A DNA stretch of 32,000 nucleotides, taken from Synechococcus sp. A15-24. Lineage in GTDB: Bacteria > Cyanobacteriota > Cyanobacteriia > PCC-6307 > Cyanobiaceae. Both the position numbers and the translations under genes were made by a program. The notes under the pieces are model-generated. The model searched no databases. It saw nothing but the letters and a program-made list of their open reading frames with translations, and was not told the DNA's origin. The stretch lies in assembly GCF_014280195.1 (NCBI RefSeq), contig NZ_CP047960.1, positions 930,001 through 962,000 on the forward strand, in the 5' to 3' direction. Of this stretch, positions 1-32,000 are shown in pieces. Every line of letters starts with the position of its first letter. Within the stretch, counting starts at the first letter, position 1.

Positions 1-33
1 CCTGGGACGCATGTTGCGCTCCATACAGTTCGG

Positions 34-690
34 ATGTATCCGCGGAACATCTCAATGGTTGCGATTCCCTCCCGTGAACTCTCCCCAAGACGTGACGGTT
101 TCAGGGAATTGCTGGAAACCAACTACCAGAAACGCAACCTTGTTCATCTGACGGCGGGCAGTGTTGTCCCGTTGCTGAAGAACAGCATCTGGCTTGTTAT
201 GCGCGGCATGGTCAAGCTTGGTGCCGTATCTGTGCATGGCGATGAGTTGCTGCTTGGGCTTGCCGGACCGAACGAGCCTTTTGGTGAACCACTGAGCACG
301 GTGGAGGCCTATGAAGCGGTGGCACTGAGTGACTGTGACCTTCTCTGCTTGAGCACCAGTGAGGTGGAGCAGGCACCCCAACTCGCTCTGGCGATGATGG
401 ATGCCATTGGTGCTCGTTACCGGCAGGCCGAGTACATGTTGGCTCTGCTCGGTCTGCGCCGCGTGGAGGAGCGGGTGCGCGGTTTTCTGGAAATGTTGGC
501 CCAGGACTATGGCCAACCCTGTGACGACGGCTTGCGACTCAATCTGCGGCTGACCCATCAGGAGATGGCCAGTGCTCTGAGCACCACCCGCGTCACGGTG
601 ACCCGGGTGATCGGTCTGCTGCGTGATGAGGGCTGGTTGAAGATCGATGCCCAGCGGCACCTGGTGATCGCCCACCTGCCACGTCGCTGA
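34..690 (+). CDS. Crp/Fnr-family transcriptional regulator (cNMP-binding-like N-domain plus C-terminal HTH)
   Basis: 218-aa ORF. The C-terminal helix-turn-helix LTHQEMASALSTTRVTVTRVIGLLRDEGWL is typical of Crp/NtcA-type regulators. An upstream beta-roll-like region is present (GAVSVHGDELLLGLAGPNEPFGE). The start could instead be the ATG at 55. Confidence 0.85.
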   Translation: MYPRNISMVAIPSRELSPRRDGFRELLETNYQKRNLVHLTAGSVVPLLKNSIWLVMRGMVKLGAVSVHGDELLLGLAGPNEPFGEPLSTVEAYEAVALSDCDLLCLSTSEVEQAPQLALAMMDAIGARYRQAEYMLALLGLRRVEERVRGFLEMLAQDYGQPCDDGLRLNLRLTHQEMASALSTTRVTVTRVIGLLRDEGWLKIDAQRHLVIAHLPRR

Positions 691-710
691 TTCCTGAGGA
701 TTCAGGGCAT

Positions 711-738
711 TAAAAAGCCGGCACAGAAGTGCCGGCTT
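711..738 (-). terminator. Rho-independent terminator hairpin between the convergent Crp-family gene and tRNA-Pro
   Basis: Perfect 10-bp stem AAGCCGGCAC / GTGCCGGCTT (715-724 and 729-738) with a 4-nt loop AGAA. Read on the minus strand, TTTTTA (716-711, partly overlapping the base of the stem) follows the hairpin, so it fits termination of the tRNA transcript. On the plus strand the U-tract is poor (TTG), so it is only weakly bidirectional. Confidence 0.6.
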
Positions 739-782
739 GTGACCTATCGCAGTGCGACGCGGTCGGGGTTTGGACGGTTGGA

Positions 783-859
<77 letters not shown>

Positions 860-870
860 GATGCAAATTA

Positions 871-1251
871 TCACAGGGCATTCCGCCGCCTGAGTCGTTT
901 CAGCATGCGAGTGGTCAGCTGATCTCTTGACTGGTTCCCGTACTGCAGAAGGCGCATCTCAGAGGCCATCTGACGCATCTCCTTGAGGTTCATGGCCGCG
1001 AGCCTCAGCTCTGGAAGCGTCCTCCAGGCCCGTGCTCGCATCGGCAGGGTGTTCGGTCCACCGGCCTGGCCGATGTTGATCGTGCCATCGGCCAGCCACT
1101 CAGGGATCAGCACCATCAAGACGGCGATGAGTCCGTAAAGCTCCACCAGCCCCCGTGGGAGTGGATGAAGCCGGCGTCGATCCGTCGGGTCCGGCGGAGC
1201 GCTCACAGCGATCCTCGGTGGAGGTAATGCCCACACCTTGCCACTGACCAT
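871..1251 (-). CDS. Conserved hypothetical protein (one predicted TM segment; C-terminal Rho_N/SAP-like helical motif)
   Basis: The ORF runs 871-1263. The first ATG is at 1251 (MVSGKVW...). It has a hydrophobic stretch LVELYGLIAVLMVLIPEWL and a C-terminal LRLAAMNLKEMRQMASEMRLLQYGNQSRDQLTTRMLKRL. No family was recognised with certainty. Confidence 0.5.
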   Translation of the reverse strand: MVSGKVWALPPPRIAVSAPPDPTDRRRLHPLPRGLVELYGLIAVLMVLIPEWLADGTINIGQAGGPNTLPMRARAWRTLPELRLAAMNLKEMRQMASEMRLLQYGNQSRDQLTTRMLKRLRRRNAL

Positions 1252-1273
1252 TGGCGCATCCAAAGCGCGGTGG

Positions 1274-1429
1274 TCAGATTTGCAATGACCTCGATGCTGG
1301 TGATGGTGGAGTCTCGCGCCAGATCAGTTCAGGACCGCGGCTGGCCTCTGGGGTGCGGGTTGAAAAGACCAAACCGATCACCAGCAGCACCGTCAAACCG
1401 ATCGCGATCAGAACCTGCCGTTCTGTCAT
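1274..1429 (-). CDS. Possible small single-pass membrane protein (51 aa) immediately downstream of msrA
   Basis: The internal ATG at 1429 of ORF 1274-1684 gives MTERQVLIAIGLTVLLVIGLVFSTRTPEAS.... The start lies 1 nt after the msrA stop (TGA-G-ATG on the minus strand). There is no homology evidence. Confidence 0.25.
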   Translation of the reverse strand: MTERQVLIAIGLTVLLVIGLVFSTRTPEASRGPELIWRETPPSPASRSLQI

Positions 1430-1430
1430 C

Positions 1431-2141
1431 TCAATCGAGGCGGATCGGGGCATTGTCGCTGCGCAGCACACAGTGGTTGATGCTCCAGTCGTAGGCCGCC
1501 CAGACCGTTGATGGAAGGCGGTAATTGTTCCCGTCGAAGTCACCCAGAACGGTCTGAGTTGGCATGGCGGAGCAGTAGGGACGACTGCCGGGTTTGGCGA
1601 GGTATTGCTGGTGATAAGGCTCAGCGAAGGTAAACGCCTGATCCGCCAGGATCTCCGTGGTGATCGGTCCATACCCCCGTTCATTCAGGGCGTCCTGATA
1701 CGCGGTTCTGCTGGCCTGGGCCAGGCTCATCTGCTGATCTGTCGTGGTGTAGATCGCTGAGCGGTACTGGGTTCCTGTGTCGTTGCCCTGGCGGTTCCCC
1801 TGGGTGGAGTCATGGCATTCCCAGAACAGTTTCAGCAGATCACTGAAATCCACGGCTGGGGTGCTCCAGACCACCCGCACCACTTCGGTGTGGCCGGTTG
1901 TCCCTGTGCAGACCTCTTGATACGTCGGGTTGGATCGCTGACCACCGGCGTAACCCACGGCCGTGGTCACCACACCCGGAAGACGCCAGAACCCCTTCTC
2001 AGCGCCCCAGAAACATCCGCAGGCAAAAAGTGCTTCCTCCTGATCACTCATCAATGGTGCCCGCAGCGGGGTGCCAAGCACGGCATGCATCTCCTCTGTC
2101 GAGGACTCACCACCGCGTTGGGTCAGCCAGGAGGGGAGCAT
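1431..2141 (-). CDS. msrA: Peptide-methionine (S)-S-oxide reductase MsrA
   Basis: Catalytic motif [11 protein letters not shown]. The family-typical [23 protein letters not shown] and YHQQYL are present. The N-terminus MHAVLG resembles the E. coli MsrA leader region, as I recall it. Confidence 0.9.
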
Positions 2142-2166
2142 GAATGATCAGAGAGTCCATGTAACC

Positions 2167-2430
2167 CTAGGCAGGCTGATCGGTGCTCTGAACGGGTTCC
2201 AGCTGAATGTGGTTCAGCAGGGTGGTGACGAATGCGAACAGAAGAAAGGGAAGGCTCAGCACCAGAATCAGACCGACGCCCACGAGCGCGAAAATCGGCC
2301 GTGATGAGCCCATCAGGGCCAGTCCTGCCGCAAGGCTCACGAAGATCACGGCCATCCAGGCCAGCACCTGGCCGTAGATGTCGCCGAAGGTGAGCGTGCA
2401 GCGCATCGCCAGAGGTGAGCTGCTGGTCAT
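2167..2430 (-). CDS. Small integral membrane protein, unknown function (two predicted TM helices)
   Basis: 87-aa ORF with two long hydrophobic segments (VLAWMAVIFVSLAAGLALMG; IFALVGVGLILVLSLPFLLFAFVTTLL). It fits the gap between msrA and the ABC gene. Confidence 0.5.
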   Translation of the reverse strand: MTSSSPLAMRCTLTFGDIYGQVLAWMAVIFVSLAAGLALMGSSRPIFALVGVGLILVLSLPFLLFAFVTTLLNHIQLEPVQSTDQPA

Positions 2431-2498
2431 GGAAAGCTCCTGCGTTCAACCAGCTAAGCCGCTCAAAGCGGTGTTGTCCGTCTCTGCTTCCAACTTCT

Positions 2499-4253
2499 TC
2501 AGGAAGCCATTCCCTCGAGTTGTTCGGCAGCCTGTTGGCGTTCCCACAGTCTTCGATAAACCCCGGCCGTGGCGATCAAGGCGTTGTGGTGGCCCTGTTG
2601 CACGATCCGCCCGTTTTCCATCACCAAGACCCGGTCGCAGGCTGCAGCGGCCGAGAGTTGGTGGCTGATCATCACAATGGTGCGTCCCTCCTGGGATCGA
2701 ATCGAGTTCAGGATGGCGGCGGCGGTGTTGTTGTCCACGCTGGCCAAGGCATCGTCCAGAACCAGCACCGGAGCGGAGACCAGCAGGGCGCGCCCCAGGG
2801 CAGTGCGTTGACGTTGCCCGCCGCTGAGCGTGATGCCCCGTTCGCCGACGATGGTGCTGAATCCATTCGGGAACCCTTTGACGTCATCCGACAGTCGGGC
2901 GCGTTCGGCCGCTTGCTTGACCAGGTCATCTCCTGCCCTGGGTTCGCCGTAACGAAGGTTGTCGGCGAGGGTGCTGGTGAACAGAAATCCCTCCTGGGGA
3001 ACCATGGCCACCTCGCCTCGCAAATCCTTCAGGGGCAGGCGGTTGATGTCCACGCCATCCAGGAACAATTGGCCGTCCGGAACGGGCACCATCCGACCGA
3101 AGGCACGGGCCAGGGTTGTTTTGCCGCAGCCCACAGCACCGACCACGGCCACCAGTTCGCCAGGTTCAATGCAGAAATCAAGACCATTCAGGGTCTCGCG
3201 CTCGGCTCCGTCGTAACGGATGTGCAAGCCGCGAGCTTCGAGTCGTCCGCTCCTAGGTTGATCTGCCGTGATCGGATCGTTGCCATCACGAATGGCAGGT
3301 TGCCGCTGGAGCAGCTCCTCCACCCGTTCCAGACTCACCTGACCGGTCTGGAACGTGTTGAGCGTGAAGCCCAACAATGCAGTGGGAAAAACCAGCTGCT
3401 GCACATAGAAGACCAGGGCGACAAGCCCTCCGGTCGTGAGGCTGCCGTCACTGAGCTTGCCGCTGCCCAGGGCCAGCAGCAACAACAGGGAGATGGAGGA
3501 AAGACCCTCCAAAAGGGGGAAGAGGGTGCTTCGAGTCCGTGCCAGACGGATGGCACTGTTTCGGTAACTGCGGTTGCGCTGGGAAAACGCCTGCTGCTCC
3601 GATGCTTCCTGGCCGTAGATCTTGATCGCTCCGATACCGGAGAGGTCCTCCTGGATTAGATCGCTCAACCCGGACAGGTCCTCCTGTTGACGGCGTTGCT
3701 GCTTCATCATCCGGCCGCCGAACAGGCGCACCACCGTCAGCATCACCGGATAGGGACCAATAGCAGCCAGGGTCAGCCATGGATCAATCGTCAACATTGC
3801 CGGCAGCGTCAGGCTGTAGGCCAGCAGGGTGTTGGTCAGGCTGAGAATGGCGAAGCCCAGCAGGCGGCGGATGTTCTCCACATCGCTGGTGGCCCTGTTG
3901 ATCACATCACCACTGCCCGTGGTCTGCACCCAGGCCGGTTCCTGCCGGAGCATGTGGTCAAACAGGCTCTGGCGGAGTTCGACCTCCACCTGGCGGCCGA
4001 CACCGAACACAAGCTGCCGTGACAGCAACCGCACGGCACCCATGGTGGTGGCCAGCAGCACGATCAAGGCGGCCTGGCTCAGGACGCGGTCATAGGCGAA
4101 GCCGACCTGCAACTCATCGATGACCCGGCGCACCTCCATCGGGATCGTGACGCTGAGGACGTTGACCACCACCAGGGCGATCGCGCCGAAGATGACGGTT
4201 TTGCGATGGGGGCGGAGGTAACGGCCGATCAGGTCCAGGCGCATGGCCGCCAT
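2499..4253 (-). CDS. ABC transporter, fused permease/ATPase (MsbA / multidrug-exporter type)
   Basis: 584 aa. The N-terminal half is a 6-TM domain. Walker A is GAVGCGKTT, the ABC signature is LSGGQRQR, Walker B is VLVLDDALASVD, and an H-loop ISHQL is present. Confidence 0.92.
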   Translation of the reverse strand: MAAMRLDLIGRYLRPHRKTVIFGAIALVVVNVLSVTIPMEVRRVIDELQVGFAYDRVLSQAALIVLLATTMGAVRLLSRQLVFGVGRQVEVELRQSLFDHMLRQEPAWVQTTGSGDVINRATSDVENIRRLLGFAILSLTNTLLAYSLTLPAMLTIDPWLTLAAIGPYPVMLTVVRLFGGRMMKQQRRQQEDLSGLSDLIQEDLSGIGAIKIYGQEASEQQAFSQRNRSYRNSAIRLARTRSTLFPLLEGLSSISLLLLLALGSGKLSDGSLTTGGLVALVFYVQQLVFPTALLGFTLNTFQTGQVSLERVEELLQRQPAIRDGNDPITADQPRSGRLEARGLHIRYDGAERETLNGLDFCIEPGELVAVVGAVGCGKTTLARAFGRMVPVPDGQLFLDGVDINRLPLKDLRGEVAMVPQEGFLFTSTLADNLRYGEPRAGDDLVKQAAERARLSDDVKGFPNGFSTIVGERGITLSGGQRQRTALGRALLVSAPVLVLDDALASVDNNTAAAILNSIRSQEGRTIVMISHQLSAAAACDRVLVMENGRIVQQGHHNALIATAGVYRRLWERQQAAEQLEGMAS

Positions 4254-4303
4254 GCGGTTTCCGATCAGGGCACGTCAACCTAGGTGGGTGTGGTTCTCCA
4301 CGG

Positions 4304-4627
4304 ATGTCTGATTCCCCGTCCGAGTCAACCCAGAGTCATCCCCTCCATGGGACCGACCGCGATTTGATCGATCGTCTGCTGGCCTGTGAAGCGCCGGGTG
4401 ACGGTGAACTGACGGAACTGGCGCGTCTGCTGATTCGCTACGACGGCTTCCCCGGTGCTGAGGATCTGCAGCAGGACTTGCAGCGGTTGCTGACCCTGTG
4501 GTCACTCAGCCGGGACGAGCTCAACCATCAGGTGCGTGCGCTGTGGGCCAAGGGCTACCGCCCCGGTGCCGCAGCCACTGACGCTGTGGGCTCAGGCTTC
4601 GACACCAGTGAGACCAGCGACGGCTGA
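4304..4627 (+). CDS. Conserved cyanobacterial hypothetical protein (DUF3288-like)
   Basis: 107 aa. The core DRDLIDRLL...LTELARLLIRYDGFPGAEDLQQDLQRLLTLWSLSRDEL matches my recollection of the DUF3288 family. It is divergent from the ABC gene. Confidence 0.65.
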   Translation: MSDSPSESTQSHPLHGTDRDLIDRLLACEAPGDGELTELARLLIRYDGFPGAEDLQQDLQRLLTLWSLSRDELNHQVRALWAKGYRPGAAATDAVGSGFDTSETSDG

Positions 4628-4667
4628 ATCTGGTCAGCTCAGCACTTCGTGGGGATAGTGGGTGCCC

Positions 4668-5720
4668 ATGGGCCCATTCCGCTGCATGTCACCTGCCTCT
4701 CCCTCATGGTCCGGTCTGCTGGAGCTGCTGTTGTGCGGTGAAAGCCTGTCCGCTGCACAGGCGACGGACCTGATGCAGGCCTGGCTGTCCGAGTCCCTGA
4801 CCCCTGTTCAGACCGGTGCCTTTCTGGCCGGTCTCCGGGCCAAGGGGATGGAGGCCGAGGAGCTGGCGGCGATGGCGACGGTGCTGCGTGAGGCTTGTCC
4901 ATTGCCCTGTGCCCGCCCCGATCGGTTTTTAGTGGACACCTGCGGCACGGGCGGCGATGGTGCCGACACCTTCAATATCTCCACCGCCGTTGCCTTCACC
5001 GCTGCGGCTTGCGGCGTGGAGGTGGCGAAACACGGCAACCGCAGTGCCAGTGGCAAGGTCGGTTCCGCCGATGTGCTGGAGGGGCTGGGCCTGAACCTCA
5101 AAGCACCGTTGCAATCGGTCGTCGACGCGATTCCTGCCGCCGGCGTCACATTTTTATACGCTCCGGCCTGGCATCACGCTCTGGTGAACCTGGCGCCCTT
5201 GCGACGCAGCCTCGGTGTGCGCACGGTGTTCAATCTGCTTGGCCCGCTGGTCAATCCGTTGAAACCACAGGCACAGGTGCTGGGGGTCGCGCATAAGGAT
5301 CTTCTGGATCCCATGGCTGGAGCCCTGCAACGTCTTGGATTGGAGCGAGCCGTGGTCGTCCACGGCGCCGGAGGGCTGGATGAGGCGTCGCTGGCAGGTC
5401 CCAATGAGCTGCGCTTCATCGAAGCTGGCGCCATCCGCACGCTTCAGCTCTCTCCTGACGAACTCGGATTGGCAACGGCGGATCTCGAGGCGTTGAAAGG
5501 CGGTGACCTGGATTGCAACCAGACAATCCTTCAGCAGGTGCTCCAGGGCCGTGGGGAACCAGCCCAGCGGGATGTGGTTGCGCTGAATACAGCCCTGGTG
5601 CTGTGGGCCGCTGGGATCGACACAAATCTGTCCTCTGCCGCGGCCCGCGCCGCCGAAGCCCTGGATCAAGGCCTTCCCTGGACCCGTCTGGAGACCCTGC
5701 GCCAGCACCTGGCCACCTGA
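4668..5720 (+). CDS. trpD: Anthranilate phosphoribosyltransferase TrpD
   Basis: [36 protein letters not shown] and NLLGPLVNP motifs. The start is ambiguous (GTG 4662, ATG 4668 or ATG 4686). Confidence 0.93.
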
Positions 5721-5761
5721 AATGGACAATGAAGGGTGATGACCGTGAGCTTTTCGGCCTG

Positions 5762-6913
5762 ATGCCCCACCCTTCGTCACGTCAGGCTCTTCTCGTGCTG
5801 GCCGATGGCACGGTTCTCACGGGTGACGCGTTCGGGCACTGCGGCTCCGTGGTGGGTGAGGTCGTGTTCAACACCGGAATGACCGGATACCAGGAGGTCC
5901 TGACCGACCCGTCCTATGCCGGGCAGCTGGTCACCTTCACCTACCCCGAACTGGGCAACACCGGCGTGAATGGGGATGATCAGGAGGCCGACCATCCCCA
6001 TGCCAGGGGAGTGATCGCTCGCCAGCTCGCCCCATGTGCCAGCAACTGGCGCTGTTCGGAATCCCTGAACGACTGGATGGAACGCCATGGCCTGGTGGGC
6101 ATCTGCGGTGTCGACACCCGTGCCTTGGTGCGTCGACTTCGAGAAGGCGGAGCCATCAATGGTGTTATCAGCAGCGATGGACGTTCGCCCGCTGATCTGC
6201 TGGCCGAGGTCCGTCGAGCCCCGAGCATGGAGGGTCTCAATTTGGCCAGCGAGGTCAGCACTACCGAGCCCTACGAATGGTCGTCGCCATGCCGTGTCGG
6301 TTTCGATCAGCGGCTGAAACAGAATCCCGACCTCCCTTACCGCGTGGTTGCCATTGACTTCGGCATCAAGCGGGCGATCCTCGACCGTCTGGTCGCCCAT
6401 GGCTGTGCGGTCACCGTTCTGCCCTCGGATGCCGATCTGGACACTGTGCTGTCCCATCAGCCGGAGGGGGTCTTCCTCTCCAATGGCCCTGGCGATCCAG
6501 CTGCGGTGGACAGCGGCATCGACCTGGCCCGATCCCTGCTGGAGCGGGCCAATCTGCCGTTGTTCGGGATCTGCCTCGGCCATCAGATTCTTGGCCTTGC
6601 CTTGGGAGGGAAGACCTTCAAGCTCGGCTACGGCCACCGTGGTCTGAACCATCCCTGCGGCACGAGCGGTCAGGTGGAGATCACCAGCCAGAACCACGGC
6701 TTTGCCCTGTCCGCTGACTCACTGCCAGAGCCGATGGTTGAGGTCACCCATCTCAATCTCAACGACCGCACCGTTGCAGCGTTTCAGCATCGCCATCAAC
6801 CGGTGTTTGGCATCCAGTACCACCCGGAGGCCAGCCCTGGACCCCACGACGCCGATCACCATTTCGGTCGCTTCGTTGCGTTGATGGCGGATCGTCGGAA
6901 CGTCGGTGGTTGA
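5762..6913 (+). CDS. carA: Carbamoyl-phosphate synthase small (glutaminase) subunit CarA
   Basis: [21 protein letters not shown]. The glutamine amidotransferase triad region is [11 protein letters not shown] plus [12 protein letters not shown]. The track ORF begins at 5513, but that extension overlaps trpD. Plausible starts are ATG 5762 ([16 protein letters not shown]) or ATG 5729. Confidence 0.93.
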
Positions 6914-6946
6914 CAACCGTCAGCATCACTACACTTCGTGGCGTGA

Positions 6947-7333
6947 TTGCGTGGGGAGACTGGACCCATCAGTGAACTGCAGCGACTGACGGTCTCTCTG
7001 CGTGGAGGCTTCGAACAACAGAACGGCTGTCTGGTGTTTCATTTCACCGGTCAGTTGGACGCCTACTCCGAGAAGCAGTTCATGGAGTACGTCGTCGACG
7101 TGCTGAAGGCCAGCAAACTCCCTGCTGTGATTGACCTCAGCAAGATCGATTTTCTGGACTCATCCGGATTGGGTGCCCTTGTTCAGCTCGCCAAGCAGTG
7201 CACGGATGCCAAGCGCGCGTTTTCCCTTGTGGGGAACTCCCGTGTGATGCAGACGGTGAAACTTGTGCGTCTGGAAGAGTTTCTGCATCTGGCCCAGGAT
7301 TTGCCTTCGGCCCTCTGCAACCTGGCGGCTTGA
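6947..7333 (+). CDS. STAS-domain protein (anti-sigma-factor antagonist, SpoIIAA-like)
   Basis: The pattern FTGQLDAYSEKQF...IDLSKIDFLDSSGLGALVQL...GNSRVMQTVKLVRLEEFL is the STAS/SpoIIAA fold signature, including the DSSG phosphorylatable-serine loop. The only in-frame start before residue 45 is TTG 6947. Confidence 0.8.
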   Translation: MRGETGPISELQRLTVSLRGGFEQQNGCLVFHFTGQLDAYSEKQFMEYVVDVLKASKLPAVIDLSKIDFLDSSGLGALVQLAKQCTDAKRAFSLVGNSRVMQTVKLVRLEEFLHLAQDLPSALCNLAA

Positions 7334-7755
7334 GCGAGTGGATCCGGGGGCAGACCGCCGGCGGTAGTGCTGGTGACCTCGGTCCGCTTCAGTTGGCGTG
7401 GTTGGGTGATGCGGTCTGGGAATTGCACCAACGTTTGCGCTTCTGCCGCTCACCAGGTCGTGCCGATGTGCTGCACCGCGCCGTTGTTGCCAAGGTCTGT
7501 GCCGAGGCACAGGCCGAGGCCCTTGGCCAGCTTGATCCTTTCTTGAACGAGCAGGAGCGCGATTTGGTGCGTCGTGGCCGCAATCGGGCCGGTCGCGGAC
7601 CCAAGCGCTCCGATGCGGCTTTGTATGGACTCGCCACAGGGTTTGAGACAATGGTGGGCTGGCTGTATTTGAACGACCCAGCGCGCCTGGCGGAGCTTCT
7701 CGATCACCTGGATCAGGCCGGCACCCTCTCAACATCCTCAACACCTCGCCCATGA
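7330..7755 (+). CDS. mrnC: Mini-ribonuclease III (Mini-III, 23S rRNA maturation)
   Basis: LAWLGDAVWELHQRLRF, RGRNRAG and YGLATGFETMVGWLYL align by eye with Bacillus YazC/MrnC (LAYIGDA..., RGRN, Y..STAFEALLGYLFL). The likely start is TTG 7330, which overlaps the STAS stop (cTTGA). The 7198 start of the track ORF would overlap the STAS gene. Confidence 0.8.
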   Translation: MSEWIRGQTAGGSAGDLGPLQLAWLGDAVWELHQRLRFCRSPGRADVLHRAVVAKVCAEAQAEALGQLDPFLNEQERDLVRRGRNRAGRGPKRSDAALYGLATGFETMVGWLYLNDPARLAELLDHLDQAGTLSTSSTPRP

Positions 7756-9182
7756 GCCCTCGCTTTGAACGCCGTCCCGGCGGTTCGTCCAGGACTGGAC
7801 GACCGGGGCGCAGCGACCGACTTCGTCCTGATACCGACGCTGAGGCTGATGCCGGCCGCCGCGAGTGGAACCGAGAGGCGCCGGTCCGCCAGGGGCGCAT
7901 GGACGACCGTCGCCGGGGTCGCTCCGATGAAGAGCAGCGCGCCCGTCCTGATCGGGGCGACCGTGGAGGCCGTGGACGTTTCATGGCAGACCGGCGTCCT
8001 GAGCGCCCCGCGCGTCGGGAGGGGCGTCGGGACGATCAACGCCCTTACAGCGATCGTCGTGATCCCCCCCGTGACGACCGTTCCGATGGACGTTCCGATG
8101 GGCGTCGCATGGATCGTCGTTTTGATCGTCGGGATGAAGCACAGGGGGACCGGCGGGGTGACCGGCGTCCGTCCTTTCAACGGGAGCGCTCGCGGCTTCC
8201 ATTCAGGGATCGTGCTCCGCGCAAGCCTGAGGGGGAGGCGGCTGCTGCCACGCCGCCAGCTGATGATCTGGTCTGGGGTCGTCATTCAGCACTCGCGGCC
8301 CTGGAAGCCGGTCGACCGATCCATCGCATCTGGTGCACCCCGGAGATGCGCAGTGCCGCCAAGTTTCTGCAACTGCTTCGCGATGCCAAGGCTTCCGGTG
8401 TGCTGGTGGAGGAGGTCACCTGGGCCCGTCTGGGCCAGATCGCCGGAGGCTCAGTGCACCAGGGCATTGCCCTGCAGACAGCGGCAGCTGAAACAATCGA
8501 TCTGGAGAGCCTGATTGAAGGCTGCTCCGATCTGGGGGAACCGCCGTTGCTGCTGGCCCTCGATGGCGTCACGGATCCCCACAACCTCGGTGCTGTGGTC
8601 CGTTCGGCTGAGGCCATGGGAGCCCATGGCGTGGTGTTGCCCCAACGACGCAGTGCCGGTCTGACGGGGTCGGCGGCGAAGGTGGCTGCTGGCGCCCTTG
8701 AACACCTCCCGGTGGCGCGGGTGGTCAACCTCAACCGCTCTCTCGAGAAGCTCAAGGATGCCGGCTATCGGGTGATTGGCCTGGCAGGTGAGGGCGATGT
8801 GACCCTGCCTGATGTGGATCTGAGTGGGCCGCTGGTGCTGGTGACCGGTTCGGAGGATCAGGGGTTATCCCTGCTGACACGCCGCCACTGCGACCAGTTG
8901 GTACGGATTCCGCTGCGGGGCGTCACGCCAAGCCTGAATGCATCTGTGGCAACGGCGCTGTGCGTGTACGAGGTGGCCCGTCGCAACTGGATGAAGGACA
9001 TTCATGGTCAGGCTCCGTCGCCGCCGATTCAGCGGGCGCGGATGGCCGGTCAGCGCGAGGACGGCACGCCAGCACCACAGGTTGAAACGACGCAGCCTGA
9101 GGAGCGCATCGAACTGGACCTTGAACGACGAGATCTCGATGCAGGACGCGAGTTTGATCAGAGCATCCAGCTTTCTCCCTGA
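7752..9182 (+). CDS. rlmB: 23S rRNA (guanosine-2'-O)-methyltransferase RlmB (SpoU/TrmH family) with a long Arg/Asp-rich N-terminal extension
   Basis: The SpoU-substrate-binding and SpoU methylase core runs from about residue 175 (VWGRHSALAALEAGRPIHRIW ... LDGVTDPHNLGAVVRSAEAMGAHGV ... LVTGSEDQGLS ... IPLRGVTPSLNASVATAL). The ATG overlaps the mrnC stop (ATGA). Confidence 0.85.
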   Translation: MSPRFERRPGGSSRTGRPGRSDRLRPDTDAEADAGRREWNREAPVRQGRMDDRRRGRSDEEQRARPDRGDRGGRGRFMADRRPERPARREGRRDDQRPYSDRRDPPRDDRSDGRSDGRRMDRRFDRRDEAQGDRRGDRRPSFQRERSRLPFRDRAPRKPEGEAAAATPPADDLVWGRHSALAALEAGRPIHRIWCTPEMRSAAKFLQLLRDAKASGVLVEEVTWARLGQIAGGSVHQGIALQTAAAETIDLESLIEGCSDLGEPPLLLALDGVTDPHNLGAVVRSAEAMGAHGVVLPQRRSAGLTGSAAKVAAGALEHLPVARVVNLNRSLEKLKDAGYRVIGLAGEGDVTLPDVDLSGPLVLVTGSEDQGLSLLTRRHCDQLVRIPLRGVTPSLNASVATALCVYEVARRNWMKDIHGQAPSPPIQRARMAGQREDGTPAPQVETTQPEERIELDLERRDLDAGREFDQSIQLSP

Positions 9183-9215
9183 GTTGACCGTGTTATTTGG
9201 CCTGGTCGGTGCAAA

Positions 9216-9485
9216 ATGCCCCTACAACACATGAGCTCCATGAGCCCTTTGATCCGGCCGCTGCGCAGCCTCGCCAATGGTGTCGGAATTGCTTGGTGGG
9301 CCCGTGTTGAGACCACCGGGCCCGATGTGACGTACTGGTTCGGTCCTTTCCTGACCCGTAAGGGACTGGAAGCTGAGCTCGCCACCTTTCTTGAGGATGT
9401 GGGTTCAGAGCAGCCCCAGTCCATTCGTCACACCCTGCTGCGCACCCGTCGCAGCGAACCATTGACCATCGCTGCCGAGGGGTGA
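9216..9485 (+). CDS. DUF1816-like cyanobacterial protein
   Basis: [32 protein letters not shown]...EPLTI matches the remembered DUF1816 pattern (AWW.E..T..P...Y.FGPF). Alternative ATG starts are at 9231 and 9240. Confidence 0.65.
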
Positions 9486-9528
9486 TCCCGCGGCTGATAG
9501 CGTCGCTCCTGCAACAGATCGCAGTTTC

Positions 9529-10989
9529 ATGACGATCAGCGCGTGGCGTCAGCGACTGCAGGCTGGTGAAGTCTCATCCAGAGAGCTGGTGGATGAGCAT
9601 CTGCAGCGTTTGGAGCGGTCAGAGCCGTCGCTCAACGCCTTTGTGGAGGTCACAGCTGAACGGGCCCGCGCTGACGCCGATCGTGTTGATCAGGCCCGTG
9701 CTGCCGGTGAGGACCTCGGTCCGCTGGCGGGTCTGCCGCTGGCGATCAAGGACAACCTCTGCACCCGCGGTGTCCGCACCACCTGCTCGAGCCGCATGCT
9801 TGAACAGTTCGTGCCACCTTACGAGTCCACAGTGACGGATCGGCTCTGGGGCGCTGGAGCGGTGTTGGTGGGCAAAACCAATCTCGATGAATTTGCCATG
9901 GGCGGTTCCACCGAGACATCGGCCTTTGGTGCCACCAAAAACCCATGGAACATCGAGCACGTTCCCGGTGGCAGCTCCGGTGGTAGTGCTGCGGCCGTGG
10001 CATCGGGCAGTTGTCTTGCCTCCCTGGGCTCAGACACCGGTGGTTCGATCCGCCAGCCGGCATCGTTCTGTGGTGTTGTGGGCTTGAAACCCACCTACGG
10101 CAGGGTCAGTCGCTGGGGACTGGTCGCTTTTGCCAGTTCCCTGGATCAGGTCGGTCCCTTTGCCGGCTGTGTGGCGGATGCGGCTGAGCTGCTTCAGGTG
10201 ATTGCCGGTCACGACCAACGTGATTCCACCTGTTTGACAGCGGATGTTCCCGATTACAGCGCTGGTCTGGCTGCATCGATCAAGGGGCTGAGGGTCGGTG
10301 TGATCCGGGAATGCTTTAAAGCGGAAGGACTGGACGCTGAGGTCAAGGCTTCGGTGCAGGCATCTGCAGCCCAACTGGAGGCCCTCGGTGCCGAACTGGT
10401 GGATGTGAGCTGTCCACGCTTCAACGACGGCATCGCCACTTACTACGTCATCGCTCCGTCGGAGGCCTCGGCCAACCTGGCGCGTTACGACGGTGTGAAG
10501 TACGGCTTCCGTGCTGAGGACGCCGAGAGCCTGGCGTCAATGACGGCCCGAAGCCGTGCAGAAGGTTTTGGCGCGGAAGTGCAGCGGCGGATCCTGATCG
10601 GGACTTATGCCCTTTCGGCCGGTTATGTGGACGCCTACTACCGCAAGGCCCAGCAGGTTCGCACGCTGATTCGACGCGATTTCGATGCTGCGTTCCAGAA
10701 GGTGGATGTTCTCCTGACCCCTACGGCGCCGTCGCCGGCGTTCAAGGCGGGTGCCCATGCCGATGACCCGCTGGCGATGTATCTGGCAGACCTGCTCACG
10801 ATTCCGGTGAACCTGGCAGGTCTCCCGGCGATCAGTGTTCCCTGTGGATTCAGTACTGCTGGCTTGCCGATCGGGATGCAGCTGATCGGCAATGTGCTCG
10901 ACGAGGCGCGTCTGCTGCAGGTGGCTCACCAGTACGAACAGGCTGCTGATGTGTTCGCGCAACGCCCTGAGGCCTCTTTGGTCCCCTGA
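9529..10989 (+). CDS. gatA: Glutamyl-tRNA(Gln) amidotransferase subunit A
   Basis: Amidase signature [14 protein letters not shown]...[21 protein letters not shown] and [13 protein letters not shown] are present. 486 aa, the typical GatA length. Confidence 0.95.
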
Positions 10990-11057
10990 CCCACCACATC
11001 TGGTGCCCCAGTCATTGGTCGCACGCTTGATCTTGCGTTAGGTCCTAGGCTGGGACT

Positions 11058-14000
11058 ATGGCATTCGTTCCGCTCCACAACCACAGCGATTACAGCCTGC
11101 TGGATGGCGCATCGCAGCTTCCGGCCATGGTGGAGCGCGCCAAGGAACTGGGCATGCCTGCCATTGCCCTGACGGATCACGGGGTGATGTATGGCGCCAT
11201 CGAGCTGCTGAAACTATGCAAGGGCTCCGATCTCAAGCCGATCATCGGCAATGAGATGTATGTGATCAATGGATCCATCGATGATCCTCAGCCGAAGAAA
11301 GAGAAGCGCTACCACCTGGTTGTTCTTGCCAAGAATGCAGTCGGCTACCGCAACCTGGTGAAGCTGACGAGCATCAGCCATCTGCGGGGAATGCGGGGGC
11401 GGGGAATTTTCTCGCGCGCCTGCATTGATAAGCATCTTCTCAAGAGGTACAGGGAAGGATTGATCATCTCCACCGCCTGTCTCGGTGGAGAATTGCCGCA
11501 GGCGATCCTGCGGGGCCGGCCGGATGTTGCCCGCAATGTGGCCCGTTGGTATCAGGAGGTTTTCGGGGAAGATTTCTATCTCGAAATTCAGGATCATGGC
11601 TCTCCTGAAGACAGGATTGTCAACGTTGAACTGGTGCGCATTGCCCAGGAACTCGGCATCCAATTGGTGGCCACCAACGATGCTCATTACCTGAGCAAGC
11701 AGGATGTGGAGGCGCACGATGCCTTGCTTTGCGTGCTCACGGGCAAACTCATCAGCGACGAGAAACGACTTCGTTACACCGGCACGGAATACATCAAGAC
11801 CGAAGAGGAGATGAACCGACTCTTCGTGGATCATCTTGAGCCTGATGTTGTGCGTCAAGCCATCGCCAACACCGTGGCTGTTGCCGAGAAAGTTGAGGAC
11901 TACGACATCCTCGGCCACTACCAGATGCCTCGCTTTCCCATTCCTGAGGGACATACTGCGGTGACCTACCTGCGAGAGGTCACAGAGCGAGGTTTGCGGG
12001 AGAGACTCGAGCTGTCCTCCGATGCATCCATTCCGGAGAACTACGCCGAGCGGATGGCCCATGAGCTCAAAATCATGGAACAGATGGGTTTCCCCACCTA
12101 CTTCCTTGTGGTGTGGGATTACATCCGTTTCGCGCGTGAACAAAAGATTCCAGTGGGGCCCGGCCGAGGTTCGGCGGCGGGATCCCTTGTGGCTTATGCC
12201 CTTGGCATTACCAACATTGATCCGGTGACCAACGGATTGTTGTTTGAACGTTTCCTCAATCCGGAACGCAAATCCATGCCGGATATTGATACCGACTTCT
12301 GCATTGAACGCCGTGGTGAAGTGATTGATTACGTCACGGAACGCTATGGCGACGACAAAGTGGCCCAGATCATCACCTTCAACAGGATGACGTCCAAGGC
12401 GGTGCTGAAGGATGTGGCCAGGGTGTTGGACATTCCCTACGGCGATGCCGACCGGCTGGCGAAATTGATTCCTGTTGTCCGTGGAAAGCCCGCCAAATTG
12501 AAGGCCATGATTGGTGAGGAGTCACCAACGCCGGAATTTCGTGAGAAATACGAATCCGACCCTGTTGTTAAGCGCTGGGTGGATATGGCCATGCGCATCG
12601 AGGGAACCAATAAAACCTTTGGTGTGCATGCAGCGGGTGTGGTGATTGCTGCTGATCCATTGGATGAATTGGTGCCATTGCAGCGCAACAACGATGGTCA
12701 GGTGATCACGCAGTACTTCATGGAAGACGTGGAATCCATGGGTCTGTTGAAGATGGACTTTCTGGGCCTCAAGAATCTCACGATGATTGATAAAACCCTG
12801 GAATTGGTGGAAGTCAGCAGCGGAACGCGGCTGGATCCCGACAAGCTCCCGGCTGAGGATGCCGACACCTTCGCATTGTTGGCCCGTGGGGATCTGGAAG
12901 GCATCTTCCAGCTGGAGTCCAGTGGCATGCGACAGATCGTCCGTGATCTGAAGCCGTCTTCCCTGGAGGACATTTCATCAATCCTGGCGCTGTATCGACC
13001 TGGTCCTTTGGATGCCGGCCTGATTCCCAAATTCATCAACCGCAAACATGGCCGCGAAGCCATTGACTTCGCCCACACGATTCTGGAACCAATTCTGAGT
13101 GAAACCTACGGAATCATGGTCTACCAGGAGCAGATCATGCGCATTGCCCAGGACCTCGCCGGTTATTCCCTCGGCCAGGCAGATCTGCTCCGGCGGGCGA
13201 TGGGCAAGAAAAAAGTGGCGGAGATGCAGAAACATCGCGGCATCTTCGTGAAGGGTGCTGCCGAGCGGGGTGTGGACGAGGCGGTCTCGGATGAACTGTT
13301 TGATCAGATGGTGTTGTTCGCTGAATACTGTTTCAACAAGAGCCATTCCACGGCCTATGGCGCCGTCACCTATCAAACGGCCTATCTGAAAGCGCATTAC
13401 CCCGTCGCTTACATGGCCGCCCTGCTCACGGTGAATGCCGGCGCAGCCGACAAGGTGCAGCGTTACATCGCCAATTGCAATGCCATGGGCATCGAGGTGA
13501 TGCCACCGGACGTCAATGCCTCCCGCACAGATTTCACTCCGAACGGCGATCGCATCCTCTTCGGTTTGTCCGCTGTTCGAAACCTTGGTGATGGGGCCAT
13601 CCGTCAGTTGATTCGTTCACGGGATATCGATGGCCCGTTCCGTTCTCTCCCGGATCTTTGTGATCGGATCCCTTCCTCGGTGCTCAACCGCCGCGGACTG
13701 GAATCTCTGATTCACTGCGGTGCCTTGGATTCCATGGATCCAGCCGCCAACCGAGCCCAGTTGATGGCTGATCTCGATCTTCTCCTCGACTGGGCTTCGT
13801 CGAGGGCCAAGGACCGTGACAGTGGCCAGGGCAACCTGTTTGACCTGATGGCAGCTCCGAACGATGAGGACGGCGCCTCTGATCTCAGCCTCGCTCCCAA
13901 GGCCGCTCCGGTGGCGGATTACGGCCCAGCCGAGAAGCTCAAGTTGGAAAAAGAGTTATTTGGATTTTATCTGTCTGACCATCCGCTCAAGCAACTCACT

Positions 14001-14576
14001 CCCAGTGCTCGACTCCTCGCACCCATCGGCCTGGGGGCGCTTGAGGAGCAACCGGACAAAGCCAAGGTCAGTGCCGTCACGATGATCACTGAGTTGCGTC
14101 AGGTCACCACCCGCAAGGGGGACCGAATGGCGATCCTTCAGCTGGAGGATCTCTCGGGCAGTTGCGAAGCCGTGGTGTTTCCCAAGAGTTATGCCCGACT
14201 GGCGGACCATCTGATGACAGAGGCGCGTCTTCTCGTCTGGGCAGGCGTCGATCGCCGGGATGATCGCGTGCAGTTGATCATTGATGACTGCCGGGTCATT
14301 GACGACCTCGCTGTTCTTCTCGTCGAACTCTCCTCTCAGCAGGCCAGCGACATCGCCATCCAACACAAGTTGAGGGAGTGCTTGACGCAATATCGACCTG
14401 AGCGTGAGGAACTTGGCGTCAAGGTGCCCGTTATTGCAGCGGTTCGCGAGGGTCAATCAGTTCGCTATGTCCGGCTGGGTTCTCAGTTCTGCGTCAAGGA
14501 CGCGGAAGCTGCGCTGCAAGCCCTGAAGACGCAGGCCTTCACGGCCCGTCATTCAGAGCCCATGGTGCTGGGTTGA
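11058..14576 (+). CDS. dnaE: DNA polymerase III alpha subunit DnaE (contiguous, no intein)
   Basis: 1172 aa. PHP domain [17 protein letters not shown]. Polymerase core [24 protein letters not shown] and [11 protein letters not shown]-terminal OB-fold region is present. Confidence 0.97.
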
Positions 14577-14993
14577 TCAGTCGGACTTGTTCTGTTGTTT
14601 CTGAGCTTTGATCGACTGGCGCATCCGTTGAACGTTGGGTTTGAGATTCTCCATACCAAGCAGCGAACCGGGCTGTTGATCCCAGCTGGAGCTCAGCACC
14701 CCAAAACTCAGCCCCACCAGCCCGAGTAGAAAAAAGAAGCCGGAACCCGCCAAAGTCAGCCCGGGCGCGATGTCAGCGATACCCTTGGTGATGAGCAGAT
14801 AGCTGCCAACAAAAACGCCCATGCCGGCAACAGTCGGCAAACCTGTGAACACCGCCACACGACGAGCCATCCTGTCAGCGACATAACGGGGAATGGCCTC
14901 CTGGCGGATGGCTGGGTCGTTTCCGTCGCCTTTGGAACCACCCTTTTTGGAACCCTTGGGCTCAAAGGGCAGTGACTGACGGTCCTCAGGCAT
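14577..14993 (-). CDS. PAM68-family photosystem II assembly factor (DUF3464, Sll0933-like)
   Basis: LPFEPKGSKKG...IPRYVADRMARRVAVFTGLPT...LVGLSFGVLSSSWD aligns by eye with Synechocystis Sll0933 (LPFEPK..., IPEVVSRRM, GLSYGIFSASWD). Two TM helices. Confidence 0.85.
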   Translation of the reverse strand: MPEDRQSLPFEPKGSKKGGSKGDGNDPAIRQEAIPRYVADRMARRVAVFTGLPTVAGMGVFVGSYLLITKGIADIAPGLTLAGSGFFFLLGLVGLSFGVLSSSWDQQPGSLLGMENLKPNVQRMRQSIKAQKQQNKSD

Positions 14994-15004
14994 GGTGCGC
15001 TCGA

Positions 15005-15274
15005 TCAGCCGCGGATGCCCAGTTTGGCGATGATCTCGGTGTACCGCTGCTCGCTCTTGTTACGCATGTAGCTCAGCAGGCGCTTACGCCGACCAATCAT
15101 CTTCAGCAACCCCTGGCGCGAGGAGAAGTCGTGGATGTTGTTCTGGAGGTGGCTGCTGAGACGGTTGATCCGCTCGCTCAGCATGGCGACCTGGACCTCC
15201 GCGGAACCGGTGTCGGTGCCGTGGGTTTGGTGAGTGTTGATCAGCTGTTGCTTCTCGGTGGTATCAAGCGACAT
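15005..15274 (-). CDS. rpsO: 30S ribosomal protein S15
   Basis: 89 aa. [22 protein letters not shown]...[23 protein letters not shown] is canonical S15. Confidence 0.97.
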
Positions 15275-15318
15275 GCGCGGGGTGCAGCCCTGTCAGTGCA
15301 AACAACCACCTTACCCGG

Positions 15319-15936
15319 TCATGGTCCCAAAAAAGACATAAGCTTGATGCAAGCCCTCAGCCAGGCGTCATCGTCATCACCGTCCTGGGGACCTCCGATG
15401 CTGCTCAGTCGTTGCAGCGCGCTTTGGATCTCATGGGTTTCGTAGCCGAGGGTCTCCAGTGTTGCGATGAGGTCAGGAGGAACAGAATCCACCTGATTGA
15501 GATCTGGATCGATGGAACCATCGCTGTCCACCAGCCGAGTGCGTAGCTCCAGAGCAAGACGTTCAGCGGTTCGTTTGCCCACTCCTTTTGCTCTGCAGAG
15601 GGTGTTGATGTCGGAGTGGACCAGAGCCCTTACAAGTTCGTTTGGCTTACAGGCATCGAGTAAGGACAATCCGGCCTGAGGCCCCACACCGCTCACTTGG
15701 ATCAGCTCCCTGAACAGGTCCCGTTCAGCCACTTGCAGAAATCCGAACAGTTGAAGGCTGTCAGCACTGACCACTTGATGAATCCAGAATTCATGGACTT
15801 TTCCAGTTGACAGAGTTTGCCAGTCCCGTTGAACGAGATAAACCTCGTAGCCGATGCCGCCACAACCAATCAGAACAAGGTTGCGTGACCTGCGTTGGTC
15901 CCGATGCTGGATCTCACCCTTCAGCCAGCCAATCAT
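15319..15936 (-). CDS. ruvA: Holliday junction branch-migration complex subunit RuvA
   Basis: MIGWLKGEI...GIGYEV...LFGF...ERDLFRELIQVSGVGPQAGLSLL...LCRAKGVGKRTAERL: OB domain, two HhH motifs and a C-terminal domain III. Confidence 0.93.
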   Translation of the reverse strand: MIGWLKGEIQHRDQRRSRNLVLIGCGGIGYEVYLVQRDWQTLSTGKVHEFWIHQVVSADSLQLFGFLQVAERDLFRELIQVSGVGPQAGLSLLDACKPNELVRALVHSDINTLCRAKGVGKRTAERLALELRTRLVDSDGSIDPDLNQVDSVPPDLIATLETLGYETHEIQSALQRLSSIGGPQDGDDDDAWLRACIKLMSFLGP

Positions 15937-16017
15937 TGCTTGAACTCAATCAATGGATCGTAAACGTGTCGAATCGGGTTTTAATTGAGCTTCAGGTTAA
16001 CAAGTGCTTGCTGAAGC

Positions 16018-16045
16018 TTGACGCTTGAAGGCCAAGACCTAAAAT
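16018..16045 (+). promoter_or_regulatory. Putative sigma70-type promoter for the island mrp operon
   Basis: TTGACG (16018-16023), a 16-nt spacer, then TAAAAT (16040-16045). A GGGAG Shine-Dalgarno-like element lies at 16046-16050, ahead of the ATG at 16063. The element is very close to the start codon, so the leader would be very short. Motif match only. Confidence 0.3.
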
Positions 16046-16062
16046 GGGAGAACGGCTCCACC

Positions 16063-16410
16063 ATGATGGAATTAACTCCTGAAAAAATAAGACTTATTCC
16101 GATGGTCGCCTTGATCATCATTGGCTGTTTCGGATTGTTGAATTCAAAATCGATTCTGCGCTCACTTTTTTCCCTCGACGTCATTGACACTGCGACAATC
16201 AGCATTTTTGTTTTGATCGCCGCCTCTGGCGGAGCGCAAACTCCGATTGTTGCAGAGAGTCGCTACAGCCAGTATTCGGATCCTTACCCACAAGCAATTA
16301 TTCTGACTGCCATTGTGATTGGTTTTGCAACGCAGGCTTTGCTCTGTGCGATTGCTTTGCGTTTGGGGCGTCAATCCCCAATGCTTCGCTATAGGAACCT
16401 AGAGAAGTGA
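16063..16410 (+). CDS. mrpC: Mrp/Mnh cation:proton antiporter subunit C (NuoK-like)
   Basis: Three TM helices. DPYPQAIILTAIVIGFATQALL matches the MnhC/NuoK motif (DPLPQALVLTAIVI.F). The likely start is ATG 16063 (MMELTPEK), preceded by GGGAG. Confidence 0.85.
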   Translation: MMELTPEKIRLIPMVALIIIGCFGLLNSKSILRSLFSLDVIDTATISIFVLIAASGGAQTPIVAESRYSQYSDPYPQAIILTAIVIGFATQALLCAIALRLGRQSPMLRYRNLEK

Positions 16411-17948
16411 TGGATTCTCAAATTCTTTTGCCGGCTTTGATTTTTTTGCCTGCAGCGCTGGGTTTTTTGGGATGTGTTCTTCCCAGAATTGTTTTCCCAG
16501 TAAGTGTGGCGATGCTTCTTGCGTATGCCTTCCTGTCTCAAAACCTGATCGGTTCCGGAGTCTCTTACGTCTTCACTTTGGTTGGTGAAGGAGGTATTCA
16601 ATTCTCTATTGATTTGTATACGTTTCCGCTCGTCTTCGGAAGCTCGATCACACTATTAATCTGCTTTGGTCTTTTTTATCGGCGATTCTCTCACTACTTT
16701 TATCAAGTCTGCTTGGTTCTTTTCACTGCATTGTTGATTGCCTTCAGCACAGTTGATCTCGTTAGCATGTTTATTGCTCTCGAATTGGTTGGGTTCGCTG
16801 CATTTTTATTGATTGCCGATCGTAGTGATAAAAAATCACTTTTCCATGCTTTTCAGTACTTGATAGGCGGAGGCCTTGCAATGCTGATCTACCTCATTGG
16901 TGTTGTGCAGGCTTTTACATACACAGGGTCTTTTTTGTTGACTGATCTTGTTCGAGCCCCTGAAACGGCTTTGTGTTTGATCGTTGCGGGGCTTCTCACA
17001 AAATCAGGAGTCTTTTTGTGTGGTTTGTGGGTCCCAAACATCTATTCACACGCTAACTGTCAATCCTCTGCTGTTCTGTCGGGTTGTGTGACCTGTGCCG
17101 GCATTGCTCCGATTGCACGCATGAGTCAGATTCTGATTCCGATCGGTGACTCAATGGTTGTTATCGGTGTCGTCAGTGCTGTTGTGGCGGCAATTTATGC
17201 GGTTTTTGAACGAGAGAGTGGTCGTGCTTTGGGGTGGAGCTCTGTTTCACAACTTGGAATTGCAATACTTTCACCCACATATGCTTGTGCATATGCCATG
17301 CAACATGGAATTTGCAAAGCACTTCTCTTCTCAACTCTTCACACCAAAGATCGCTCTAAACTGAGTGACGACAGCGTCAGCCACTTACACAATCAATTGG
17401 AGAATGTCCCATCTCTTCCAGTGGAGGAGTTCATCCGTGTGATTGTGTTTGTTGTCGCAAGTCTTTCGATCATGGGCTTTCCATATTTAAGCGGTTTCAT
17501 TACCAAGAATTGGGTTAAAACAGATTTACCCTATGAAGCTAAGATCATTTACACAACGGCTGCTTTATTAACATCAACCGTTTATGCTCGCTTGATTTTT
17601 GATAGAGTTTCTAATTTTATTGACCATCAACAGCCTCAGACTGTTTTGGCACTTAGACGAATTAGCCTTAACATAATTGATGTGCTGTCGACTCCCAGGC
17701 TATGGATCTTGTTGGTATCAATAATTTCTCTTATATACTTTTCTTTTGTTGATACTACTTTATATTCAACCCCATCAATTCGCTCAGCAATTGTTTCAGC
17801 CATTCTTGGTGGGATTCTGTTTATATCAGTGGTCGGAATTCAAGCCGACGAATTTGTAAAGCCTATCACTCGCACACTTGATCTCGTTGGTGCACCGTTC
17901 CTTGTTGCAGCCTTGCTACTTGCCAACCTTCTATACCTAAAAATCTGA
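16410..17948 (+). CDS. mrpD: Mrp/Mnh antiporter subunit D (NuoM/N-type proton-conducting antiporter-like subunit), divergent
   Basis: About 512 aa, polytopic. TM5-like Glu (FIALELVGFAAFLLI), TM7-like Lys (LLTKSGVFLCGLWVPNIY) and SQLG (WSSVSQLGIA) are typical of the NuoL/M/N/MrpA/D family. The usual APTPVSALLH stretch is degenerate (HANCQSSAVLSG). The ATG overlaps the mrpC stop (TGATG). Confidence 0.85.
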   Translation: MDSQILLPALIFLPAALGFLGCVLPRIVFPVSVAMLLAYAFLSQNLIGSGVSYVFTLVGEGGIQFSIDLYTFPLVFGSSITLLICFGLFYRRFSHYFYQVCLVLFTALLIAFSTVDLVSMFIALELVGFAAFLLIADRSDKKSLFHAFQYLIGGGLAMLIYLIGVVQAFTYTGSFLLTDLVRAPETALCLIVAGLLTKSGVFLCGLWVPNIYSHANCQSSAVLSGCVTCAGIAPIARMSQILIPIGDSMVVIGVVSAVVAAIYAVFERESGRALGWSSVSQLGIAILSPTYACAYAMQHGICKALLFSTLHTKDRSKLSDDSVSHLHNQLENVPSLPVEEFIRVIVFVVASLSIMGFPYLSGFITKNWVKTDLPYEAKIIYTTAALLTSTVYARLIFDRVSNFIDHQQPQTVLALRRISLNIIDVLSTPRLWILLVSIISLIYFSFVDTTLYSTPSIRSAIVSAILGGILFISVVGIQADEFVKPITRTLDLVGAPFLVAALLLANLLYLKI

Positions 17949-18385
17949 TGACCAATTTTATTCGACTTTCTATTCTGTTGCTTTTCCGACTTTTATGTTG
18001 GTGTCTAGTGACCTCAAGCTTTGAATCAAGTAATATCATTTTTGGCCTCGTTGTTTGCGTATTGATCCCATTTGGTGATTTTCGTAAACTTCAACTCAAG
18101 GCTTTAATTCCTGAGCTCTTGCTGACATTGCGTCTTCCATTTGATATGCTGAAAGAAAGTATTCAATTGATTCTGATTCAACATCCCATTGATCTATTTG
18201 TTCATGAGAAGGTTAGTTCTAGAACACGAAATGGTTCTAGATTTGCCGAGTTCTTGGATTTATTTCGAATCACTTTTACCCCAATGTCTCTTGTTTTACG
18301 CAGGATTGACATTGATCAGTGGAGAGTCCATCTAGTTGGTTCGTCACAATCGGATTATGATCAGAATGTGAGGGATACGTTATGA
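17948..18385 (+). CDS. mrpE: Mrp/Mnh antiporter subunit E (tentative)
   Basis: 145 aa with two N-terminal TM helices followed by a soluble domain, which is MnhE-like in size and topology. Its position between the D and F subunits fits, and the start overlaps the mrpD stop (TGATG). Sequence similarity is weak by eye. Confidence 0.6.
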   Translation: MTNFIRLSILLLFRLLCWCLVTSSFESSNIIFGLVVCVLIPFGDFRKLQLKALIPELLLTLRLPFDMLKESIQLILIQHPIDLFVHEKVSSRTRNGSRFAEFLDLFRITFTPMSLVLRRIDIDQWRVHLVGSSQSDYDQNVRDTL

Positions 18386-18660
18386 AAAATATTGATCTCG
18401 TACCCCTCGAGATTATTGAATACAGCATCATTTATATGATGCTGTTGATCAGTATGATTCCAGTTGTTGCTATTTCAAGGACGACTAATACTCCTGAAAG
18501 AATAGCTTATGCTTCAAGTTTTGGCAGTAAACTTGCTTTTATTGTTATTGCAGCAGGTATCTTCAGAGGTGATTGGATGATTGGTTGTATTGGTGCCTTC
18601 ATTCTTATTGTTGGTGATGCTGGCATGTTGATTCTTTCTCTTTTGGAGTTGAAAATCTAA
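18382..18660 (+). CDS. mrpF: Mrp/Mnh antiporter subunit F (tentative)
   Basis: 92 aa, three TM helices. TNTPERIAYASSFGSK resembles the MnhF GPT..DR..A.D motif. ATGA overlap with mrpE. Confidence 0.6.
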   Translation: MKNIDLVPLEIIEYSIIYMMLLISMIPVVAISRTTNTPERIAYASSFGSKLAFIVIAAGIFRGDWMIGCIGAFILIVGDAGMLILSLLELKI

Positions 18661-18927
18661 ATGTTAAATCTACTTTCATTCGCAATTCTTTTTATCGGCT
18701 TAATTTTTTGGCTATGGGGCACATTGCCTATTGTTAATCGAGAACATTCAATATTTTATAAGCTACATACTCTTACAGTTTCAGATAGTGTTGGTTCACT
18801 CCTAATTCTTCTGGCCTTGTTGATTCGTGCTCCGCAATATTGGCCTATTTTTTTAGTAACGGCAATCTCTTTATCACTTTGGAATACTGTTTTTAGTTAC
18901 ATTATTGGTAACATCTCTAATCGTTAA
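18661..18927 (+). CDS. mrpG: Mrp/Mnh antiporter subunit G
   Basis: 88 aa, three TM helices. FYKLHTLTVSDSVGSLLILLAL resembles the MnhG Y.RLHA..K..TLG motif. It starts immediately after the mrpF stop. Confidence 0.68.
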   Translation: MLNLLSFAILFIGLIFWLWGTLPIVNREHSIFYKLHTLTVSDSVGSLLILLALLIRAPQYWPIFLVTAISLSLWNTVFSYIIGNISNR

Positions 18928-19472
18928 TGATGATTGATTTTCTAAGTACAGCTCTGCTCCTTCCGTTCGAGCTTCTACTTCCCATACTTGGCATCCTTCT
19001 AATTCAATCACAATCTCCAATAAACAGTTTAATTTATAGATCATTTTTGGGTAGCATTGCTGCTTTGATTTATGCATTAATTGGTGCACCTGACGTTGCA
19101 CTCACCGAAGTTATGGTAGGGACTCTACTGTCCTCGCTGATTTATATTGTTACAATACGCTCTTGCTATACAATTGTAATTATCGTCGATACAAATAATC
19201 CTCCGCACAAAAATATAAAAGATTGCTTGAAGTTAATTTTTGACGAACTGCATTTAAAAATTGAATACCAGTCAGAGGTCTTCACAGATTCTTGCGCAGA
19301 TAATTTGGTTTTTCTTTCTTCAGCCAAGTCATCAGGTTCACCTCATGCATTGATTCACAATTCCACCTGTTTCTTTGAAGTCCAATCTTTACTCGATGAT
19401 GTCACTCTGACAGACTCTAGTAAATTTCTGGAAGATAAAATTACTCTTTGTTTATTACCTTCTCGACCATGA
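18927..19472 (+). CDS. DUF4040 membrane protein (MrpA C-terminal / MbhD-like subunit) with a non-membrane C-terminal extension of about 100 aa
   Basis: The N-terminal about 80 aa has three TM helices and the motif GAPDVALTEVMVGT, characteristic of the MnhB-N/DUF4040 segment of MrpA. Residues from about 85 to 181 are hydrophilic with no recognised domain. TAATG overlap with mrpG. Confidence 0.72.
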   Translation: MMIDFLSTALLLPFELLLPILGILLIQSQSPINSLIYRSFLGSIAALIYALIGAPDVALTEVMVGTLLSSLIYIVTIRSCYTIVIIVDTNNPPHKNIKDCLKLIFDELHLKIEYQSEVFTDSCADNLVFLSSAKSSGSPHALIHNSTCFFEVQSLLDDVTLTDSSKFLEDKITLCLLPSRP

Positions 19473-20182
19473 CTTCGAGCAAAACACCAAGACAATTTAC
19501 GCTTTCTTCAGAAGTAGCAAAGTCAACTGTCTATCTCGTAGCAATCACAGCCGTGATGCTGATGATCTTATTCACGCGAGACGATTCAGTTGCGCGAGAC
19601 ACAGAGCAGATTGTTGAATATCTTTCACAATATACGCAGATTCCAAACGCAGTGACTTCTGTCATTTTGGGTACAAGACTTTTTGATACGATTGGAGAAG
19701 TGACCGTATTTACAATTGCAGGTCTTGGAGTAAAAATCCTACTTCATGCAGAAGATTCAGAGGAAAAATTTGTTGGTATTAATGATCAAGTTATCCGAGT
19801 ACTGCTCGATTTCGCTGCATTACTAAGCTGCTTTCTAGCGATTGATCTTGCAGTCAAAGGTCATTTAACTCCTGGAGGTGGCTTTGCCTCAGGAGTTGCT
19901 GGTGCAACATCGATTACTATTTTGATGATTACTGGACGAATTCAAAAGGTTGAGGCGTTTTACTTTGGTAGTAATTCTCCTGCTCTTGAAAAAGTAGCCG
20001 TTATTGTTTTTATGCTGGTTGCACTCGCAACTTTTAGCTCTTTCTTACTTCCACAGTCTGTCTTCGCCACAGTTCCACCTACAATTTATATTCCACTATT
20101 GAATATCGTTGCAGCCCTCAAAGTTACTATCGGCTCATGGTCTATTCTTCGCCTATTTATTGTGAAGAGAGGTGTCCTTTAA
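19469..20182 (+). CDS. mrpB: Mrp/Mnh antiporter subunit B (MnhB domain)
   Basis: NAVTSVILGTRLFDTIGEVTVFTIAGLGVKILL matches the MnhB motif (N.VTAIL.DYRG.DTLGE..V). Further TM helices include GHLTPGGGFASGV. ATG 19469 overlaps the previous stop (ATGA). Confidence 0.8.
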   Translation: MTSSKTPRQFTLSSEVAKSTVYLVAITAVMLMILFTRDDSVARDTEQIVEYLSQYTQIPNAVTSVILGTRLFDTIGEVTVFTIAGLGVKILLHAEDSEEKFVGINDQVIRVLLDFAALLSCFLAIDLAVKGHLTPGGGFASGVAGATSITILMITGRIQKVEAFYFGSNSPALEKVAVIVFMLVALATFSSFLLPQSVFATVPPTIYIPLLNIVAALKVTIGSWSILRLFIVKRGVL

Positions 20183-20184
20183 CG

Positions 20185-20940
20185 ATGTCATATCGAGAGA
20201 CTGATGATTGGTACTTCGGTGACTATAGCGGTCGTCTTCCAGGCCGATCTTATTCACTGCTTTTGAATAGCGTCATTATTACCCTCTTTGCTCAAATTGC
20301 ATTGACGACTGAGCCAACATTTGACACTCCATCAGGTCAAATATTTTTACGCTTTACTCTCAATATTATTGAACTTTTCTTCATTAGTGACTATATCGGC
20401 AAACTTGCCAACTCATGGGCTCAAATGGATTACTCTCTAAAGGGCCTTGTTTATAGCGCACTTTCGAGATATGCCTTGGTCGATTTATGCGTAGTCTTGA
20501 TTCTGCTTACCGATCTGTTTTCTAATGACTCTTTTGTTGTCATTGGTGTTTATGTCTTCAAAGCGCTAATATCTATTTATTTTTCAAGTTTTAGGCTGGT
20601 TTTGATGAGAGTTAGGTTCATTATTTTTGATTCCCCTGCATACACCTTCTTCCCGCTTGTTTTATTGTCGATTGTGACATATGTGATGGCATTTTGCATT
20701 TATCTTCTTGAAAGATCTAATGACTCTGCGCATTTTGGATCCATTGTACGAGCTTTTTGGTTTTCTATTGTCACGATGACCACGATTGGGTATGGTGATG
20801 TTACACCTACAACATCTCTTGGGAAAGTCCTTGCGATCATGTTTGGTATTGTTGGCATTGTTTGCGTCGCGTTGTTAACAGCTAACATTCTTGAGGCTAA
20901 TGCTAAGTTTAACGAGATTGAGTCAAGTGGAAAAATCTAG
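20185..20940 (+). CDS. Six-TM potassium channel (Kv-like ion-transport protein) with a TIGYGD selectivity filter
   Basis: Pore helix and filter FWFSIVTMTTIGYGDVTP. Five upstream hydrophobic segments are present. The S4-like segment FRLVLMRVRFIIF carries only three Arg. No RCK or CNBD domain. The ATG at 20185 lies 2 nt after the mrpB stop. Confidence 0.88.
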   Translation: MSYRETDDWYFGDYSGRLPGRSYSLLLNSVIITLFAQIALTTEPTFDTPSGQIFLRFTLNIIELFFISDYIGKLANSWAQMDYSLKGLVYSALSRYALVDLCVVLILLTDLFSNDSFVVIGVYVFKALISIYFSSFRLVLMRVRFIIFDSPAYTFFPLVLLSIVTYVMAFCIYLLERSNDSAHFGSIVRAFWFSIVTMTTIGYGDVTPTTSLGKVLAIMFGIVGIVCVALLTANILEANAKFNEIESSGKI

Positions 20941-21700
20941 TCCTTCCATTGCGCTTAATAATCAATATGGTGTTTCTATGCATTCACTCAATCATATATT
21001 AGATGTTGGAACTCCGTTTGTAATTTTTGAGGCCTATGTGTCTTCCTATCATAAATTTATCGACTTTATAAAATTTGGTTGGGGAAGTGCTTTGATAGAT
21101 CCTGAGTTTGAGTCGAAGAAGGAAATCTGTGAACGATTTGGGATTAAGCCTCTACTTGGTGGCACTTTTTTTGAGTATATGATTCATCATCATGGCTTTG
21201 CGGGCTTTGTGAAAAAAATTGAACAATATGGACTGCAATATGTTGAACTTAGTCGAGGCACAATTGATATTGATGACTCGTTGTATGCGTCCTATATTAA
21301 GCAACTTTCTTCAGACTATTACGTTATGAGTGAAGTGGGGAGGAAATCCTCAGACCCCTCCCAGGCCCTTGCTCCATCACAATGGCTTGCCCATTGTGAG
21401 CTCTCATCAGATGCAGGGGCTTCCTTAGTGGTACTTGAATCACGTGAGTCGGGTCGCTCGGGATATGTTTCTACTGGTGGCGATGTCAACGCGGTCATGC
21501 TTGATTCCATAAGCAATTCACTTCCCATCAACTCTCTACTGTTTGAGGCACCAATCAAGTCTGTTCAGACCTTTTTGATTAAACGTTATGGTGCATCGGT
21601 CAACCTGGGTAATCTTTCACTGGTTGATCTCTTAGCAGTTCAGTCACTACGTCTTGGGTTGCGTTCAGACACGCTGCTTGAATCCAAAGCAATATTTTAA
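20900..21700 (+). CDS. comA: (2R)-phospho-3-sulfolactate synthase ComA-family protein
   Basis: Block-by-block match to the remembered Methanocaldococcus ComA: IDFIKFGWGSA (DFVKFGWGTS), LLGGTFFEY (PGGTLFEY), VELSRGTIDI (VEISDGS), SEVGRK (EVGKK), DAGASLVVLESRESG (DAGADYVIIEGRESG), LFEAPIKSVQ...YGASVNLGN (IFEAPQKSQQ...FGSSVNLAN) and LRLGLRSDT (LRRGLRGDT). The start is uncertain (ATG 20900, GTG 20930 or ATG 20978). The first two overlap the end of the channel gene. Confidence 0.85.
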   Translation: MLSLTRLSQVEKSSPSIALNNQYGVSMHSLNHILDVGTPFVIFEAYVSSYHKFIDFIKFGWGSALIDPEFESKKEICERFGIKPLLGGTFFEYMIHHHGFAGFVKKIEQYGLQYVELSRGTIDIDDSLYASYIKQLSSDYYVMSEVGRKSSDPSQALAPSQWLAHCELSSDAGASLVVLESRESGRSGYVSTGGDVNAVMLDSISNSLPINSLLFEAPIKSVQTFLIKRYGASVNLGNLSLVDLLAVQSLRLGLRSDTLLESKAIF

Positions 21701-21729
21701 TATTTTTCTTTTTGACGTCAGCTAGCAGA

Positions 21730-21764
21730 TTGTCAATAGGCTTATTCTCGCCTATCATTATAAT
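21730..21764 (+). promoter_or_regulatory. Putative internal promoter of the island, upstream of the binding-protein/carrier pair
   Basis: This is the only sizeable intergenic gap in the island (21701-21785). It contains TTGTCA (21730-21735), a 17-nt spacer, TATCAT (21753-21758), and an adjacent TATAAT (21759-21764). The perfect palindrome TGACGTCA sits at 21713-21720. Motif match only. Confidence 0.3.
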
Positions 21765-21785
21765 GACCATTTCCTAGCTCTATTG

Positions 21786-22667
21786 ATGTCGCCTAAATGG
21801 CCAAAAGCATTCGTAAGGCATCTAATTGCTTTCACCTTGACCGTAGCATTATTGCAGGCATTGCCGGCTTTGGCTGCTGAAAATAGTTTCATAAATTCGA
21901 TTCAACAACGTGGATATTTAAAAGTCGGATTGCCACCATACAATACGCCTCCCGCATACTATATCGATAAAAAAACAGAAAAACTGCAAGGATATGATGT
22001 AGAGCTGGCCCGCGAACTTGCTGACAAGCTTGGCGTTGATCTTCAATTTGATAGAGAATCAAAAAGCTTTAATTCACTTGTAGAGCGTGTTGGTGCTGAC
22101 GATTTTGATCTAGCGATCGGCAAGCTGGGTCTCACTTATAATCGATTATTTGACGCATTTCCTGTCCAGTATTTGAGCTTCCGTCATGCTCTCCTCGCAG
22201 ATCGAAAGTTTATTTCTAGTCTAGGAGTCGATCCGGAAGATGATGGTTTTGGCGATGCGTTGAAAACTTCAAATATCCGCATTGGTTCTATTGAAAACTC
22301 AACTTGGGAAACTGAGGCGAAAGTTAACTTCCCAAACTGTAAATTTGTTGGCTACAAAAACTGGGAGGATGCTCAGAAGGCTTTGTTGGCTGTTGACCCC
22401 AAAACCAAAAAATCAGCTATCGATGCAATTTATCGTGATGCCACTGAGATCAAGCCAATTGTTTATAAAGATCCTGATTTATCGCTTAAATACGTCCCTG
22501 TTCTTTTTGACGATATTATTGATCGAAAATCTATTTATCTTTCCGAGAAGGGCTACATAGGATTTTCGGACTTTCTTGATGTCTTTATTCGTCGAGAGTG
22601 GGGTGAGGTCAAGTCTGACGAACGCATCCTCAATGAATATCAAGCTTATTACCAGCCAGTATCTTGA
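21786..22667 (+). CDS. Periplasmic solute-binding protein, family 3 (polar amino acid / organic acid type) with a signal peptide
   Basis: The signal peptide is MSPKWPKAFVRHLIAFTLTVALLQALPALA-AE. The SBP_bac_3 pattern is YLKVGLPPYNTPPAYYIDKKTEKLQGYDVELARELADKLGV...FDLAIGKLGLTYNRLFD, including the T..R carboxylate-binding position. Confidence 0.85.
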   Translation: MSPKWPKAFVRHLIAFTLTVALLQALPALAAENSFINSIQQRGYLKVGLPPYNTPPAYYIDKKTEKLQGYDVELARELADKLGVDLQFDRESKSFNSLVERVGADDFDLAIGKLGLTYNRLFDAFPVQYLSFRHALLADRKFISSLGVDPEDDGFGDALKTSNIRIGSIENSTWETEAKVNFPNCKFVGYKNWEDAQKALLAVDPKTKKSAIDAIYRDATEIKPIVYKDPDLSLKYVPVLFDDIIDRKSIYLSEKGYIGFSDFLDVFIRREWGEVKSDERILNEYQAYYQPVS

Positions 22668-22672
22668 TCATT

Positions 22673-24061
22673 ATGCAGACATCTCAGGATTCCATGTCAT
22701 TTCTTGATCGGGTGTTCTCGATTCTCCCGGCACTTCGAAAACCTCGCAATTTCTTCCTTTATATACTTCCGTTTTCAATTGTTTTCGGAAGAGTTATACC
22801 AACACAGCTTGCTTCTGGTTTAAATGACGTTGGATTGGCAATGGTTCAACTCATTGCTTTCCCGGCGATTCCGCTTGTGTTGTCTGCCGTCATGATTTCA
22901 ATTGCTAATATTTTTAATGAAGACAATCGGTCGGCTCAGCGCCGGTTGCGCTTCTCCAGTCGTTTTGTGATTTCCTTGACGCTGACGATTCTCCTCGCAT
23001 CTTTGCTGGCACTTCTTCTTTCTATCTATCAGGCGCCTGGAGTTTTGTCACCGGATGGAAAACTATCAATTGGTCGTTTCATGCTTGATACGACTGATAT
23101 TCGCGTAGGGGGAGATGTCGCAGCTTCATCAATCTCTAGCGACTTCTGGATCGCAAAAATTGTTCCCAGCAATATTCTGGCTGATGCATCTGCTGGTCAG
23201 ACACTGAGAGTAATAAGTGGATCGGTTTTGGCTGGTTTGGCTATGTCCAGGTTGAATCCTGGTCTAACCCAACCACTGCTTTCGCTTCTTCGCAGTGTTA
23301 ACACTACGTCAGTGCAGGTTTTAAGCATTGTGCTAAATCTTGCTCCTCTTGTTCTTATCTGTCTGATCTCTGGCGCTGTTTCTACTATCAACGCTGAGAT
23401 TGTTGTTGCGCTTTTAAACTTTACAATCTGTGTTTTCCTGACGGCAATTGCCTCTCTTGGTATCTCAAGGCTTGTTTTTCGTCGTTTCACATCTACGCGT
23501 GAGCGAGCGACGACTGATGCAAATCCTGTGGACTCTGTCTTTCTTCTCAGTCTTTCCACTGGCAGCAGTATGACGGCATATCCACTGATGTTTGAGACCC
23601 TCAAGGGGATGGGGCGTGATGAATCCGAAGTTGAAGCATCAGCTTCTCTCAGCCTGTTAATCGCTCGTTTGGGTAATGTTACTTACAACGTCATCGCGAT
23701 TGTCTTTGCTCTCAATCTTTACGATGTGGGTCTTACACCTGTGCGTTTTTTGGAGGTCATTTTCCTTGGCGCTTTTACAGGGATTTCGGCTGCTGGGTTG
23801 ACTGGTGTTGCCACTGTTCCGACGATTGCTGTCGCGCTCTCTTATTTCCAAGTACCGATCCCGCCTGTTTTAGTTCTTCTCTTAGCGATTGATCCGATTC
23901 TTACGTTGCCGCGTGCTGCTACAACCGGTGTTTTGGCGATCGCGATTTCAGTGATTTCCTCAGCCAAGTCCAGCAACTCAGAGCTGTCTGATGTCTCATC
24001 CAGTTCCTCCCTTGGTCTGCTCAGCCAGCAGGGTGATGTTGCCTCACTAGAAGGTGGTTGA
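22673..24061 (+). CDS. Divergent dicarboxylate/amino acid:cation symporter (DAACS, GltP/DctA/EAAT-like) family carrier
   Basis: About 460 aa, polytopic. By-eye matches to DAACS landmarks: FPAIPLVLSAVMISI (PLVF.S...GI, TM3), HP1-like STGSSMTAYPLMFE (SSSA.TLP), HP2-like GISAAGLTGVATVP (S.G.AGIPG.G) and TM8-like LAIDPILTLPRAATTG (.D...D..RT..NV.GD). The NMDG motif is not conserved (ARLGNV). The start is ATG 22673 or 22694. The TTG at 22664 overlaps the binding-protein stop. Confidence 0.72.
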   Translation: MQTSQDSMSFLDRVFSILPALRKPRNFFLYILPFSIVFGRVIPTQLASGLNDVGLAMVQLIAFPAIPLVLSAVMISIANIFNEDNRSAQRRLRFSSRFVISLTLTILLASLLALLLSIYQAPGVLSPDGKLSIGRFMLDTTDIRVGGDVAASSISSDFWIAKIVPSNILADASAGQTLRVISGSVLAGLAMSRLNPGLTQPLLSLLRSVNTTSVQVLSIVLNLAPLVLICLISGAVSTINAEIVVALLNFTICVFLTAIASLGISRLVFRRFTSTRERATTDANPVDSVFLLSLSTGSSMTAYPLMFETLKGMGRDESEVEASASLSLLIARLGNVTYNVIAIVFALNLYDVGLTPVRFLEVIFLGAFTGISAAGLTGVATVPTIAVALSYFQVPIPPVLVLLLAIDPILTLPRAATTGVLAIAISVISSAKSSNSELSDVSSSSSLGLLSQQGDVASLEGG

Positions 24062-24513
24062 TGCAACCGATTCAGTCCCTATCTCGGATGATACGCCAGC
24101 TCTTGACTGTTGTGTCAGGGCTCTTGATCGTCGTAACCCTGTCGTCCTGCACCCTTCGCAATGAGCCGCCCCGCGCCATTGTCATTGAGGCCTTGCAGTC
24201 ACAGATCCAGACGACCCAGGTCTCCATTGCACAAAGTCTTGACTTGCAACCTGTGGCCTCTGCTCCTGCCGTCAGCCGGGTTCGCGTCGACCATCAAGAG
24301 GTCCTCAAGGTGGAGGGCGAGCGTTTCGTGCATTTAGAAGGCAGTTTTGACTGGCAGTTACCTCGGGACAGCGTCCGTGTGGACAGTGCCTTTGATCTCT
24401 ACCTCCAGCGCGGGTCGCACGGAGAAGGGTGGAGTCTTGCCAGGCCTGCAGTAAGCAATGGTGGCGAAGCCCAGCGTTGGCTGCTCTACCCCCTCGGCTT
24501 GCCCACGAGCTGA
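24061..24513 (+). CDS. Lipoprotein, unknown function (core-genome composition)
   Basis: The signal peptide carries the lipobox LLIVVTLSS-C. GC here is back to flank level. The ATG at 24061 shares its A with the TGA of the island carrier gene. Confidence 0.7.
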   Translation: MQPIQSLSRMIRQLLTVVSGLLIVVTLSSCTLRNEPPRAIVIEALQSQIQTTQVSIAQSLDLQPVASAPAVSRVRVDHQEVLKVEGERFVHLEGSFDWQLPRDSVRVDSAFDLYLQRGSHGEGWSLARPAVSNGGEAQRWLLYPLGLPTS

Positions 24514-24518
24514 TCTGA

Positions 24519-25406
24519 TCAGGCCTGACGGCTGGAGAGGCTGATAAAGGATGCACCCAGCACAAGCGCTGCACCACCACATGTGAATGCCGTAATTGAT
24601 TCGTTGAACCAGATCCACCCCCAGCTAGCAGCGAACAACACCTGGACGTAATTCAGCGACGTCGCCCTCGCCGCTGGCAGACAGCTCAGCCCCTTGGTCA
24701 CCCAGATCTGGCCGAGTTGAGTCAGCACACCGACTCCGAGCAACCAGATCCAATCCACCGCTGAAGGCCAGACCCCGATGTGCAGAACCATCGGCAGCGT
24801 GAGGGGAATCGAGACCACAGGGAAATAGAGAATGATCACCAAGGGGTGTTCCTTGGCCGATAAGCGTCGGACGCATACATATGCCAGAGCTGTAAATAAA
24901 GCTCCGCCCAGGGCTGTCAGCCCTGGGCGTAACGCCAGCCCGTTCTGGCCTGCGCCCAGCCATTCCGGTTGGATCACAAACACCACCCCGAGCAAGCCCA
25001 GCAGCACGGCCAAGCCAATGCGACGGCGCAGCCGTTCCCCCAGCAATAGCCAGGCCGCCGCTGCAGTGAATGTTGGGTAGGTGTACTGCAGGACCGTGGC
25101 TGATGCCAGCGGTAATGCAGTGATCGCCTCGAAGAAGCACAGCAGGGCAACGCTTCCACAGATGCCGCGTAGCAGCAGCAGGCGTCGGTTGTTCCCCAGG
25201 GGTTTGATCCCTCCAACCGCCATGGCTGTTCCCGTCAGGGCAATGCTCACAACGGATCGAACCAGCACGATCTCGCTGACGGGAATTCGTCCTCCCAGTT
25301 GTTTGACGCACACCGTCATCAGGCTGAAGGCAAGAGAGCTCAGAACCAGGGCCCTCGCTCCCTGCATCTCCTGGCGCTGCCACCAGGTCGACGTCTGTTC
25401 ATCCAT
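24519..25406 (-). CDS. DMT-superfamily (EamA-like) transporter
   Basis: Ten predicted TM helices arranged as two EamA-like repeats (ALVLSSLAFSLMTVCVKQL ...; ...LTQLGQIWVTKGL). The chosen start is MDEQTS (ATG at 25406), because the 25472 start would overlap dnaG. Confidence 0.85.
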   Translation of the reverse strand: MDEQTSTWWQRQEMQGARALVLSSLAFSLMTVCVKQLGGRIPVSEIVLVRSVVSIALTGTAMAVGGIKPLGNNRRLLLLRGICGSVALLCFFEAITALPLASATVLQYTYPTFTAAAAWLLLGERLRRRIGLAVLLGLLGVVFVIQPEWLGAGQNGLALRPGLTALGGALFTALAYVCVRRLSAKEHPLVIILYFPVVSIPLTLPMVLHIGVWPSAVDWIWLLGVGVLTQLGQIWVTKGLSCLPAARATSLNYVQVLFAASWGWIWFNESITAFTCGGAALVLGASFISLSSRQA

Positions 25407-25464
25407 GGTTGCGCTGGTGCTCCTGATGGGTGGACGCCGACCTGCGACTTCGCAGAATGGGTCC

Positions 25465-27516
25465 ATGGTCAATGCCCGCCTTCATCCCCGCACCATCGAC
25501 GCCGTCAAGGAGCGGGCGGACATCGTCGATGTGGTGGGCGACCACGTCGTTCTGAAAAAGAAAGGACGGGAGTTTGTCGGCATCTGTCCGTTTCACGACG
25601 ACAGCAAGCCGTCGATGACGGTGTCTCCCGCCAAGCAGTTCTACTACTGCTTCTCCTGTGGTGCGGGCGGAAACTCCATCAAGTTCCTGATGGAGTTTCA
25701 GCGGCAGAGTTTCAGCGATGTAGTGCTGGATCTGGCCCGCCGTTATCAGGTGCCGGTCGAGACCGTTGATGGTCCTCAGCAGGAGCGGTTGAAGCAGCAA
25801 CTCTCCCGGCGGGAGAAGCTTCAGCGGGCCCTGGCCTTGGCTGCCGGTTGGTTTCGCAGCCAGTTGCGCAGCCCGACGGGTGAGCAGGCCCTGGCGTACC
25901 TCACGGAAGTTCGTGGCCTGACACTCGCCACCCAGGAGACATTCGGTCTCGGTTACGCCCCGGACCAATGGGACGGCCTTTTAAAGCATCTGCAGCAGGT
26001 GGAAGGCCTTTCGGCTGAGCTGTTGGAGGCAGCTGGACTGGTGGTCCCCCGCAAGGGTGGCCATGGCTTCTACGACCGTTTTCGCCGTCGGGTGATGGTT
26101 CCGATTCACGACCGTCAGGGACGGGTGATTGGCTTCGGTGGCCGGAGCTTGGATGGCAGCGAGCCCAAATACCTGAACTCTCCAGAGACGGAGGTGTTCG
26201 AGAAAGGCAAGCATCTGTTCGGCCTCGACAAGGCCACCAACACCATCCGCAAGCAGGACCGTGCCGTGGTGGTGGAGGGTTACTTCGATGTCATCGCCCT
26301 GCACGCGGCAGGGATCACCAATGCGGTGGCGTCCCTGGGCACCGCCCTCAGCAGCCAGCAGATCACCCAGCTCTGTCGCGTCACCGACGGCAAGCGGATC
26401 GTTCTCAACTTTGACGCGGACGGCGCTGGGGTTCGTGCGGCTAACCGCGCCATCGGTGAAGTGGAGCAGCTCGCCTTGCAGGGGCAACTGGAGCTGCGGG
26501 TGCTGCATCTGCCTTCCGGCAAAGATCCAGATGAGTTCCTCAAGGACCATGGCGCCGGGGATTACCGGGCTCTGCTCGATCAGGCGCCCCTCTGGCTGGA
26601 CTGGCAGATCGAACAGGCCCTCGCTGATCGAGACCTTGCCAAGGCGGATCAGTTCCAGCAGGCGGTCTCGGCCTTGGTGGCTCTGCTCGGAAAGTTGCCT
26701 CAGTCGGCGGTGCGCACCCATTACCTGCAACGGGTCGCTGAACGGCTCAGCGGCGGTCAAGGTCGATTGGCACTGCAGCTGGAGGACGACCTGCGCCAGC
26801 AGGTGAAGGGCCAGCGTTGGCATGGTCGATCCAGCCGGCATGACCAGCCGGGCGACACCAGTCAGCGGGAGCGCTGTGAGGCTGATCTGCTGCGCCTTTA
26901 TCTGCATGCCCCCCGCCACAGGGGCACGATCCGCCAGGAGTTGCGCCAGCGGGAACTGGAGGACTTTGCGATCCCCCATCACCGTCTGCTCTGGGCCTCT
27001 CTGACGGAACTTGAGGAGACCAACCTCGGCGTGGGCCGCCTGGAATCGATCAGCCGTGGTGAAGATGATGGTGACGGCCTAGATGGGCTGGACCTGCCCC
27101 GTCTGCTGACGGACCAGCTGCTGCTGGAGAACAGCCCTCTGTTGTCACGGCTGACGCCATTGCTCGAACCGGGTGAACTGGAGCGTGTCGCCCTGGCCGA
27201 ACCGCTCGAGCAGTTGCGTGGGCTCGCGGCATTGCTGGAGCGTCAGAAGAGCTTCAAGCGCTGCCGCCACCTGCTGGAAGCCTGGGGTGGGCAGCGTCTG
27301 CAGACCTTGGAAGCCTGCATTTCCGTGTTGGTGCAAGACAACCAGGCGGATCAGCAGGGTGTGGACATGGAAGGCCGCATCGAGCAACTGTTCGAGGAGC
27401 TCAACCGCGATGCGTTGCACTACCAGGAGCTGTATTACAGCGAGAGGAAGCACATTCAGCATCTCGATCAGCAACGCCGCGGCGGCTTCCAGACCGTTGA
27501 TGTCCTGTCCGCCTGA
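25465..27516 (+). CDS. dnaG: DNA primase DnaG
   Basis: CHC2 zinc finger [40 protein letters not shown] region [16 protein letters not shown]...LNFDADGAG. The true start is ATG 25465 ([24 protein letters not shown]). The 25081 start in the track is an out-of-gene extension antisense to the DMT gene. Confidence 0.95.
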
Positions 27517-27529
27517 ACCCCGCGGGCGG

Positions 27530-28567
27530 ATGATGGATTCCCGTGCTGTCTTGGTGATGGGCCTGTTCGAGCGCTATCTCTCCCTGTGGATCGCTCTGGC
27601 GATTGCGGTGGGTGTGCTTCTGGGGGGCGTTTTTCCTGATCTGGCGAGCTGGATCGCCTCATTGGAGGTGGCCCGCATCAACGTTCCGATCGCCGTTCTG
27701 ATCTGGGGAATGATCGTTCCGATGATGCTGGCCGTGGATTTCTCCGCCATCGGTGGCATCCGCCAGCAACCGCGGGGTCTGCTGGTCACTGTGGCCGTGA
27801 ACTGGTTGATCAAGCCCCTCACGATGACGGCCCTGGCCTTGTTGTTCATCCGTGGGGTGTTCGCGGCCTGGATCCCGGAAGCGATGGGTCAGGAGTATGT
27901 GGCCGGGATGATTCTGCTGGGGGTGGCCCCTTGCACCGCGATGGTGTTCGTGTGGAGTCGCCTCAGTGATGGGGATCCCAACTACACCCTGGTGCAGGTG
28001 GCGGTGAACGACCTGATCATGGTGTTTGCCTTTGCCCCGATTGCAGCGTTATTGCTTGGGGTGAGTGACGTGCTGGTGCCGTGGGACACGATGATCACGG
28101 CGGTGGGGCTGTTCGTGGTGGTGCCGTTGGCGACGGGATGGTTGATGCAGGTGTTTTTGAAGTCCCCTGGTCGGATTGCGCGGTTGGAGGCCCAGCTCAA
28201 GCCCCTAGCGATCACGGCTCTGATCGCCACGGTGCTGCTGCTGTTCATGGTGCAGGCCCAGGCGATCCTGTCCAATCCCCTGGCAATCGTGCTGATCGCG
28301 ATCCCGCTCATCCTGCAGACCTATCTGATTTTCTGGCTCACGGCGCAGTGGATGCGCCTCTGGGGGCAACCACGCACGGTCGCGGCCCCTGGCGCGATGA
28401 TCGGCGCCTCCAATTTCTTTGAGCTAGCGGTGGCTGTGGCCATCAGCCTGTTCGGCTTGAATTCCGGCGCTGCCCTCGCCACTGTGGTGGGAGTGCTGGT
28501 GGAAGTGCCGGTGATGCTGTCGCTGGTGGCGATCGCCAACCGCAACCAACGTCTGTTCCCCGCTTGA
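27530..28567 (+). CDS. acr3: Arsenite efflux carrier, ACR3 family
   Basis: [18 protein letters not shown] at the N-terminus. [32 protein letters not shown] (conserved Cys region) and [13 protein letters not shown] (conserved Glu) are ACR3 hallmarks. ATG 27530 lies 13 nt after the dnaG stop. Confidence 0.92.
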
Positions 28568-28568
28568 G

Positions 28569-28826
28569 ATGTCTGAATTCTTCGAAGCGATCTGGCACGG
28601 TGAGGGCATCGGCGACGGTGCTGATCTGGAGGAAGCTCTCCAGGCCTATGCCGTGGTGAAACCGGAGGACGGCGACTGGGTGGAGGCTTGTGCTGCTGAC
28701 GGGGCTGATCCGGTGGTCGAGCGCTTCCCCTCCTTCGACGCCTATCTGGATAACGCCGATCCGCTCGAGACCATCGCTGTGTCGCCGCAGATGATTGCCG
28801 AGGCGATTGCGCTGTTGCCGGTTTGA
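28569..28826 (+). CDS. Small acidic hypothetical protein
   Basis: 85-aa ORF that starts 1 nt after the acr3 stop. Very acidic (many D/E). No family recognised. Its composition is consistent with neighbouring genes. Confidence 0.5.
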   Translation: MSEFFEAIWHGEGIGDGADLEEALQAYAVVKPEDGDWVEACAADGADPVVERFPSFDAYLDNADPLETIAVSPQMIAEAIALLPV

Positions 28827-29122
28827 TGTCCGACGCTCAGCTTGATTTTGCGGCCTTGACGCCCGTCAACCATCTCTGGCCGGCCTTCGTTGAGCGTCTT
28901 GGCACCGACAAGGCCCAGCGGGCCGTGCGGCAAGCCCTTGATCTTCAGGGCATGCGTGGCCATGACGGCACCTTGCCGGTGCTGTTCGTTGAGACCGGCG
29001 GCCTGGCACTGGCCAGCACCGATCTGGTGCGGGAACAGACGGGACTCAATGCCCATGGTGATCGGATGGTGCTGCTGCTTAGCACCCTCGACCAGGTGAT
29101 CCAGTTGTTGCAGCAGGCTTAG
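28826..29122 (+). CDS. Hypothetical protein
   Basis: 98-aa ORF whose ATG overlaps the previous stop (TGATG). No family recognised. Confidence 0.5.
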   Translation: MSDAQLDFAALTPVNHLWPAFVERLGTDKAQRAVRQALDLQGMRGHDGTLPVLFVETGGLALASTDLVREQTGLNAHGDRMVLLLSTLDQVIQLLQQA

Positions 29123-29301
29123 AGGACGGCGGCCGGGGCATCGGTCAGTCGATGCCGTTCAGCCTGCAGAGCGGTCTGCGGGAATCGCGCCTTGGCCTGC
29201 GGTTGTTCCGTCGGCGTTTCCATGGTTCCTGCGCTGATCTGTTGGCCCACCAGCACCGCCAGTGCACTGATGATCAAGGTGATCGCTTTCTCTTTCCCCA
29301 T
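29119..29301 (-). CDS. Possible small secreted or membrane-anchored protein
   Basis: 60-aa ORF downstream of umuC with a hydrophobic N-terminus (AITLIISALAVLVG). There is no homology evidence. It could be a chance ORF in GC-rich DNA. Confidence 0.3.
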   Translation of the reverse strand: MGKEKAITLIISALAVLVGQQISAGTMETPTEQPQAKARFPQTALQAERHRLTDAPAAVL

Positions 29302-29396
29302 GCCTTGGTTTGGCTCTTGATCAAGGTTGTCGTCCGCGTCGTTGTCCCATCCTTGGCATTCCCCTGAATCGGCTGAACGCTGTCTGAGAGCGCATC

Positions 29397-30677
29397 TCAG
29401 CGATCGGCGTGCACCACCGGTACATCACTCAGTCGGGTGGTGGCAGTCCGTCCCAGCCGCTCCCGTCGCATCATCCAGCTCGGATGCAACCCGCAGGCTG
29501 CCCACTGCACCGTGCCTCGGCCATAGCGGCGATTGAGCTGATCAATGGTGCGCATCAGCCCTTCCCGTCGTTGTTGCTGTGCCTCACTCAGCGGCACCAG
29601 AAGATGGGACTGGAGCAGCTCGGTTCCCTGCAGGTGCTGCATCAGCACCCCCGCTTTCGCCAGCTGTCGGTGTGGTCGGAAGATGCGGTCCACCAGGGGG
29701 AGCGCTGCTTCCAGCAGAACGGTGGTGTCGTTGCTGGGCAGATCCAGTCGGATGCTGGCGGCCTGGCTGTAAAACGCGGGGATGAAGGGGCTGGTGCGGG
29801 TGTACACCGTGAGGGCGGCAGCCCGTTGGTGCTGCTTGCGCAGTTTTTCCGCGGCGCGCACCACATAGGTGGCGACGGCCTGCCGCAGTTCCTCCAGGGT
29901 CGTGATCGGCCGGCTGAAGCTGCGGCTCACGCAGGTTTCCTGTTTGGGGGACGGTGCCAGCGCCAGCGGCAGGCAGGCATGGCCGCGCAGTTCCCGCTGC
30001 AGCCGCAACCCCACCACACCGCACTTCGCCCGCAGTTCACCGCTGGGCATGTCCCGCAGCAGGCGGGCGTTGTTCACCCCCCGCAGCCGGCACCAGCGCG
30101 CCAGTTTGCGGCCGATGCCCCAGACGTCCTCGATTGCGATGGTCTCGAGCCAGGCGTCGGGATCCGCGCAGTGGCCCAGATCGAAGATGCCGGCATGGGC
30201 GGGGACTTGCTTGGCCAGGCGATTGGCCAGTTTCGCCTGGCTTTTGCTGGCCCCCAGGCCGATGGCGATCGGCAGCCCCAGGTCCTGGCGGACCCGGGCT
30301 CGCAGGGATCGGCCCCAGGTCTGCAGGTCACCATCCTTCGGACGACGGACGCGCCCGAAGGCTTCGTCGATGGAATAGACCTCGAGCTCTTCGCAGTGAA
30401 TCTCCAGCAGGCTCATCATCCGCTGGCTCATGTCGGCGTACAGGGCGTAGTTCGAACTGCGCACCACCACGTTCTGGCGTTCCAGCTCCTGACGCGCCTT
30501 GAAATAGGGGGTCCCCATTGCAATGCCGAGGGCCCTGGCTTCTGCACTGCGGGCCACGATGCAGCCGTCGTTGTTGGAGAGCACGACGACGGGTTTGCCG
30601 ATCAGGCTGGGGTCAAGGCTCTGTTCGCAGGAGGCGTAGAAGTTGTTGCCGTCGATCAGGGCGGTGGCAAGGCCCAT
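29397..30677 (-). CDS. umuC: Y-family translesion DNA polymerase UmuC (Pol V catalytic subunit)
   Basis: ALIDGNNFYASCEQSLDP, VVVLSNNDGCIVARS, YSIDEAF and VWGIGRKLARWC motifs of the ImpB/MucB/UmuC family. Confidence 0.93.
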   Translation of the reverse strand: MGLATALIDGNNFYASCEQSLDPSLIGKPVVVLSNNDGCIVARSAEARALGIAMGTPYFKARQELERQNVVVRSSNYALYADMSQRMMSLLEIHCEELEVYSIDEAFGRVRRPKDGDLQTWGRSLRARVRQDLGLPIAIGLGASKSQAKLANRLAKQVPAHAGIFDLGHCADPDAWLETIAIEDVWGIGRKLARWCRLRGVNNARLLRDMPSGELRAKCGVVGLRLQRELRGHACLPLALAPSPKQETCVSRSFSRPITTLEELRQAVATYVVRAAEKLRKQHQRAAALTVYTRTSPFIPAFYSQAASIRLDLPSNDTTVLLEAALPLVDRIFRPHRQLAKAGVLMQHLQGTELLQSHLLVPLSEAQQQRREGLMRTIDQLNRRYGRGTVQWAACGLHPSWMMRRERLGRTATTRLSDVPVVHADR

Positions 30678-30678
30678 G

Positions 30679-31110
30679 TCAGAGCGGATGGATCACGTGG
30701 ATGGCCACCCCCCAGATCTGCACGTCACCGCATCGATGCAGCTCCAGGGGTGGGTAAGCGGGATTGGCGGCCTCCAAGCGCAGGCGGCCATGGTGCTGGA
30801 CCAGGCGTTTGAGGGTGAATTCCCCGTCCAGTACCGCCACCACCACCCGACCCGGCCGTGGATCCAGGCTGCGATCCACCACCAGCAGATCACCGTCGTG
30901 GATGCCGGCTCCGAGCATGGATTCGCCGCTGACGCGCAGAAAGAATGTGCTGGTGGGATGGCGGATCAGCTGGTCGTTGAGGTCGATCCCCACCTCCACG
31001 TAGTCATCGGCCGGCGAGGGGAAGCCGGCGGCCACCCGTTCGCCGGCCAGGGGAAGACTCAGGCGGGTTCGCCGGGGCTGCAGCGGAAGTGGCTGGTGGC
31101 GGACGTCCAT
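30679..31110 (-). CDS. umuD: UmuD / LexA-like S24 peptidase (Pol V accessory subunit)
   Basis: AGFPSPADDY, then the catalytic Ser in VSGESM and the Lys in GEFTLKRL. The start is taken at ATG 31110 (MDVRHQ...). The stop lies 1 nt before the umuC start. Confidence 0.9.
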   Translation of the reverse strand: MDVRHQPLPLQPRRTRLSLPLAGERVAAGFPSPADDYVEVGIDLNDQLIRHPTSTFFLRVSGESMLGAGIHDGDLLVVDRSLDPRPGRVVVAVLDGEFTLKRLVQHHGRLRLEAANPAYPPLELHRCGDVQIWGVAIHVIHPL

Positions 31111-31135
31111 CACGGGCAAGCAAGCCTGCTTGAAT

Positions 31136-31149
31136 AGTACTGATGTATT
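31136..31149. promoter_or_regulatory. Putative cyanobacterial-type LexA (SOS) box
   Basis: AGTACTGATGTATT compared with the remembered cyanobacterial consensus RGTAC-NNN-D-GTWC-B / AGTACWNWTGTACT shows one mismatch (the final arm is GTAT rather than GTAC). It lies 26 nt upstream of the umuD ATG and overlaps a TACTAT -10-like hexamer on the minus strand. Confidence 0.5.
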
Positions 31150-31176
31150 GGTCGCAGTGTGCTCGCTCCGGTGAGG

Positions 31177-31590
31177 ATGGTGTCTCTGGATTGGGATTGG
31201 ATGGCTGACTCGCCGTATCTGGTCGCGCTGGCGTTGATCGATCAAGGGGGGCGTCGGGCATTGCCGCTGGCGGGGAAGTCCCAGGCTCTGGTGGCGGCCG
31301 AGGGCGATGCCCCGGATCAGCTCGGCAAGGAGCTGGCCCTGGATCTGCTGCTGCGGGTGTGGCAGCGCAGTGATGACGGCCCTCTGCAGAGGGCAGCGGC
31401 TGCAGACAGCCTGCTGCTGGTGGAGTTGCCGATGGAACGACTGCCGGAGGACTTGCCGCAGATCAAGGCCGACTGGCTCAGCAGCGGCGACACAACTGCC
31501 TGCCTGGAGGCTCTGCAGCGGATCTGCTCGAGGGCCTGGCGACTGTCCAGCGAGAAGTTCAAGCCGGTGGCGCTGACGCCGGTGTGGTGA
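31177..31590 (+). CDS. Hypothetical protein divergent from umuDC
   Basis: The ORF runs 31159-31590 (GTG 31159, ATG 31177 or ATG 31201). No recognised motifs. Its 3' end overlaps the convergent oxygenase gene by 32 nt. Confidence 0.45.
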   Translation: MVSLDWDWMADSPYLVALALIDQGGRRALPLAGKSQALVAAEGDAPDQLGKELALDLLLRVWQRSDDGPLQRAAAADSLLLVELPMERLPEDLPQIKADWLSSGDTTACLEALQRICSRAWRLSSEKFKPVALTPVW

Positions 31591-32000
31591 GGGGTTCCTG
31601 AGCCCAGATGTTCACGGCCACGGAGTAACGCTCTCCTTCCAGAGGATTGATCCGGTGCAGCAGTCCAGGGGAGAACAGCACCAGGCGGTTGCGCACCGGG
31701 GGGATCGAGATCACCGAGCGGAACTGAGGCAACGGACCGCTGTGCCCTGAGGTGATGGGGGTGTTGTCGGCCAACAGCAGCTCGCCACCGGCGCAGCTGA
31801 CGTGGGGATAGAAGACCGTCGACAACAGCGGCAGCAGATAAGCCCCGCTGCGGCGCCCTTCAACTTCATCCTTGTCGATGTGCCAGTCGAGATCGTTGTT
31901 GACGTTGCACCACTACTCCACGCCAGCACCCTTGCCACAGAACGGGCTGGAGACAGGCAGCAGATGCTCGTCGAGGTAACGCTCCATCAGCTGTCGCTGC
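31559..32000 (-). pseudogene. 2OG-Fe(II) oxygenase (prolyl-4-hydroxylase-like) gene interrupted by an in-frame TAG; the 5' end lies beyond the window
   Basis: The minus-strand frame reads ...LMERYLDEHLLPVSSPFCGKGAGVE-TAG(31913-31915)-WCNVNNDLDWHIDKDEVEG...GGELLL...PPVRNRLVLFSPGLLHRINPLEGERYSVAVNIW. The H-x-D, distal His and Arg motifs of the family are all downstream of the stop. Confidence 0.6.

Follow-up and report, generated by a model that had tools for sequence, protein, structure and literature searches.

A strain-variable, AT-rich cassette of ion-transport and solute-uptake genes beside ruvA in marine Synechococcus

The AT-rich block beside ruvA in the window (the whole 32,000-nucleotide stretch of Synechococcus sp. 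A15-24 DNA analysed here) is a cassette of genes for ion transport and solute uptake that varies between strains; it exemplifies an established type of genomic island and not a novel type of element. Taken as a whole, it is quite probably best explained as a flexible genomic island, in which an intrinsically AT-rich cassette for ion transport and uptake is spread by recombination. According to the mechanism that we propose, an operon-like cassette of ~8 kb would reside in the accessory gene pool shared by marine picocyanobacteria without mobility machinery of its own, and homologous recombination with endpoints in the conserved genes of the neighbourhood, dnaE-PAM68-rpsO-ruvA-hyp151-eamA-dnaG, would bring about its gain, loss and replacement.

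The island harbors 11 genes, all on the plus strand (Table 1), and 10 of them have Pfam support. Most are translationally coupled; the common orientation and the TGATG, ATGA and TAATG stop/start junctions described in an earlier note on this DNA were both found in the sequence. The dN/dS ratios of the island genes (0.05–0.25) are indicative of purifying selection. The right flank, previously placed on the dnaG side, begins with a 150-aa putative lipoprotein (hyp151, no match in Pfam or NCBIfam) and an EamA transporter, and dnaG comes only after them.

Table 1. Features of the island and its borders in the window
Feature	Coordinates	Strand	Evidence or remark
ruvA, core gene	15319..15936	-	Pfam RuvA_N, HHH_5, RuvA_C
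ruvA-mrpC spacer	15937..16065	+	Holds left junction and promoter-like element
Promoter-like element	16018-16045	+	TTGACG-N16-TAAAAT, 10/12 consensus positions, upstream of mrpC
mrpC (NuoK/MbhG-like)	16066..16410	+	PF00420 63.6 bits; NCBIfam NF005620 138 bits, cut-off 91
mrpD, sole antiporter-like (NuoL/M/N-type) subunit	16410..17948	+	PF00361 90 bits
mrpE-like subunit, tentative	17948..18385	+	PF01899 MNHE E=5e-4, under gathering score
Internal recombination tract versus L036	18050..20100	.	Spans mrpE to mrpB, ~2 kb
mrpF-position subunit, 92 aa, membrane protein	18382..18660	+	Assigned by position and size alone
mrpG	18661..18927	+	PF03334 52.9 bits
MbhD-like subunit (MrpA C-terminal piece), 180 aa	18930..19472	+	PF13244 54.7 bits
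mrpB (weak MbhE match and MnhB domain)	19469..20182	+	PF04039 49.9 bits; NCBIfam NF009218 267 bits, cut-off 184
6-TM Kv-like K+ channel	20185..20940	+	PF07885 65 bits, PF00520 33 bits
comA-family (2R)-phospho-3-sulfolactate synthase	20927..21700	+	PF02679 196 bits, cut-off 25
Internal spacer, the only sizeable one	21701..21785	+	Between comA-family gene and binding-protein gene
Second promoter-like site	21730-21758	+	10/12 consensus positions
Periplasmic family-3 solute-binding protein with signal peptide	21786..22667	+	PF00497 42 bits
Divergent SDF (DAACS-family) symporter	22673..24061	+	PF00375 123.5 bits, cut-off 27.9, residues 47-431
hyp151, putative lipoprotein, resident neighbour	24061..24513	+	ATG overlaps SDF stop (TGATG); lipobox-like LSSC

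Comparison with relatives revealed that the island is variably present. Two contigs, L038 and L039, lack it, ruvA adjoining hyp151 across a spacer of ~300 bp, and are nearly identical to the window in dnaE (99%), dnaG (99–100%) and core proteins (98.7–99.0%). A scan with rpsO yielded 61 informative environmental contigs, of which 17 carried the cassette, 30 were empty and 14 had other content; alternative inserts of 1.1–8.5 kb with unrelated genes were located upstream of ruvA in 14 contigs. Other cargo at the locus, a hotspot whose content differs between lineages, includes DUF2834, DUF6790, a LuxR-type regulator and DUF3750. The earlier note had asked whether all close relatives carry the same 11 genes; they do not, L038 and L039 being empty and 30 of the 61 contigs having an empty site, and the near-identical empty-site contigs support its view of an island that varies between strains, is exchanged horizontally and has no mobility genes. 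The island is not, as it had also considered, specific to the strain: the same 10- or 11-gene cassette recurs here across many lineages of Synechococcus, at 55%–100% protein identity. Wherever the context of a homolog was checked, the homolog belonged to this cassette, and the contig was Synechococcus-like or from an unidentified picocyanobacterium. The comparison sequences are mostly metagenome contigs and possibly chimeric, and each key arrangement was seen in at least two independent contigs.

The cassette occupies three adjacent intergenic slots (rpsO/ruvA, ruvA/hyp151 and hyp151/eamA), and its alleles cluster by slot rather than by host: identities are 70–87% for slot a, 84% for slot b and 69–77% for slot c, versus ~56% between a and c. 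Backbones at least 95% identical were found to carry alleles with identities of only 72–87%. In a second clade with 98–99% core identity, L043 and its relatives are empty, L044 carries a slot-a allele, L048, L049 and L054 carry slot-c alleles, and MrpCD of the slot-a and slot-c alleles are only 59.7% identical. These patterns suggest three ancient cassette lineages, each tied to one slot, that would have been shuffled among host clades; the cassette family is probably ancient.

Traces of exchange extend into the flanking core genes. The window hyp151 is 97% identical to that of L038. Homology to the empty site was found by blastn to stop at 15938 and to resume at 24101, and the tract that varies relative to the empty-site relatives (~15300–24101) takes in ruvA and the first ~40 nt of hyp151. 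The ruvA gene is only ~78% identical in DNA to those of L038 and L039, versus 93–99% for dnaE, pam68 and rpsO, and its dS is 0.74 versus 0.13–0.18 in neighbouring backbone genes. As judged from these divergences, the ruvA allele belongs to the exchanged tract and is foreign to the backbone; exchange in the window would thus have carried a foreign ruvA allele along. The AT-rich part spans 16018–24061; the exchanged tract is wider than the bounds proposed previously and includes ruvA. Since the ruvA alleles of the window and of the L038 lineage are both distant from every other sampled allele, the change in the window's clade may be either a gain in the window lineage or a loss in the L038 lineage. 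Recombination was detected within the island as well: L036 is 97–99% identical to the window until ~18016, ~70% identical over the internal tract and 93–99% identical from 20116, with dS of 1.9 inside the tract versus 0.06–0.09 in the flanking island genes. The L044 hyp151 shares 49% identity with the copy of its own clade and 60–64% with those of other slot-a carriers, while the L044 eamA is 97% native.

Vertical inheritance was weighed as an alternative, in which the cluster is ancestral at this locus in marine picocyanobacteria, its patchiness reflects repeated deletion and its divergence a fast rate. Deep lineages, down to 55% protein identity, indeed share orientation and neighbourhood, mobility genes are lacking, and island identity is positively correlated with core identity (Spearman 0.43), implying that part of the pattern is vertical descent. 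However, backbones that are 95–99% identical harbor alleles only 60–87% identical in different slots, and the synonymous sites of alleles in near-identical backbones are saturated, versus a backbone dS of ~0.15. Together with the L036 mosaic, the foreign hyp151 allele in L044 and the grouping of alleles by slot, these observations make the alternative unlikely, and vertical descent and loss, taken alone, cannot yield the observed patterns. Our preferred reading, that homologous recombination spreads the cassette within the gene pool of picocyanobacteria, is indicated by the sequence comparisons. The route of arrival, left unclear in the earlier note, can thus be answered as homologous recombination anchored in flanking core genes, on the evidence of the foreign ruvA, the mosaic L036 and the foreign L044 hyp151.

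Neither the 11 products nor their immediate neighbours match an integrase, transposase or phage family in Pfam. The sole tRNA in the window (tRNA-Pro, 783–856) lies ~15 kb from the island, comparison across the junctions returned short chance repeats only and no att-like direct repeats bracketing the island, and no relatives of the island were found in viral contigs. The initial reading had listed integrase, transposase, phage gene, adjacent tRNA and flanking direct repeat as absent, and each absence was borne out. An integrative mobile element (prophage, ICE, tycheposon or transposon) was ruled against, as the island is without integrase, recombinase or transposase, tRNA or tmRNA site, and att repeats.

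The island deviates from its surroundings in every compositional measure computed, in agreement with the ~8-kb AT-rich island first proposed from hand counts. GC content in 500-nt windows is 0.36–0.49 across 16001–24000 versus 0.52–0.67 elsewhere in the window; GC3 is 0.25–0.50 in the 11 island genes versus 0.57–0.86 in flanking genes; and the strand-symmetric tetranucleotide distance to the flanks is 0.62–0.83 within the island versus 0.15–0.32 outside. The outcome of no compositional deviation therefore did not occur, and the low GC3 implies that the contrast is more than a simple amino-acid effect of membrane proteins. This deviation, together with a gene order typical of cyanobacterial group 3 Mrp (PMC5703873), is what a recent low-GC donor (Prochlorococcus, another cyanobacterium or a heterotroph) acting through a since-decayed phage or integrative element might have left, and the earlier note leaned towards a low-GC cyanobacterial donor; a populous tier of homologs with 58% identity, located elsewhere with a left-flank GC of ~0.50, could moreover belong to low-light Prochlorococcus. 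However, the cassette has a GC of 0.37–0.43 and a GC3 of 0.30–0.44 in every sampled host, against host backbones of 0.47–0.63, and its GC is constant even between alleles with saturated synonymous sites. Because all sampled carriers are richer in GC than the cassette, which is AT-rich in all of them, its low GC is no pointer to a low-GC donor. The window allele is 72–87% identical to other slot-a alleles and ~57% identical to the off-locus tier, MED4 was reported to be without mrp (PMC6337551), and the ruvA locus lacks the island in nine Prochlorococcus contigs. With no tRNA, att site or integrase remnant and no viral relatives either, we consider such a donor very unlikely. A cyanobacterial origin of the Mrp part is in keeping with the group 3 order (PMC5703873) and the homolog contexts, whereas a low-GC donor is not indicated by carrier GC. 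AT-richness would instead be an intrinsic, long-maintained trait of the cassette family. The notion that hydrophobic coding alone explains the composition, with no bearing on the region's history, deserves hardly any credence: integral membrane proteins make up nine of the 11 products, and both GC1 and GC2 are a little lower than in the flanks, but the notion is refuted by GC3, which is largely independent of amino acids, is as low in the soluble ComA and binding-protein genes (0.35–0.36) and reaches 0.70 in the flanking membrane protein EamA.

Flexible islands described from 81 picocyanobacterial genomes (Dore et al. 2020, PMC7522525) likewise deviate in composition, vary in presence between close relatives, lie at hotspots with other cargo in other strains, and are common to close and distant strains, with niche-type transporter genes. 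Unlike those, the present island has no adjacent tRNA, and it further differs in its three neighbouring slots with slot-specific allele lineages and in having dragged ruvA along. The parts of that study's text and supplements that were accessible contain no discussion of this particular island.

The Mrp-type genes follow the order C-D-E-F-G-A-B, which the earlier note had described as cyanobacterial. The order itself holds and is shared with group 3 mrpCD1D2EFGAB of Aphanothece halophytica, for which Na+/H+ antiport has been demonstrated (reviewed in PMC5703873); yet the window and all other alleles examined have a single mrpD, versus two (D1, D2) in group 3. Both systems have a short MbhD-type 'A' rather than a long NuoL-type MrpA, and the C, G and B subunits of the cassette are recognised by family models, while E is sub-threshold. 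Further differences are an extra ~100-aa soluble domain in the MbhD-like subunit of the cassette and the joining of its mrp genes with those for a K+ channel, a binding protein and an SDF symporter into a single operon-like unit. Canonical Mrp (CPA3) of groups 1 and 2 has two antiporter-like subunits, a long MrpA with a NuoL-type domain and MrpD; the cassette departs from it, encoding only one PF00361 protein and, as counterpart of 'A', an MbhD-like protein of 180 aa. The membrane-bound hydrogenase of Pyrococcus furiosus (MbhA-H, PDB 6CFW) has an Mrp-like Na+/H+ module that likewise contains a single antiporter-like subunit and a free-standing small MbhD with the same fold as the MbhD-like subunit; the subunit inventories match one to one at low sequence identity. 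Unlike that complex, the cassette is not encoded alongside a hydrogenase or other redox module, and no hydrogenase or sulfur reductase genes were found in the island or adjacent genes within the window.

Among the individual subunits, MrpC most likely starts at the ATG at 16066, giving 114 aa, the length at which its homologs are also called. MrpD matches QNJ28808.1 of Synechococcus sp. A15-24 (clade III) at 100% identity, and its best solved relative is MbhH (6CFW_H, E=5e-13). The mrpE-like gene has the same position and size in all alleles, although a profile of 11 alleles matched the MrpE-like chain 6U8Y_A only at E=0.41. The mrpF-position protein has no match in Pfam, NCBIfam or PDB-profile searches; it is strongly conserved among alleles, with an invariant GDAGM motif. 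The MbhD-like protein bears a conserved alpha/beta extension, the putative soluble domain, and an invariant G136-S137-P138 motif. In its AlphaFold model (pLDDT 79.7), three helices superpose on 6CFW_D with an rmsd of 1.1 Å and a TM of 0.82, and structure comparison of the model's C-terminal domain gave no significant match.

TTIGYGD, a TxGYG selectivity filter in the pore-loop domain, occurs in the K+ channel of the window and is kept across all alleles, and the channel gene is missing from the L033 and L113 versions of the cassette. The comA-family gene is an accessory part of the cassette carried by some alleles only: it is present in the window, L022/23, L035–37, L040, L044, L049 and L070, and absent in L001, L029–32, L062, L113, L033 and L024–26. 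It has candidate start codons at 20900, 20927 and 20978, and its product aligns over its full length with 1U83 (E=8e-46, residues 36–262) and 1QWG. Its score against the archaeal equivalog TIGR03849 (172) is under the cut-off of 280, pointing to a bacterial-type member like B. subtilis YitD. The nearest solved relatives of the binding protein are amino-acid-binding proteins (E=6e-8), and each of the five allele lineages has the binding-protein gene directly upstream of that for the SDF symporter. The SDF protein scores ~60 bits against the NCBIfam models GltP and DctA, far under their cut-offs. In a pairwise HMMER alignment, uncertain at this low identity, ARLGN stands opposite NMDGT of an aspartate transporter, the motif typical of characterised glutamate, aspartate and dicarboxylate carriers; among the other SDF alleles shown, this place is taken by ARLGN or something close to it (ARMGN, SRMGN, SQIGN or TNMGN).

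A conserved putative promoter upstream of mrpC would drive a minimal Mrp-type cation/proton antiporter, predicted to comprise one antiporter-like subunit (MrpD, MbhH-like) and small C, E, F, G, MbhD-like and B subunits, and encoded together with the K+ channel, the periplasmic binding protein and the divergent SDF symporter. A TTGACG-N17-TAnnnT element is kept in the spacers of other type-a alleles, which are otherwise divergent. The second promoter-like site is a lead only, because the total of promoter-like sites in the region equals chance expectation. The most likely role of the cassette would be Na+/K+/pH homeostasis coupled to uptake, powered by ion gradients, of an amino acid or small organic anion; this assignment draws on domains, conservation, neighbourhood and, by analogy and with orthology to the cassette assumed, mrp expression in WH7803. 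In some alleles, including that of the window, phosphosulfolactate synthase may add a predicted sulfonate-forming step (sulfite and PEP). No functional study of the picocyanobacterial mrp version was found in the literature. In WH7803, mrpCDF was reported to be co-expressed, with a rise at night and a fall by day (PMC7393227); to judge from published descriptions of this co-expression and of its patchiness among marine strains, the WH7803 mrp cluster may resemble the cassette (PMC7393227, PMC7771541, PMC6337551). Absent from WH8102, LTW-R and MED4, mrp is present in some marine strains (PMC7771541, PMC6337551), and among Synechococcus strains its presence does not track salinity tolerance (PMC7771541).

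The 11 genes lying between ruvA and hyp151, the latter encoding a putative lipoprotein of ~150 aa, depart sharply in composition from the genes around them. GC in 500-nt windows was 0.36-0.49 at 16001-24000 versus 0.52-0.67 in the flanks, GC3 was 0.25-0.50 in the 11 island genes versus 0.57-0.86 in dnaE, PAM68, rpsO, ruvA, hyp151, eamA and dnaG, and the tetranucleotide distance to the flanks was 0.62-0.83 inside the island and 0.15-0.32 outside. An earlier note, made by eye, had described this compositional drop along with 11 co-oriented genes mostly joined by stop/start overlaps; all three measures bear out the former, and the ORFs and their junctions the latter. The amino-acid content of membrane proteins was ruled out by GC3 as the source of the AT-richness: two soluble island proteins also have low GC3 and the flanking membrane protein EamA has a GC3 of 0.70, and the deviation is therefore no amino-acid artefact. 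All on the + strand, the genes are mrpC, a single mrpD, an mrpE-like gene, a gene for a 92-aa protein in the mrpF position, mrpG, an MbhD-like 'mrpA' and mrpB, followed by those for a Kv-like K+ channel, a ComA-family phosphosulfolactate synthase, a family-3 periplasmic binding protein and an SDF symporter. dN/dS was 0.05-0.25 in every non-saturated comparison and reading frames were intact in all alleles; these sequence data argue for functional island genes. A TTGACG-N17-TAnnnT motif upstream of mrpC is kept in otherwise divergent spacers. Consensus scans for promoters and terminators gave match counts equal to chance, and only this promoter-like site was retained, on account of its conservation among alleles. 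Screening 14500-25600 against Rfam (E ≤ 0.1) yielded no match. In strain WH7803, mrpCDF are reported to be expressed together, with levels rising at night and falling in the daytime (PMC7393227).

The gene order is that of the cyanobacterial group 3 Mrp complexes, mrpCD1D2EFGAB (PMC5703873), but with one D subunit in place of D1 and D2. Because it has a single antiporter-like subunit instead of two, the island Mrp is not canonical. Its subunit composition resembles the MBH-type ion module, although the island has no redox partner. Among solved proteins, MrpD is closest to Pyrococcus MbhH, from the membrane-bound hydrogenase (6CFW_H, E = 5e-13), with Bacillus MrpD second. MrpC and MrpB scored above their NCBIfam equivalog thresholds, the MrpE-like subunit is weakly supported (a profile match at E = 0.41 only), and a 12-protein profile of the MrpF-position protein found no match among PDB sequences even at E ≤ 10. 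The predicted model of the MbhD-like subunit (pLDDT 79.7) superposes on 6CFW_D at 1.1 Å. This subunit carries an extra conserved C-terminal domain, soluble, alpha/beta and ~100 aa long, in which G136-S137-P138 are invariant and H139 nearly so; its fold is predicted with confidence, and Foldseek returned no significant match to it among solved structures. The modelled extension could serve for regulation or docking and be peculiar to the picocyanobacterial complex.

To follow the cassette across genomes, neighbourhoods were taken from species-representative genomes via RuvA and from metagenomes via the conserved neighbour RpsO, contexts of MrpD homologs were drawn from each identity tier, and all window proteins were mapped onto the resulting loci (L numbers; mostly metagenome contigs). 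The island is not peculiar to A15-24: the cassette was present in 17 of the 61 informative contigs of the rpsO scan, across many lineages, while 30/61 were empty and 14/61 held other cargo. That cargo, found at the same spot upstream of ruvA in Synechococcus-like contigs, included DUF2834, DUF6790 and DUF3750 proteins, a LuxR-type response regulator and weak ferritin-like and amidase matches, and in most of these contigs its GC was below that of the host flank. Nine Prochlorococcus loci have ruvA, eamA and dnaG in the same order without any island gene. Two loci, L038 and L039, represent the empty site in close relatives (DnaE 99%, DnaG 99-100%, PAM68 98%, hyp151 and EamA products 96-97% identical to the window). 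In both, ruvA adjoins hyp151; DNA homology ends at 15938 and restarts at 24101, leaving ~300 bp of unrelated spacer versus 8.16 kb in the window.

Coordinates of features and cassette locations (window positions unless a contig is named)
Feature	Location	Strand	Remarks
ruvA	15319-15936		
Promoter-like site upstream of mrpC	16018-16045		
mrpD	16410-17948	+	512 aa; 100% identical to QNJ28808.1, Synechococcus sp. A15-24
C-terminal domain of MbhD-like subunit	19170-19472		
hyp151	24058-24513		
Over-extended part of dnaG ORF	25081-25480		
Slot a	window, L001, L022/23, L029-32, L035-37, L040, L044		ruvA, island, hyp151
Slot b	L027/28, L062, L064, L065		ruvA-hyp151, island, eamA
Slot c	L048, L049, L054, L070, L113		rpsO, island, ruvA
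Off-locus version 1	L024:9663-17073, L025, L026		
Off-locus version 2	L033:9655-16284		
Other cargo	L076:6811-9297, L100:1-8509, L072, L073, L081, L089, L107		
Island with atypical right flank	L022:10462-15724		single-cell genome contig QCTF01000010
Enlarged channel-to-binding-protein gap	L030:13138-13698, L031, L032		

Carriers fall into three adjacent intergenic insertion points, slots a, b and c, with the island in identical orientation in each. Elsewhere in the genome the cassette occurs in two off-locus versions, one flanked by the genes for a Na+/Ca2+ exchanger and DJ-1, the other by ilvD and pfk-pgl-gnd-glgC, the latter version being devoid of channel and ComA. The off-locus tier at 58% identity is very microdiverse in ocean metagenomes, with a left-flank GC of ~0.50; as a donor of the window allele it was rejected, being only about 57% identical. 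Over the seven Mrp proteins, identity was 70-87% within slot a, 84% within b and 69-77% within c, versus about 63% between a and b and about 56% between a and c. Alleles group by slot, not by host. Within the window's clade (core identity 95-99%), the island is 87% identical in L036, 78% in L035/L040 and 74% in L037. A second clade (core 98-99%) comprises five long empty contigs, one carrier in slot a (L044) and three in slot c (L048/49/54), and the MrpCD proteins of its slot-a and slot-c alleles are only 59.7% identical. In three slot-a contigs (L030-L032), a gap of ~560 bp separates the channel and binding-protein genes where other alleles have ComA, and could hold a decayed comA remnant; the corresponding gap in L029 is only ~137 bp. 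In slot a the SDF stop codon overlaps the hyp151 start (TGATG), so that translation of hyp151 there probably goes together with that of the island operon; in slot-b lineages hyp151 sits on the ruvA side of the island instead. In the hyp151 product, which matched no family, a hydrophobic N-terminus is followed by a lipobox-like LSSC.

The junctions and internal breakpoints point to a cassette that moves by homologous recombination anchored in its flanks, for which no mobility genes would be needed. Between the window and L038/L039, DNA identity is 93-99% through dnaE, PAM68 and rpsO, falls to ~78% exactly over ruvA and returns to 95-99% from 24101, and dS is 0.74 in ruvA versus 0.13-0.18 in the backbone genes on either side; the identity drop and the raised dS therefore suggest an exchanged tract of about 15300-24101, comprising ruvA and the island. 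Identity between L036 and the window is 97-99% across ruvA, mrpC and mrpD, drops to ~70% at about 18050-20100 (mrpE to mrpB, dS 1.9) and then recovers to 93-99%, the pattern of a clean internal recombination tract. In L044 the hyp151 product is 49% identical to its own clade's copy and 60-64% to those of other slot-a carriers, with eamA native at 97%, and the import there appears to span ruvA, at least in part, together with the island and hyp151. The ruvA alleles of the window and of the L038 lineage are not close to any other sampled allele, and the difference in the window's clade can be either a gain in the window lineage or a loss in the L038 lineage. RuvA itself shows only 40-60% identity across all loci between marine Synechococcus lineages whose DnaE is 85-92% identical, and its alleles form two deeply separated groups that do not track the backbone. 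This is unexpected for a Holliday-junction protein and may reflect its location within a variable region.

An integrative mobile element is not a suitable description of the island, because every defining feature tested was absent. Pfam searches of all 11 products and their neighbours gave no integrase, transposase or phage family match, a repeat search found no direct or inverted repeats bracketing the junctions, and the island lies 15 kb from the sole tRNA gene of the window, in agreement with what had been seen by eye. A scan of viral contigs with MrpD likewise detected no relative. The cassette offers a well-resolved example of accessory blocks moving without mobile-element machinery in abundant ocean cyanobacteria, with whole cassettes and adjacent 'core' genes such as ruvA swapped between lineages by recombination and deeply diverged cassette versions coexisting in otherwise near-identical cells.

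Low GC within a high-GC genome is commonly taken as the signature of a low-GC donor, and the earlier note saw a hint of one here. That origin is unsupported, since none of the sampled carriers is itself low-GC and the cassette is equally AT-rich in all of them: its GC is 0.37-0.43 and its GC3 0.30-0.44 in every host examined, over backbones with GC from 0.47 to 0.63 and host GC3 of 0.6-0.75. Protein divergence among alleles reaches 45% and synonymous sites are saturated. The cassette has therefore been AT-rich for a long time and has been kept so, and its composition fails as evidence for a donor, a practical caution for such readings. In slots a, b and c, the genes at the two ends have a modestly higher GC than those inside (mrpC 0.43 and SDF 0.42 versus 0.32-0.36), an effect that is weaker in the off-locus copies. 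This gradient fits partial homogenisation from the flanks, and it fits rarely recombining accessory DNA that escapes a GC-raising force on the core. Constant cassette GC3 combined with GC-richer ends may reflect such an escape, for example from biased gene conversion acting on the core; if so, AT-rich islands need not be foreign.

Across all five allele lineages, the Mrp, binding-protein and SDF genes are retained as an invariant core, and the latter two genes are adjacent in every lineage, including those without channel and ComA. The binding protein is similar to amino-acid-binding proteins, and the SDF carrier diverges very strongly from its family, with ARLGN or a close variant where the NMDGT motif is expected. 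The channel has the selectivity filter TTIGYGD; ComA, an optional cassette gene, can be aligned along its whole length to phosphosulfolactate synthases of solved structure. Our best inference is that the cassette couples cation/proton homeostasis to ion-driven uptake of a solute, which would be a small organic anion or amino acid. The core of Mrp, binding protein and NMDGT-less SDF carrier may even represent an uptake system of a kind not described before, where an SDF-family secondary transporter would be supplied by the binding protein and the ion gradient that drives it would be restored by a dedicated mini-Mrp. The only secondary transporters known to depend on a binding protein are those of the TRAP and TTT families. 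A single estimate was made for the new uptake type and for the second, independent reading, that the AT-rich cassette escapes a GC-raising force, and it places them among the improbable. The predicted module could matter for sodium cycling and the uptake of organic solutes, also at night. The conserved triad is an experimental lead; the cassette as a whole combines an unusually small Mrp-type antiporter with a K+ channel and a binding-protein/SDF pair, in strains that are culturable and, for WH7803, already have expression data.

A15-24 is a cultured strain of clade III (Dore et al. 2020, PMC7522525), and the gene cluster is not mentioned in the text of that study or in its accessible supplements. 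Literature on mrp, phosphosulfolactate synthase and genomic islands in Synechococcus, and on A15-24, contained no description of the island that we could find. An mrp cluster is present in WH7803 and absent in WH8102, MED4 and LTW-R (PMC6337551, PMC7771541), and one study notes that strains with and without mrp do not differ accordingly in their tolerance of salinity (PMC7771541). The island behaves like the flexible genomic islands of marine picocyanobacteria (PMC7522525) and is not categorically new in kind; what is informative is its three slots, the deep allele lineages that go with each of them, the ruvA carried along and a constant AT-richness that does not reflect the donor.

Two loci call for separate mention. 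In L022, the SDF gene matches only over the first ~197 residues, its product also matches the phycobilisome linker family PF00427, and the right flank is a HEAT_PBS/Nif11 region (GC 0.43) in place of hyp151-eamA-dnaG; this is either a real rearrangement joining the island to a phycobilisome region or a chimeric assembly. In the window, the dnaG ORF as called is over-extended and overlaps the opposite-strand eamA, and its homologs align from about 25480.

Follow-up and report, generated by a model that had tools for sequence, protein, structure and literature searches.

A recurrent genomic island with a possible two-module membrane-transport cassette in marine picocyanobacteria

Within the flexible gene pool of marine picocyanobacteria, there is a recurrent island whose genes may together form a two-module membrane-transport cassette, in which Mrp-type antiporter genes and a K+ channel gene are accompanied by a substrate-binding protein gene paired with the gene for a divergent DAACS carrier. 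The island lies in a 32,000-nucleotide stretch of the genome of Synechococcus sp. A15-24 (referred to here as the window), where Pfam and NCBIfam annotation identified 11 co-directional, tightly packed genes at 16063-24061. An original prediction, made from the DNA letters, had named an Mrp-type antiporter, a K+ channel, ComA, and a binding protein with a DAACS carrier as one coherent cassette for ion homeostasis and an anionic solute. All of these components are found where they had been placed, and the features of the island are as follows.

15939-24100, + strand: whole island, delimited by comparison with the empty site in Synechococcus sp. RS9915
16063-16410, + strand: mrpC, NuoK-like small subunit (PF00420, E 1.4e-17; NF005620, 138 bits, cut-off 91)
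16407-17948, + strand: mrpD, the only antiporter-like large subunit of the cassette (PF00361, E 1.7e-25)
17948-18385, + strand: mrpE-like subunit, weak (PF01899, E 5e-4, under the gathering score)
18382-18660, + strand: 92-aa membrane protein at the place of mrpF (positional assignment)
18661-18927, + strand: mrpG (PF03334, E 4.5e-14)
18927-19472, + strand: MbhD-like protein, corresponding to the MrpA C-terminus and lacking the antiporter-like N-terminal domain (PF13244, E 1.2e-14)
19469-20182, + strand: mrpB with an MbhE-like N-terminus (PF04039, E 4.7e-13; PF20501, weak; NF009218, 267 bits, cut-off 184)
20185-20940, + strand: K+ channel, six-TM and Kv-like (PF07885, E 4e-18; PF00520)
20927 (GTG start) or 20978 (ATG start)-21700, + strand: ComA-family enzyme, phosphosulfolactate synthase family (PF02679, E 9.5e-58)
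21786-22667, + strand: SBP_bac_3, secreted type-II substrate-binding protein with a signal peptide (PF00497, E 8.7e-11, N-lobe only)
22673-24061, + strand: divergent DAACS/SDF carrier (PF00375, E 1.4e-35)

The limits of the island are clear from the genome of RS9915 (CP047934.1), which aligns with the window at 94.6% identity over 6191-15938 and at 96.4% over 24101-32000. Between these regions the window has 8162 bp and RS9915 has 298 bp, and a search for island remnants in this 298-bp spacer found none. The gene block has a GC content of 0.33-0.47 and a GC3 of 0.25-0.48, compared with a GC3 of 0.57-0.86 in the flanking genes. This low-GC block of 8 kb is compositionally foreign and is a true island. 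There is no tRNA gene or flanking repeat at its ends, and no integrase-like frame among the open reading frames listed for the window. From mrpC through to the K+ channel, adjacent genes overlap by 1-4 nt, abut, or sit 2 nt apart. ComA is packed against the channel gene, which it overlaps by 14 nt (GTG start) or follows at a distance of 37 nt (ATG start), and not against the binding-protein gene, which is preceded by a gap of 85 nt; no more than 5 nt separate the stop codon of the binding-protein gene from the start of the carrier gene. A scan of the island for promoters and terminators gave results at chance level, so only the spacing of the genes points to an operon structure.

The prospect that ComA, SBP_bac_3, DAACS and mrp genes might never co-occur elsewhere is contradicted by about 60 further loci in which the cassette is found. 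All 11 genes recur in an identical order in five Synechococcus single-cell genomes, L007, L008 and L076-L079, and across 52 metagenome loci, which bears out the description of a single coherent unit; no description of this gene set as a unit was found in the literature searched. The ruvA/dnaG site is common to the window, the Synechococcus single-cell genomes and many of the metagenome contigs. A different genomic site, adjoining a MIP aquaporin gene, is occupied in Prochlorococcus-like contigs of 28-31% GC, where protein identity to the window is 41-60% for the genes compared (MrpB 59-60%, MrpE 42-44%, the protein in the MrpF position 41%, and ComA 47-49%). Cassette contigs of 28-38% GC are taken to be Prochlorococcus, a second genus for the cassette.

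Comparison of these loci reveals the modularity of the cassette. Three parts always occur together in cassette loci, namely mrp, binding protein and carrier: each of the 31 metagenome loci that reach from mrpB to the binding-protein position has the binding protein, and the carrier follows it wherever the metagenome contig extends far enough. Thirteen of the 31 metagenome loci spanning the ComA position have no ComA, and the K+ channel is missing from at least two loci (L035 and L036). ComA and the K+ channel are not obligatory for the function of the mrp/binding-protein/carrier core. In low-GC versions, neighbouring genes in the series ComA, VOC-family enzyme, binding protein and carrier either overlap or are separated by 7 nt. 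A distant contig of 45% GC, L069, has these four genes in a row, with no mrp or K+ channel gene in the 464 nt upstream of them and with the gene for a HAMP-SpoIIE signalling phosphatase directly after the carrier gene.

The conserved pairing of the binding protein with a DAACS carrier is the most novel element of the island. The binding-protein gene is always directly upstream of the carrier gene in the loci compared, overlapping or abutting it, and this adjacency persists from 30% to 98% identity and across genomes of ∼28-60% GC. It extends to the outgroup: of the full-length outgroup carriers among 1.84 billion representatives, the closest three, at 30-33% identity, all have a homologous binding-protein gene directly upstream. 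No DAACS carrier paired with a transport binding protein was found in the literature searched. The closest parallels are the TRAP and TTT systems, in which a binding-protein gene also lies directly beside that of a secondary carrier for organic acids, with no ABC ATPase; likewise, family annotation identified no ABC permease or ATPase gene in the cassette. The membrane subunits of TRAP systems are of the elevator type, and their binding proteins grip the ligand carboxylate with an arginine. Unlike those systems, the island has a carrier of the DAACS/SDF family (PF00375) and not DctQM or TctAB, and a binding protein of the SBP_bac_3 family (PF00497) and not DctP, TAXI or TctC.

Residue patterns in the two proteins give some indication of the type of substrate. 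For the binding protein, whose predicted structure is of low confidence (pLDDT 54), amino-acid-binding proteins are distant matches, and the motifs GKL..R and DA..RD do not vary within its family, even in distant relatives. The protein retains the Arg that holds the ligand carboxylate in related amino-acid binders, together with an extra invariant Arg. The Asp that holds the α-amino group in those binders is also retained, so that cysteate or aspartate would fit better than sulfolactate. The carrier shares with DctA and GltP/GltPh the fold family, the serine-rich motif of HP1, the AG.xG motif of HP2, and a TM8 Asp...Arg pattern that includes the substrate arginine. Unlike them, it lacks the NMDGT motif, with ARLGN at this position in the window and (A/S)(R/Q/S)(L/I/M)GN in the subfamily, and both TM8 positions that serve as Na+ ligands are lost, leaving the canonical Na+ ligands absent. 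The substrate Arg is invariant, and the Asp that binds the amino group is replaced by an invariant Thr. We take this Thr to correspond to D394 of GltPh, the invariant Arg to R397, and the lost Na+ ligands to N401 and D405; DctA has Ser where the carrier has Thr. The Asp of the binding protein conflicts with the Thr of the carrier. Scores for the carrier are low with the models for GltP (63 bits, cut-off 638) and DctA (60 bits, cut-off 513), and its subfamily is very narrow, with only 13 clusters at E ≤ 1e-30 among the 1.84 billion representatives.

The Mrp genes of the island are homologous to those of the Mrp (CPA3) antiporters of Anabaena, Aphanothece and Synechococcus WH7803 (mrpCD..GAB), with counterparts of C, D, G and B and a protein resembling the C-terminal part of MrpA. 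Cyanobacterial mrp clusters begin with C and D, as does the island. In the alignment, MrpD retains the charged residues that are conserved in the antiporter-like subunit, namely TM5 Glu, TM7 Lys and TM12 Lys. The MbhD-like protein gives weak NCBIfam matches at about positions 610-700 of MrpA models. Unlike those antiporters, the island has one antiporter-like subunit, with no NuoL-like N-terminal domain of MrpA and no second MrpD, and its E is weakly supported and its F unrecognizable. The assignment of MrpE is weak; homologous loci give the same weak MNHE match, the position of the gene is conserved in all metagenome loci compared, and a profile search of solved structures with the protein returned no match. 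The assignment of MrpF is positional, the gene lying between mrpE and mrpG in every locus covering that stretch, with no match for its product in family searches or among solved structures. Another difference is that the mrp genes of the island share one block with ComA and the genes for a K+ channel, a binding protein and a carrier, a combination not seen in WH7803, where the mrp cluster adjoins no K+ channel, binding-protein or carrier gene. The best match of MrpD among solved structures is MbhH (6CFW_H, E 6e-13), followed by MrpD (7QRU_D), and both MbhD and MbhE domains are recognized by Pfam. The Na+/H+ module of the archaeal hydrogenase Mbh (MbhA-H) reportedly has the same minimal subunit inventory as the island. 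In contrast with Mbh, the island complex would be free-standing, in a cyanobacterium, with no hydrogenase or other redox module; we know of no demonstration that an Mrp with a single large subunit works as a free-standing antiporter. The K+ channel has the filter sequence TMTTIGYGD, its pore aligns with those of Kv1.3, Shaker, KvAP and KcsA, and it has no cytoplasmic regulatory domain.

ComA catalyses the formation of phosphosulfolactate from PEP and sulfite, and the known reaction is synthetic. The enzyme of the island is 97% identical to the representative of a protein cluster that contains the ComA of strain A15-24. It matches YitD of Bacillus subtilis (1U83, E 7e-46) and ComA of Methanocaldococcus jannaschii (1QWG, E 6e-39), and retains the catalytic-site motifs EVGRK, RESG, FEAP and LRLGLRSDT of both. 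It thus resembles the enzymes of the ComA/ComB pathway (methanogen coenzyme M; YitD/YitC of B. subtilis). It differs in scoring under the archaeal equivalog cut-off (TIGR03849, 172 bits against 280), in the absence of ComB, ComC, ComD and ComE from the island, and in that its relatives are paired with a VOC-family metalloenzyme, of which we know of no description in that pathway. Wherever a low-GC version has ComA, a VOC/glyoxalase-family gene adjoins it; the window has no VOC gene beside ComA and has lost this enzyme. ComA and VOC also occur together in an unrelated operon type at five loci, with one assembly labelled Acidimicrobiales by NCBI, and here a histidine phosphatase gene adjoins the pair, which fits the synthetic direction. 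No report of sulfolactate in Synechococcus was found in the literature searched.

Different models can be proposed for what these genes do together. One, put forward in the original prediction, is osmoadaptation: Mrp would expel Na+, the channel would admit K+, sulfolactate made by ComA would be the counter-ion, and the binding protein and carrier would recapture leaked solute, much as TeaABC in Halomonas recaptures leaked ectoine. All the parts are present and conserved together, the ComA motifs are intact, and the low-GC version adjoins an aquaporin gene. Picocyanobacteria are also known to swap P and N compounds for S or C ones, as in SQDG lipids and glucosylglycerate. Furthermore, a ComB-like phosphatase is a near-universal marker gene of cyanobacteria (PMC3985644). 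However, the rest of the cassette persists in the 13 spanning loci that lack ComA. As nothing but ComA had suggested an anionic solute, this part of the prediction is not supported in the form given; since ComA is optional, osmoadaptation with a self-made anionic solute is weakened. The window is without the VOC partner that ComA has in low-GC versions, L069 and the second operon type, and there is no osmoregulatory sensor or regulator gene among the genes of the island. RS9915, a close relative, has no island, no mrp cluster is reported in WH8102 or MED4 (PMC6337551), and mrp presence is argued not to track salinity range in Synechococcus (PMC7771541). As the island hosts are open-ocean lineages that experience constant salinity, osmoadaptation is a role that we can only infer, and we consider it rather unlikely.

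The cassette might instead be a scavenging or catabolic module, taking in an external organic acid or sulfonate that other plankton release; candidates are sulfolactate, cysteate and C4-dicarboxylates. ComA, together with VOC in versions that have it, would then process the substrate, for example in the sulfite-releasing direction or acting on a related compound, and Mrp and the channel would only keep up the ion gradients behind uptake. Across transporter families a binding protein is a sign of import, not export, and here the binding-protein/carrier pair is the constant part and ComA can be dispensed with. The original prediction had already pointed, as its alternative, to a right-hand sulfonate module relevant to the marine sulfonate currency, and the free-standing ComA-VOC-binding protein-carrier row in L069 supports this directly. 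Nevertheless, the synthetic direction of the known ComA reaction, the need of a reverse reaction for a sulfolactate kinase (none is in the cassette), the phosphatase beside ComA-VOC in the second operon type, and a carrier with no recognizable Na+ sites all make scavenging of this kind unlikely. Still more improbable, in our view, is that the binding protein is a co-sensor, as is DctB of B. subtilis alongside DctA and the DctS kinase, or that adjacency reflects only shared regulation or horizontal transfer, with four functions as independent passengers. The signalling phosphatase gene in L069, the separate losses of ComA and the K+ channel, and the bare mrp cluster of WH7803 are in keeping with these ideas. 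Against them, family annotation of the picocyanobacterial cassette identified no kinase or regulator gene, the adjacency of binding protein and carrier over such ranges of identity and GC content exceeds what hitch-hiking predicts, and the mrp/binding-protein/carrier link is kept at different sites and in two genera.

For the two-module cassette, the full scheme of which we hold tentatively, at slightly less than an even chance, we infer function from sequence only, including the substrate, the coupling ion, the contact of the carrier with its binding protein, and the role in the cell. Module 1 would be a minimal Mrp-type cation/proton antiporter, with one antiporter-like MrpD and the C, E-like, F-position, G, MbhD-like and MbhE/B subunits, followed by the Kv-like K+ channel. 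In module 2, preceded by ComA in the window and many other versions, the periplasmic SBP_bac_3 protein would hand a small acidic substrate to the divergent elevator-type DAACS carrier, a form of binding-protein-dependent secondary uptake like that of TRAP and TTT systems on a different carrier family. The carrier may import or recapture a C3/C4 dianionic acid, for which our best guess is sulfolactate or a similar compound (cysteate, or an acid resembling malate), and phosphosulfolactate from ComA could be converted to sulfolactate by the ComB-like phosphatase. The charge and cations of uptake would be balanced by K+ entry through the channel and Na+/H+ exchange by Mrp; since the carrier is without canonical Na+ sites, recycling of co-transported Na+ by a paired Na+ extruder has no residue-level support. 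Strains with ComA would also make the sulfonate, and those without it would only take it up, providing picocyanobacteria with an N- and P-free counter-anion for K+, or a means of scavenging.

The chromosome segment in the window is of high GC content (59–66%) and is broken, between ruvA and a hypothetical gene, by an 8.2-kb block of 33–47% GC that contains 11 co-directional genes. The order of features along the segment is given below.

Left of the island, in order: Crp-family regulator, tRNA-Pro, msrA, ABC exporter, trpD, carA, STAS protein, spoU, gatA, dnaE, PAM68/DUF3464, rpsO, ruvA
15939–24100, forward strand: island, with mrpC, mrpD, mrpE-like gene, gene in the mrpF position, mrpG, MbhD-like gene, mrpB, K+ channel, ComA, binding protein, carrier
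21786–22667, forward strand: binding protein of the SBP_bac_3 family
22673–24061, forward strand: divergent DAACS/SDF carrier
Right of the island, in order: hypothetical gene, EamA, dnaG, SBF, umuC, umuD

Neighbouring genes in the run from mrpC through the K+ channel overlap by 1–4 nt, abut, or have 2 nt between them. ComA starts 14 nt inside the channel gene or 37 nt beyond it, depending on the start codon chosen; a gap of 85 nt follows, and then the binding-protein gene, whose stop codon lies within 5 nt of the carrier start. The original prediction read positions 16063–24061 as a single cassette for ion homeostasis and an anionic solute. These limits run exactly from the ATG of mrpC to the stop codon of the carrier, and Pfam and NCBIfam identify each of the components that it named. 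The third-position GC content (GC3) of the island genes is 0.25–0.48, with its minimum in the centre, compared with 0.57–0.86 in the flanking genes; it is about 0.40–0.48 at both ends (mrpC, mrpD, and the carrier) and 0.25–0.30 centrally (mrpG, mbhD, and mrpB). A scan of the window for promoters and terminators gave counts at the level of chance, at which its best two promoter-like sites (16018–16045 and 21730–21758) are suggestive only, and Rfam placed a single element in the window, tRNA-Pro at 783–856, with no regulatory RNA in the island. The ComA protein is 97% identical to the representative of the 90% cluster that holds the ComA of Synechococcus sp. A15-24, and the binding protein has a relative with 65% identity in strain A15-62.

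The complete genome of Synechococcus sp. RS9915 (CP047934.1) carries an empty version of the site. Its flanks match the window at 94.6% (6191–15938) and 96.4% (24101–32000) nucleotide identity, and in place of the 8162 bp at 15939–24100 there is a spacer of 298 bp with 45% GC (L075:9761–10058). The spacer contains an annotated ORF of 48 amino acids, and a search of it for island remnants found none. The difference between the two strains extends into the first 58 nt (about 19 codons) of the downstream hypothetical gene, which puts the right junction inside the annotated start region of that gene. With presence/absence polymorphism in close relatives and atypical composition, this is a real genomic island. 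Its ends have no tRNA gene, flanking repeats, or integrase, and Pfam finds no integrase or transposase domain in its genes. A phage origin was also considered and rejected, as a scan of viral contigs with ComA gave no match. Beyond dnaG, both the window (27173–28567) and RS9915 carry a gene of the SBF/BASS (Na+/bile-acid symporter) family; in two related loci, L007 and L076, its place is taken by short unannotated ORFs, another small presence/absence difference near the island.

The same unit occurs well beyond this strain. Scanning species-representative genomes with ComA recovered five Synechococcus single-cell genomes in which, over the length that each contig covers, the ruvA/dnaG site holds these 11 genes in unchanged order; where contigs are full, the island has 35–45% GC against a background of 53–60%. 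A metagenome scan with an MrpB alignment added 52 loci, and look-ups a further set (L007–L009 and L076–L079). The cassette also stands at another genomic site, adjoining a MIP aquaporin gene and with an extra gene of the VOC/glyoxalase family (VOC) between ComA and the binding protein, in contigs of 28–31% GC that we take as Prochlorococcus-like because of their composition and one neighbour of the PSII/Pcb type. Their MrpB and ComA proteins are 59–60% and 47–49% identical, respectively, to those of the window, and in a neighbour-joining tree of the carrier the low-GC clade and the Synechococcus-type clade are sisters. Two contigs of 28–30% GC with both ComA and VOC have the aquaporin/glycerol-facilitator gene a short way upstream of the cassette (L006:3970–4605 and L012:110–745), separated from it in L012 by genes for PFK and a cNMP-binding protein. 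The island is widespread in metagenomes, with about 100 sequences or more in each of several of its protein clusters at 90% identity, and it is exchanged between lineages. Conservation of the unit covers 41–99% protein identity in the genes that were compared, and it takes in two genera and at least two genomic sites. This range of conservation gives good support to the reading of the island as one coherent cassette, and we consider it highly probable that the unit is functionally coherent.

In some closely related backgrounds, the alleles of the island diverge much more than its flanks do. Two loci, L018 and L020, have right-flank proteins mostly 90–98% identical to those of the window (the exception is the hypothetical gene of L018, at 73%) and island proteins at only 67–87%. 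Two others are mosaics, in which mrpC and mrpD are 98–99% identical to the window and the genes from the channel onward 95–99%, with a divergent stretch from mrpE to mrpB at 69–85%. The position of this stretch is listed here.

L021:2720–4951: divergent tract from mrpE to mrpB, matching window 17948–20182
L022:3683–5914: divergent tract from mrpE to mrpB, matching window 17948–20182

This stretch marks recombination within the Mrp operon. Mosaic alleles and divergent islands in near-identical flanks together indicate allele exchange by homologous recombination, and the island as a whole appears to be exchanged through recombination in its flanks. In every Synechococcus background seen, the island keeps a GC content of 35–45% despite 60–85% protein divergence between alleles. 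The persistence of such a low-GC pool in high-GC genomes, without drift to the composition of the host, is an evolutionary oddity.

Different parts of the cassette are retained to different degrees. Of the metagenome loci, 31 cover the stretch from mrpB to the binding protein; all 31 have the binding protein, and the carrier comes next wherever the contig goes on. ComA is present in 18; a further 11, including most of the low-GC contigs and the basal Synechococcus-type locus L044, have the K+ channel without ComA, and both are absent from the other 2. The gaps of loci without ComA, VOC, or the channel were searched for remnants, with no significant match. In L044 (566–9975; 49% GC, Synechococcus-like), which has no ComA, the conserved hypothetical gene stands between ruvA and mrpC rather than after the carrier; either the island was inserted at another point or the region was rearranged locally.

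The carrier belongs to a very narrow subfamily: when 1.84 billion representative proteins were searched exhaustively, only 13 clusters reached E ≤ 1e-30. Its three nearest full-length outgroups, at 30–33% identity and from contigs of 43–60% GC, all have a homologous binding-protein gene (33–43% identity) directly upstream. On the distant 45% GC contig L069 the order is ComA, VOC, binding protein, carrier, and then a HAMP-SpoIIE gene; each of the three forward frames is interrupted by stop codons in the 464 nt upstream, so that no mrp or channel gene abuts there. The HAMP-SpoIIE gene (L069:3862–5907), directly 3′ of the carrier, encodes a signalling phosphatase of the PP2C type, a hint that in that organism the transporter pair may act in sensing. 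The picture that emerges is of an old, conserved pair of binding protein and carrier, and of a module of ComA, VOC, binding protein, and carrier that exists in its own right. This module has been joined to mrp genes and a K+ channel in marine picocyanobacteria, with loss of VOC in the Synechococcus-type version and repeated loss of ComA, with or without VOC.

The carrier matches PF00375 over profile positions 20–383 of 387 (E 1.4e-35; 123.5 bits against a cut-off of 27.9). It scores 63 bits against GltP (cut-off 638) and 60 bits against DctA (cut-off 513), and thus belongs to neither named subfamily. Its residues were compared by alignment with the structure of an archaeal aspartate transporter (9BGZ) and 15 family members. 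The HP1 serine motif, the HP2 AG.xG motif, and the Asp...Arg pattern of TM8 are retained. The TM8 Arg, which we take to be R397 of GltPh, where it binds the acidic group of the substrate, is invariant in 15 of 15 aligned members and, by eye, also in the outgroups P0288, P0289, and P0291. An invariant Thr stands at the position of the Asp that presumably corresponds to D394 of GltPh, the binder of the substrate amino group; DctA has Ser at the equivalent position. The NMDGT motif is replaced by ARLGN in the window and by (A/S)(R/Q/S)(L/I/M)GN across the 15 members, and the two TM8 positions of Na+ ligands are occupied by Thr or a gap and by Leu or Val, a pattern also kept in the 15. These residues point to a substrate that is acidic and probably not an amino acid, and to non-canonical ion coupling. 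Simple recycling of Na+ for a Na+-coupled carrier was rejected as the established reason for the link to the Mrp genes, since the canonical Na+ ligands are absent; recycling may yet occur through non-canonical sites.

The binding protein is of the SBP_bac_3 family and has a signal peptide. The Arg of its ...T..R motif, the residue that holds the ligand carboxylate in related amino-acid-binding proteins, is retained, and a DA..RD motif with an extra Arg is invariant in all members and the outgroups; the AlphaFold model of the protein has a pLDDT of 54 and a pTM of 0.33. Proteins of this family are usually found in ABC-type uptake systems for polar amino acids. Such systems have a permease and an ATPase beside the binding protein, whereas here the neighbour is always the DAACS carrier, and neither the island nor any related cassette has a BPD_transp or ABC_tran gene. 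The likeness to TRAP and TTT transporters is functional only, as those combine DctQ/DctM or TctA/TctB with DctP, TAXI, or TctC, and the island combines PF00375 with PF00497. A motif at about residues 130–150 of the carrier, KLSIGRFMLDxTDI, is nearly invariant in the Synechococcus-type and low-GC proteins and lies in a loop matching the extracytoplasmic TM3–TM4 region of Glt transporters; the binding protein may dock there.

The Mrp genes encode a reduced set of subunits. The homologues of MrpB, MrpC, and MrpG score above the cut-offs of PF04039, PF00420, and PF03334, and NF005620 and NF009218 are also above theirs. Canonical Mrp complexes have two antiporter-like large subunits (the N-terminal domain of MrpA, and MrpD), whereas the island has MrpD alone: where two large subunits mark Mrp/CPA3, there is a single PF00361 protein (16407–17948), and the MrpA-like protein, of 181 amino acids, consists of an MbhD domain only, as it does in all related loci. 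Among solved structures, the closest relative of this MrpD is a subunit of the membrane-bound hydrogenase of Pyrococcus, MbhH (6CFW_H), with a solved MrpD (7QRU_D) next, and the Glu of TM5 and the Lys residues of TM7 and TM12 are retained. The N-terminus of the mrpB product is MbhE-like. The MrpE-like protein is conserved in position and matches PF01899 below the cut-off (E 5e-4); the 92-amino-acid protein in the mrpF position, also positionally conserved, has no match in Pfam, NCBIfam, or a profile search of solved structures. Pfam on nine orthologues and the solved-structure search did not confirm either as MrpE or MrpF. Going by the Mbh structure, the inventory of subunits equals the Mbh membrane module and not a canonical two-pump Mrp. 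The genes predict a minimal, one-pump antiporter with putative Na+(K+)/H+ exchange. The neighbouring channel (PF07885, E 4e-18) is Kv-like without a regulatory domain. It has the pore helix and selectivity filter of K+-selective channels between two TM helices, and the filter, TMTTIGYGD, corresponds in alignment to the TMTTVGYGD found in Kv1.3 and Shaker. A possible voltage-sensor region matches PF00520 over residues 48–260 (E 3e-8) and aligns with Kv4.2 from residue 64, and the S4-like stretch FRLVLMRVRF, as read from the sequence, has only about three Arg.

ComA matches PF02679 over profile positions 12–243 of 243 (E 9.5e-58; 196 bits against a cut-off of 25.2), with further matches to YitD of B. 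subtilis (1U83, E 7e-46) and ComA of M. jannaschii (1QWG, E 6e-39). On TIGR03849, the archaeal ComA equivalog, it scores 172 bits, below the cut-off of 280. Alignment with 1QWG, 24FO, and 1U83 sets EVGKK against EVGRK and shows that RESG, FEAP, and LRxGLRxDT are conserved; the conserved Lys is presumably the proposed general acid, K137 in M. jannaschii numbering. The protein belongs to the family of (2R)-phospho-3-sulfolactate synthases, and conversion of PEP and sulfite to phosphosulfolactate is its predicted activity. The VOC proteins found with ComA share invariant His and Glu residues of the kind that binds metal in their superfamily. The window has no ComB gene; six genes were picked as phylogenetic markers for Cyanobacteria, a ‘probable 2-phosphosulfolactate phosphatase’ among them (PMC3985644), and the step to sulfolactate may plausibly be supplied by the core genome.

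A second type of operon with ComA and VOC was found at five loci on high-GC contigs, one of them in an assembly that NCBI labels Acidimicrobiales.

L015:758–5395: second operon type
L071:3392–8096: second operon type
L072:541–5245: second operon type
L073:6001–10604: second operon type
L074:2979–7582: second operon type

These operons encode a histidine phosphatase, ComA and VOC in overlapping genes, an AMP-binding enzyme, and Acyl_transf_3, and the adjacent phosphatase suggests that ComA acts there in the synthetic direction. GDSL lipases are also present, the AMP-binding enzyme is an adenylating one, and Acyl_transf_3 is a membrane protein. The whole looks like a pathway that makes an acid of the sulfolactate type and attaches it to a component of the cell envelope. 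We know of no description of such an operon.

Literature searches on ComA or sulfolactate in Synechococcus and Prochlorococcus, and on mrp islands, found no description of the gene combination in the island, and the cassette was not found in the searched portions of the main text and supplements of a gene-cluster survey (PMC10119275). An mrp cluster is absent from strains WH8102 and MED4 (PMC6337551). One is present in WH7803 and not in a euryhaline strain, and its link to salinity has been doubted (PMC7771541); in WH7803 the mrp genes form a co-expressed group that is induced by cold, down in the day, and up at night (PMC7393227). The cluster of that transcriptomic study differs from the island in its neighbours, a TerB-like protein and hypothetical proteins with no K+ channel, binding protein, or carrier, which rules out identity between the two.

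Of the original prediction, the coherence of the cassette stands; osmoadaptation with a self-made anionic solute becomes one of several schemes consistent with it, and is weakened because ComA is optional, its VOC partner is lost in the window, and the island occurs in open-ocean lineages. The best-supported scheme would have the DAACS carrier, dependent on its binding protein, handle a small dianionic acid; the minimal Mrp and the K+ channel would balance cations; and self-synthesis of a sulfonate would be optional. Taken as a whole this scheme is tentative, and we give it slightly less than an even chance. The link with ComA makes sulfolactate or a near relative the leading candidate for the substrate, and sulfolactate specifically is a doubtful assignment. 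The fullest version holds that the binding protein and an elevator carrier without Na+ sites form a third, unrecognised class of binding-protein-dependent secondary transporter. In marine picocyanobacteria it would work with the one-pump Mrp and the K+ channel to build up or take back sulfolactate, or a C3 sulfonate close to it, which strains with ComA would make from PEP and sulfite as a counter-anion free of N and P. We regard this version as possible and, on balance, rather unlikely.

The ocean has no phototrophs more abundant than Synechococcus and Prochlorococcus, whose flexible islands are considered to encode adaptation to their niches. Should the proposed mechanism hold, a binding protein serving a DAACS carrier would be a new architecture for high-affinity secondary transport, and the island would provide a natural single-pump Mrp without a redox module, which bears on the antiporter modules of Mrp and complex I. 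It would also place a C3 sulfonate route in cyanobacteria, with producers and consumers distinguished at the level of strains. If the fullest version is true, Synechococcus and Prochlorococcus would enter the marine sulfonate economy both as producers and as consumers.

What the first reader, a model, noticed from the sequence alone, without database searches (positions are those of the whole stretch)
20900..21700. Orphan phosphosulfolactate synthase (ComA) homologue in a cyanobacterial island
The ORF matches ComA block by block (see the feature evidence). ComA adds sulfite to PEP. It is the first step of coenzyme M biosynthesis in methanogens and of sulfolactate formation in Bacillus. Plant Hsa32 is a homologue tied to thermotolerance.

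No comB (phosphatase) or comC partner is present in this window, and coenzyme M is not expected in a cyanobacterium. The product may therefore be sulfolactate or phosphosulfolactate used as a solute, a sulfite-detoxification product, or an exported sulfonate. The start codon is ambiguous and may overlap the channel gene by up to 41 nt.
Basis: partly seen in the sequence, partly recalled or inferred. Interest (0 to 1): 0.7.

Follow-up and report, generated by a model that had tools for sequence, protein, structure and literature searches.

The report
Sulfonate synthase within ion-transport island
A marine Synechococcus carries an intact phosphosulfolactate synthase gene on a foreign low-GC island that also occurs in Prochlorococcus, always placed between a sodium/proton antiporter operon plus potassium channel and a binding-protein-linked transporter, which suggests (but does not prove) that some of the ocean's most abundant phototrophs make a small sulfonate as part of ion or salt balance.

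Summary
Window 20927-21700 (+) encodes a full-length ComA-family protein: Pfam PF02679 E=9.5e-58, every family-invariant residue kept, and a model matching M. jannaschii ComA at TM 0.86. The window is Synechococcus sp. A15-24, and NCBI already names the gene 'phosphosulfolactate synthase'.

'Orphan' is only partly right. No comB or comC lies in the window, but literature lists comB as a universal single-copy cyanobacterial gene. ComA is also a fixed part of an 8.1-kb low-GC module (41.6% GC against 60-63% flanks): mrpCDEFG-mbhD-mrpB, K+ channel, ComA, periplasmic binding protein, divergent SDF transporter.

About 50 marine loci show the same order. They include a second Synechococcus insertion site and Prochlorococcus LLI, where an extra glyoxalase-fold (VOC) gene follows ComA. 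ComA is under purifying selection (dN/dS 0.08).

The best reading is that ComA makes phosphosulfolactate, probably converted to sulfolactate, as an N- and P-free organic anion tied to Na+/K+ homeostasis, and that the transporter pair recaptures it. The enzyme assignment is strong; the physiological role is inferred. I found no paper describing this module.

Verdict: a new variant of a known kind, of moderate interest.

The parts
15950..24061 (+). Low-GC island (8112 bp) holding the whole module. All 11 genes are on the + strand, overlapping or separated by at most 82 nt.
   Evidence: GC is 41.6% against 60.5% and 62.9% in the flanks; GC3 is 25-51% against 57-75%. No flanking repeats, tRNA or integrase. 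The same block sits at the same site in Synechococcus SAGs and metagenome contigs.
16018..16410 (+). mrpC (NuoK-like subunit). Likely start ATG 16063 or 16066.
   Evidence: PF00420 E=1.4e-17. Homologues are 114-115 aa. A promoter-like site at 16018-16045 is not above chance.
16407..17948 (+). mrpD, the only antiporter-like (NuoN/M-type) subunit of the module.
   Evidence: PF00361 E=1.7e-25. NCBIfam 'monovalent cation/H+ antiporter subunit D' NF005564, 205 bits, below its cut-off.
17948..18385 (+). mrpE-like subunit.
   Evidence: Weak PF01899 MNHE match, E=5e-4, below cut-off. Position is conserved in all loci.
18382..18660 (+). mrpF-like small membrane protein, assigned by position only.
   Evidence: No Pfam or NCBIfam hit. 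Conserved at 72-85% identity in the same slot in all loci.
18661..18927 (+). mrpG.
   Evidence: PF03334 PhaG_MnhG_YufB E=4.5e-14.
18927..19472 (+). MbhD-like subunit (equivalent to the C-terminal part of MrpA). No NuoL-like MrpA domain is present anywhere in the module.
   Evidence: PF13244 MbhD E=1.2e-14.
19448..20182 (+). mrpB (MbhE-like plus MnhB domain). Likely start ATG 19469, overlapping the previous stop by 4 nt.
   Evidence: PF04039 MnhB E=4.7e-13 and a weak PF20501 MbhE match. Start inferred from homologue alignment.
20137..20940 (+). Six-transmembrane-type K+ channel with a TIGYGD selectivity filter. Likely start ATG 20185 (251 aa).
   Evidence: PF07885 E=4.3e-18 and PF00520 E=3.2e-8. 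The filter is invariant in all module types. It is always the gene immediately upstream of ComA.
20927..21700 (+). ComA-family (2R)-phospho-3-sulfolactate synthase homologue, 257 aa from GTG 20927. Alternative start ATG 20978; longest ORF from TTG 20891.
   Evidence: PF02679 E=9.5e-58. Exact match to WP_186499234.1. All 45 columns that are at least 93% conserved are retained, including the equivalent of M. jannaschii K137. AlphaFold2 pLDDT 86 and Foldseek TM 0.86-0.88 to 1qwg. dN/dS 0.082.
21701..21782 (+). The only real spacer in the module, at the place where other versions carry the VOC gene. It contains a promoter-like match at 21730-21758.
   Evidence: Sequence. Promoter-like TTGTCA-17-TATCAT matches 10 of 12, but the number of such sites in the region is not above the shuffled expectation. 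No VOC remnant. No Rfam match.
21783..22667 (+). Periplasmic solute-binding protein (SBP_bac_3 type) with a signal peptide. Likely start ATG 21786. No ABC permease or ATPase partner is present.
   Evidence: PF00497 E=8.7e-11, N-lobe only. The clade is restricted to this module: 271 hits, the top 120 all at least 64% identical. Invariant R121 aligns with the carboxylate-binding Arg of amino-acid-binding proteins. The AlphaFold2 model was poor (pLDDT 59) and was not used.
22664..24061 (+). Highly divergent SDF (DAACS) family secondary transporter. Likely start ATG 22673, 5 nt after the binding-protein gene.
   Evidence: PF00375 E=1.4e-35. GltP and DctA models score only 60-63 bits. NMDGT is replaced by ARLGN; TM8 has Thr at the D394 position and keeps the R397-equivalent Arg. 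These changes are conserved in all module types. The clade is restricted to this module.
15319..15936 (-). ruvA, the left boundary gene (not part of the module). It is unusually divergent between genomes that carry the module.
   Evidence: Pfam RuvA domains. Identity is 45-66% where dnaE is 86-98%.
24058..24513 (+). Hypothetical gene at the right boundary (the ORF call is probably too long at its 5' end). It belongs to the host flank by composition.
   Evidence: GC 59%, GC3 67%. No Pfam or NCBIfam hit. It stays next to EamA in both insertion types. It is unrelated to the VOC gene.

Best explanation
Window 20927-21700 encodes a working ComA-family enzyme that adds sulfite to phosphoenolpyruvate to give (2R)-phospho-3-sulfolactate. 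It is one gene of an 8.1-kb, horizontally exchanged operon-like module found in a subset of marine Synechococcus and Prochlorococcus. The module comprises a minimal Mrp-type Na+/H+ antiporter (seven genes), a K+ channel, ComA, a periplasmic binding protein and a divergent SDF-family transporter.

Proposed mechanism: the antiporter expels Na+ and the channel admits K+. ComA, together with a phosphatase encoded elsewhere (most likely the core cyanobacterial ComB homologue), supplies sulfolactate. Sulfolactate is a nitrogen-free and phosphorus-free organic anion that could balance K+ charge or act as a compatible solute. The binding protein and SDF transporter would take the same anion, or a close analogue, back up from the periplasm or seawater.

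Shown here: family membership, fold, intact catalytic signature, purifying selection, invariant gene order across about 50 loci and two genera, and foreign composition.
Inferred: the substrates and product of the enzyme (from homology to the two named and solved enzymes), co-transcription (from overlaps and spacing), the ComB step (from literature), the counter-ion or solute role, and the recapture role of the transporter (from gene context and analogy).

My confidence in the parts: enzyme reaction about 0.8; functional linkage of ComA to the transport genes about 0.85; counter-ion or solute role about 0.3-0.35.
For: Enzyme:
- PF02679 E=9.5e-58.
- PDB 1u83 and 1qwg at E=1e-46 and 1e-39.
- All 45 near-invariant columns of a 122-sequence alignment that includes both solved enzymes are retained: K49, K64, E83, E107, E136, K140, E171, R173, E174, E207, N229, R242, R246.
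- AlphaFold2 pLDDT 86. Foldseek top hits 1qwg (TM 0.86-0.88, rmsd 2.0 A) and 1u83, with the next fold class about 15 orders of magnitude weaker in E-value.
- Median dN/dS 0.082 across 66 pairs, like its neighbours.

Linkage:
- Kch-ComA-(VOC)-SBP3-SDF downstream of mrpCDEFG-mbhD-mrpB in every picocyanobacterial locus long enough to show it: L001-L009, L011, 40 metagenome loci.
- This holds at three or more different chromosomal sites and at ComA identities down to 43-48%.
- Genes overlap or abut.
- The SBP3 and SDF clades exist only in this module.

Role:
- Mrp systems act in Na+ export and salt acclimation in cyanobacteria.
- Picocyanobacteria already use an anionic, N-free solute (glucosylglycerate) to balance K+ in N-poor water (PMC4390839).
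- The SDF protein keeps the Arg that binds the distal acid group in GltPh-type transporters but has Thr in place of the Asp that binds the alpha-amino group (residue roles from my knowledge of GltPh). This fits a hydroxy-acid-type anion.
- The binding protein has a signal peptide and many invariant basic residues.
Against: - No biochemical or expression data exist, and I found no metabolite report of sulfolactate in these strains.
- ComB was not verified in the A15-24 genome.
- The NCBIfam equivalog model for archaeal ComA is not reached (171.8 against 280 bits), so exact isofunctionality is not guaranteed.
- The ancestral partner gene (VOC) is missing from this version. The product may therefore differ between versions, or the final product may not be sulfolactate.
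- The binding protein also keeps a 'DAxxxD'-like motif typical of alpha-amino-acid binders. That would fit cysteate, aspartate or glutamate and sits uneasily with the transporter inference.
- One study argued that mrp clusters do not track salinity tolerance in marine Synechococcus (PMC7771541).
- Seawater salinity is stable, so the selective reason for an accessory ion-homeostasis module is unclear.
Confidence: 0.4

Rival explanations
1. ComA supplies the first step towards a different sulfonated end product, such as a sulfolactyl or sulfonate decoration of a lipid or envelope polymer, or a cofactor-like molecule. The co-located transporters are unrelated to the product's role or serve to supply substrates.
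For: In the sister lineage (Acidimicrobiales and other high-GC loci L012-L014, L053, L054, L070), ComA-VOC sits with a histidine phosphatase, an acyl-AMP or CoA ligase, a membrane acyltransferase (Acyl_transf_3) and GDSL hydrolases. This layout is typical of acylation of extracytoplasmic glycans. The VOC partner is homologous across phyla (36% identity, E=1e-29), so the lineage's ancestral chemistry goes beyond plain sulfolactate.
Against: None of the ligase or acyltransferase genes is in the picocyanobacterial module. The window version even lacks VOC. The only constant neighbours are ion and solute transporters.
Confidence: 0.15
2. Sulfite sink. ComA traps excess sulfite (from assimilatory sulfate reduction or stress) onto PEP as a detoxification step, and the product is disposed of or excreted.
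For: The chemistry of the family consumes sulfite (family assignment). Sulfite is an intermediate of cyanobacterial sulfate assimilation (general knowledge).
Against: Nothing in the module relates to sulfur assimilation or sulfite export. The constant partners are Na+/H+ and K+ systems plus an uptake-type transporter with a periplasmic binding protein. A detoxification gene would not be expected to keep this fixed linkage down to about 45% identity.
Confidence: 0.12
3. The enzyme has the ComA fold but a shifted specificity: another nucleophile or another enol-phosphate substrate. The product is then not phosphosulfolactate.
For: It scores below the NCBIfam equivalog cut-off (171.8 against 280 bits). 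The clade is isolated, with the next relatives at most 40% identical among 1.84 billion cluster representatives. It is only 36-37% identical to the two solved enzymes.
Against: Every near-invariant and every charged invariant position shared by the M. jannaschii and B. subtilis enzymes is retained. The backbone agrees at 2.0 A rmsd. No other reaction is known for this family, to my knowledge.
Confidence: 0.1
4. Catabolic or salvage use. The binding protein and SDF transporter import an external sulfonate (phosphosulfolactate, sulfolactate or cysteate released by other plankton), and ComA runs in reverse to give PEP plus sulfite. This has been suggested for ComA genes flanking a TTT transporter in SAR11.
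For: ComA is adjacent to an uptake-type system. The SAR11 suggestion is in PMC11796062. The binding protein has many invariant basic residues that could suit a polyanion.
Against: Phosphosulfolactate is not a known environmental metabolite. No kinase or dehydrogenase for sulfolactate is in the module. Sulfur is not limiting in seawater. Reversal of the reaction has not been shown, to my knowledge.
Confidence: 0.08
5. Decaying passenger gene in a transferred island, with no current function.
For: Foreign composition. Loss of the VOC partner.
Against: Intact reading frame in about 50 loci. dN/dS 0.08, with a maximum of 0.18. All catalytic-signature residues are kept. The 90% cluster has 128 members from many marine samples.
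Confidence: 0.02

Closest known systems
Methanocaldococcus jannaschii ComA, (2R)-phospho-3-sulfolactate synthase (PDB 1qwg), first step of coenzyme M biosynthesis
   Same: Same Pfam family, same (beta/alpha)8 fold (TM 0.86-0.88, rmsd 2.0 A), and same invariant residues, including the equivalent of K137.
   Different: Only 36% identical and below the archaeal equivalog cut-off. No comB, comC, comD or comE neighbours and no methanogenesis context. Embedded in an ion-transport operon instead.
Bacillus subtilis YitD, deposited as 'PSL synthase' (PDB 1u83), which with the ComB-like YitC is linked to sulfolactate in spores (the spore link is from my own knowledge)
   Same: A non-methanogen ComA whose end product is thought to be free sulfolactate rather than coenzyme M. 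It is the best PDB sequence match (E=7.6e-46). It groups with the sister clade of the module ComAs in a neighbour-joining tree.
   Different: In Bacillus the phosphatase gene is adjacent (from my own knowledge). Here no phosphatase is in the module, and the neighbours are transporters.
ComA-VOC gene pair of Acidimicrobiales and other actinobacteria (loci L012-L014, L053, L054, L070), uncharacterised
   Same: Nearest outgroup of the module ComAs (about 40% identity). The glyoxalase-fold partner is homologous to the one in the Prochlorococcus and type B Synechococcus modules.
   Different: Those loci add a histidine phosphatase, an acyl-AMP ligase and an acyltransferase, and have no Mrp, K+ channel, SBP or SDF genes. 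The window version has lost VOC.
Cyanobacterial Mrp (CPA3) Na+/H+ antiporter clusters (Anabaena mrpA, Aphanothece halophytica, Synechococcus PCC 7002), implicated in Na+ resistance and salt or alkaline tolerance
   Same: Same subunit families, and the same C-D-E-F-G-A-B gene order that I recall for cyanobacterial Mrp clusters. The physiological role in salt acclimation comes from PMC4390839 and PMC7264159.
   Different: Only one antiporter-like subunit and no NuoL-like MrpA domain. It resembles the membrane module of Mbh-type complexes. It is fused into one operon with a K+ channel, a sulfonate synthase and a solute transporter.
Glucosylglycerate as an anionic, nitrogen-free compatible solute and K+ counter-ion in marine picocyanobacteria
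   Same: The proposed role is the same: an organic anion that replaces glutamate in N-poor water (PMC4390839).
   Different: Different chemistry (a sulfonate against a glycosylated carboxylate). The role is demonstrated for glucosylglycerate and only inferred here.
Binding-protein-dependent secondary transporters that recapture leaked osmolytes (TeaABC TRAP system for ectoine; cyanobacterial Ggt ABC system for glucosylglycerol), both from my own knowledge
   Same: A periplasmic binding protein feeding an uptake system encoded next to, or co-regulated with, solute synthesis.
   Different: The membrane component here is SDF/DAACS, not TRAP, TTT or ABC. The binding protein is SBP_bac_3 type. I know of no characterised SBP-dependent SDF transporter.
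Plant HSA32 and bacterial XcbB1 (ComA homologues in thermotolerance and in bacterial coenzyme M synthesis), from my own knowledge
   Same: Same protein family.
   Different: No Xcb partners (fumarase-like, PLP-dependent enzyme) in the window. The mechanism of HSA32 is unknown, so no functional comparison is possible.

Membership tests
ComA / phosphosulfolactate synthase family (Pfam PF02679, EC 4.4.1.19) | Full-length match to the family profile above the curated threshold | tested here: met
   195.9 bits against a cut-off of 25.2, E=9.5e-58, profile positions 12-243 of 243.
ComA / phosphosulfolactate synthase family (Pfam PF02679, EC 4.4.1.19) | (beta/alpha)8 barrel like the solved enzymes | tested here: met
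   AlphaFold2 pLDDT 86.2, pTM 0.83. Foldseek: 1qwg TM 0.86-0.88, rmsd 2.0 A; 1u83 TM 0.76-0.86.
ComA / phosphosulfolactate synthase family (Pfam PF02679, EC 4.4.1.19) | Conserved active-site residues, including the Lys proposed as general acid (M. jannaschii K137; the role is recalled from Wise et al. 2003, and the paper is not held) | tested here: met
   K140 aligns with K137. All 45 columns that are at least 93% conserved are retained, and both solved enzymes share them.
ComA / phosphosulfolactate synthase family (Pfam PF02679, EC 4.4.1.19) | Catalysis of sulfite addition to PEP | not testable with these tools
   Needs an enzyme assay.
Archaeal ComA equivalog (NCBIfam TIGR03849) | Score above the equivalog cut-off | tested here: not met
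   171.8 bits against 280. It is a family member but not the archaeal coenzyme M isofunctional group as NCBI defines it.
Coenzyme M biosynthesis (archaeal ComABCDE or bacterial Xcb pathway) | Presence of the downstream pathway genes (comB, comC, comDE; or a fumarase-like XcbC1 and partners) with ComA | tested here: not met
   None is in the 32-kb window or in any module locus. The rest of the genome could not be searched.
Two-step sulfolactate synthesis (ComA plus ComB-type phosphatase, Bacillus type) | A phosphosulfolactate phosphatase in the same genome | not tested
   Not in the window.
Mrp (CPA3) multisubunit cation/proton antiporter | Subunits C, D, E, F, G, B and the MrpA C-terminal domain | tested here: met
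   Pfam hits for C, D, G, MbhD and MnhB. E is weak (E=5e-4). F is assigned by conserved position only.
Mrp (CPA3) multisubunit cation/proton antiporter | Two antiporter-like subunits (the NuoL-like MrpA N-terminal domain plus MrpD) | tested here: not met
   Only one Proton_antipo_M protein (16407-17948) is in the module. It is a minimal, Mbh-like variant.
SDF / DAACS transporters (Pfam PF00375) | Family profile match | tested here: met
   E=1.4e-35, 123.5 bits against 27.9.
SDF / DAACS transporters (Pfam PF00375) | NMDGT motif and TM8 Asp/Asn residues that form the Na+ and amino-group sites in GltPh and EAATs (roles from my own knowledge) | tested here: not met
   NMDGT is replaced by ARLGN; D394 becomes T; N401 becomes T; D405 becomes A. 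The R397-equivalent Arg is kept. These changes are conserved across module types.
Known binding-protein-dependent secondary transporters (TRAP, TTT) | DctP/TctC-type binding protein with DctQM/TctAB membrane parts | tested here: not met
   The binding protein is SBP_bac_3 and the membrane protein is SDF. Whether the two actually interact was not testable.

The most novel reading that the evidence does not exclude
The module is an undescribed, laterally exchanged 'sulfonate anion plus cation homeostasis' cassette. It would make a subset of Prochlorococcus and Synechococcus de novo producers of a C3 sulfonate (sulfolactate or a derivative). That would add picocyanobacteria to the sources of the marine sulfonate pool used by heterotrophs. 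Its SBP_bac_3-SDF pair would be the first binding-protein-dependent member of the SDF/DAACS transporter family.
Probability: 0.2. Interest if true: 0.75.

Novelty: new variant of a known kind. Interest (0 to 1): 0.55.

Why it matters
C2 and C3 sulfonates are a major currency between marine phytoplankton and heterotrophic bacteria, and their production is attributed mainly to eukaryotic algae. If the proposed role holds, three things follow.

- **A new sulfonate source.** A dedicated, selected sulfonate-synthesis gene in Prochlorococcus and Synechococcus lineages would point to a source of sulfolactate-type compounds in oligotrophic waters.
- **A nutrient-cheap anion.** It would show a way for nutrient-starved cells to build an organic anion from sulfate, which is unlimited in seawater, without spending nitrogen or phosphorus.
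- **A role for cyanobacterial ComB.** It would give a possible role to the long-unexplained, universally conserved ComB homologue of cyanobacteria, at least in strains that also carry ComA.

The case is directly testable because cultured carriers exist (A15-24, and A15-62 by its binding-protein annotation).

If the ion-homeostasis link is wrong, the finding reduces to an automatically annotated family member in a mobile island, which is of modest interest.

Tried and rejected
- **Phage origin of the low-GC island.** No ComA relative was found on IMG/VR viral contigs, so there is no support.
- **hyp151 (24058-24513) as a relocated VOC gene or module member.** It shows no similarity to VOC, has host-like GC and stays with EamA in both insertion types. 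Rejected.
- **VOC remnant in the ComA-SBP3 spacer or elsewhere in the window.** None; best E=0.17 at random places.
- **Riboswitch or other known RNA in the island.** No Rfam match at E<=1.
- **Mobile-element signatures.** No flanking direct or inverted repeats of note, no tRNA at the borders, no integrase.
- **Promoter and terminator scans.** Counts are not above the shuffled expectation, so no regulatory claim is made.
- **Ligand site of the binding protein from a structure model.** The AlphaFold2 model was too poor (pLDDT 59), so no fold search was run. Sequence-profile alignment to solved binders is reliable only for the N-lobe.
- **Distant relatives of the SBP3 and SDF genes as a clue to the substrate.** Both searches returned only the module's own clade.
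- **Low-GC marine ComA loci L061, L065, L066.** These have unrelated housekeeping contexts and are not informative.
- **Literature.** Ten searches found no paper linking ComA, phosphosulfolactate or sulfolactate synthesis to marine picocyanobacteria. The ComA structure paper is not held.
- **Not possible.** I could not search the rest of the A15-24 genome for comB or comC. I could not show an 'empty site' in Synechococcus genomes that lack the module.
Full report

Yes. An ORF on the + strand ends at 21700. Its product matches Pfam ComA (PF02679) over almost the whole profile, at E=9.5e-58 and 195.9 bits against a cut-off of 25.2. It also matches the two solved phosphosulfolactate synthases over nearly their full length: B. 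subtilis 1u83 at E=7.6e-46 and M. jannaschii 1qwg at E=5e-39.

Exact-sequence look-ups of DnaE, PAM68 and RuvA identify the window as the chromosome of Synechococcus sp. A15-24. The 257-aa product starting at GTG 20927 is identical to WP_186499234.1, which NCBI's pipeline already names 'phosphosulfolactate synthase'.

The start codon is genuinely ambiguous:
- TTG 20891 gives the longest ORF.
- GTG 20927 is NCBI's start and overlaps the channel gene by 14 nt.
- ATG 20978 is where conservation begins. It is also where the Prochlorococcus-type proteins start and where model confidence rises. Residues 1-17 of the 257-aa form have pLDDT below 50.

**2. The enzyme itself**

I aligned 122 sequences: the window protein, 119 homologues, and the printed residues of 1qwg and 1u83. 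The window protein keeps the consensus residue in all 45 columns that are at least 93% conserved. These include every invariant charged position: K49, K64, E83, E107, E136, K140, E171, R173, E174, E207, N229, R242 and R246. K140 aligns with M. jannaschii K137, which I recall from the structure paper as the proposed general acid; that paper is not held.

An AlphaFold2 model (pLDDT 86, pTM 0.83) is an eight-fold beta/alpha barrel. Its best Foldseek matches are 1qwg (TM 0.86-0.88, rmsd 2.0 A over 240 columns) and 1u83. The next fold class, the aldolases, is about 15 orders of magnitude weaker in E-value.

The protein does not reach NCBI's equivalog cut-off for archaeal ComA (171.8 against 280 bits). 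It is therefore a family member, but not demonstrably isofunctional with the coenzyme M enzyme.

The family is small. An exhaustive search of 1.84 billion cluster representatives found 953 clusters at E<=1e-3. The best hit is 49% identical and the next are at most 40%, so this is an isolated subfamily.

**3. The surroundings: not an orphan but a module**

The gene lies in an 8112-bp block (15950-24061) of 41.6% GC inside 60.5% and 62.9% GC flanks. GC3 is 25-51% in the block against 57-75% in the flanks.

All eleven genes of the block are on the + strand and overlap or abut. They are mrpC, mrpD, mrpE-like, mrpF-like, mrpG, an MbhD-like gene, mrpB, a six-transmembrane-type K+ channel with a TIGYGD filter, ComA, a signal-peptide-bearing SBP_bac_3 binding protein, and a divergent SDF-family transporter. 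The only real spacer is 82 nt, between ComA and the binding-protein gene.

The flanks are housekeeping genes: dnaE, PAM68 and ruvA on the left; a hypothetical gene, EamA, dnaG and umuDC on the right. No comB, comC or sulfur-metabolism gene is anywhere in the window. The block has no flanking repeats, tRNA, integrase or Rfam match.

**4. Comparative evidence**

A species-representative genome scan found the same block at the same ruvA | hyp-EamA-dnaG site in five marine Synechococcus single-cell genomes. Contig look-ups and a metagenome scan added 44 further picocyanobacterial loci: L007-L009, L011 and 40 of the 56 metagenome loci.

In every locus long enough to show it, ComA is preceded by the K+ channel and the mrp genes, and followed by the binding protein and the SDF gene. 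The versions are:
- **Type A:** no extra gene, ruvA | module | hyp. This includes the window; about 33 loci.
- **Type B:** Synechococcus-like flanks, but the module sits on the other side of ruvA (PAM68 | module | ruvA), with a 140-aa glyoxalase-fold (VOC) gene between ComA and the binding protein.
- **Type C:** about 29% GC. The neighbouring Pcb antenna protein falls in the same 90% cluster as those of Prochlorococcus NATL2A and MIT0801, so the host is a Prochlorococcus LLI genome. The module is at an unrelated site and carries VOC.
- **Type D:** 32-38% GC, with VOC; host not identified.

ComA identity between types falls to 43-56%, yet the gene order is unchanged.

In type A, median pairwise dN/dS is 0.082 for ComA. 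It is 0.086 for the channel, 0.078 for the binding protein and 0.073 for SDF, against 0.039 for dnaE. ComA is therefore maintained by selection even without VOC.

The binding-protein and SDF clades are found only in this module. The searches returned 271 and 265 hits respectively, and the best 120 of each are at least 64-65% identical. One of the binding-protein hits belongs to the cultured strain Synechococcus sp. A15-62.

**5. Origin of the ComA lineage**

In a neighbour-joining tree (no bootstrap support computed) the module ComAs form one clade. That clade is sister to a group containing B. subtilis YitD and actinobacterial proteins.

In Acidimicrobiales and other high-GC loci, ComA is likewise followed directly by a VOC gene. 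That gene is homologous to the picocyanobacterial one (36% identity, E=1e-29). A histidine phosphatase, an acyl-AMP/CoA ligase, an Acyl_transf_3 protein and GDSL hydrolases lie nearby.

ComA-VOC is therefore an old pair that type A has lost cleanly; no remnant is left in the window. The VOC protein has a structural-genomics homologue (3rri, E=1e-53) of unknown function.

**6. The missing phosphatase**

No phosphatase is in the module. [quoted passage not shown]

A ComB-type enzyme therefore probably exists in the core genome of A15-24. I could not verify this, because only the window is available.

**7. The transport genes**

*Mrp set.* It has a single antiporter-like subunit and no NuoL-like MrpA domain. 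It resembles the membrane module of Mbh-type complexes more than a canonical two-antiporter Mrp.

*SDF protein.* It aligns to solved aspartate transporters (E=1e-10). The NMDGT motif is replaced by ARLGN. In TM8 the Asp that binds the substrate amino group in GltPh is Thr. The Arg that binds the distal acidic group is kept. These features are conserved in types A, B and C. The residue roles come from my knowledge of GltPh and the EAATs. This pattern suggests an anionic substrate without an alpha-amino group, and altered ion coupling.

*Binding protein.* It keeps the Arg (R121, 'GLTYNR') that binds the ligand carboxylate in amino-acid binders. It also keeps an 'IDAIYRD' motif resembling the one whose last Asp binds the alpha-ammonium group. 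The C-lobe alignment is unreliable, however, and the structure model was poor.

The ligand is therefore a small acid, but I cannot say whether it is a hydroxy acid (sulfolactate, malate) or an amino acid (cysteate, aspartate).

**8. Most likely mechanism**

Shown:
- a selected, catalytically intact ComA-family gene;
- rigid linkage to Na+/H+ antiport, K+ channel and solute-uptake genes, across two genera and several insertion sites.

Inferred:
- ComA makes phosphosulfolactate from PEP and sulfite.
- A core phosphatase gives sulfolactate.
- This N- and P-free anion serves as a K+ counter-ion or compatible solute while Mrp expels Na+.
- The binding protein and SDF pair recapture the anion.

The precedents are the anionic solute glucosylglycerate, which balances K+ in N-poor picocyanobacteria, and the role of Mrp in cyanobacterial salt acclimation (PMC4390839; PMC7264159). 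From my own knowledge, osmolyte-recapture systems such as TeaABC and Ggt are a further precedent.

Points against:
- No metabolite or expression data exist.
- VOC has been lost in this version.
- The signals from the binding protein are mixed.
- One report found that mrp presence does not track salinity range in marine Synechococcus (PMC7771541).

I put the enzyme reaction at about 0.8, the functional linkage at about 0.85, and the counter-ion or solute role at about 0.3-0.35.

The rivals are a different sulfonated end product, a sulfite sink, shifted enzyme specificity, catabolic reversal as proposed for SAR11 (PMC11796062), and a decaying passenger gene. They are set out in the rival explanations section with their tests.

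**9. Comparison with what is known, and novelty**

The protein is a member of the ComA family: profile, fold and residues are all met. It is not filed under coenzyme M biosynthesis, because no pathway genes are present and the equivalog score is not met. It works most like the Bacillus YitD case, a ComA outside methanogenesis.

What is new is the context:
- a sulfonate synthase built into an ion-transport operon;
- carriage on a persistently low-GC cassette that recombines among Synechococcus and also occurs in Prochlorococcus;
- pairing with an SBP_bac_3-SDF couple that has no characterised counterpart.

Ten full-text searches found no description of this. The gene name itself is already in GenBank, so the bare identification is not new.

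**10. Verdict**

This is a new variant of a known kind. Interest is moderate (0.55): the enzymology is ordinary, but the module is unexpected and directly testable in cultured strains, and it bears on who makes sulfonates in the oligotrophic ocean.

Noticed in passing
L007 10707-11138; L011 7046-7468; L039 10735-11127; L012 8810-9223; L013 8726-9139; absent from window 21701-21782: A 137-143-aa glyoxalase-fold (VOC) gene directly follows ComA in the Prochlorococcus-type and type B Synechococcus modules. It does the same in Acidimicrobiales and other high-GC loci. The proteins are homologous (36% identity, E=1e-29) and match the uncharacterised PDB entry 3rri (E=1e-53). The window's type A module has lost the gene without trace. 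Its reaction is unknown.
   Followed up: partly
L012 6989-13512; L013 6210-12865; L014 454-7052: In Acidimicrobiales-type loci ComA-VOC sits with a histidine phosphatase (cobC/PGM-like), an acyl-AMP/CoA ligase, a membrane Acyl_transf_3 protein and two GDSL hydrolases. The layout looks like a cluster that attaches a sulfolactate-derived acyl group to an envelope polymer. It is uncharacterised as far as I could find.
   Followed up: partly
window 21783-24061; L007 11146-13300: The SBP_bac_3 binding-protein gene and the SDF transporter gene abut or overlap in all versions. There is no ABC permease or ATPase, and both clades occur only together. This may be a binding-protein-dependent SDF/DAACS transporter, a combination I do not know to be described.
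   Followed up: partly
window 16018-20182: The Mrp set has only one antiporter-like subunit (MrpD) and no NuoL-like MrpA domain. MbhD-like and MbhE+MnhB-like proteins take its place. It resembles the membrane module of Mbh-type respiratory complexes rather than a canonical Mrp.
   Followed up: partly
window 15319-15936 (ruvA); L018, L039, L045: ruvA next to the module is only 45-66% identical between genomes whose dnaE is 86-98% identical. The module is inserted on either side of ruvA in different lineages (type A and type B). ruvA and the downstream hypothetical gene seem to be dragged along in recombination events that swap module alleles.
   Followed up: partly
L015, L056 (mrpE-mrpB segment); L018: There is mosaic recombination inside the module. 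L015 and L056 are 95-98% identical to the window except for mrpE through mrpB (69-83%). L018 has dnaE and dnaG 98% identical to the window, but its module is only 70-84% identical.
   Followed up: no
window 15950-24061 and all Synechococcus module loci: The module keeps GC3 of about 25-45% in hosts with GC3 of 55-78%, although module proteins have diverged to 45-80% identity. There is no sign of amelioration. The source of the persistent low GC is unexplained. No ComA was found on viral contigs.
   Followed up: partly
L006 (JAAXIK010000309.1, 3.3 kb); proteins P0243, P0395: Short contigs or proteins carrying module genes at 67-79% identity to the window's versions are labelled Rubripirellula, Verrucomicrobiales and Paracoccaceae in MAG records. 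These are probably mis-binned picocyanobacterial contigs.
   Followed up: no
L055, L057, L058, L060-L068 (GC 24-28%): A separate group of marine low-GC bacteria carries a ComA homologue (about 32-41% identical) in housekeeping contexts, for example next to a DUF368-like membrane protein and uvrB-like genes. None of the module genes is present. The hosts were not identified.
   Followed up: partly
proteins P0470, P0489, P0496, P0502, P0549, P0556: Several ComA-family representatives are 500-966 aa long, with the ComA domain at the C-terminus. These are fusion proteins of unknown composition.
   Followed up: no
window 24519-25472 (-) and 25081-27516 (+): The mechanical ORF for dnaG overlaps the EamA gene by about 390 nt. 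The annotated homologue in L008 is 682 aa against 811 aa here, so the true dnaG start is further downstream. A strong terminator-like hairpin (11 pairs) on the minus strand at 24929-24905 lies inside the EamA ORF.
   Followed up: no
window 29397-31245 (-): A umuC (IMS family) and umuD-like (Peptidase_S24) pair lies downstream of dnaG and an SBF-family transporter. The same pair is found in L008.
   Followed up: no

Follow-up and report, generated by a model that had tools for sequence, protein, structure and literature searches.

A family-3 solute-binding protein paired with an NMDG-less SDF carrier in Synechococcus: a putative binding-protein-dependent secondary uptake system

A family-3 solute-binding protein (SBP) and a divergent carrier of the SDF/DAACS family are encoded side by side in the 32,000-nucleotide stretch of Synechococcus sp. 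A15-24 DNA that we analysed (the window), and the same pairing recurs in other genomes. We consider it probable, at roughly 0.6, that the pair constitutes a secondary uptake system that depends on a binding protein and uses the SDF/DAACS elevator fold. The SBP would be exported to the periplasm and there catch a small anion. The likeliest ligands are alpha-amino acids whose side chain is acidic, or closely related sulfonates and dicarboxylates. The SBP would then pass this ligand to the SDF carrier in the inner membrane, whose energy coupling would be unlike that of GltPh, GltP or DctA. In picocyanobacteria the pair lies within an ion-homeostasis cluster that contains an Mrp/CPA cation/proton antiporter and often a K+ channel and ComA. 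What the sequences show is the gene order and its conservation, the joint divergence of the two proteins, one fusion that agrees with an external SBP, predicted export of the SBP, and the folds and motif states; docking of the SBP on the carrier, the direction of transport, the substrate and the coupling ion are parts of this scheme that we infer. The features of the pair are as follows.

21786 to 22667, plus strand: family-3 SBP, periplasmic, 293 aa (Pfam SBP_bac_3)
21786 to 21875, plus strand: predicted signal peptide, residues 1-30, with an A-L-A/A-E cleavage motif (direct sequence reading)
22664 to 22675, plus strand: SBP-carrier junction, with the SBP stop TGA 22665-22667, the overlapping TTG 22664 and the in-frame ATG 22673
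22673 to 24061, plus strand: NMDG-less carrier of the SDF/DAACS fold, 462 aa, or 465 aa from TTG 22664 (PF00375)

These reading frames are as an earlier note on this DNA had described them, with a signal-peptide-bearing SBP_bac_3 protein and two candidate starts for the carrier. The SBP gene starts at ATG 21786, with an alternative TTG 21783 just upstream. At the junction, TTG 22664 overlaps the SBP stop, while ATG 22673 lies 5 nt past it and agrees with close homologues called at 462 aa; the carrier itself ends at TGA 24059-24061. With either the overlap or the 5-nt gap, translational coupling of the two genes would be plausible.

Pfam SBP_bac_3 (PF00497) matches the SBP with E = 8.7e-11 (42.1 bits, cut-off 26.4), over the N-lobe only. 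The N-terminus, MSPKWPKAFVRHLIAFTLTVALLQALPALA followed by AENSF, is signal-peptide-like, with a probable cleavage site after A-L-A, and an N-terminal hydrophobic stretch is found in 69 of 72 members of the SBP family. An AF2 model made from the 72-sequence alignment (pLDDT 89, pTM 0.78) has a class II PBP fold; a shallow input of 22 sequences at at least 62% identity gave pLDDT 63.5 and pTM 0.42 and was set aside. The nearest structures in Foldseek are amino-acid SBPs and AncCDT-1, and matches to family-3 SBPs have E of about 1e-16 and TM of 0.55-0.75. SBP residues R120 and D218 align with R77 and D161 of HisJ, which we take to hold the alpha-carboxylate and the alpha-ammonium group, respectively, in amino-acid binding proteins, and both are invariant in the 72 sequences. 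The family has 15 invariant positions, and its further invariant charged residues are R90, K113, R217, E221, K223 and D246. In its fold, its residues at the HisJ Arg77/Asp161 positions and its signal peptide, the SBP is thus like HisJ/LAO/ArgT, GlnH and AncCDT-1. It is unlike the SBPs of polar-amino-acid ABC transporters in having the extra invariant charged residues, in standing without nearby permease or ATPase genes, and in belonging to a family that is always beside, or fused to, an SDF carrier.

The closest PDB sequences to the SBP are AncCDT-1, AncCDT-3 and cyclohexadienyl dehydratases (3.6e-20 to 1.4e-19), and the CDT lineage also ranks high in Foldseek. E221, which does not vary in the family, lines up with the Glu of 'TDTVE' in AncCDT-3 (5jos), whereas AncCDT-1, which is not catalytic, has Val there. 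Such matches would suit a periplasmic enzyme, either from the cyclohexadienyl-dehydratase lineage or with similar catalysis, that makes the carrier's substrate outside the cell. We regard an enzyme as very improbable, given that AncCDT-1 is itself a binding protein, that amino-acid SBPs score equally well, and that the residues at the HisJ anchor positions are invariant. Moreover, the tight single-helix fusion of an SBP to a carrier in P0348, described below, would suit delivery more than catalysis.

The proposed SDF/DAACS identity of the carrier holds up in profile searches. Pfam SDF (PF00375) matches with E = 1.4e-35 (123.5 bits, cut-off 27.9) over profile positions 20-383 of 387, and the carrier profile matches solved aspartate and glutamate transporters at 2.9e-29. 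The NCBIfam models GltP (NF008440) and DctA (NF002461) score 62.6 and 59.7 bits; because these scores are far under the equivalog cut-offs of 638 and 513, the strong divergence that the carrier had been said to show is real. The carrier is part of a large NMDG-less SDF branch that bears generic annotation only.

Motif states were taken, in GltPh numbering, from a profile-to-PDB alignment and an alignment with E. coli DctA, and these reproduce the reading of TM8 and of the NMDG motif that had previously been made by eye. Like canonical SDF proteins (GltPh, GltTk, GltP, DctA, EAATs and ASCTs), the carrier has a full-length PF00375 domain, the HP1 serine motif S-T-G-S-S, the HP2 motif A-G-x-x-G, and D390 and R397 in TM8. 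These retained residues are elements of the substrate site and argue for uptake. Unlike canonical members, the carrier has ARLG in place of the TM7 motif NMDG (N310, M311, D312 and G313 of GltPh). In TM8, D394 is replaced by T, T398 by A, N401 by T and D405 by A, the losses of D394 and T398 being those of the window clade; in TM3, T92 is kept and S93 is replaced by I. Y89 is replaced by L. Missing, then, are the Na1/Na3 ligands N310, D312, N401, D405 and S93, and this lack of canonical coupling-ion ligands counts against uptake. Without them, the energy coupling would therefore have to differ from that of GltPh, GltP and DctA, and the atypical coupling that had been suggested for this carrier is supported by the alignments.

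In window numbering, the residues D407, P408 and R414 do not vary within the clade. At the NMDG position, clade relatives carry ASLG, SSMG, GRTG, ARAG or SRSG, with Gly as the only invariant residue, and the wider NMDG-less branch usually carries x-R-x-G, its Arg being found in 104 of 128 sequences. The idea that the Arg of ARLG is a fixed replacement for Na+ is weakened by the absence of this Arg from ASLG and SSMG in the carrier's own clade.

Signals for the substrate conflict, which counts against the uptake reading. The earlier note had proposed a non-amino acidic compound, and the carrier's T394/A398 do resemble the S/A of DctA at these TM8 positions; position 394 is T in the window carrier, variable in the clade and S in E. 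coli DctA. On the SBP side, however, the putative amino-acid anchor pair is invariant, and D394 is retained in 92 of 128 members of the wider NMDG-less branch, most of which also retain T398. The proposal is thus backed by TM8 of the window clade and opposed by the SBP and by the wider branch.

Conservation of the pair was evaluable at 55 loci, and in all 55 a gene of the same SBP family adjoins the carrier, in marine Synechococcus, Prochlorococcus, Cyanobium, Prochlorothrix, Glaciecola and unrelated metagenomes. Pairing was found in 36 of 36 picocyanobacterial and related loci, in all 4 loci of the carriers that come next in similarity (25-29% identity; Glaciecola-like bacteria, a gammaproteobacterial MAG and Prochlorothrix), and in both Glaciecola punicea assemblies. 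Carriers of the GR[FY]GN type, from a metagenome scan with a 6-sequence alignment, were paired at 13 of 13 evaluable loci. Gene pairs of relatives show either a 4-nt overlap or a gap of 3-27 nt. The adjacency is not a local accident. Canonical SDF carriers are not known to need an SBP, and at both NMDG-type controls examined, E. coli dctA and P0389 (two loci only), an SBP neighbour was absent; unlike these, the NMDG-less carrier always comes with a dedicated SBP gene. Identity matrices of SBP and carrier are also correlated (r = 0.943, Mantel p about 0.001; r = 0.815 for comparisons below 45% carrier identity), a statistic that is inflated by shared ancestry.

All databases label the SBP family as ABC-transporter SBPs, and marine Synechococcus strains have amino-acid ABC transporters elsewhere in their genomes (PMC7771541; PMC8786288). 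The SBP might then serve an ABC importer encoded elsewhere, its place beside the SDF gene being incidental. This reading is already disfavoured, and we judge it highly improbable: the 55/55 adjacency extends across phyla in very different contexts, the genes overlap or nearly abut, SBP and carrier diverge together, and a covalent SBP-SDF fusion exists. Furthermore, no ABC importer genes were found in the 32-kb window or, among context loci with listed gene calls, within about 10 kb. The window's sole ABC gene is an exporter-type ABC_membrane+ABC_tran fusion (2499-4253, minus strand) about 18 kb off, in keeping with the earlier observation that no ABC permease or ATPase lies near; in contrast, hisJ sits with hisQMP.

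The fusion, P0348 from Candidatus Wallbacteria, consists of an N-terminal signal/anchor segment, an SBP, an extra hydrophobic helix and an SDF domain, and its SBP part belongs to the same subfamily as the window SBP (E = 1.7e-50). In its predicted topology the SBP part is extracellular, which agrees with an external SBP in the two-gene system. Together, the 55/55 pairing and this fusion support the suggestion that a family-3 SBP may work with an SDF carrier. A periplasmic uptake context is further favoured by the SBP signals, by the peptidoglycan-binding domain on many cyanobacterial family members, and by flanking porin genes (DcaP/Porin_2 5' of the pair in Glaciecola; OprB 3' of the pair in Cyanobium). 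Four other fusions, of SDF followed by a degenerate SBP-like domain (P0284, P0268, P0302 and P0363), have no hydrophobic segment after TM8, and their SBP-like domains would therefore be cytoplasmic. This predicted placement does not fit periplasmic capture.

Around the pair, the window holds the following features.

16063 to 20182, plus strand: Mrp-like multisubunit cation/proton antiporter cluster, directly upstream (Pfam, syntenic loci and ORFs)
20137 to 20940, plus strand: K+ channel, Ion_trans_2/Ion_trans (Pfam, 4.3e-18)
20891 to 21700, plus strand: homologue of ComA-family (2R)-phospho-3-sulfolactate synthase (PF02679, 9.5e-58)
21730 to 21758, plus strand: promoter-like site TTGTCA-17-TATCAT in the ComA-SBP spacer (consensus scan, 10/12 matches)
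24061 to 24513, plus strand: lipoprotein-like ORF, 150 aa, conserved, high GC, whose ATG overlaps the carrier stop (TGATG)

The Mrp-like cluster comprises MnhC-like, MnhD-like, MnhE, a small subunit, MnhG, MbhD and MnhB, and in Cyanobium loci a single CPA Na_H_Exchanger gene replaces it. ComA, which is probably translated from a codon further downstream than the first start in its ORF, is a variable member of the cluster that recurs beside the pair in Synechococcus, Prochlorococcus (L030, L032) and the distant L013. The promoter-like site is weak evidence because the total count for the region is not above shuffled expectation; the promoter and terminator scan of the region gave no such excess. 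Nor did the window contain Rfam elements or riboswitches that would hint at a ligand. The 150-aa ORF lies 3' of the carrier in most Synechococcus loci and upstream of the Mrp cluster in L020-22; it has no Pfam or NCBIfam match, and its membership of the system is uncertain.

In most marine loci the K+ channel is encoded 1-2 genes upstream, which raises the alternative that the SBP gates this channel, as in a split GluR0-type glutamate-gated K+ channel, with the SDF protein a bystander or accessory. The iGluR ligand-binding Pfam model PF10613 also matches many members of the SBP family, the SBP profile has a weak match to 1ii5, the ligand-binding domain of GluR0 (9e-6), and the channel has a sub-threshold Lig_chan match. 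We nonetheless find this alternative scarcely credible. The channel is missing at L008-10, L023 and L034, in Cyanobium and Glaciecola, and at all metagenome loci, all of which keep the SBP-SDF pair; it matches both Ion_trans and Ion_trans_2 and is therefore not a GluR0-type pore; and fusions link the SBP to an SDF domain, never to a channel. GluR0 (Synechocystis Slr1257) is similar in that a cyanobacterial family-3-type ligand-binding domain is tied to an ion-transport protein, here with a K+ channel gene in the cluster. GluR0, however, is one polypeptide with an inserted pore, whereas here the SBP is separate and secreted, and it is the SDF carrier, not the channel, that always accompanies it.

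A further alternative is that the two proteins serve in sensing or gating and do not import a nutrient. An SDF protein without ion coupling would then be a transceptor or an SBP- or ligand-gated anion conductance, with ion homeostasis (Mrp/CPA antiporter, K+ channel) as its output in picocyanobacteria and cyclic-nucleotide/phosphatase signalling in other phyla. SDF/EAAT proteins have an uncoupled anion conductance, and the Na1 and Na3 ligands are lost from this carrier. The pair is constantly linked to the K+ channel and to cation/proton antiporters, the latter drawn from two unrelated families. In the NMDG-less branch there are SDF-dCache-Guanylate_cyc fusions (P0295, P0343), a dCache-cyclase gene directly after the carrier (L041), a HAMP-SpoIIE gene after the carrier (L013), and operons that combine an SBP gene with an SDF-SBP-like fusion and another long SDF fusion. 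These fused or neighbouring signalling domains hint at signalling and count against uptake, and the C-terminal SBP-like domains predicted to be cytoplasmic likewise favour a sensing role. Yet no signalling domain is attached or adjacent in the window or at any picocyanobacterial locus, operons of porin, SBP and carrier resemble uptake routes, and the carrier has retained elements of the substrate site, namely the HP1 serines, D390 and R397. Co-sensor transporters such as DctA with DcuS still transport, and signalling fusions therefore do not exclude transport. Overall, we think sensing or gating unlikely, though with a real chance of being correct. The more sweeping claim, that NMDG-less SDF proteins and their dedicated family-3 SBPs make up a widespread system for ligand sensing or ligand-gated ion conductance and are not nutrient importers, we hold to be doubtful. 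It would have the picocyanobacterial members connected with Na+/H+ antiporters and a K+ channel, controlling ion or osmotic balance, and those of other phyla joined by fusion or linkage to cyclic-nucleotide cyclases and to PP2C phosphatases.

Returning to SBP-dependent uptake, its closest precedent is a recent one. The earlier note had taken TRAP and TTT to be the only binding-protein-dependent secondary transporters, a view made outdated by TAXI-GltS of Bordetella pertussis (Jaques et al. 2025, Commun Biol; PMC12344293). According to that work, TRAP, TTT and TAXI-GltS are the only such systems known, the case for TAXI-GltS rests on translational coupling and rare fusions, its SBP binds L-glutamate, and more SBP-dependent classes are predicted among elevator-type carriers (PMC12344293). 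Our pair resembles TAXI-GltS in the translational coupling, plausible for our pair, of an SBP gene to a normally self-sufficient secondary carrier, in its rare fusions in other bacteria, in the inferred elevator type of the carrier, and in the kinds of comparative evidence. It differs in having a family-3 ABC-type SBP and an SDF/DAACS carrier in place of a TAXI/TRAP-type SBP and a GltS/ESS carrier. Whereas GltS is a Na+:glutamate symporter, the SDF carrier is without canonical Na+ ligands, and whereas the ligand of the TAXI-GltS SBP was shown experimentally, that of the SBP-SDF pair is a prediction. As in TRAP (DctPQM) and TTT (TctABC), a periplasmic SBP is proposed to give an organic acid to an elevator-type carrier, but the SBP families of those systems (DctP/TAXI and Bug/TctC) and their membrane folds are unrelated to SBP-SDF. 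In Pfam searches the pair matches SBP_bac_3 and SDF only and the cluster has no DctQ/M or TctA/B genes, and the small accessory membrane subunit that TRAP requires is not evident. We found no publication on an SBP_bac_3-SDF pairing, and the suggestion that the architecture is undescribed is supported.

SDF/EAAT/GltPh is a textbook elevator family, whose members are regarded as self-sufficient, ion-coupled carriers. If SBP-dependent uptake holds, a large cross-phylum SDF branch without NMDG and Na+ sites would always accompany a dedicated ABC-type SBP, and the pair would directly test whether dependence on an SBP goes with elevator mechanisms, as a published proposal holds. Non-ABC carriers could then recruit family-3 ABC SBPs, and the label "ABC transporter substrate-binding protein" would therefore be wrong in hundreds of annotations. 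The pair is present in cultured organisms, among them Glaciecola punicea, Prochlorothrix hollandica and Synechococcus strains MIT S1220 and A15-62. For marine Synechococcus and Prochlorococcus, which are globally important for carbon and organic-nutrient cycling, it would represent an unrecognised route of uptake or sensing.

The solute-binding protein (SBP) and carrier genes lie in a run of genes on one strand of the window:

About 16063-20182, same strand as the SBP and carrier: Mrp-like antiporter cluster.
20137-20940, same strand as the SBP and carrier: K+ channel.
20891-21700, same strand as the SBP and carrier: ComA-family phosphosulfolactate synthase homologue.
21786-22667, same strand as the rest of the run: SBP (Pfam SBP_bac_3, 8.7e-11), with a typical N-terminal signal sequence.
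22673-24061, same strand as the rest of the run: carrier (Pfam SDF, 1.4e-35, nearly the whole model).

When the junction between the last two genes was read directly, the SBP stop codon TGA was found at 22665-22667, with TTG 22664 overlapping it and ATG 22673 in frame; the ATG start agrees with homologues called at 462 aa. The remaining genes of the window are housekeeping genes (crp-like, msrA, trpD, carA, gatA, dnaE, ruvA, dnaG, ACR3-like and umuDC). According to the earlier note, neither an ABC permease nor an ABC ATPase is encoded nearby, and this is true for importers, since the single ABC gene in the window is an exporter-type half-transporter ~18 kb from the pair. A tRNA gene near the left end (783-856, minus strand) and a umuD/umuC-like pair near the right end (Peptidase_S24 and IMS polymerase, 29397-31245, minus strand) are unrelated to the pair. 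At 24061-24513 there is a conserved ORF of 150 aa whose N-terminus is lipoprotein-like (…LSSC) and whose ATG overlaps the carrier stop (TGATG); a family-model search with this ORF gave no match, and at three relatives' loci (L020-L022) its homologue sits upstream of the Mrp cluster instead.

The same-strand run forms a low-GC block, with 41.6% GC against ~62-63% on either side (16000-24060 compared with 1-11000 and 24061-32000), and its boundary is sharp, coinciding exactly with the carrier stop codon. The comparison also covered seven relatives' loci (L001, L008, L015, L023, L034, L036 and L037). In every high-GC Synechococcus or Cyanobium genome, the cluster of Mrp, K+ channel and ComA (the latter two optional), SBP and SDF is 10-20 GC points below its flanks, with the ruvA ... 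dnaG slot unchanged, whereas in low-GC Prochlorococcus the cluster and flanks have the same GC. Repeated exchange with low-GC picocyanobacteria and a compositional constraint are both possible explanations.

For each of the two proteins, marine metagenomes contain several hundred close homologues, and the identity bands of the two sets run parallel. The carrier clade is narrow: when 1.84 billion cluster representatives were searched exhaustively, one was found at 53% identity and three at 30-33%, with the next at ~25%. Context look-ups, together with a scan of one genome per species, provided 38 loci spanning marine Synechococcus, Prochlorococcus single-cell genomes, Cyanobium and some evidently mis-binned MAGs. 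In each of the 36 loci for which upstream sequence is available, the carrier is directly preceded by an SBP homologue (in part Pfam-confirmed), with a 4-nt overlap or a gap of 3-27 nt in the deposited gene calls. Most marine loci carry the Mrp cluster, an optional K+ channel, an optional ComA, SBP and SDF between ruvA and dnaG. The module of P0241, the carrier homologue at 53% identity, is the same but occupies another chromosomal place, and the locus L013 has the order ComA, glyoxalase-fold protein, SBP, SDF and HAMP-SpoIIE protein. Because the surroundings differ between loci, the constant pairing of SBP and carrier is informative. Several clearly picocyanobacterial cluster contigs (L016, L028, L029 and L036; proteins P0016 and P0168) bear the MAG labels Rubripirellula, Candidatus Pelagibacter, Klebsiella, Verrucomicrobiales or Paracoccaceae, probably through binning error.

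Next in line are the carriers of Glaciecola punicea, a gammaproteobacterial MAG and Prochlorothrix hollandica (25-29% identity), and directly upstream of them lies an SBP of the same subfamily (family HMM 2e-60, 1.3e-33 and 5e-30, with a 61-residue fragment at 4e-4). Two G. punicea assemblies show the order DcaP/Porin_2 porin, SBP, SDF, and no ABC genes within 10 kb of the pair. In P. hollandica (L042, 75-791 and 1274-2635), unlike at all other loci, the SBP ORF is without its N-terminal part and lies ~480 nt from the carrier, which may reflect decay of this copy or an error in sequencing or assembly. Six carriers of the G-R-Y-G-N type were used to seed a metagenome scan, which returned 17 loci from unrelated samples, and an SBP of the same subfamily was adjacent in each of the 13 with evaluable flanks (E = 1e-46 to 1e-60). 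The neighbourhood search for SBP_bac_3 genes beside SDF genes, proposed earlier as a check, has thus found the pairing in 55 of 55 evaluable loci. Beside canonical NMDG-type controls, E. coli dctA and P0389 (n = 2 loci), no SBP neighbour was found. The SBP and carrier identity matrices are correlated with r = 0.943 (Mantel p about 0.001; 45 unique loci), and with r = 0.815 when comparisons are limited to <45% carrier identity, shared ancestry contributing to the correlation. We consider it highly probable that the SBP and the carrier form a functional unit.

The carrier had been assigned to the SDF/DAACS family and described as very divergent, and both statements hold upon HMM search. PF00375 matches at 1.4e-35 over nearly the full length, and the scores against NCBIfam GltP (62.6 bits, cut-off 638) and DctA (59.7 bits, cut-off 513) fall far under the cut-offs. 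When a profile built from eight clade members was aligned with solved SDF structures, the best match was 9bgz, an 'aspartate transporter' (2.9e-29), with GltPh at ~1e-13; this alignment reproduced the by-eye alignment of TM8 and NMDG. In GltPh numbering, N310-M311-D312-G313 of TM7 becomes A-R-L-G in the window carrier. D390 and R397 of TM8 are retained, while D394, T398, N401 and D405 are replaced by T, A, T and A, and in TM3 T92 is retained with S93 and Y89 replaced by I and L. The HP1 serines (S-T-G-S-S) and HP2 (A-G-L-T-G) are retained. For comparison, E. coli DctA, taken from NC_000913.3, has SFNLDGTS in TM7 and IDRFMSEARALTNLVGN in TM8. The window carrier is DctA-like at 394 and 398, since T stands against S at the former and both have A at the latter, but unlike DctA it has lost N310, D312 and N401. 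The carrier has the SDF fold yet fails the family hallmarks, NMDG and the Na-site features.

The Arg of ARLG varies inside the carrier clade, where ASLG and SSMG also occur. Across 127 full-length representatives, nearly all the nearest carrier relatives are without NMDG, and the canonical I-N-M-D-G is confined to the bottom of the carrier match list. With the window carrier included, Arg occupies the M311 position in 104 of 128 sequences, typically as G-R-[FY]-G-N.

The SBP family is widespread, occurring in Alteromonadales, Magnetococcus, Desulfobacterales and many filamentous cyanobacteria, always under generic ABC-type names. An N-terminal hydrophobic export signal is present in 69 of 72 members, and many filamentous-cyanobacterial members (P0449, P0475-P0481, P0483-P0487 and others) have an added peptidoglycan-binding domain (PF01471) that would tether the SBP in the periplasm. 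Fifteen positions are invariant down to ~23% identity: P56, G69, D71, R90, D108, K113, T117, R120, Y129, W193, R217, D218, E221, K223 and D246. An AF2 model of the SBP with the deeper, 72-member alignment was confident (pLDDT 89, pTM 0.78), and in Foldseek it grouped with family-3 amino-acid binders and with the AncCDT/CDT lineage. Because E221 falls on the Glu of 'TDTVE' in AncCDT-3, we keep, as a minor alternative, the reading that the SBP is an enzyme. When E. coli HisJ and ArgT were aligned to the SBP family HMM, R120 and D218 fell on HisJ R77 (mature numbering) and D161, which we take to be the alpha-carboxylate and alpha-ammonium anchors of HisJ/LAO, and the invariant K113 and R217 fell at HisJ positions 70 and 160. 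This argues for binding of an alpha-amino acid bearing an additional anionic group. Such a ligand would sit awkwardly with the DctA-like T394/A398 of the window clade and would fit better with the wider carrier branch, in which D394 and T398 are mostly kept.

Several members of the carrier branch are multidomain proteins. P0348 (Candidatus Wallbacteria, 728 aa) has a hydrophobic segment at its N-terminus, followed by a domain of the same SBP subfamily (1.7e-50, covering 16-266 of the 289 HMM positions). An additional hydrophobic helix (292-310) comes next, and then SDF TM1. This predicted topology is exactly the one required if the SBP is to stay outside an N-in carrier. In four further fusions (P0284, P0268, P0302 and P0363), a more degenerate SBP-like domain lies C-terminal to SDF TM8, with no hydrophobic segment between. 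Two SDF-TM-dCache-TM-cyclase fusions of about 1200 aa (P0295 and P0343) join an NMDG-less SDF to dCache_1 and an adenylate/guanylate cyclase domain, one with TPR repeats, and their topology is consistent with a cytoplasmic SDF C-terminus. Since this C-terminus is cytoplasmic and no hydrophobic segment intervenes, the C-terminal SBP-like domains are predicted to be cytoplasmic. It is mainly for this reason that we retain the alternative that the pair is a sensing or gating device instead, to which we give a low but non-trivial probability. A dCache/cyclase-type gene follows an NMDG-less SDF gene at L041 (1520-3589), and in some operons (among L047, L049, L051 and L052) an SBP is accompanied by an SDF-SBP-like fusion and by a second long SDF fusion. 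P0319 gave a weak match to the C-terminal SBP-like domain, and in that of P0363 the carboxylate-anchor Arg is apparently missing.

A ComA-family homologue stands beside SBP-SDF in three separate lineages (window 20891-21700; L013 465-1169; L030 and L032 ~7928-8686), and it is missing from many SBP-SDF loci. This recurrence leads us to speculate that the candidate ligands include a sulfonated acid, for instance cysteate or sulfolactate. At L005-L007, a gap of 560-715 nt at ComA's place in other loci is possibly a remnant. The K+ channel (20137-20940) matches Lig_chan, the iGluR pore model, below threshold (1.5e-4), and many SBP family members match the iGluR ligand-binding model PF10613. Channel and SBP together recall a split GluR0, but many loci have no such channel.

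Before TAXI-GltS, TRAP and TTT were the only secondary transporters known with a soluble SBP (Jaques et al., Commun Biol 2025, PMC12344293); these authors argue from translational coupling and rare fusions, and predict more SBP-dependent classes among elevator-type carriers. The window pair is none of these three systems, because its SBP and its carrier each belong to other families. Full-text literature searches turned up no paper that describes an SBP_bac_3-SDF system, and a 2021 review of picocyanobacterial SBPs treats its family-3 SBP cluster as an amino-acid ABC component, an SDF partner being unmentioned (PMC8786288). Comparative evidence strongly supports the pairing and the novelty that the earlier note had claimed for it. 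We put at about 0.6 the probability that this unit works as an uptake transporter dependent on its SBP. It would then be a binding-protein-dependent secondary transporter in which both the carrier fold and the SBP family are new.

In the best-supported model of such an uptake transporter, the ligand would pass the outer membrane, via porins where the operon encodes them; porin genes lie immediately beside the pair on the same strand in Glaciecola (DcaP/Porin_2, L043/L044 7810-9075) and in Cyanobium, where OprB comes after the carrier (L036 11338-12924). The secreted SBP would then capture the ligand and dock, loaded, on the SDF carrier, which would take it through the inner membrane by elevator movement. 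Since the carrier is without the canonical Na1 and Na3 ligands, its energy coupling must differ, and the atypical coupling proposed earlier is to that extent supported at the sequence level. It may use H+ or a single cation at another site, or the carrier may be a facilitator with SBP-imposed directionality.

In Cyanobium loci, one CPA-type Na_H_Exchanger gene (5.4e-55) directly upstream of SBP-SDF (L036 7491-8858; L037 7481-8848) takes the place of the seven-gene Mrp cluster (window 16063-20182), a non-homologous replacement that implies a functional tie of the pair to cation/proton exchange. In picocyanobacteria, the pair is constantly linked to a cation/proton antiporter of one or other unrelated family, Mrp or CPA. 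This constant linkage, together with the replacement, suggests that the activity of the pair in these organisms is tied to a Na+/H+ cycle or to ion and osmotic balance.
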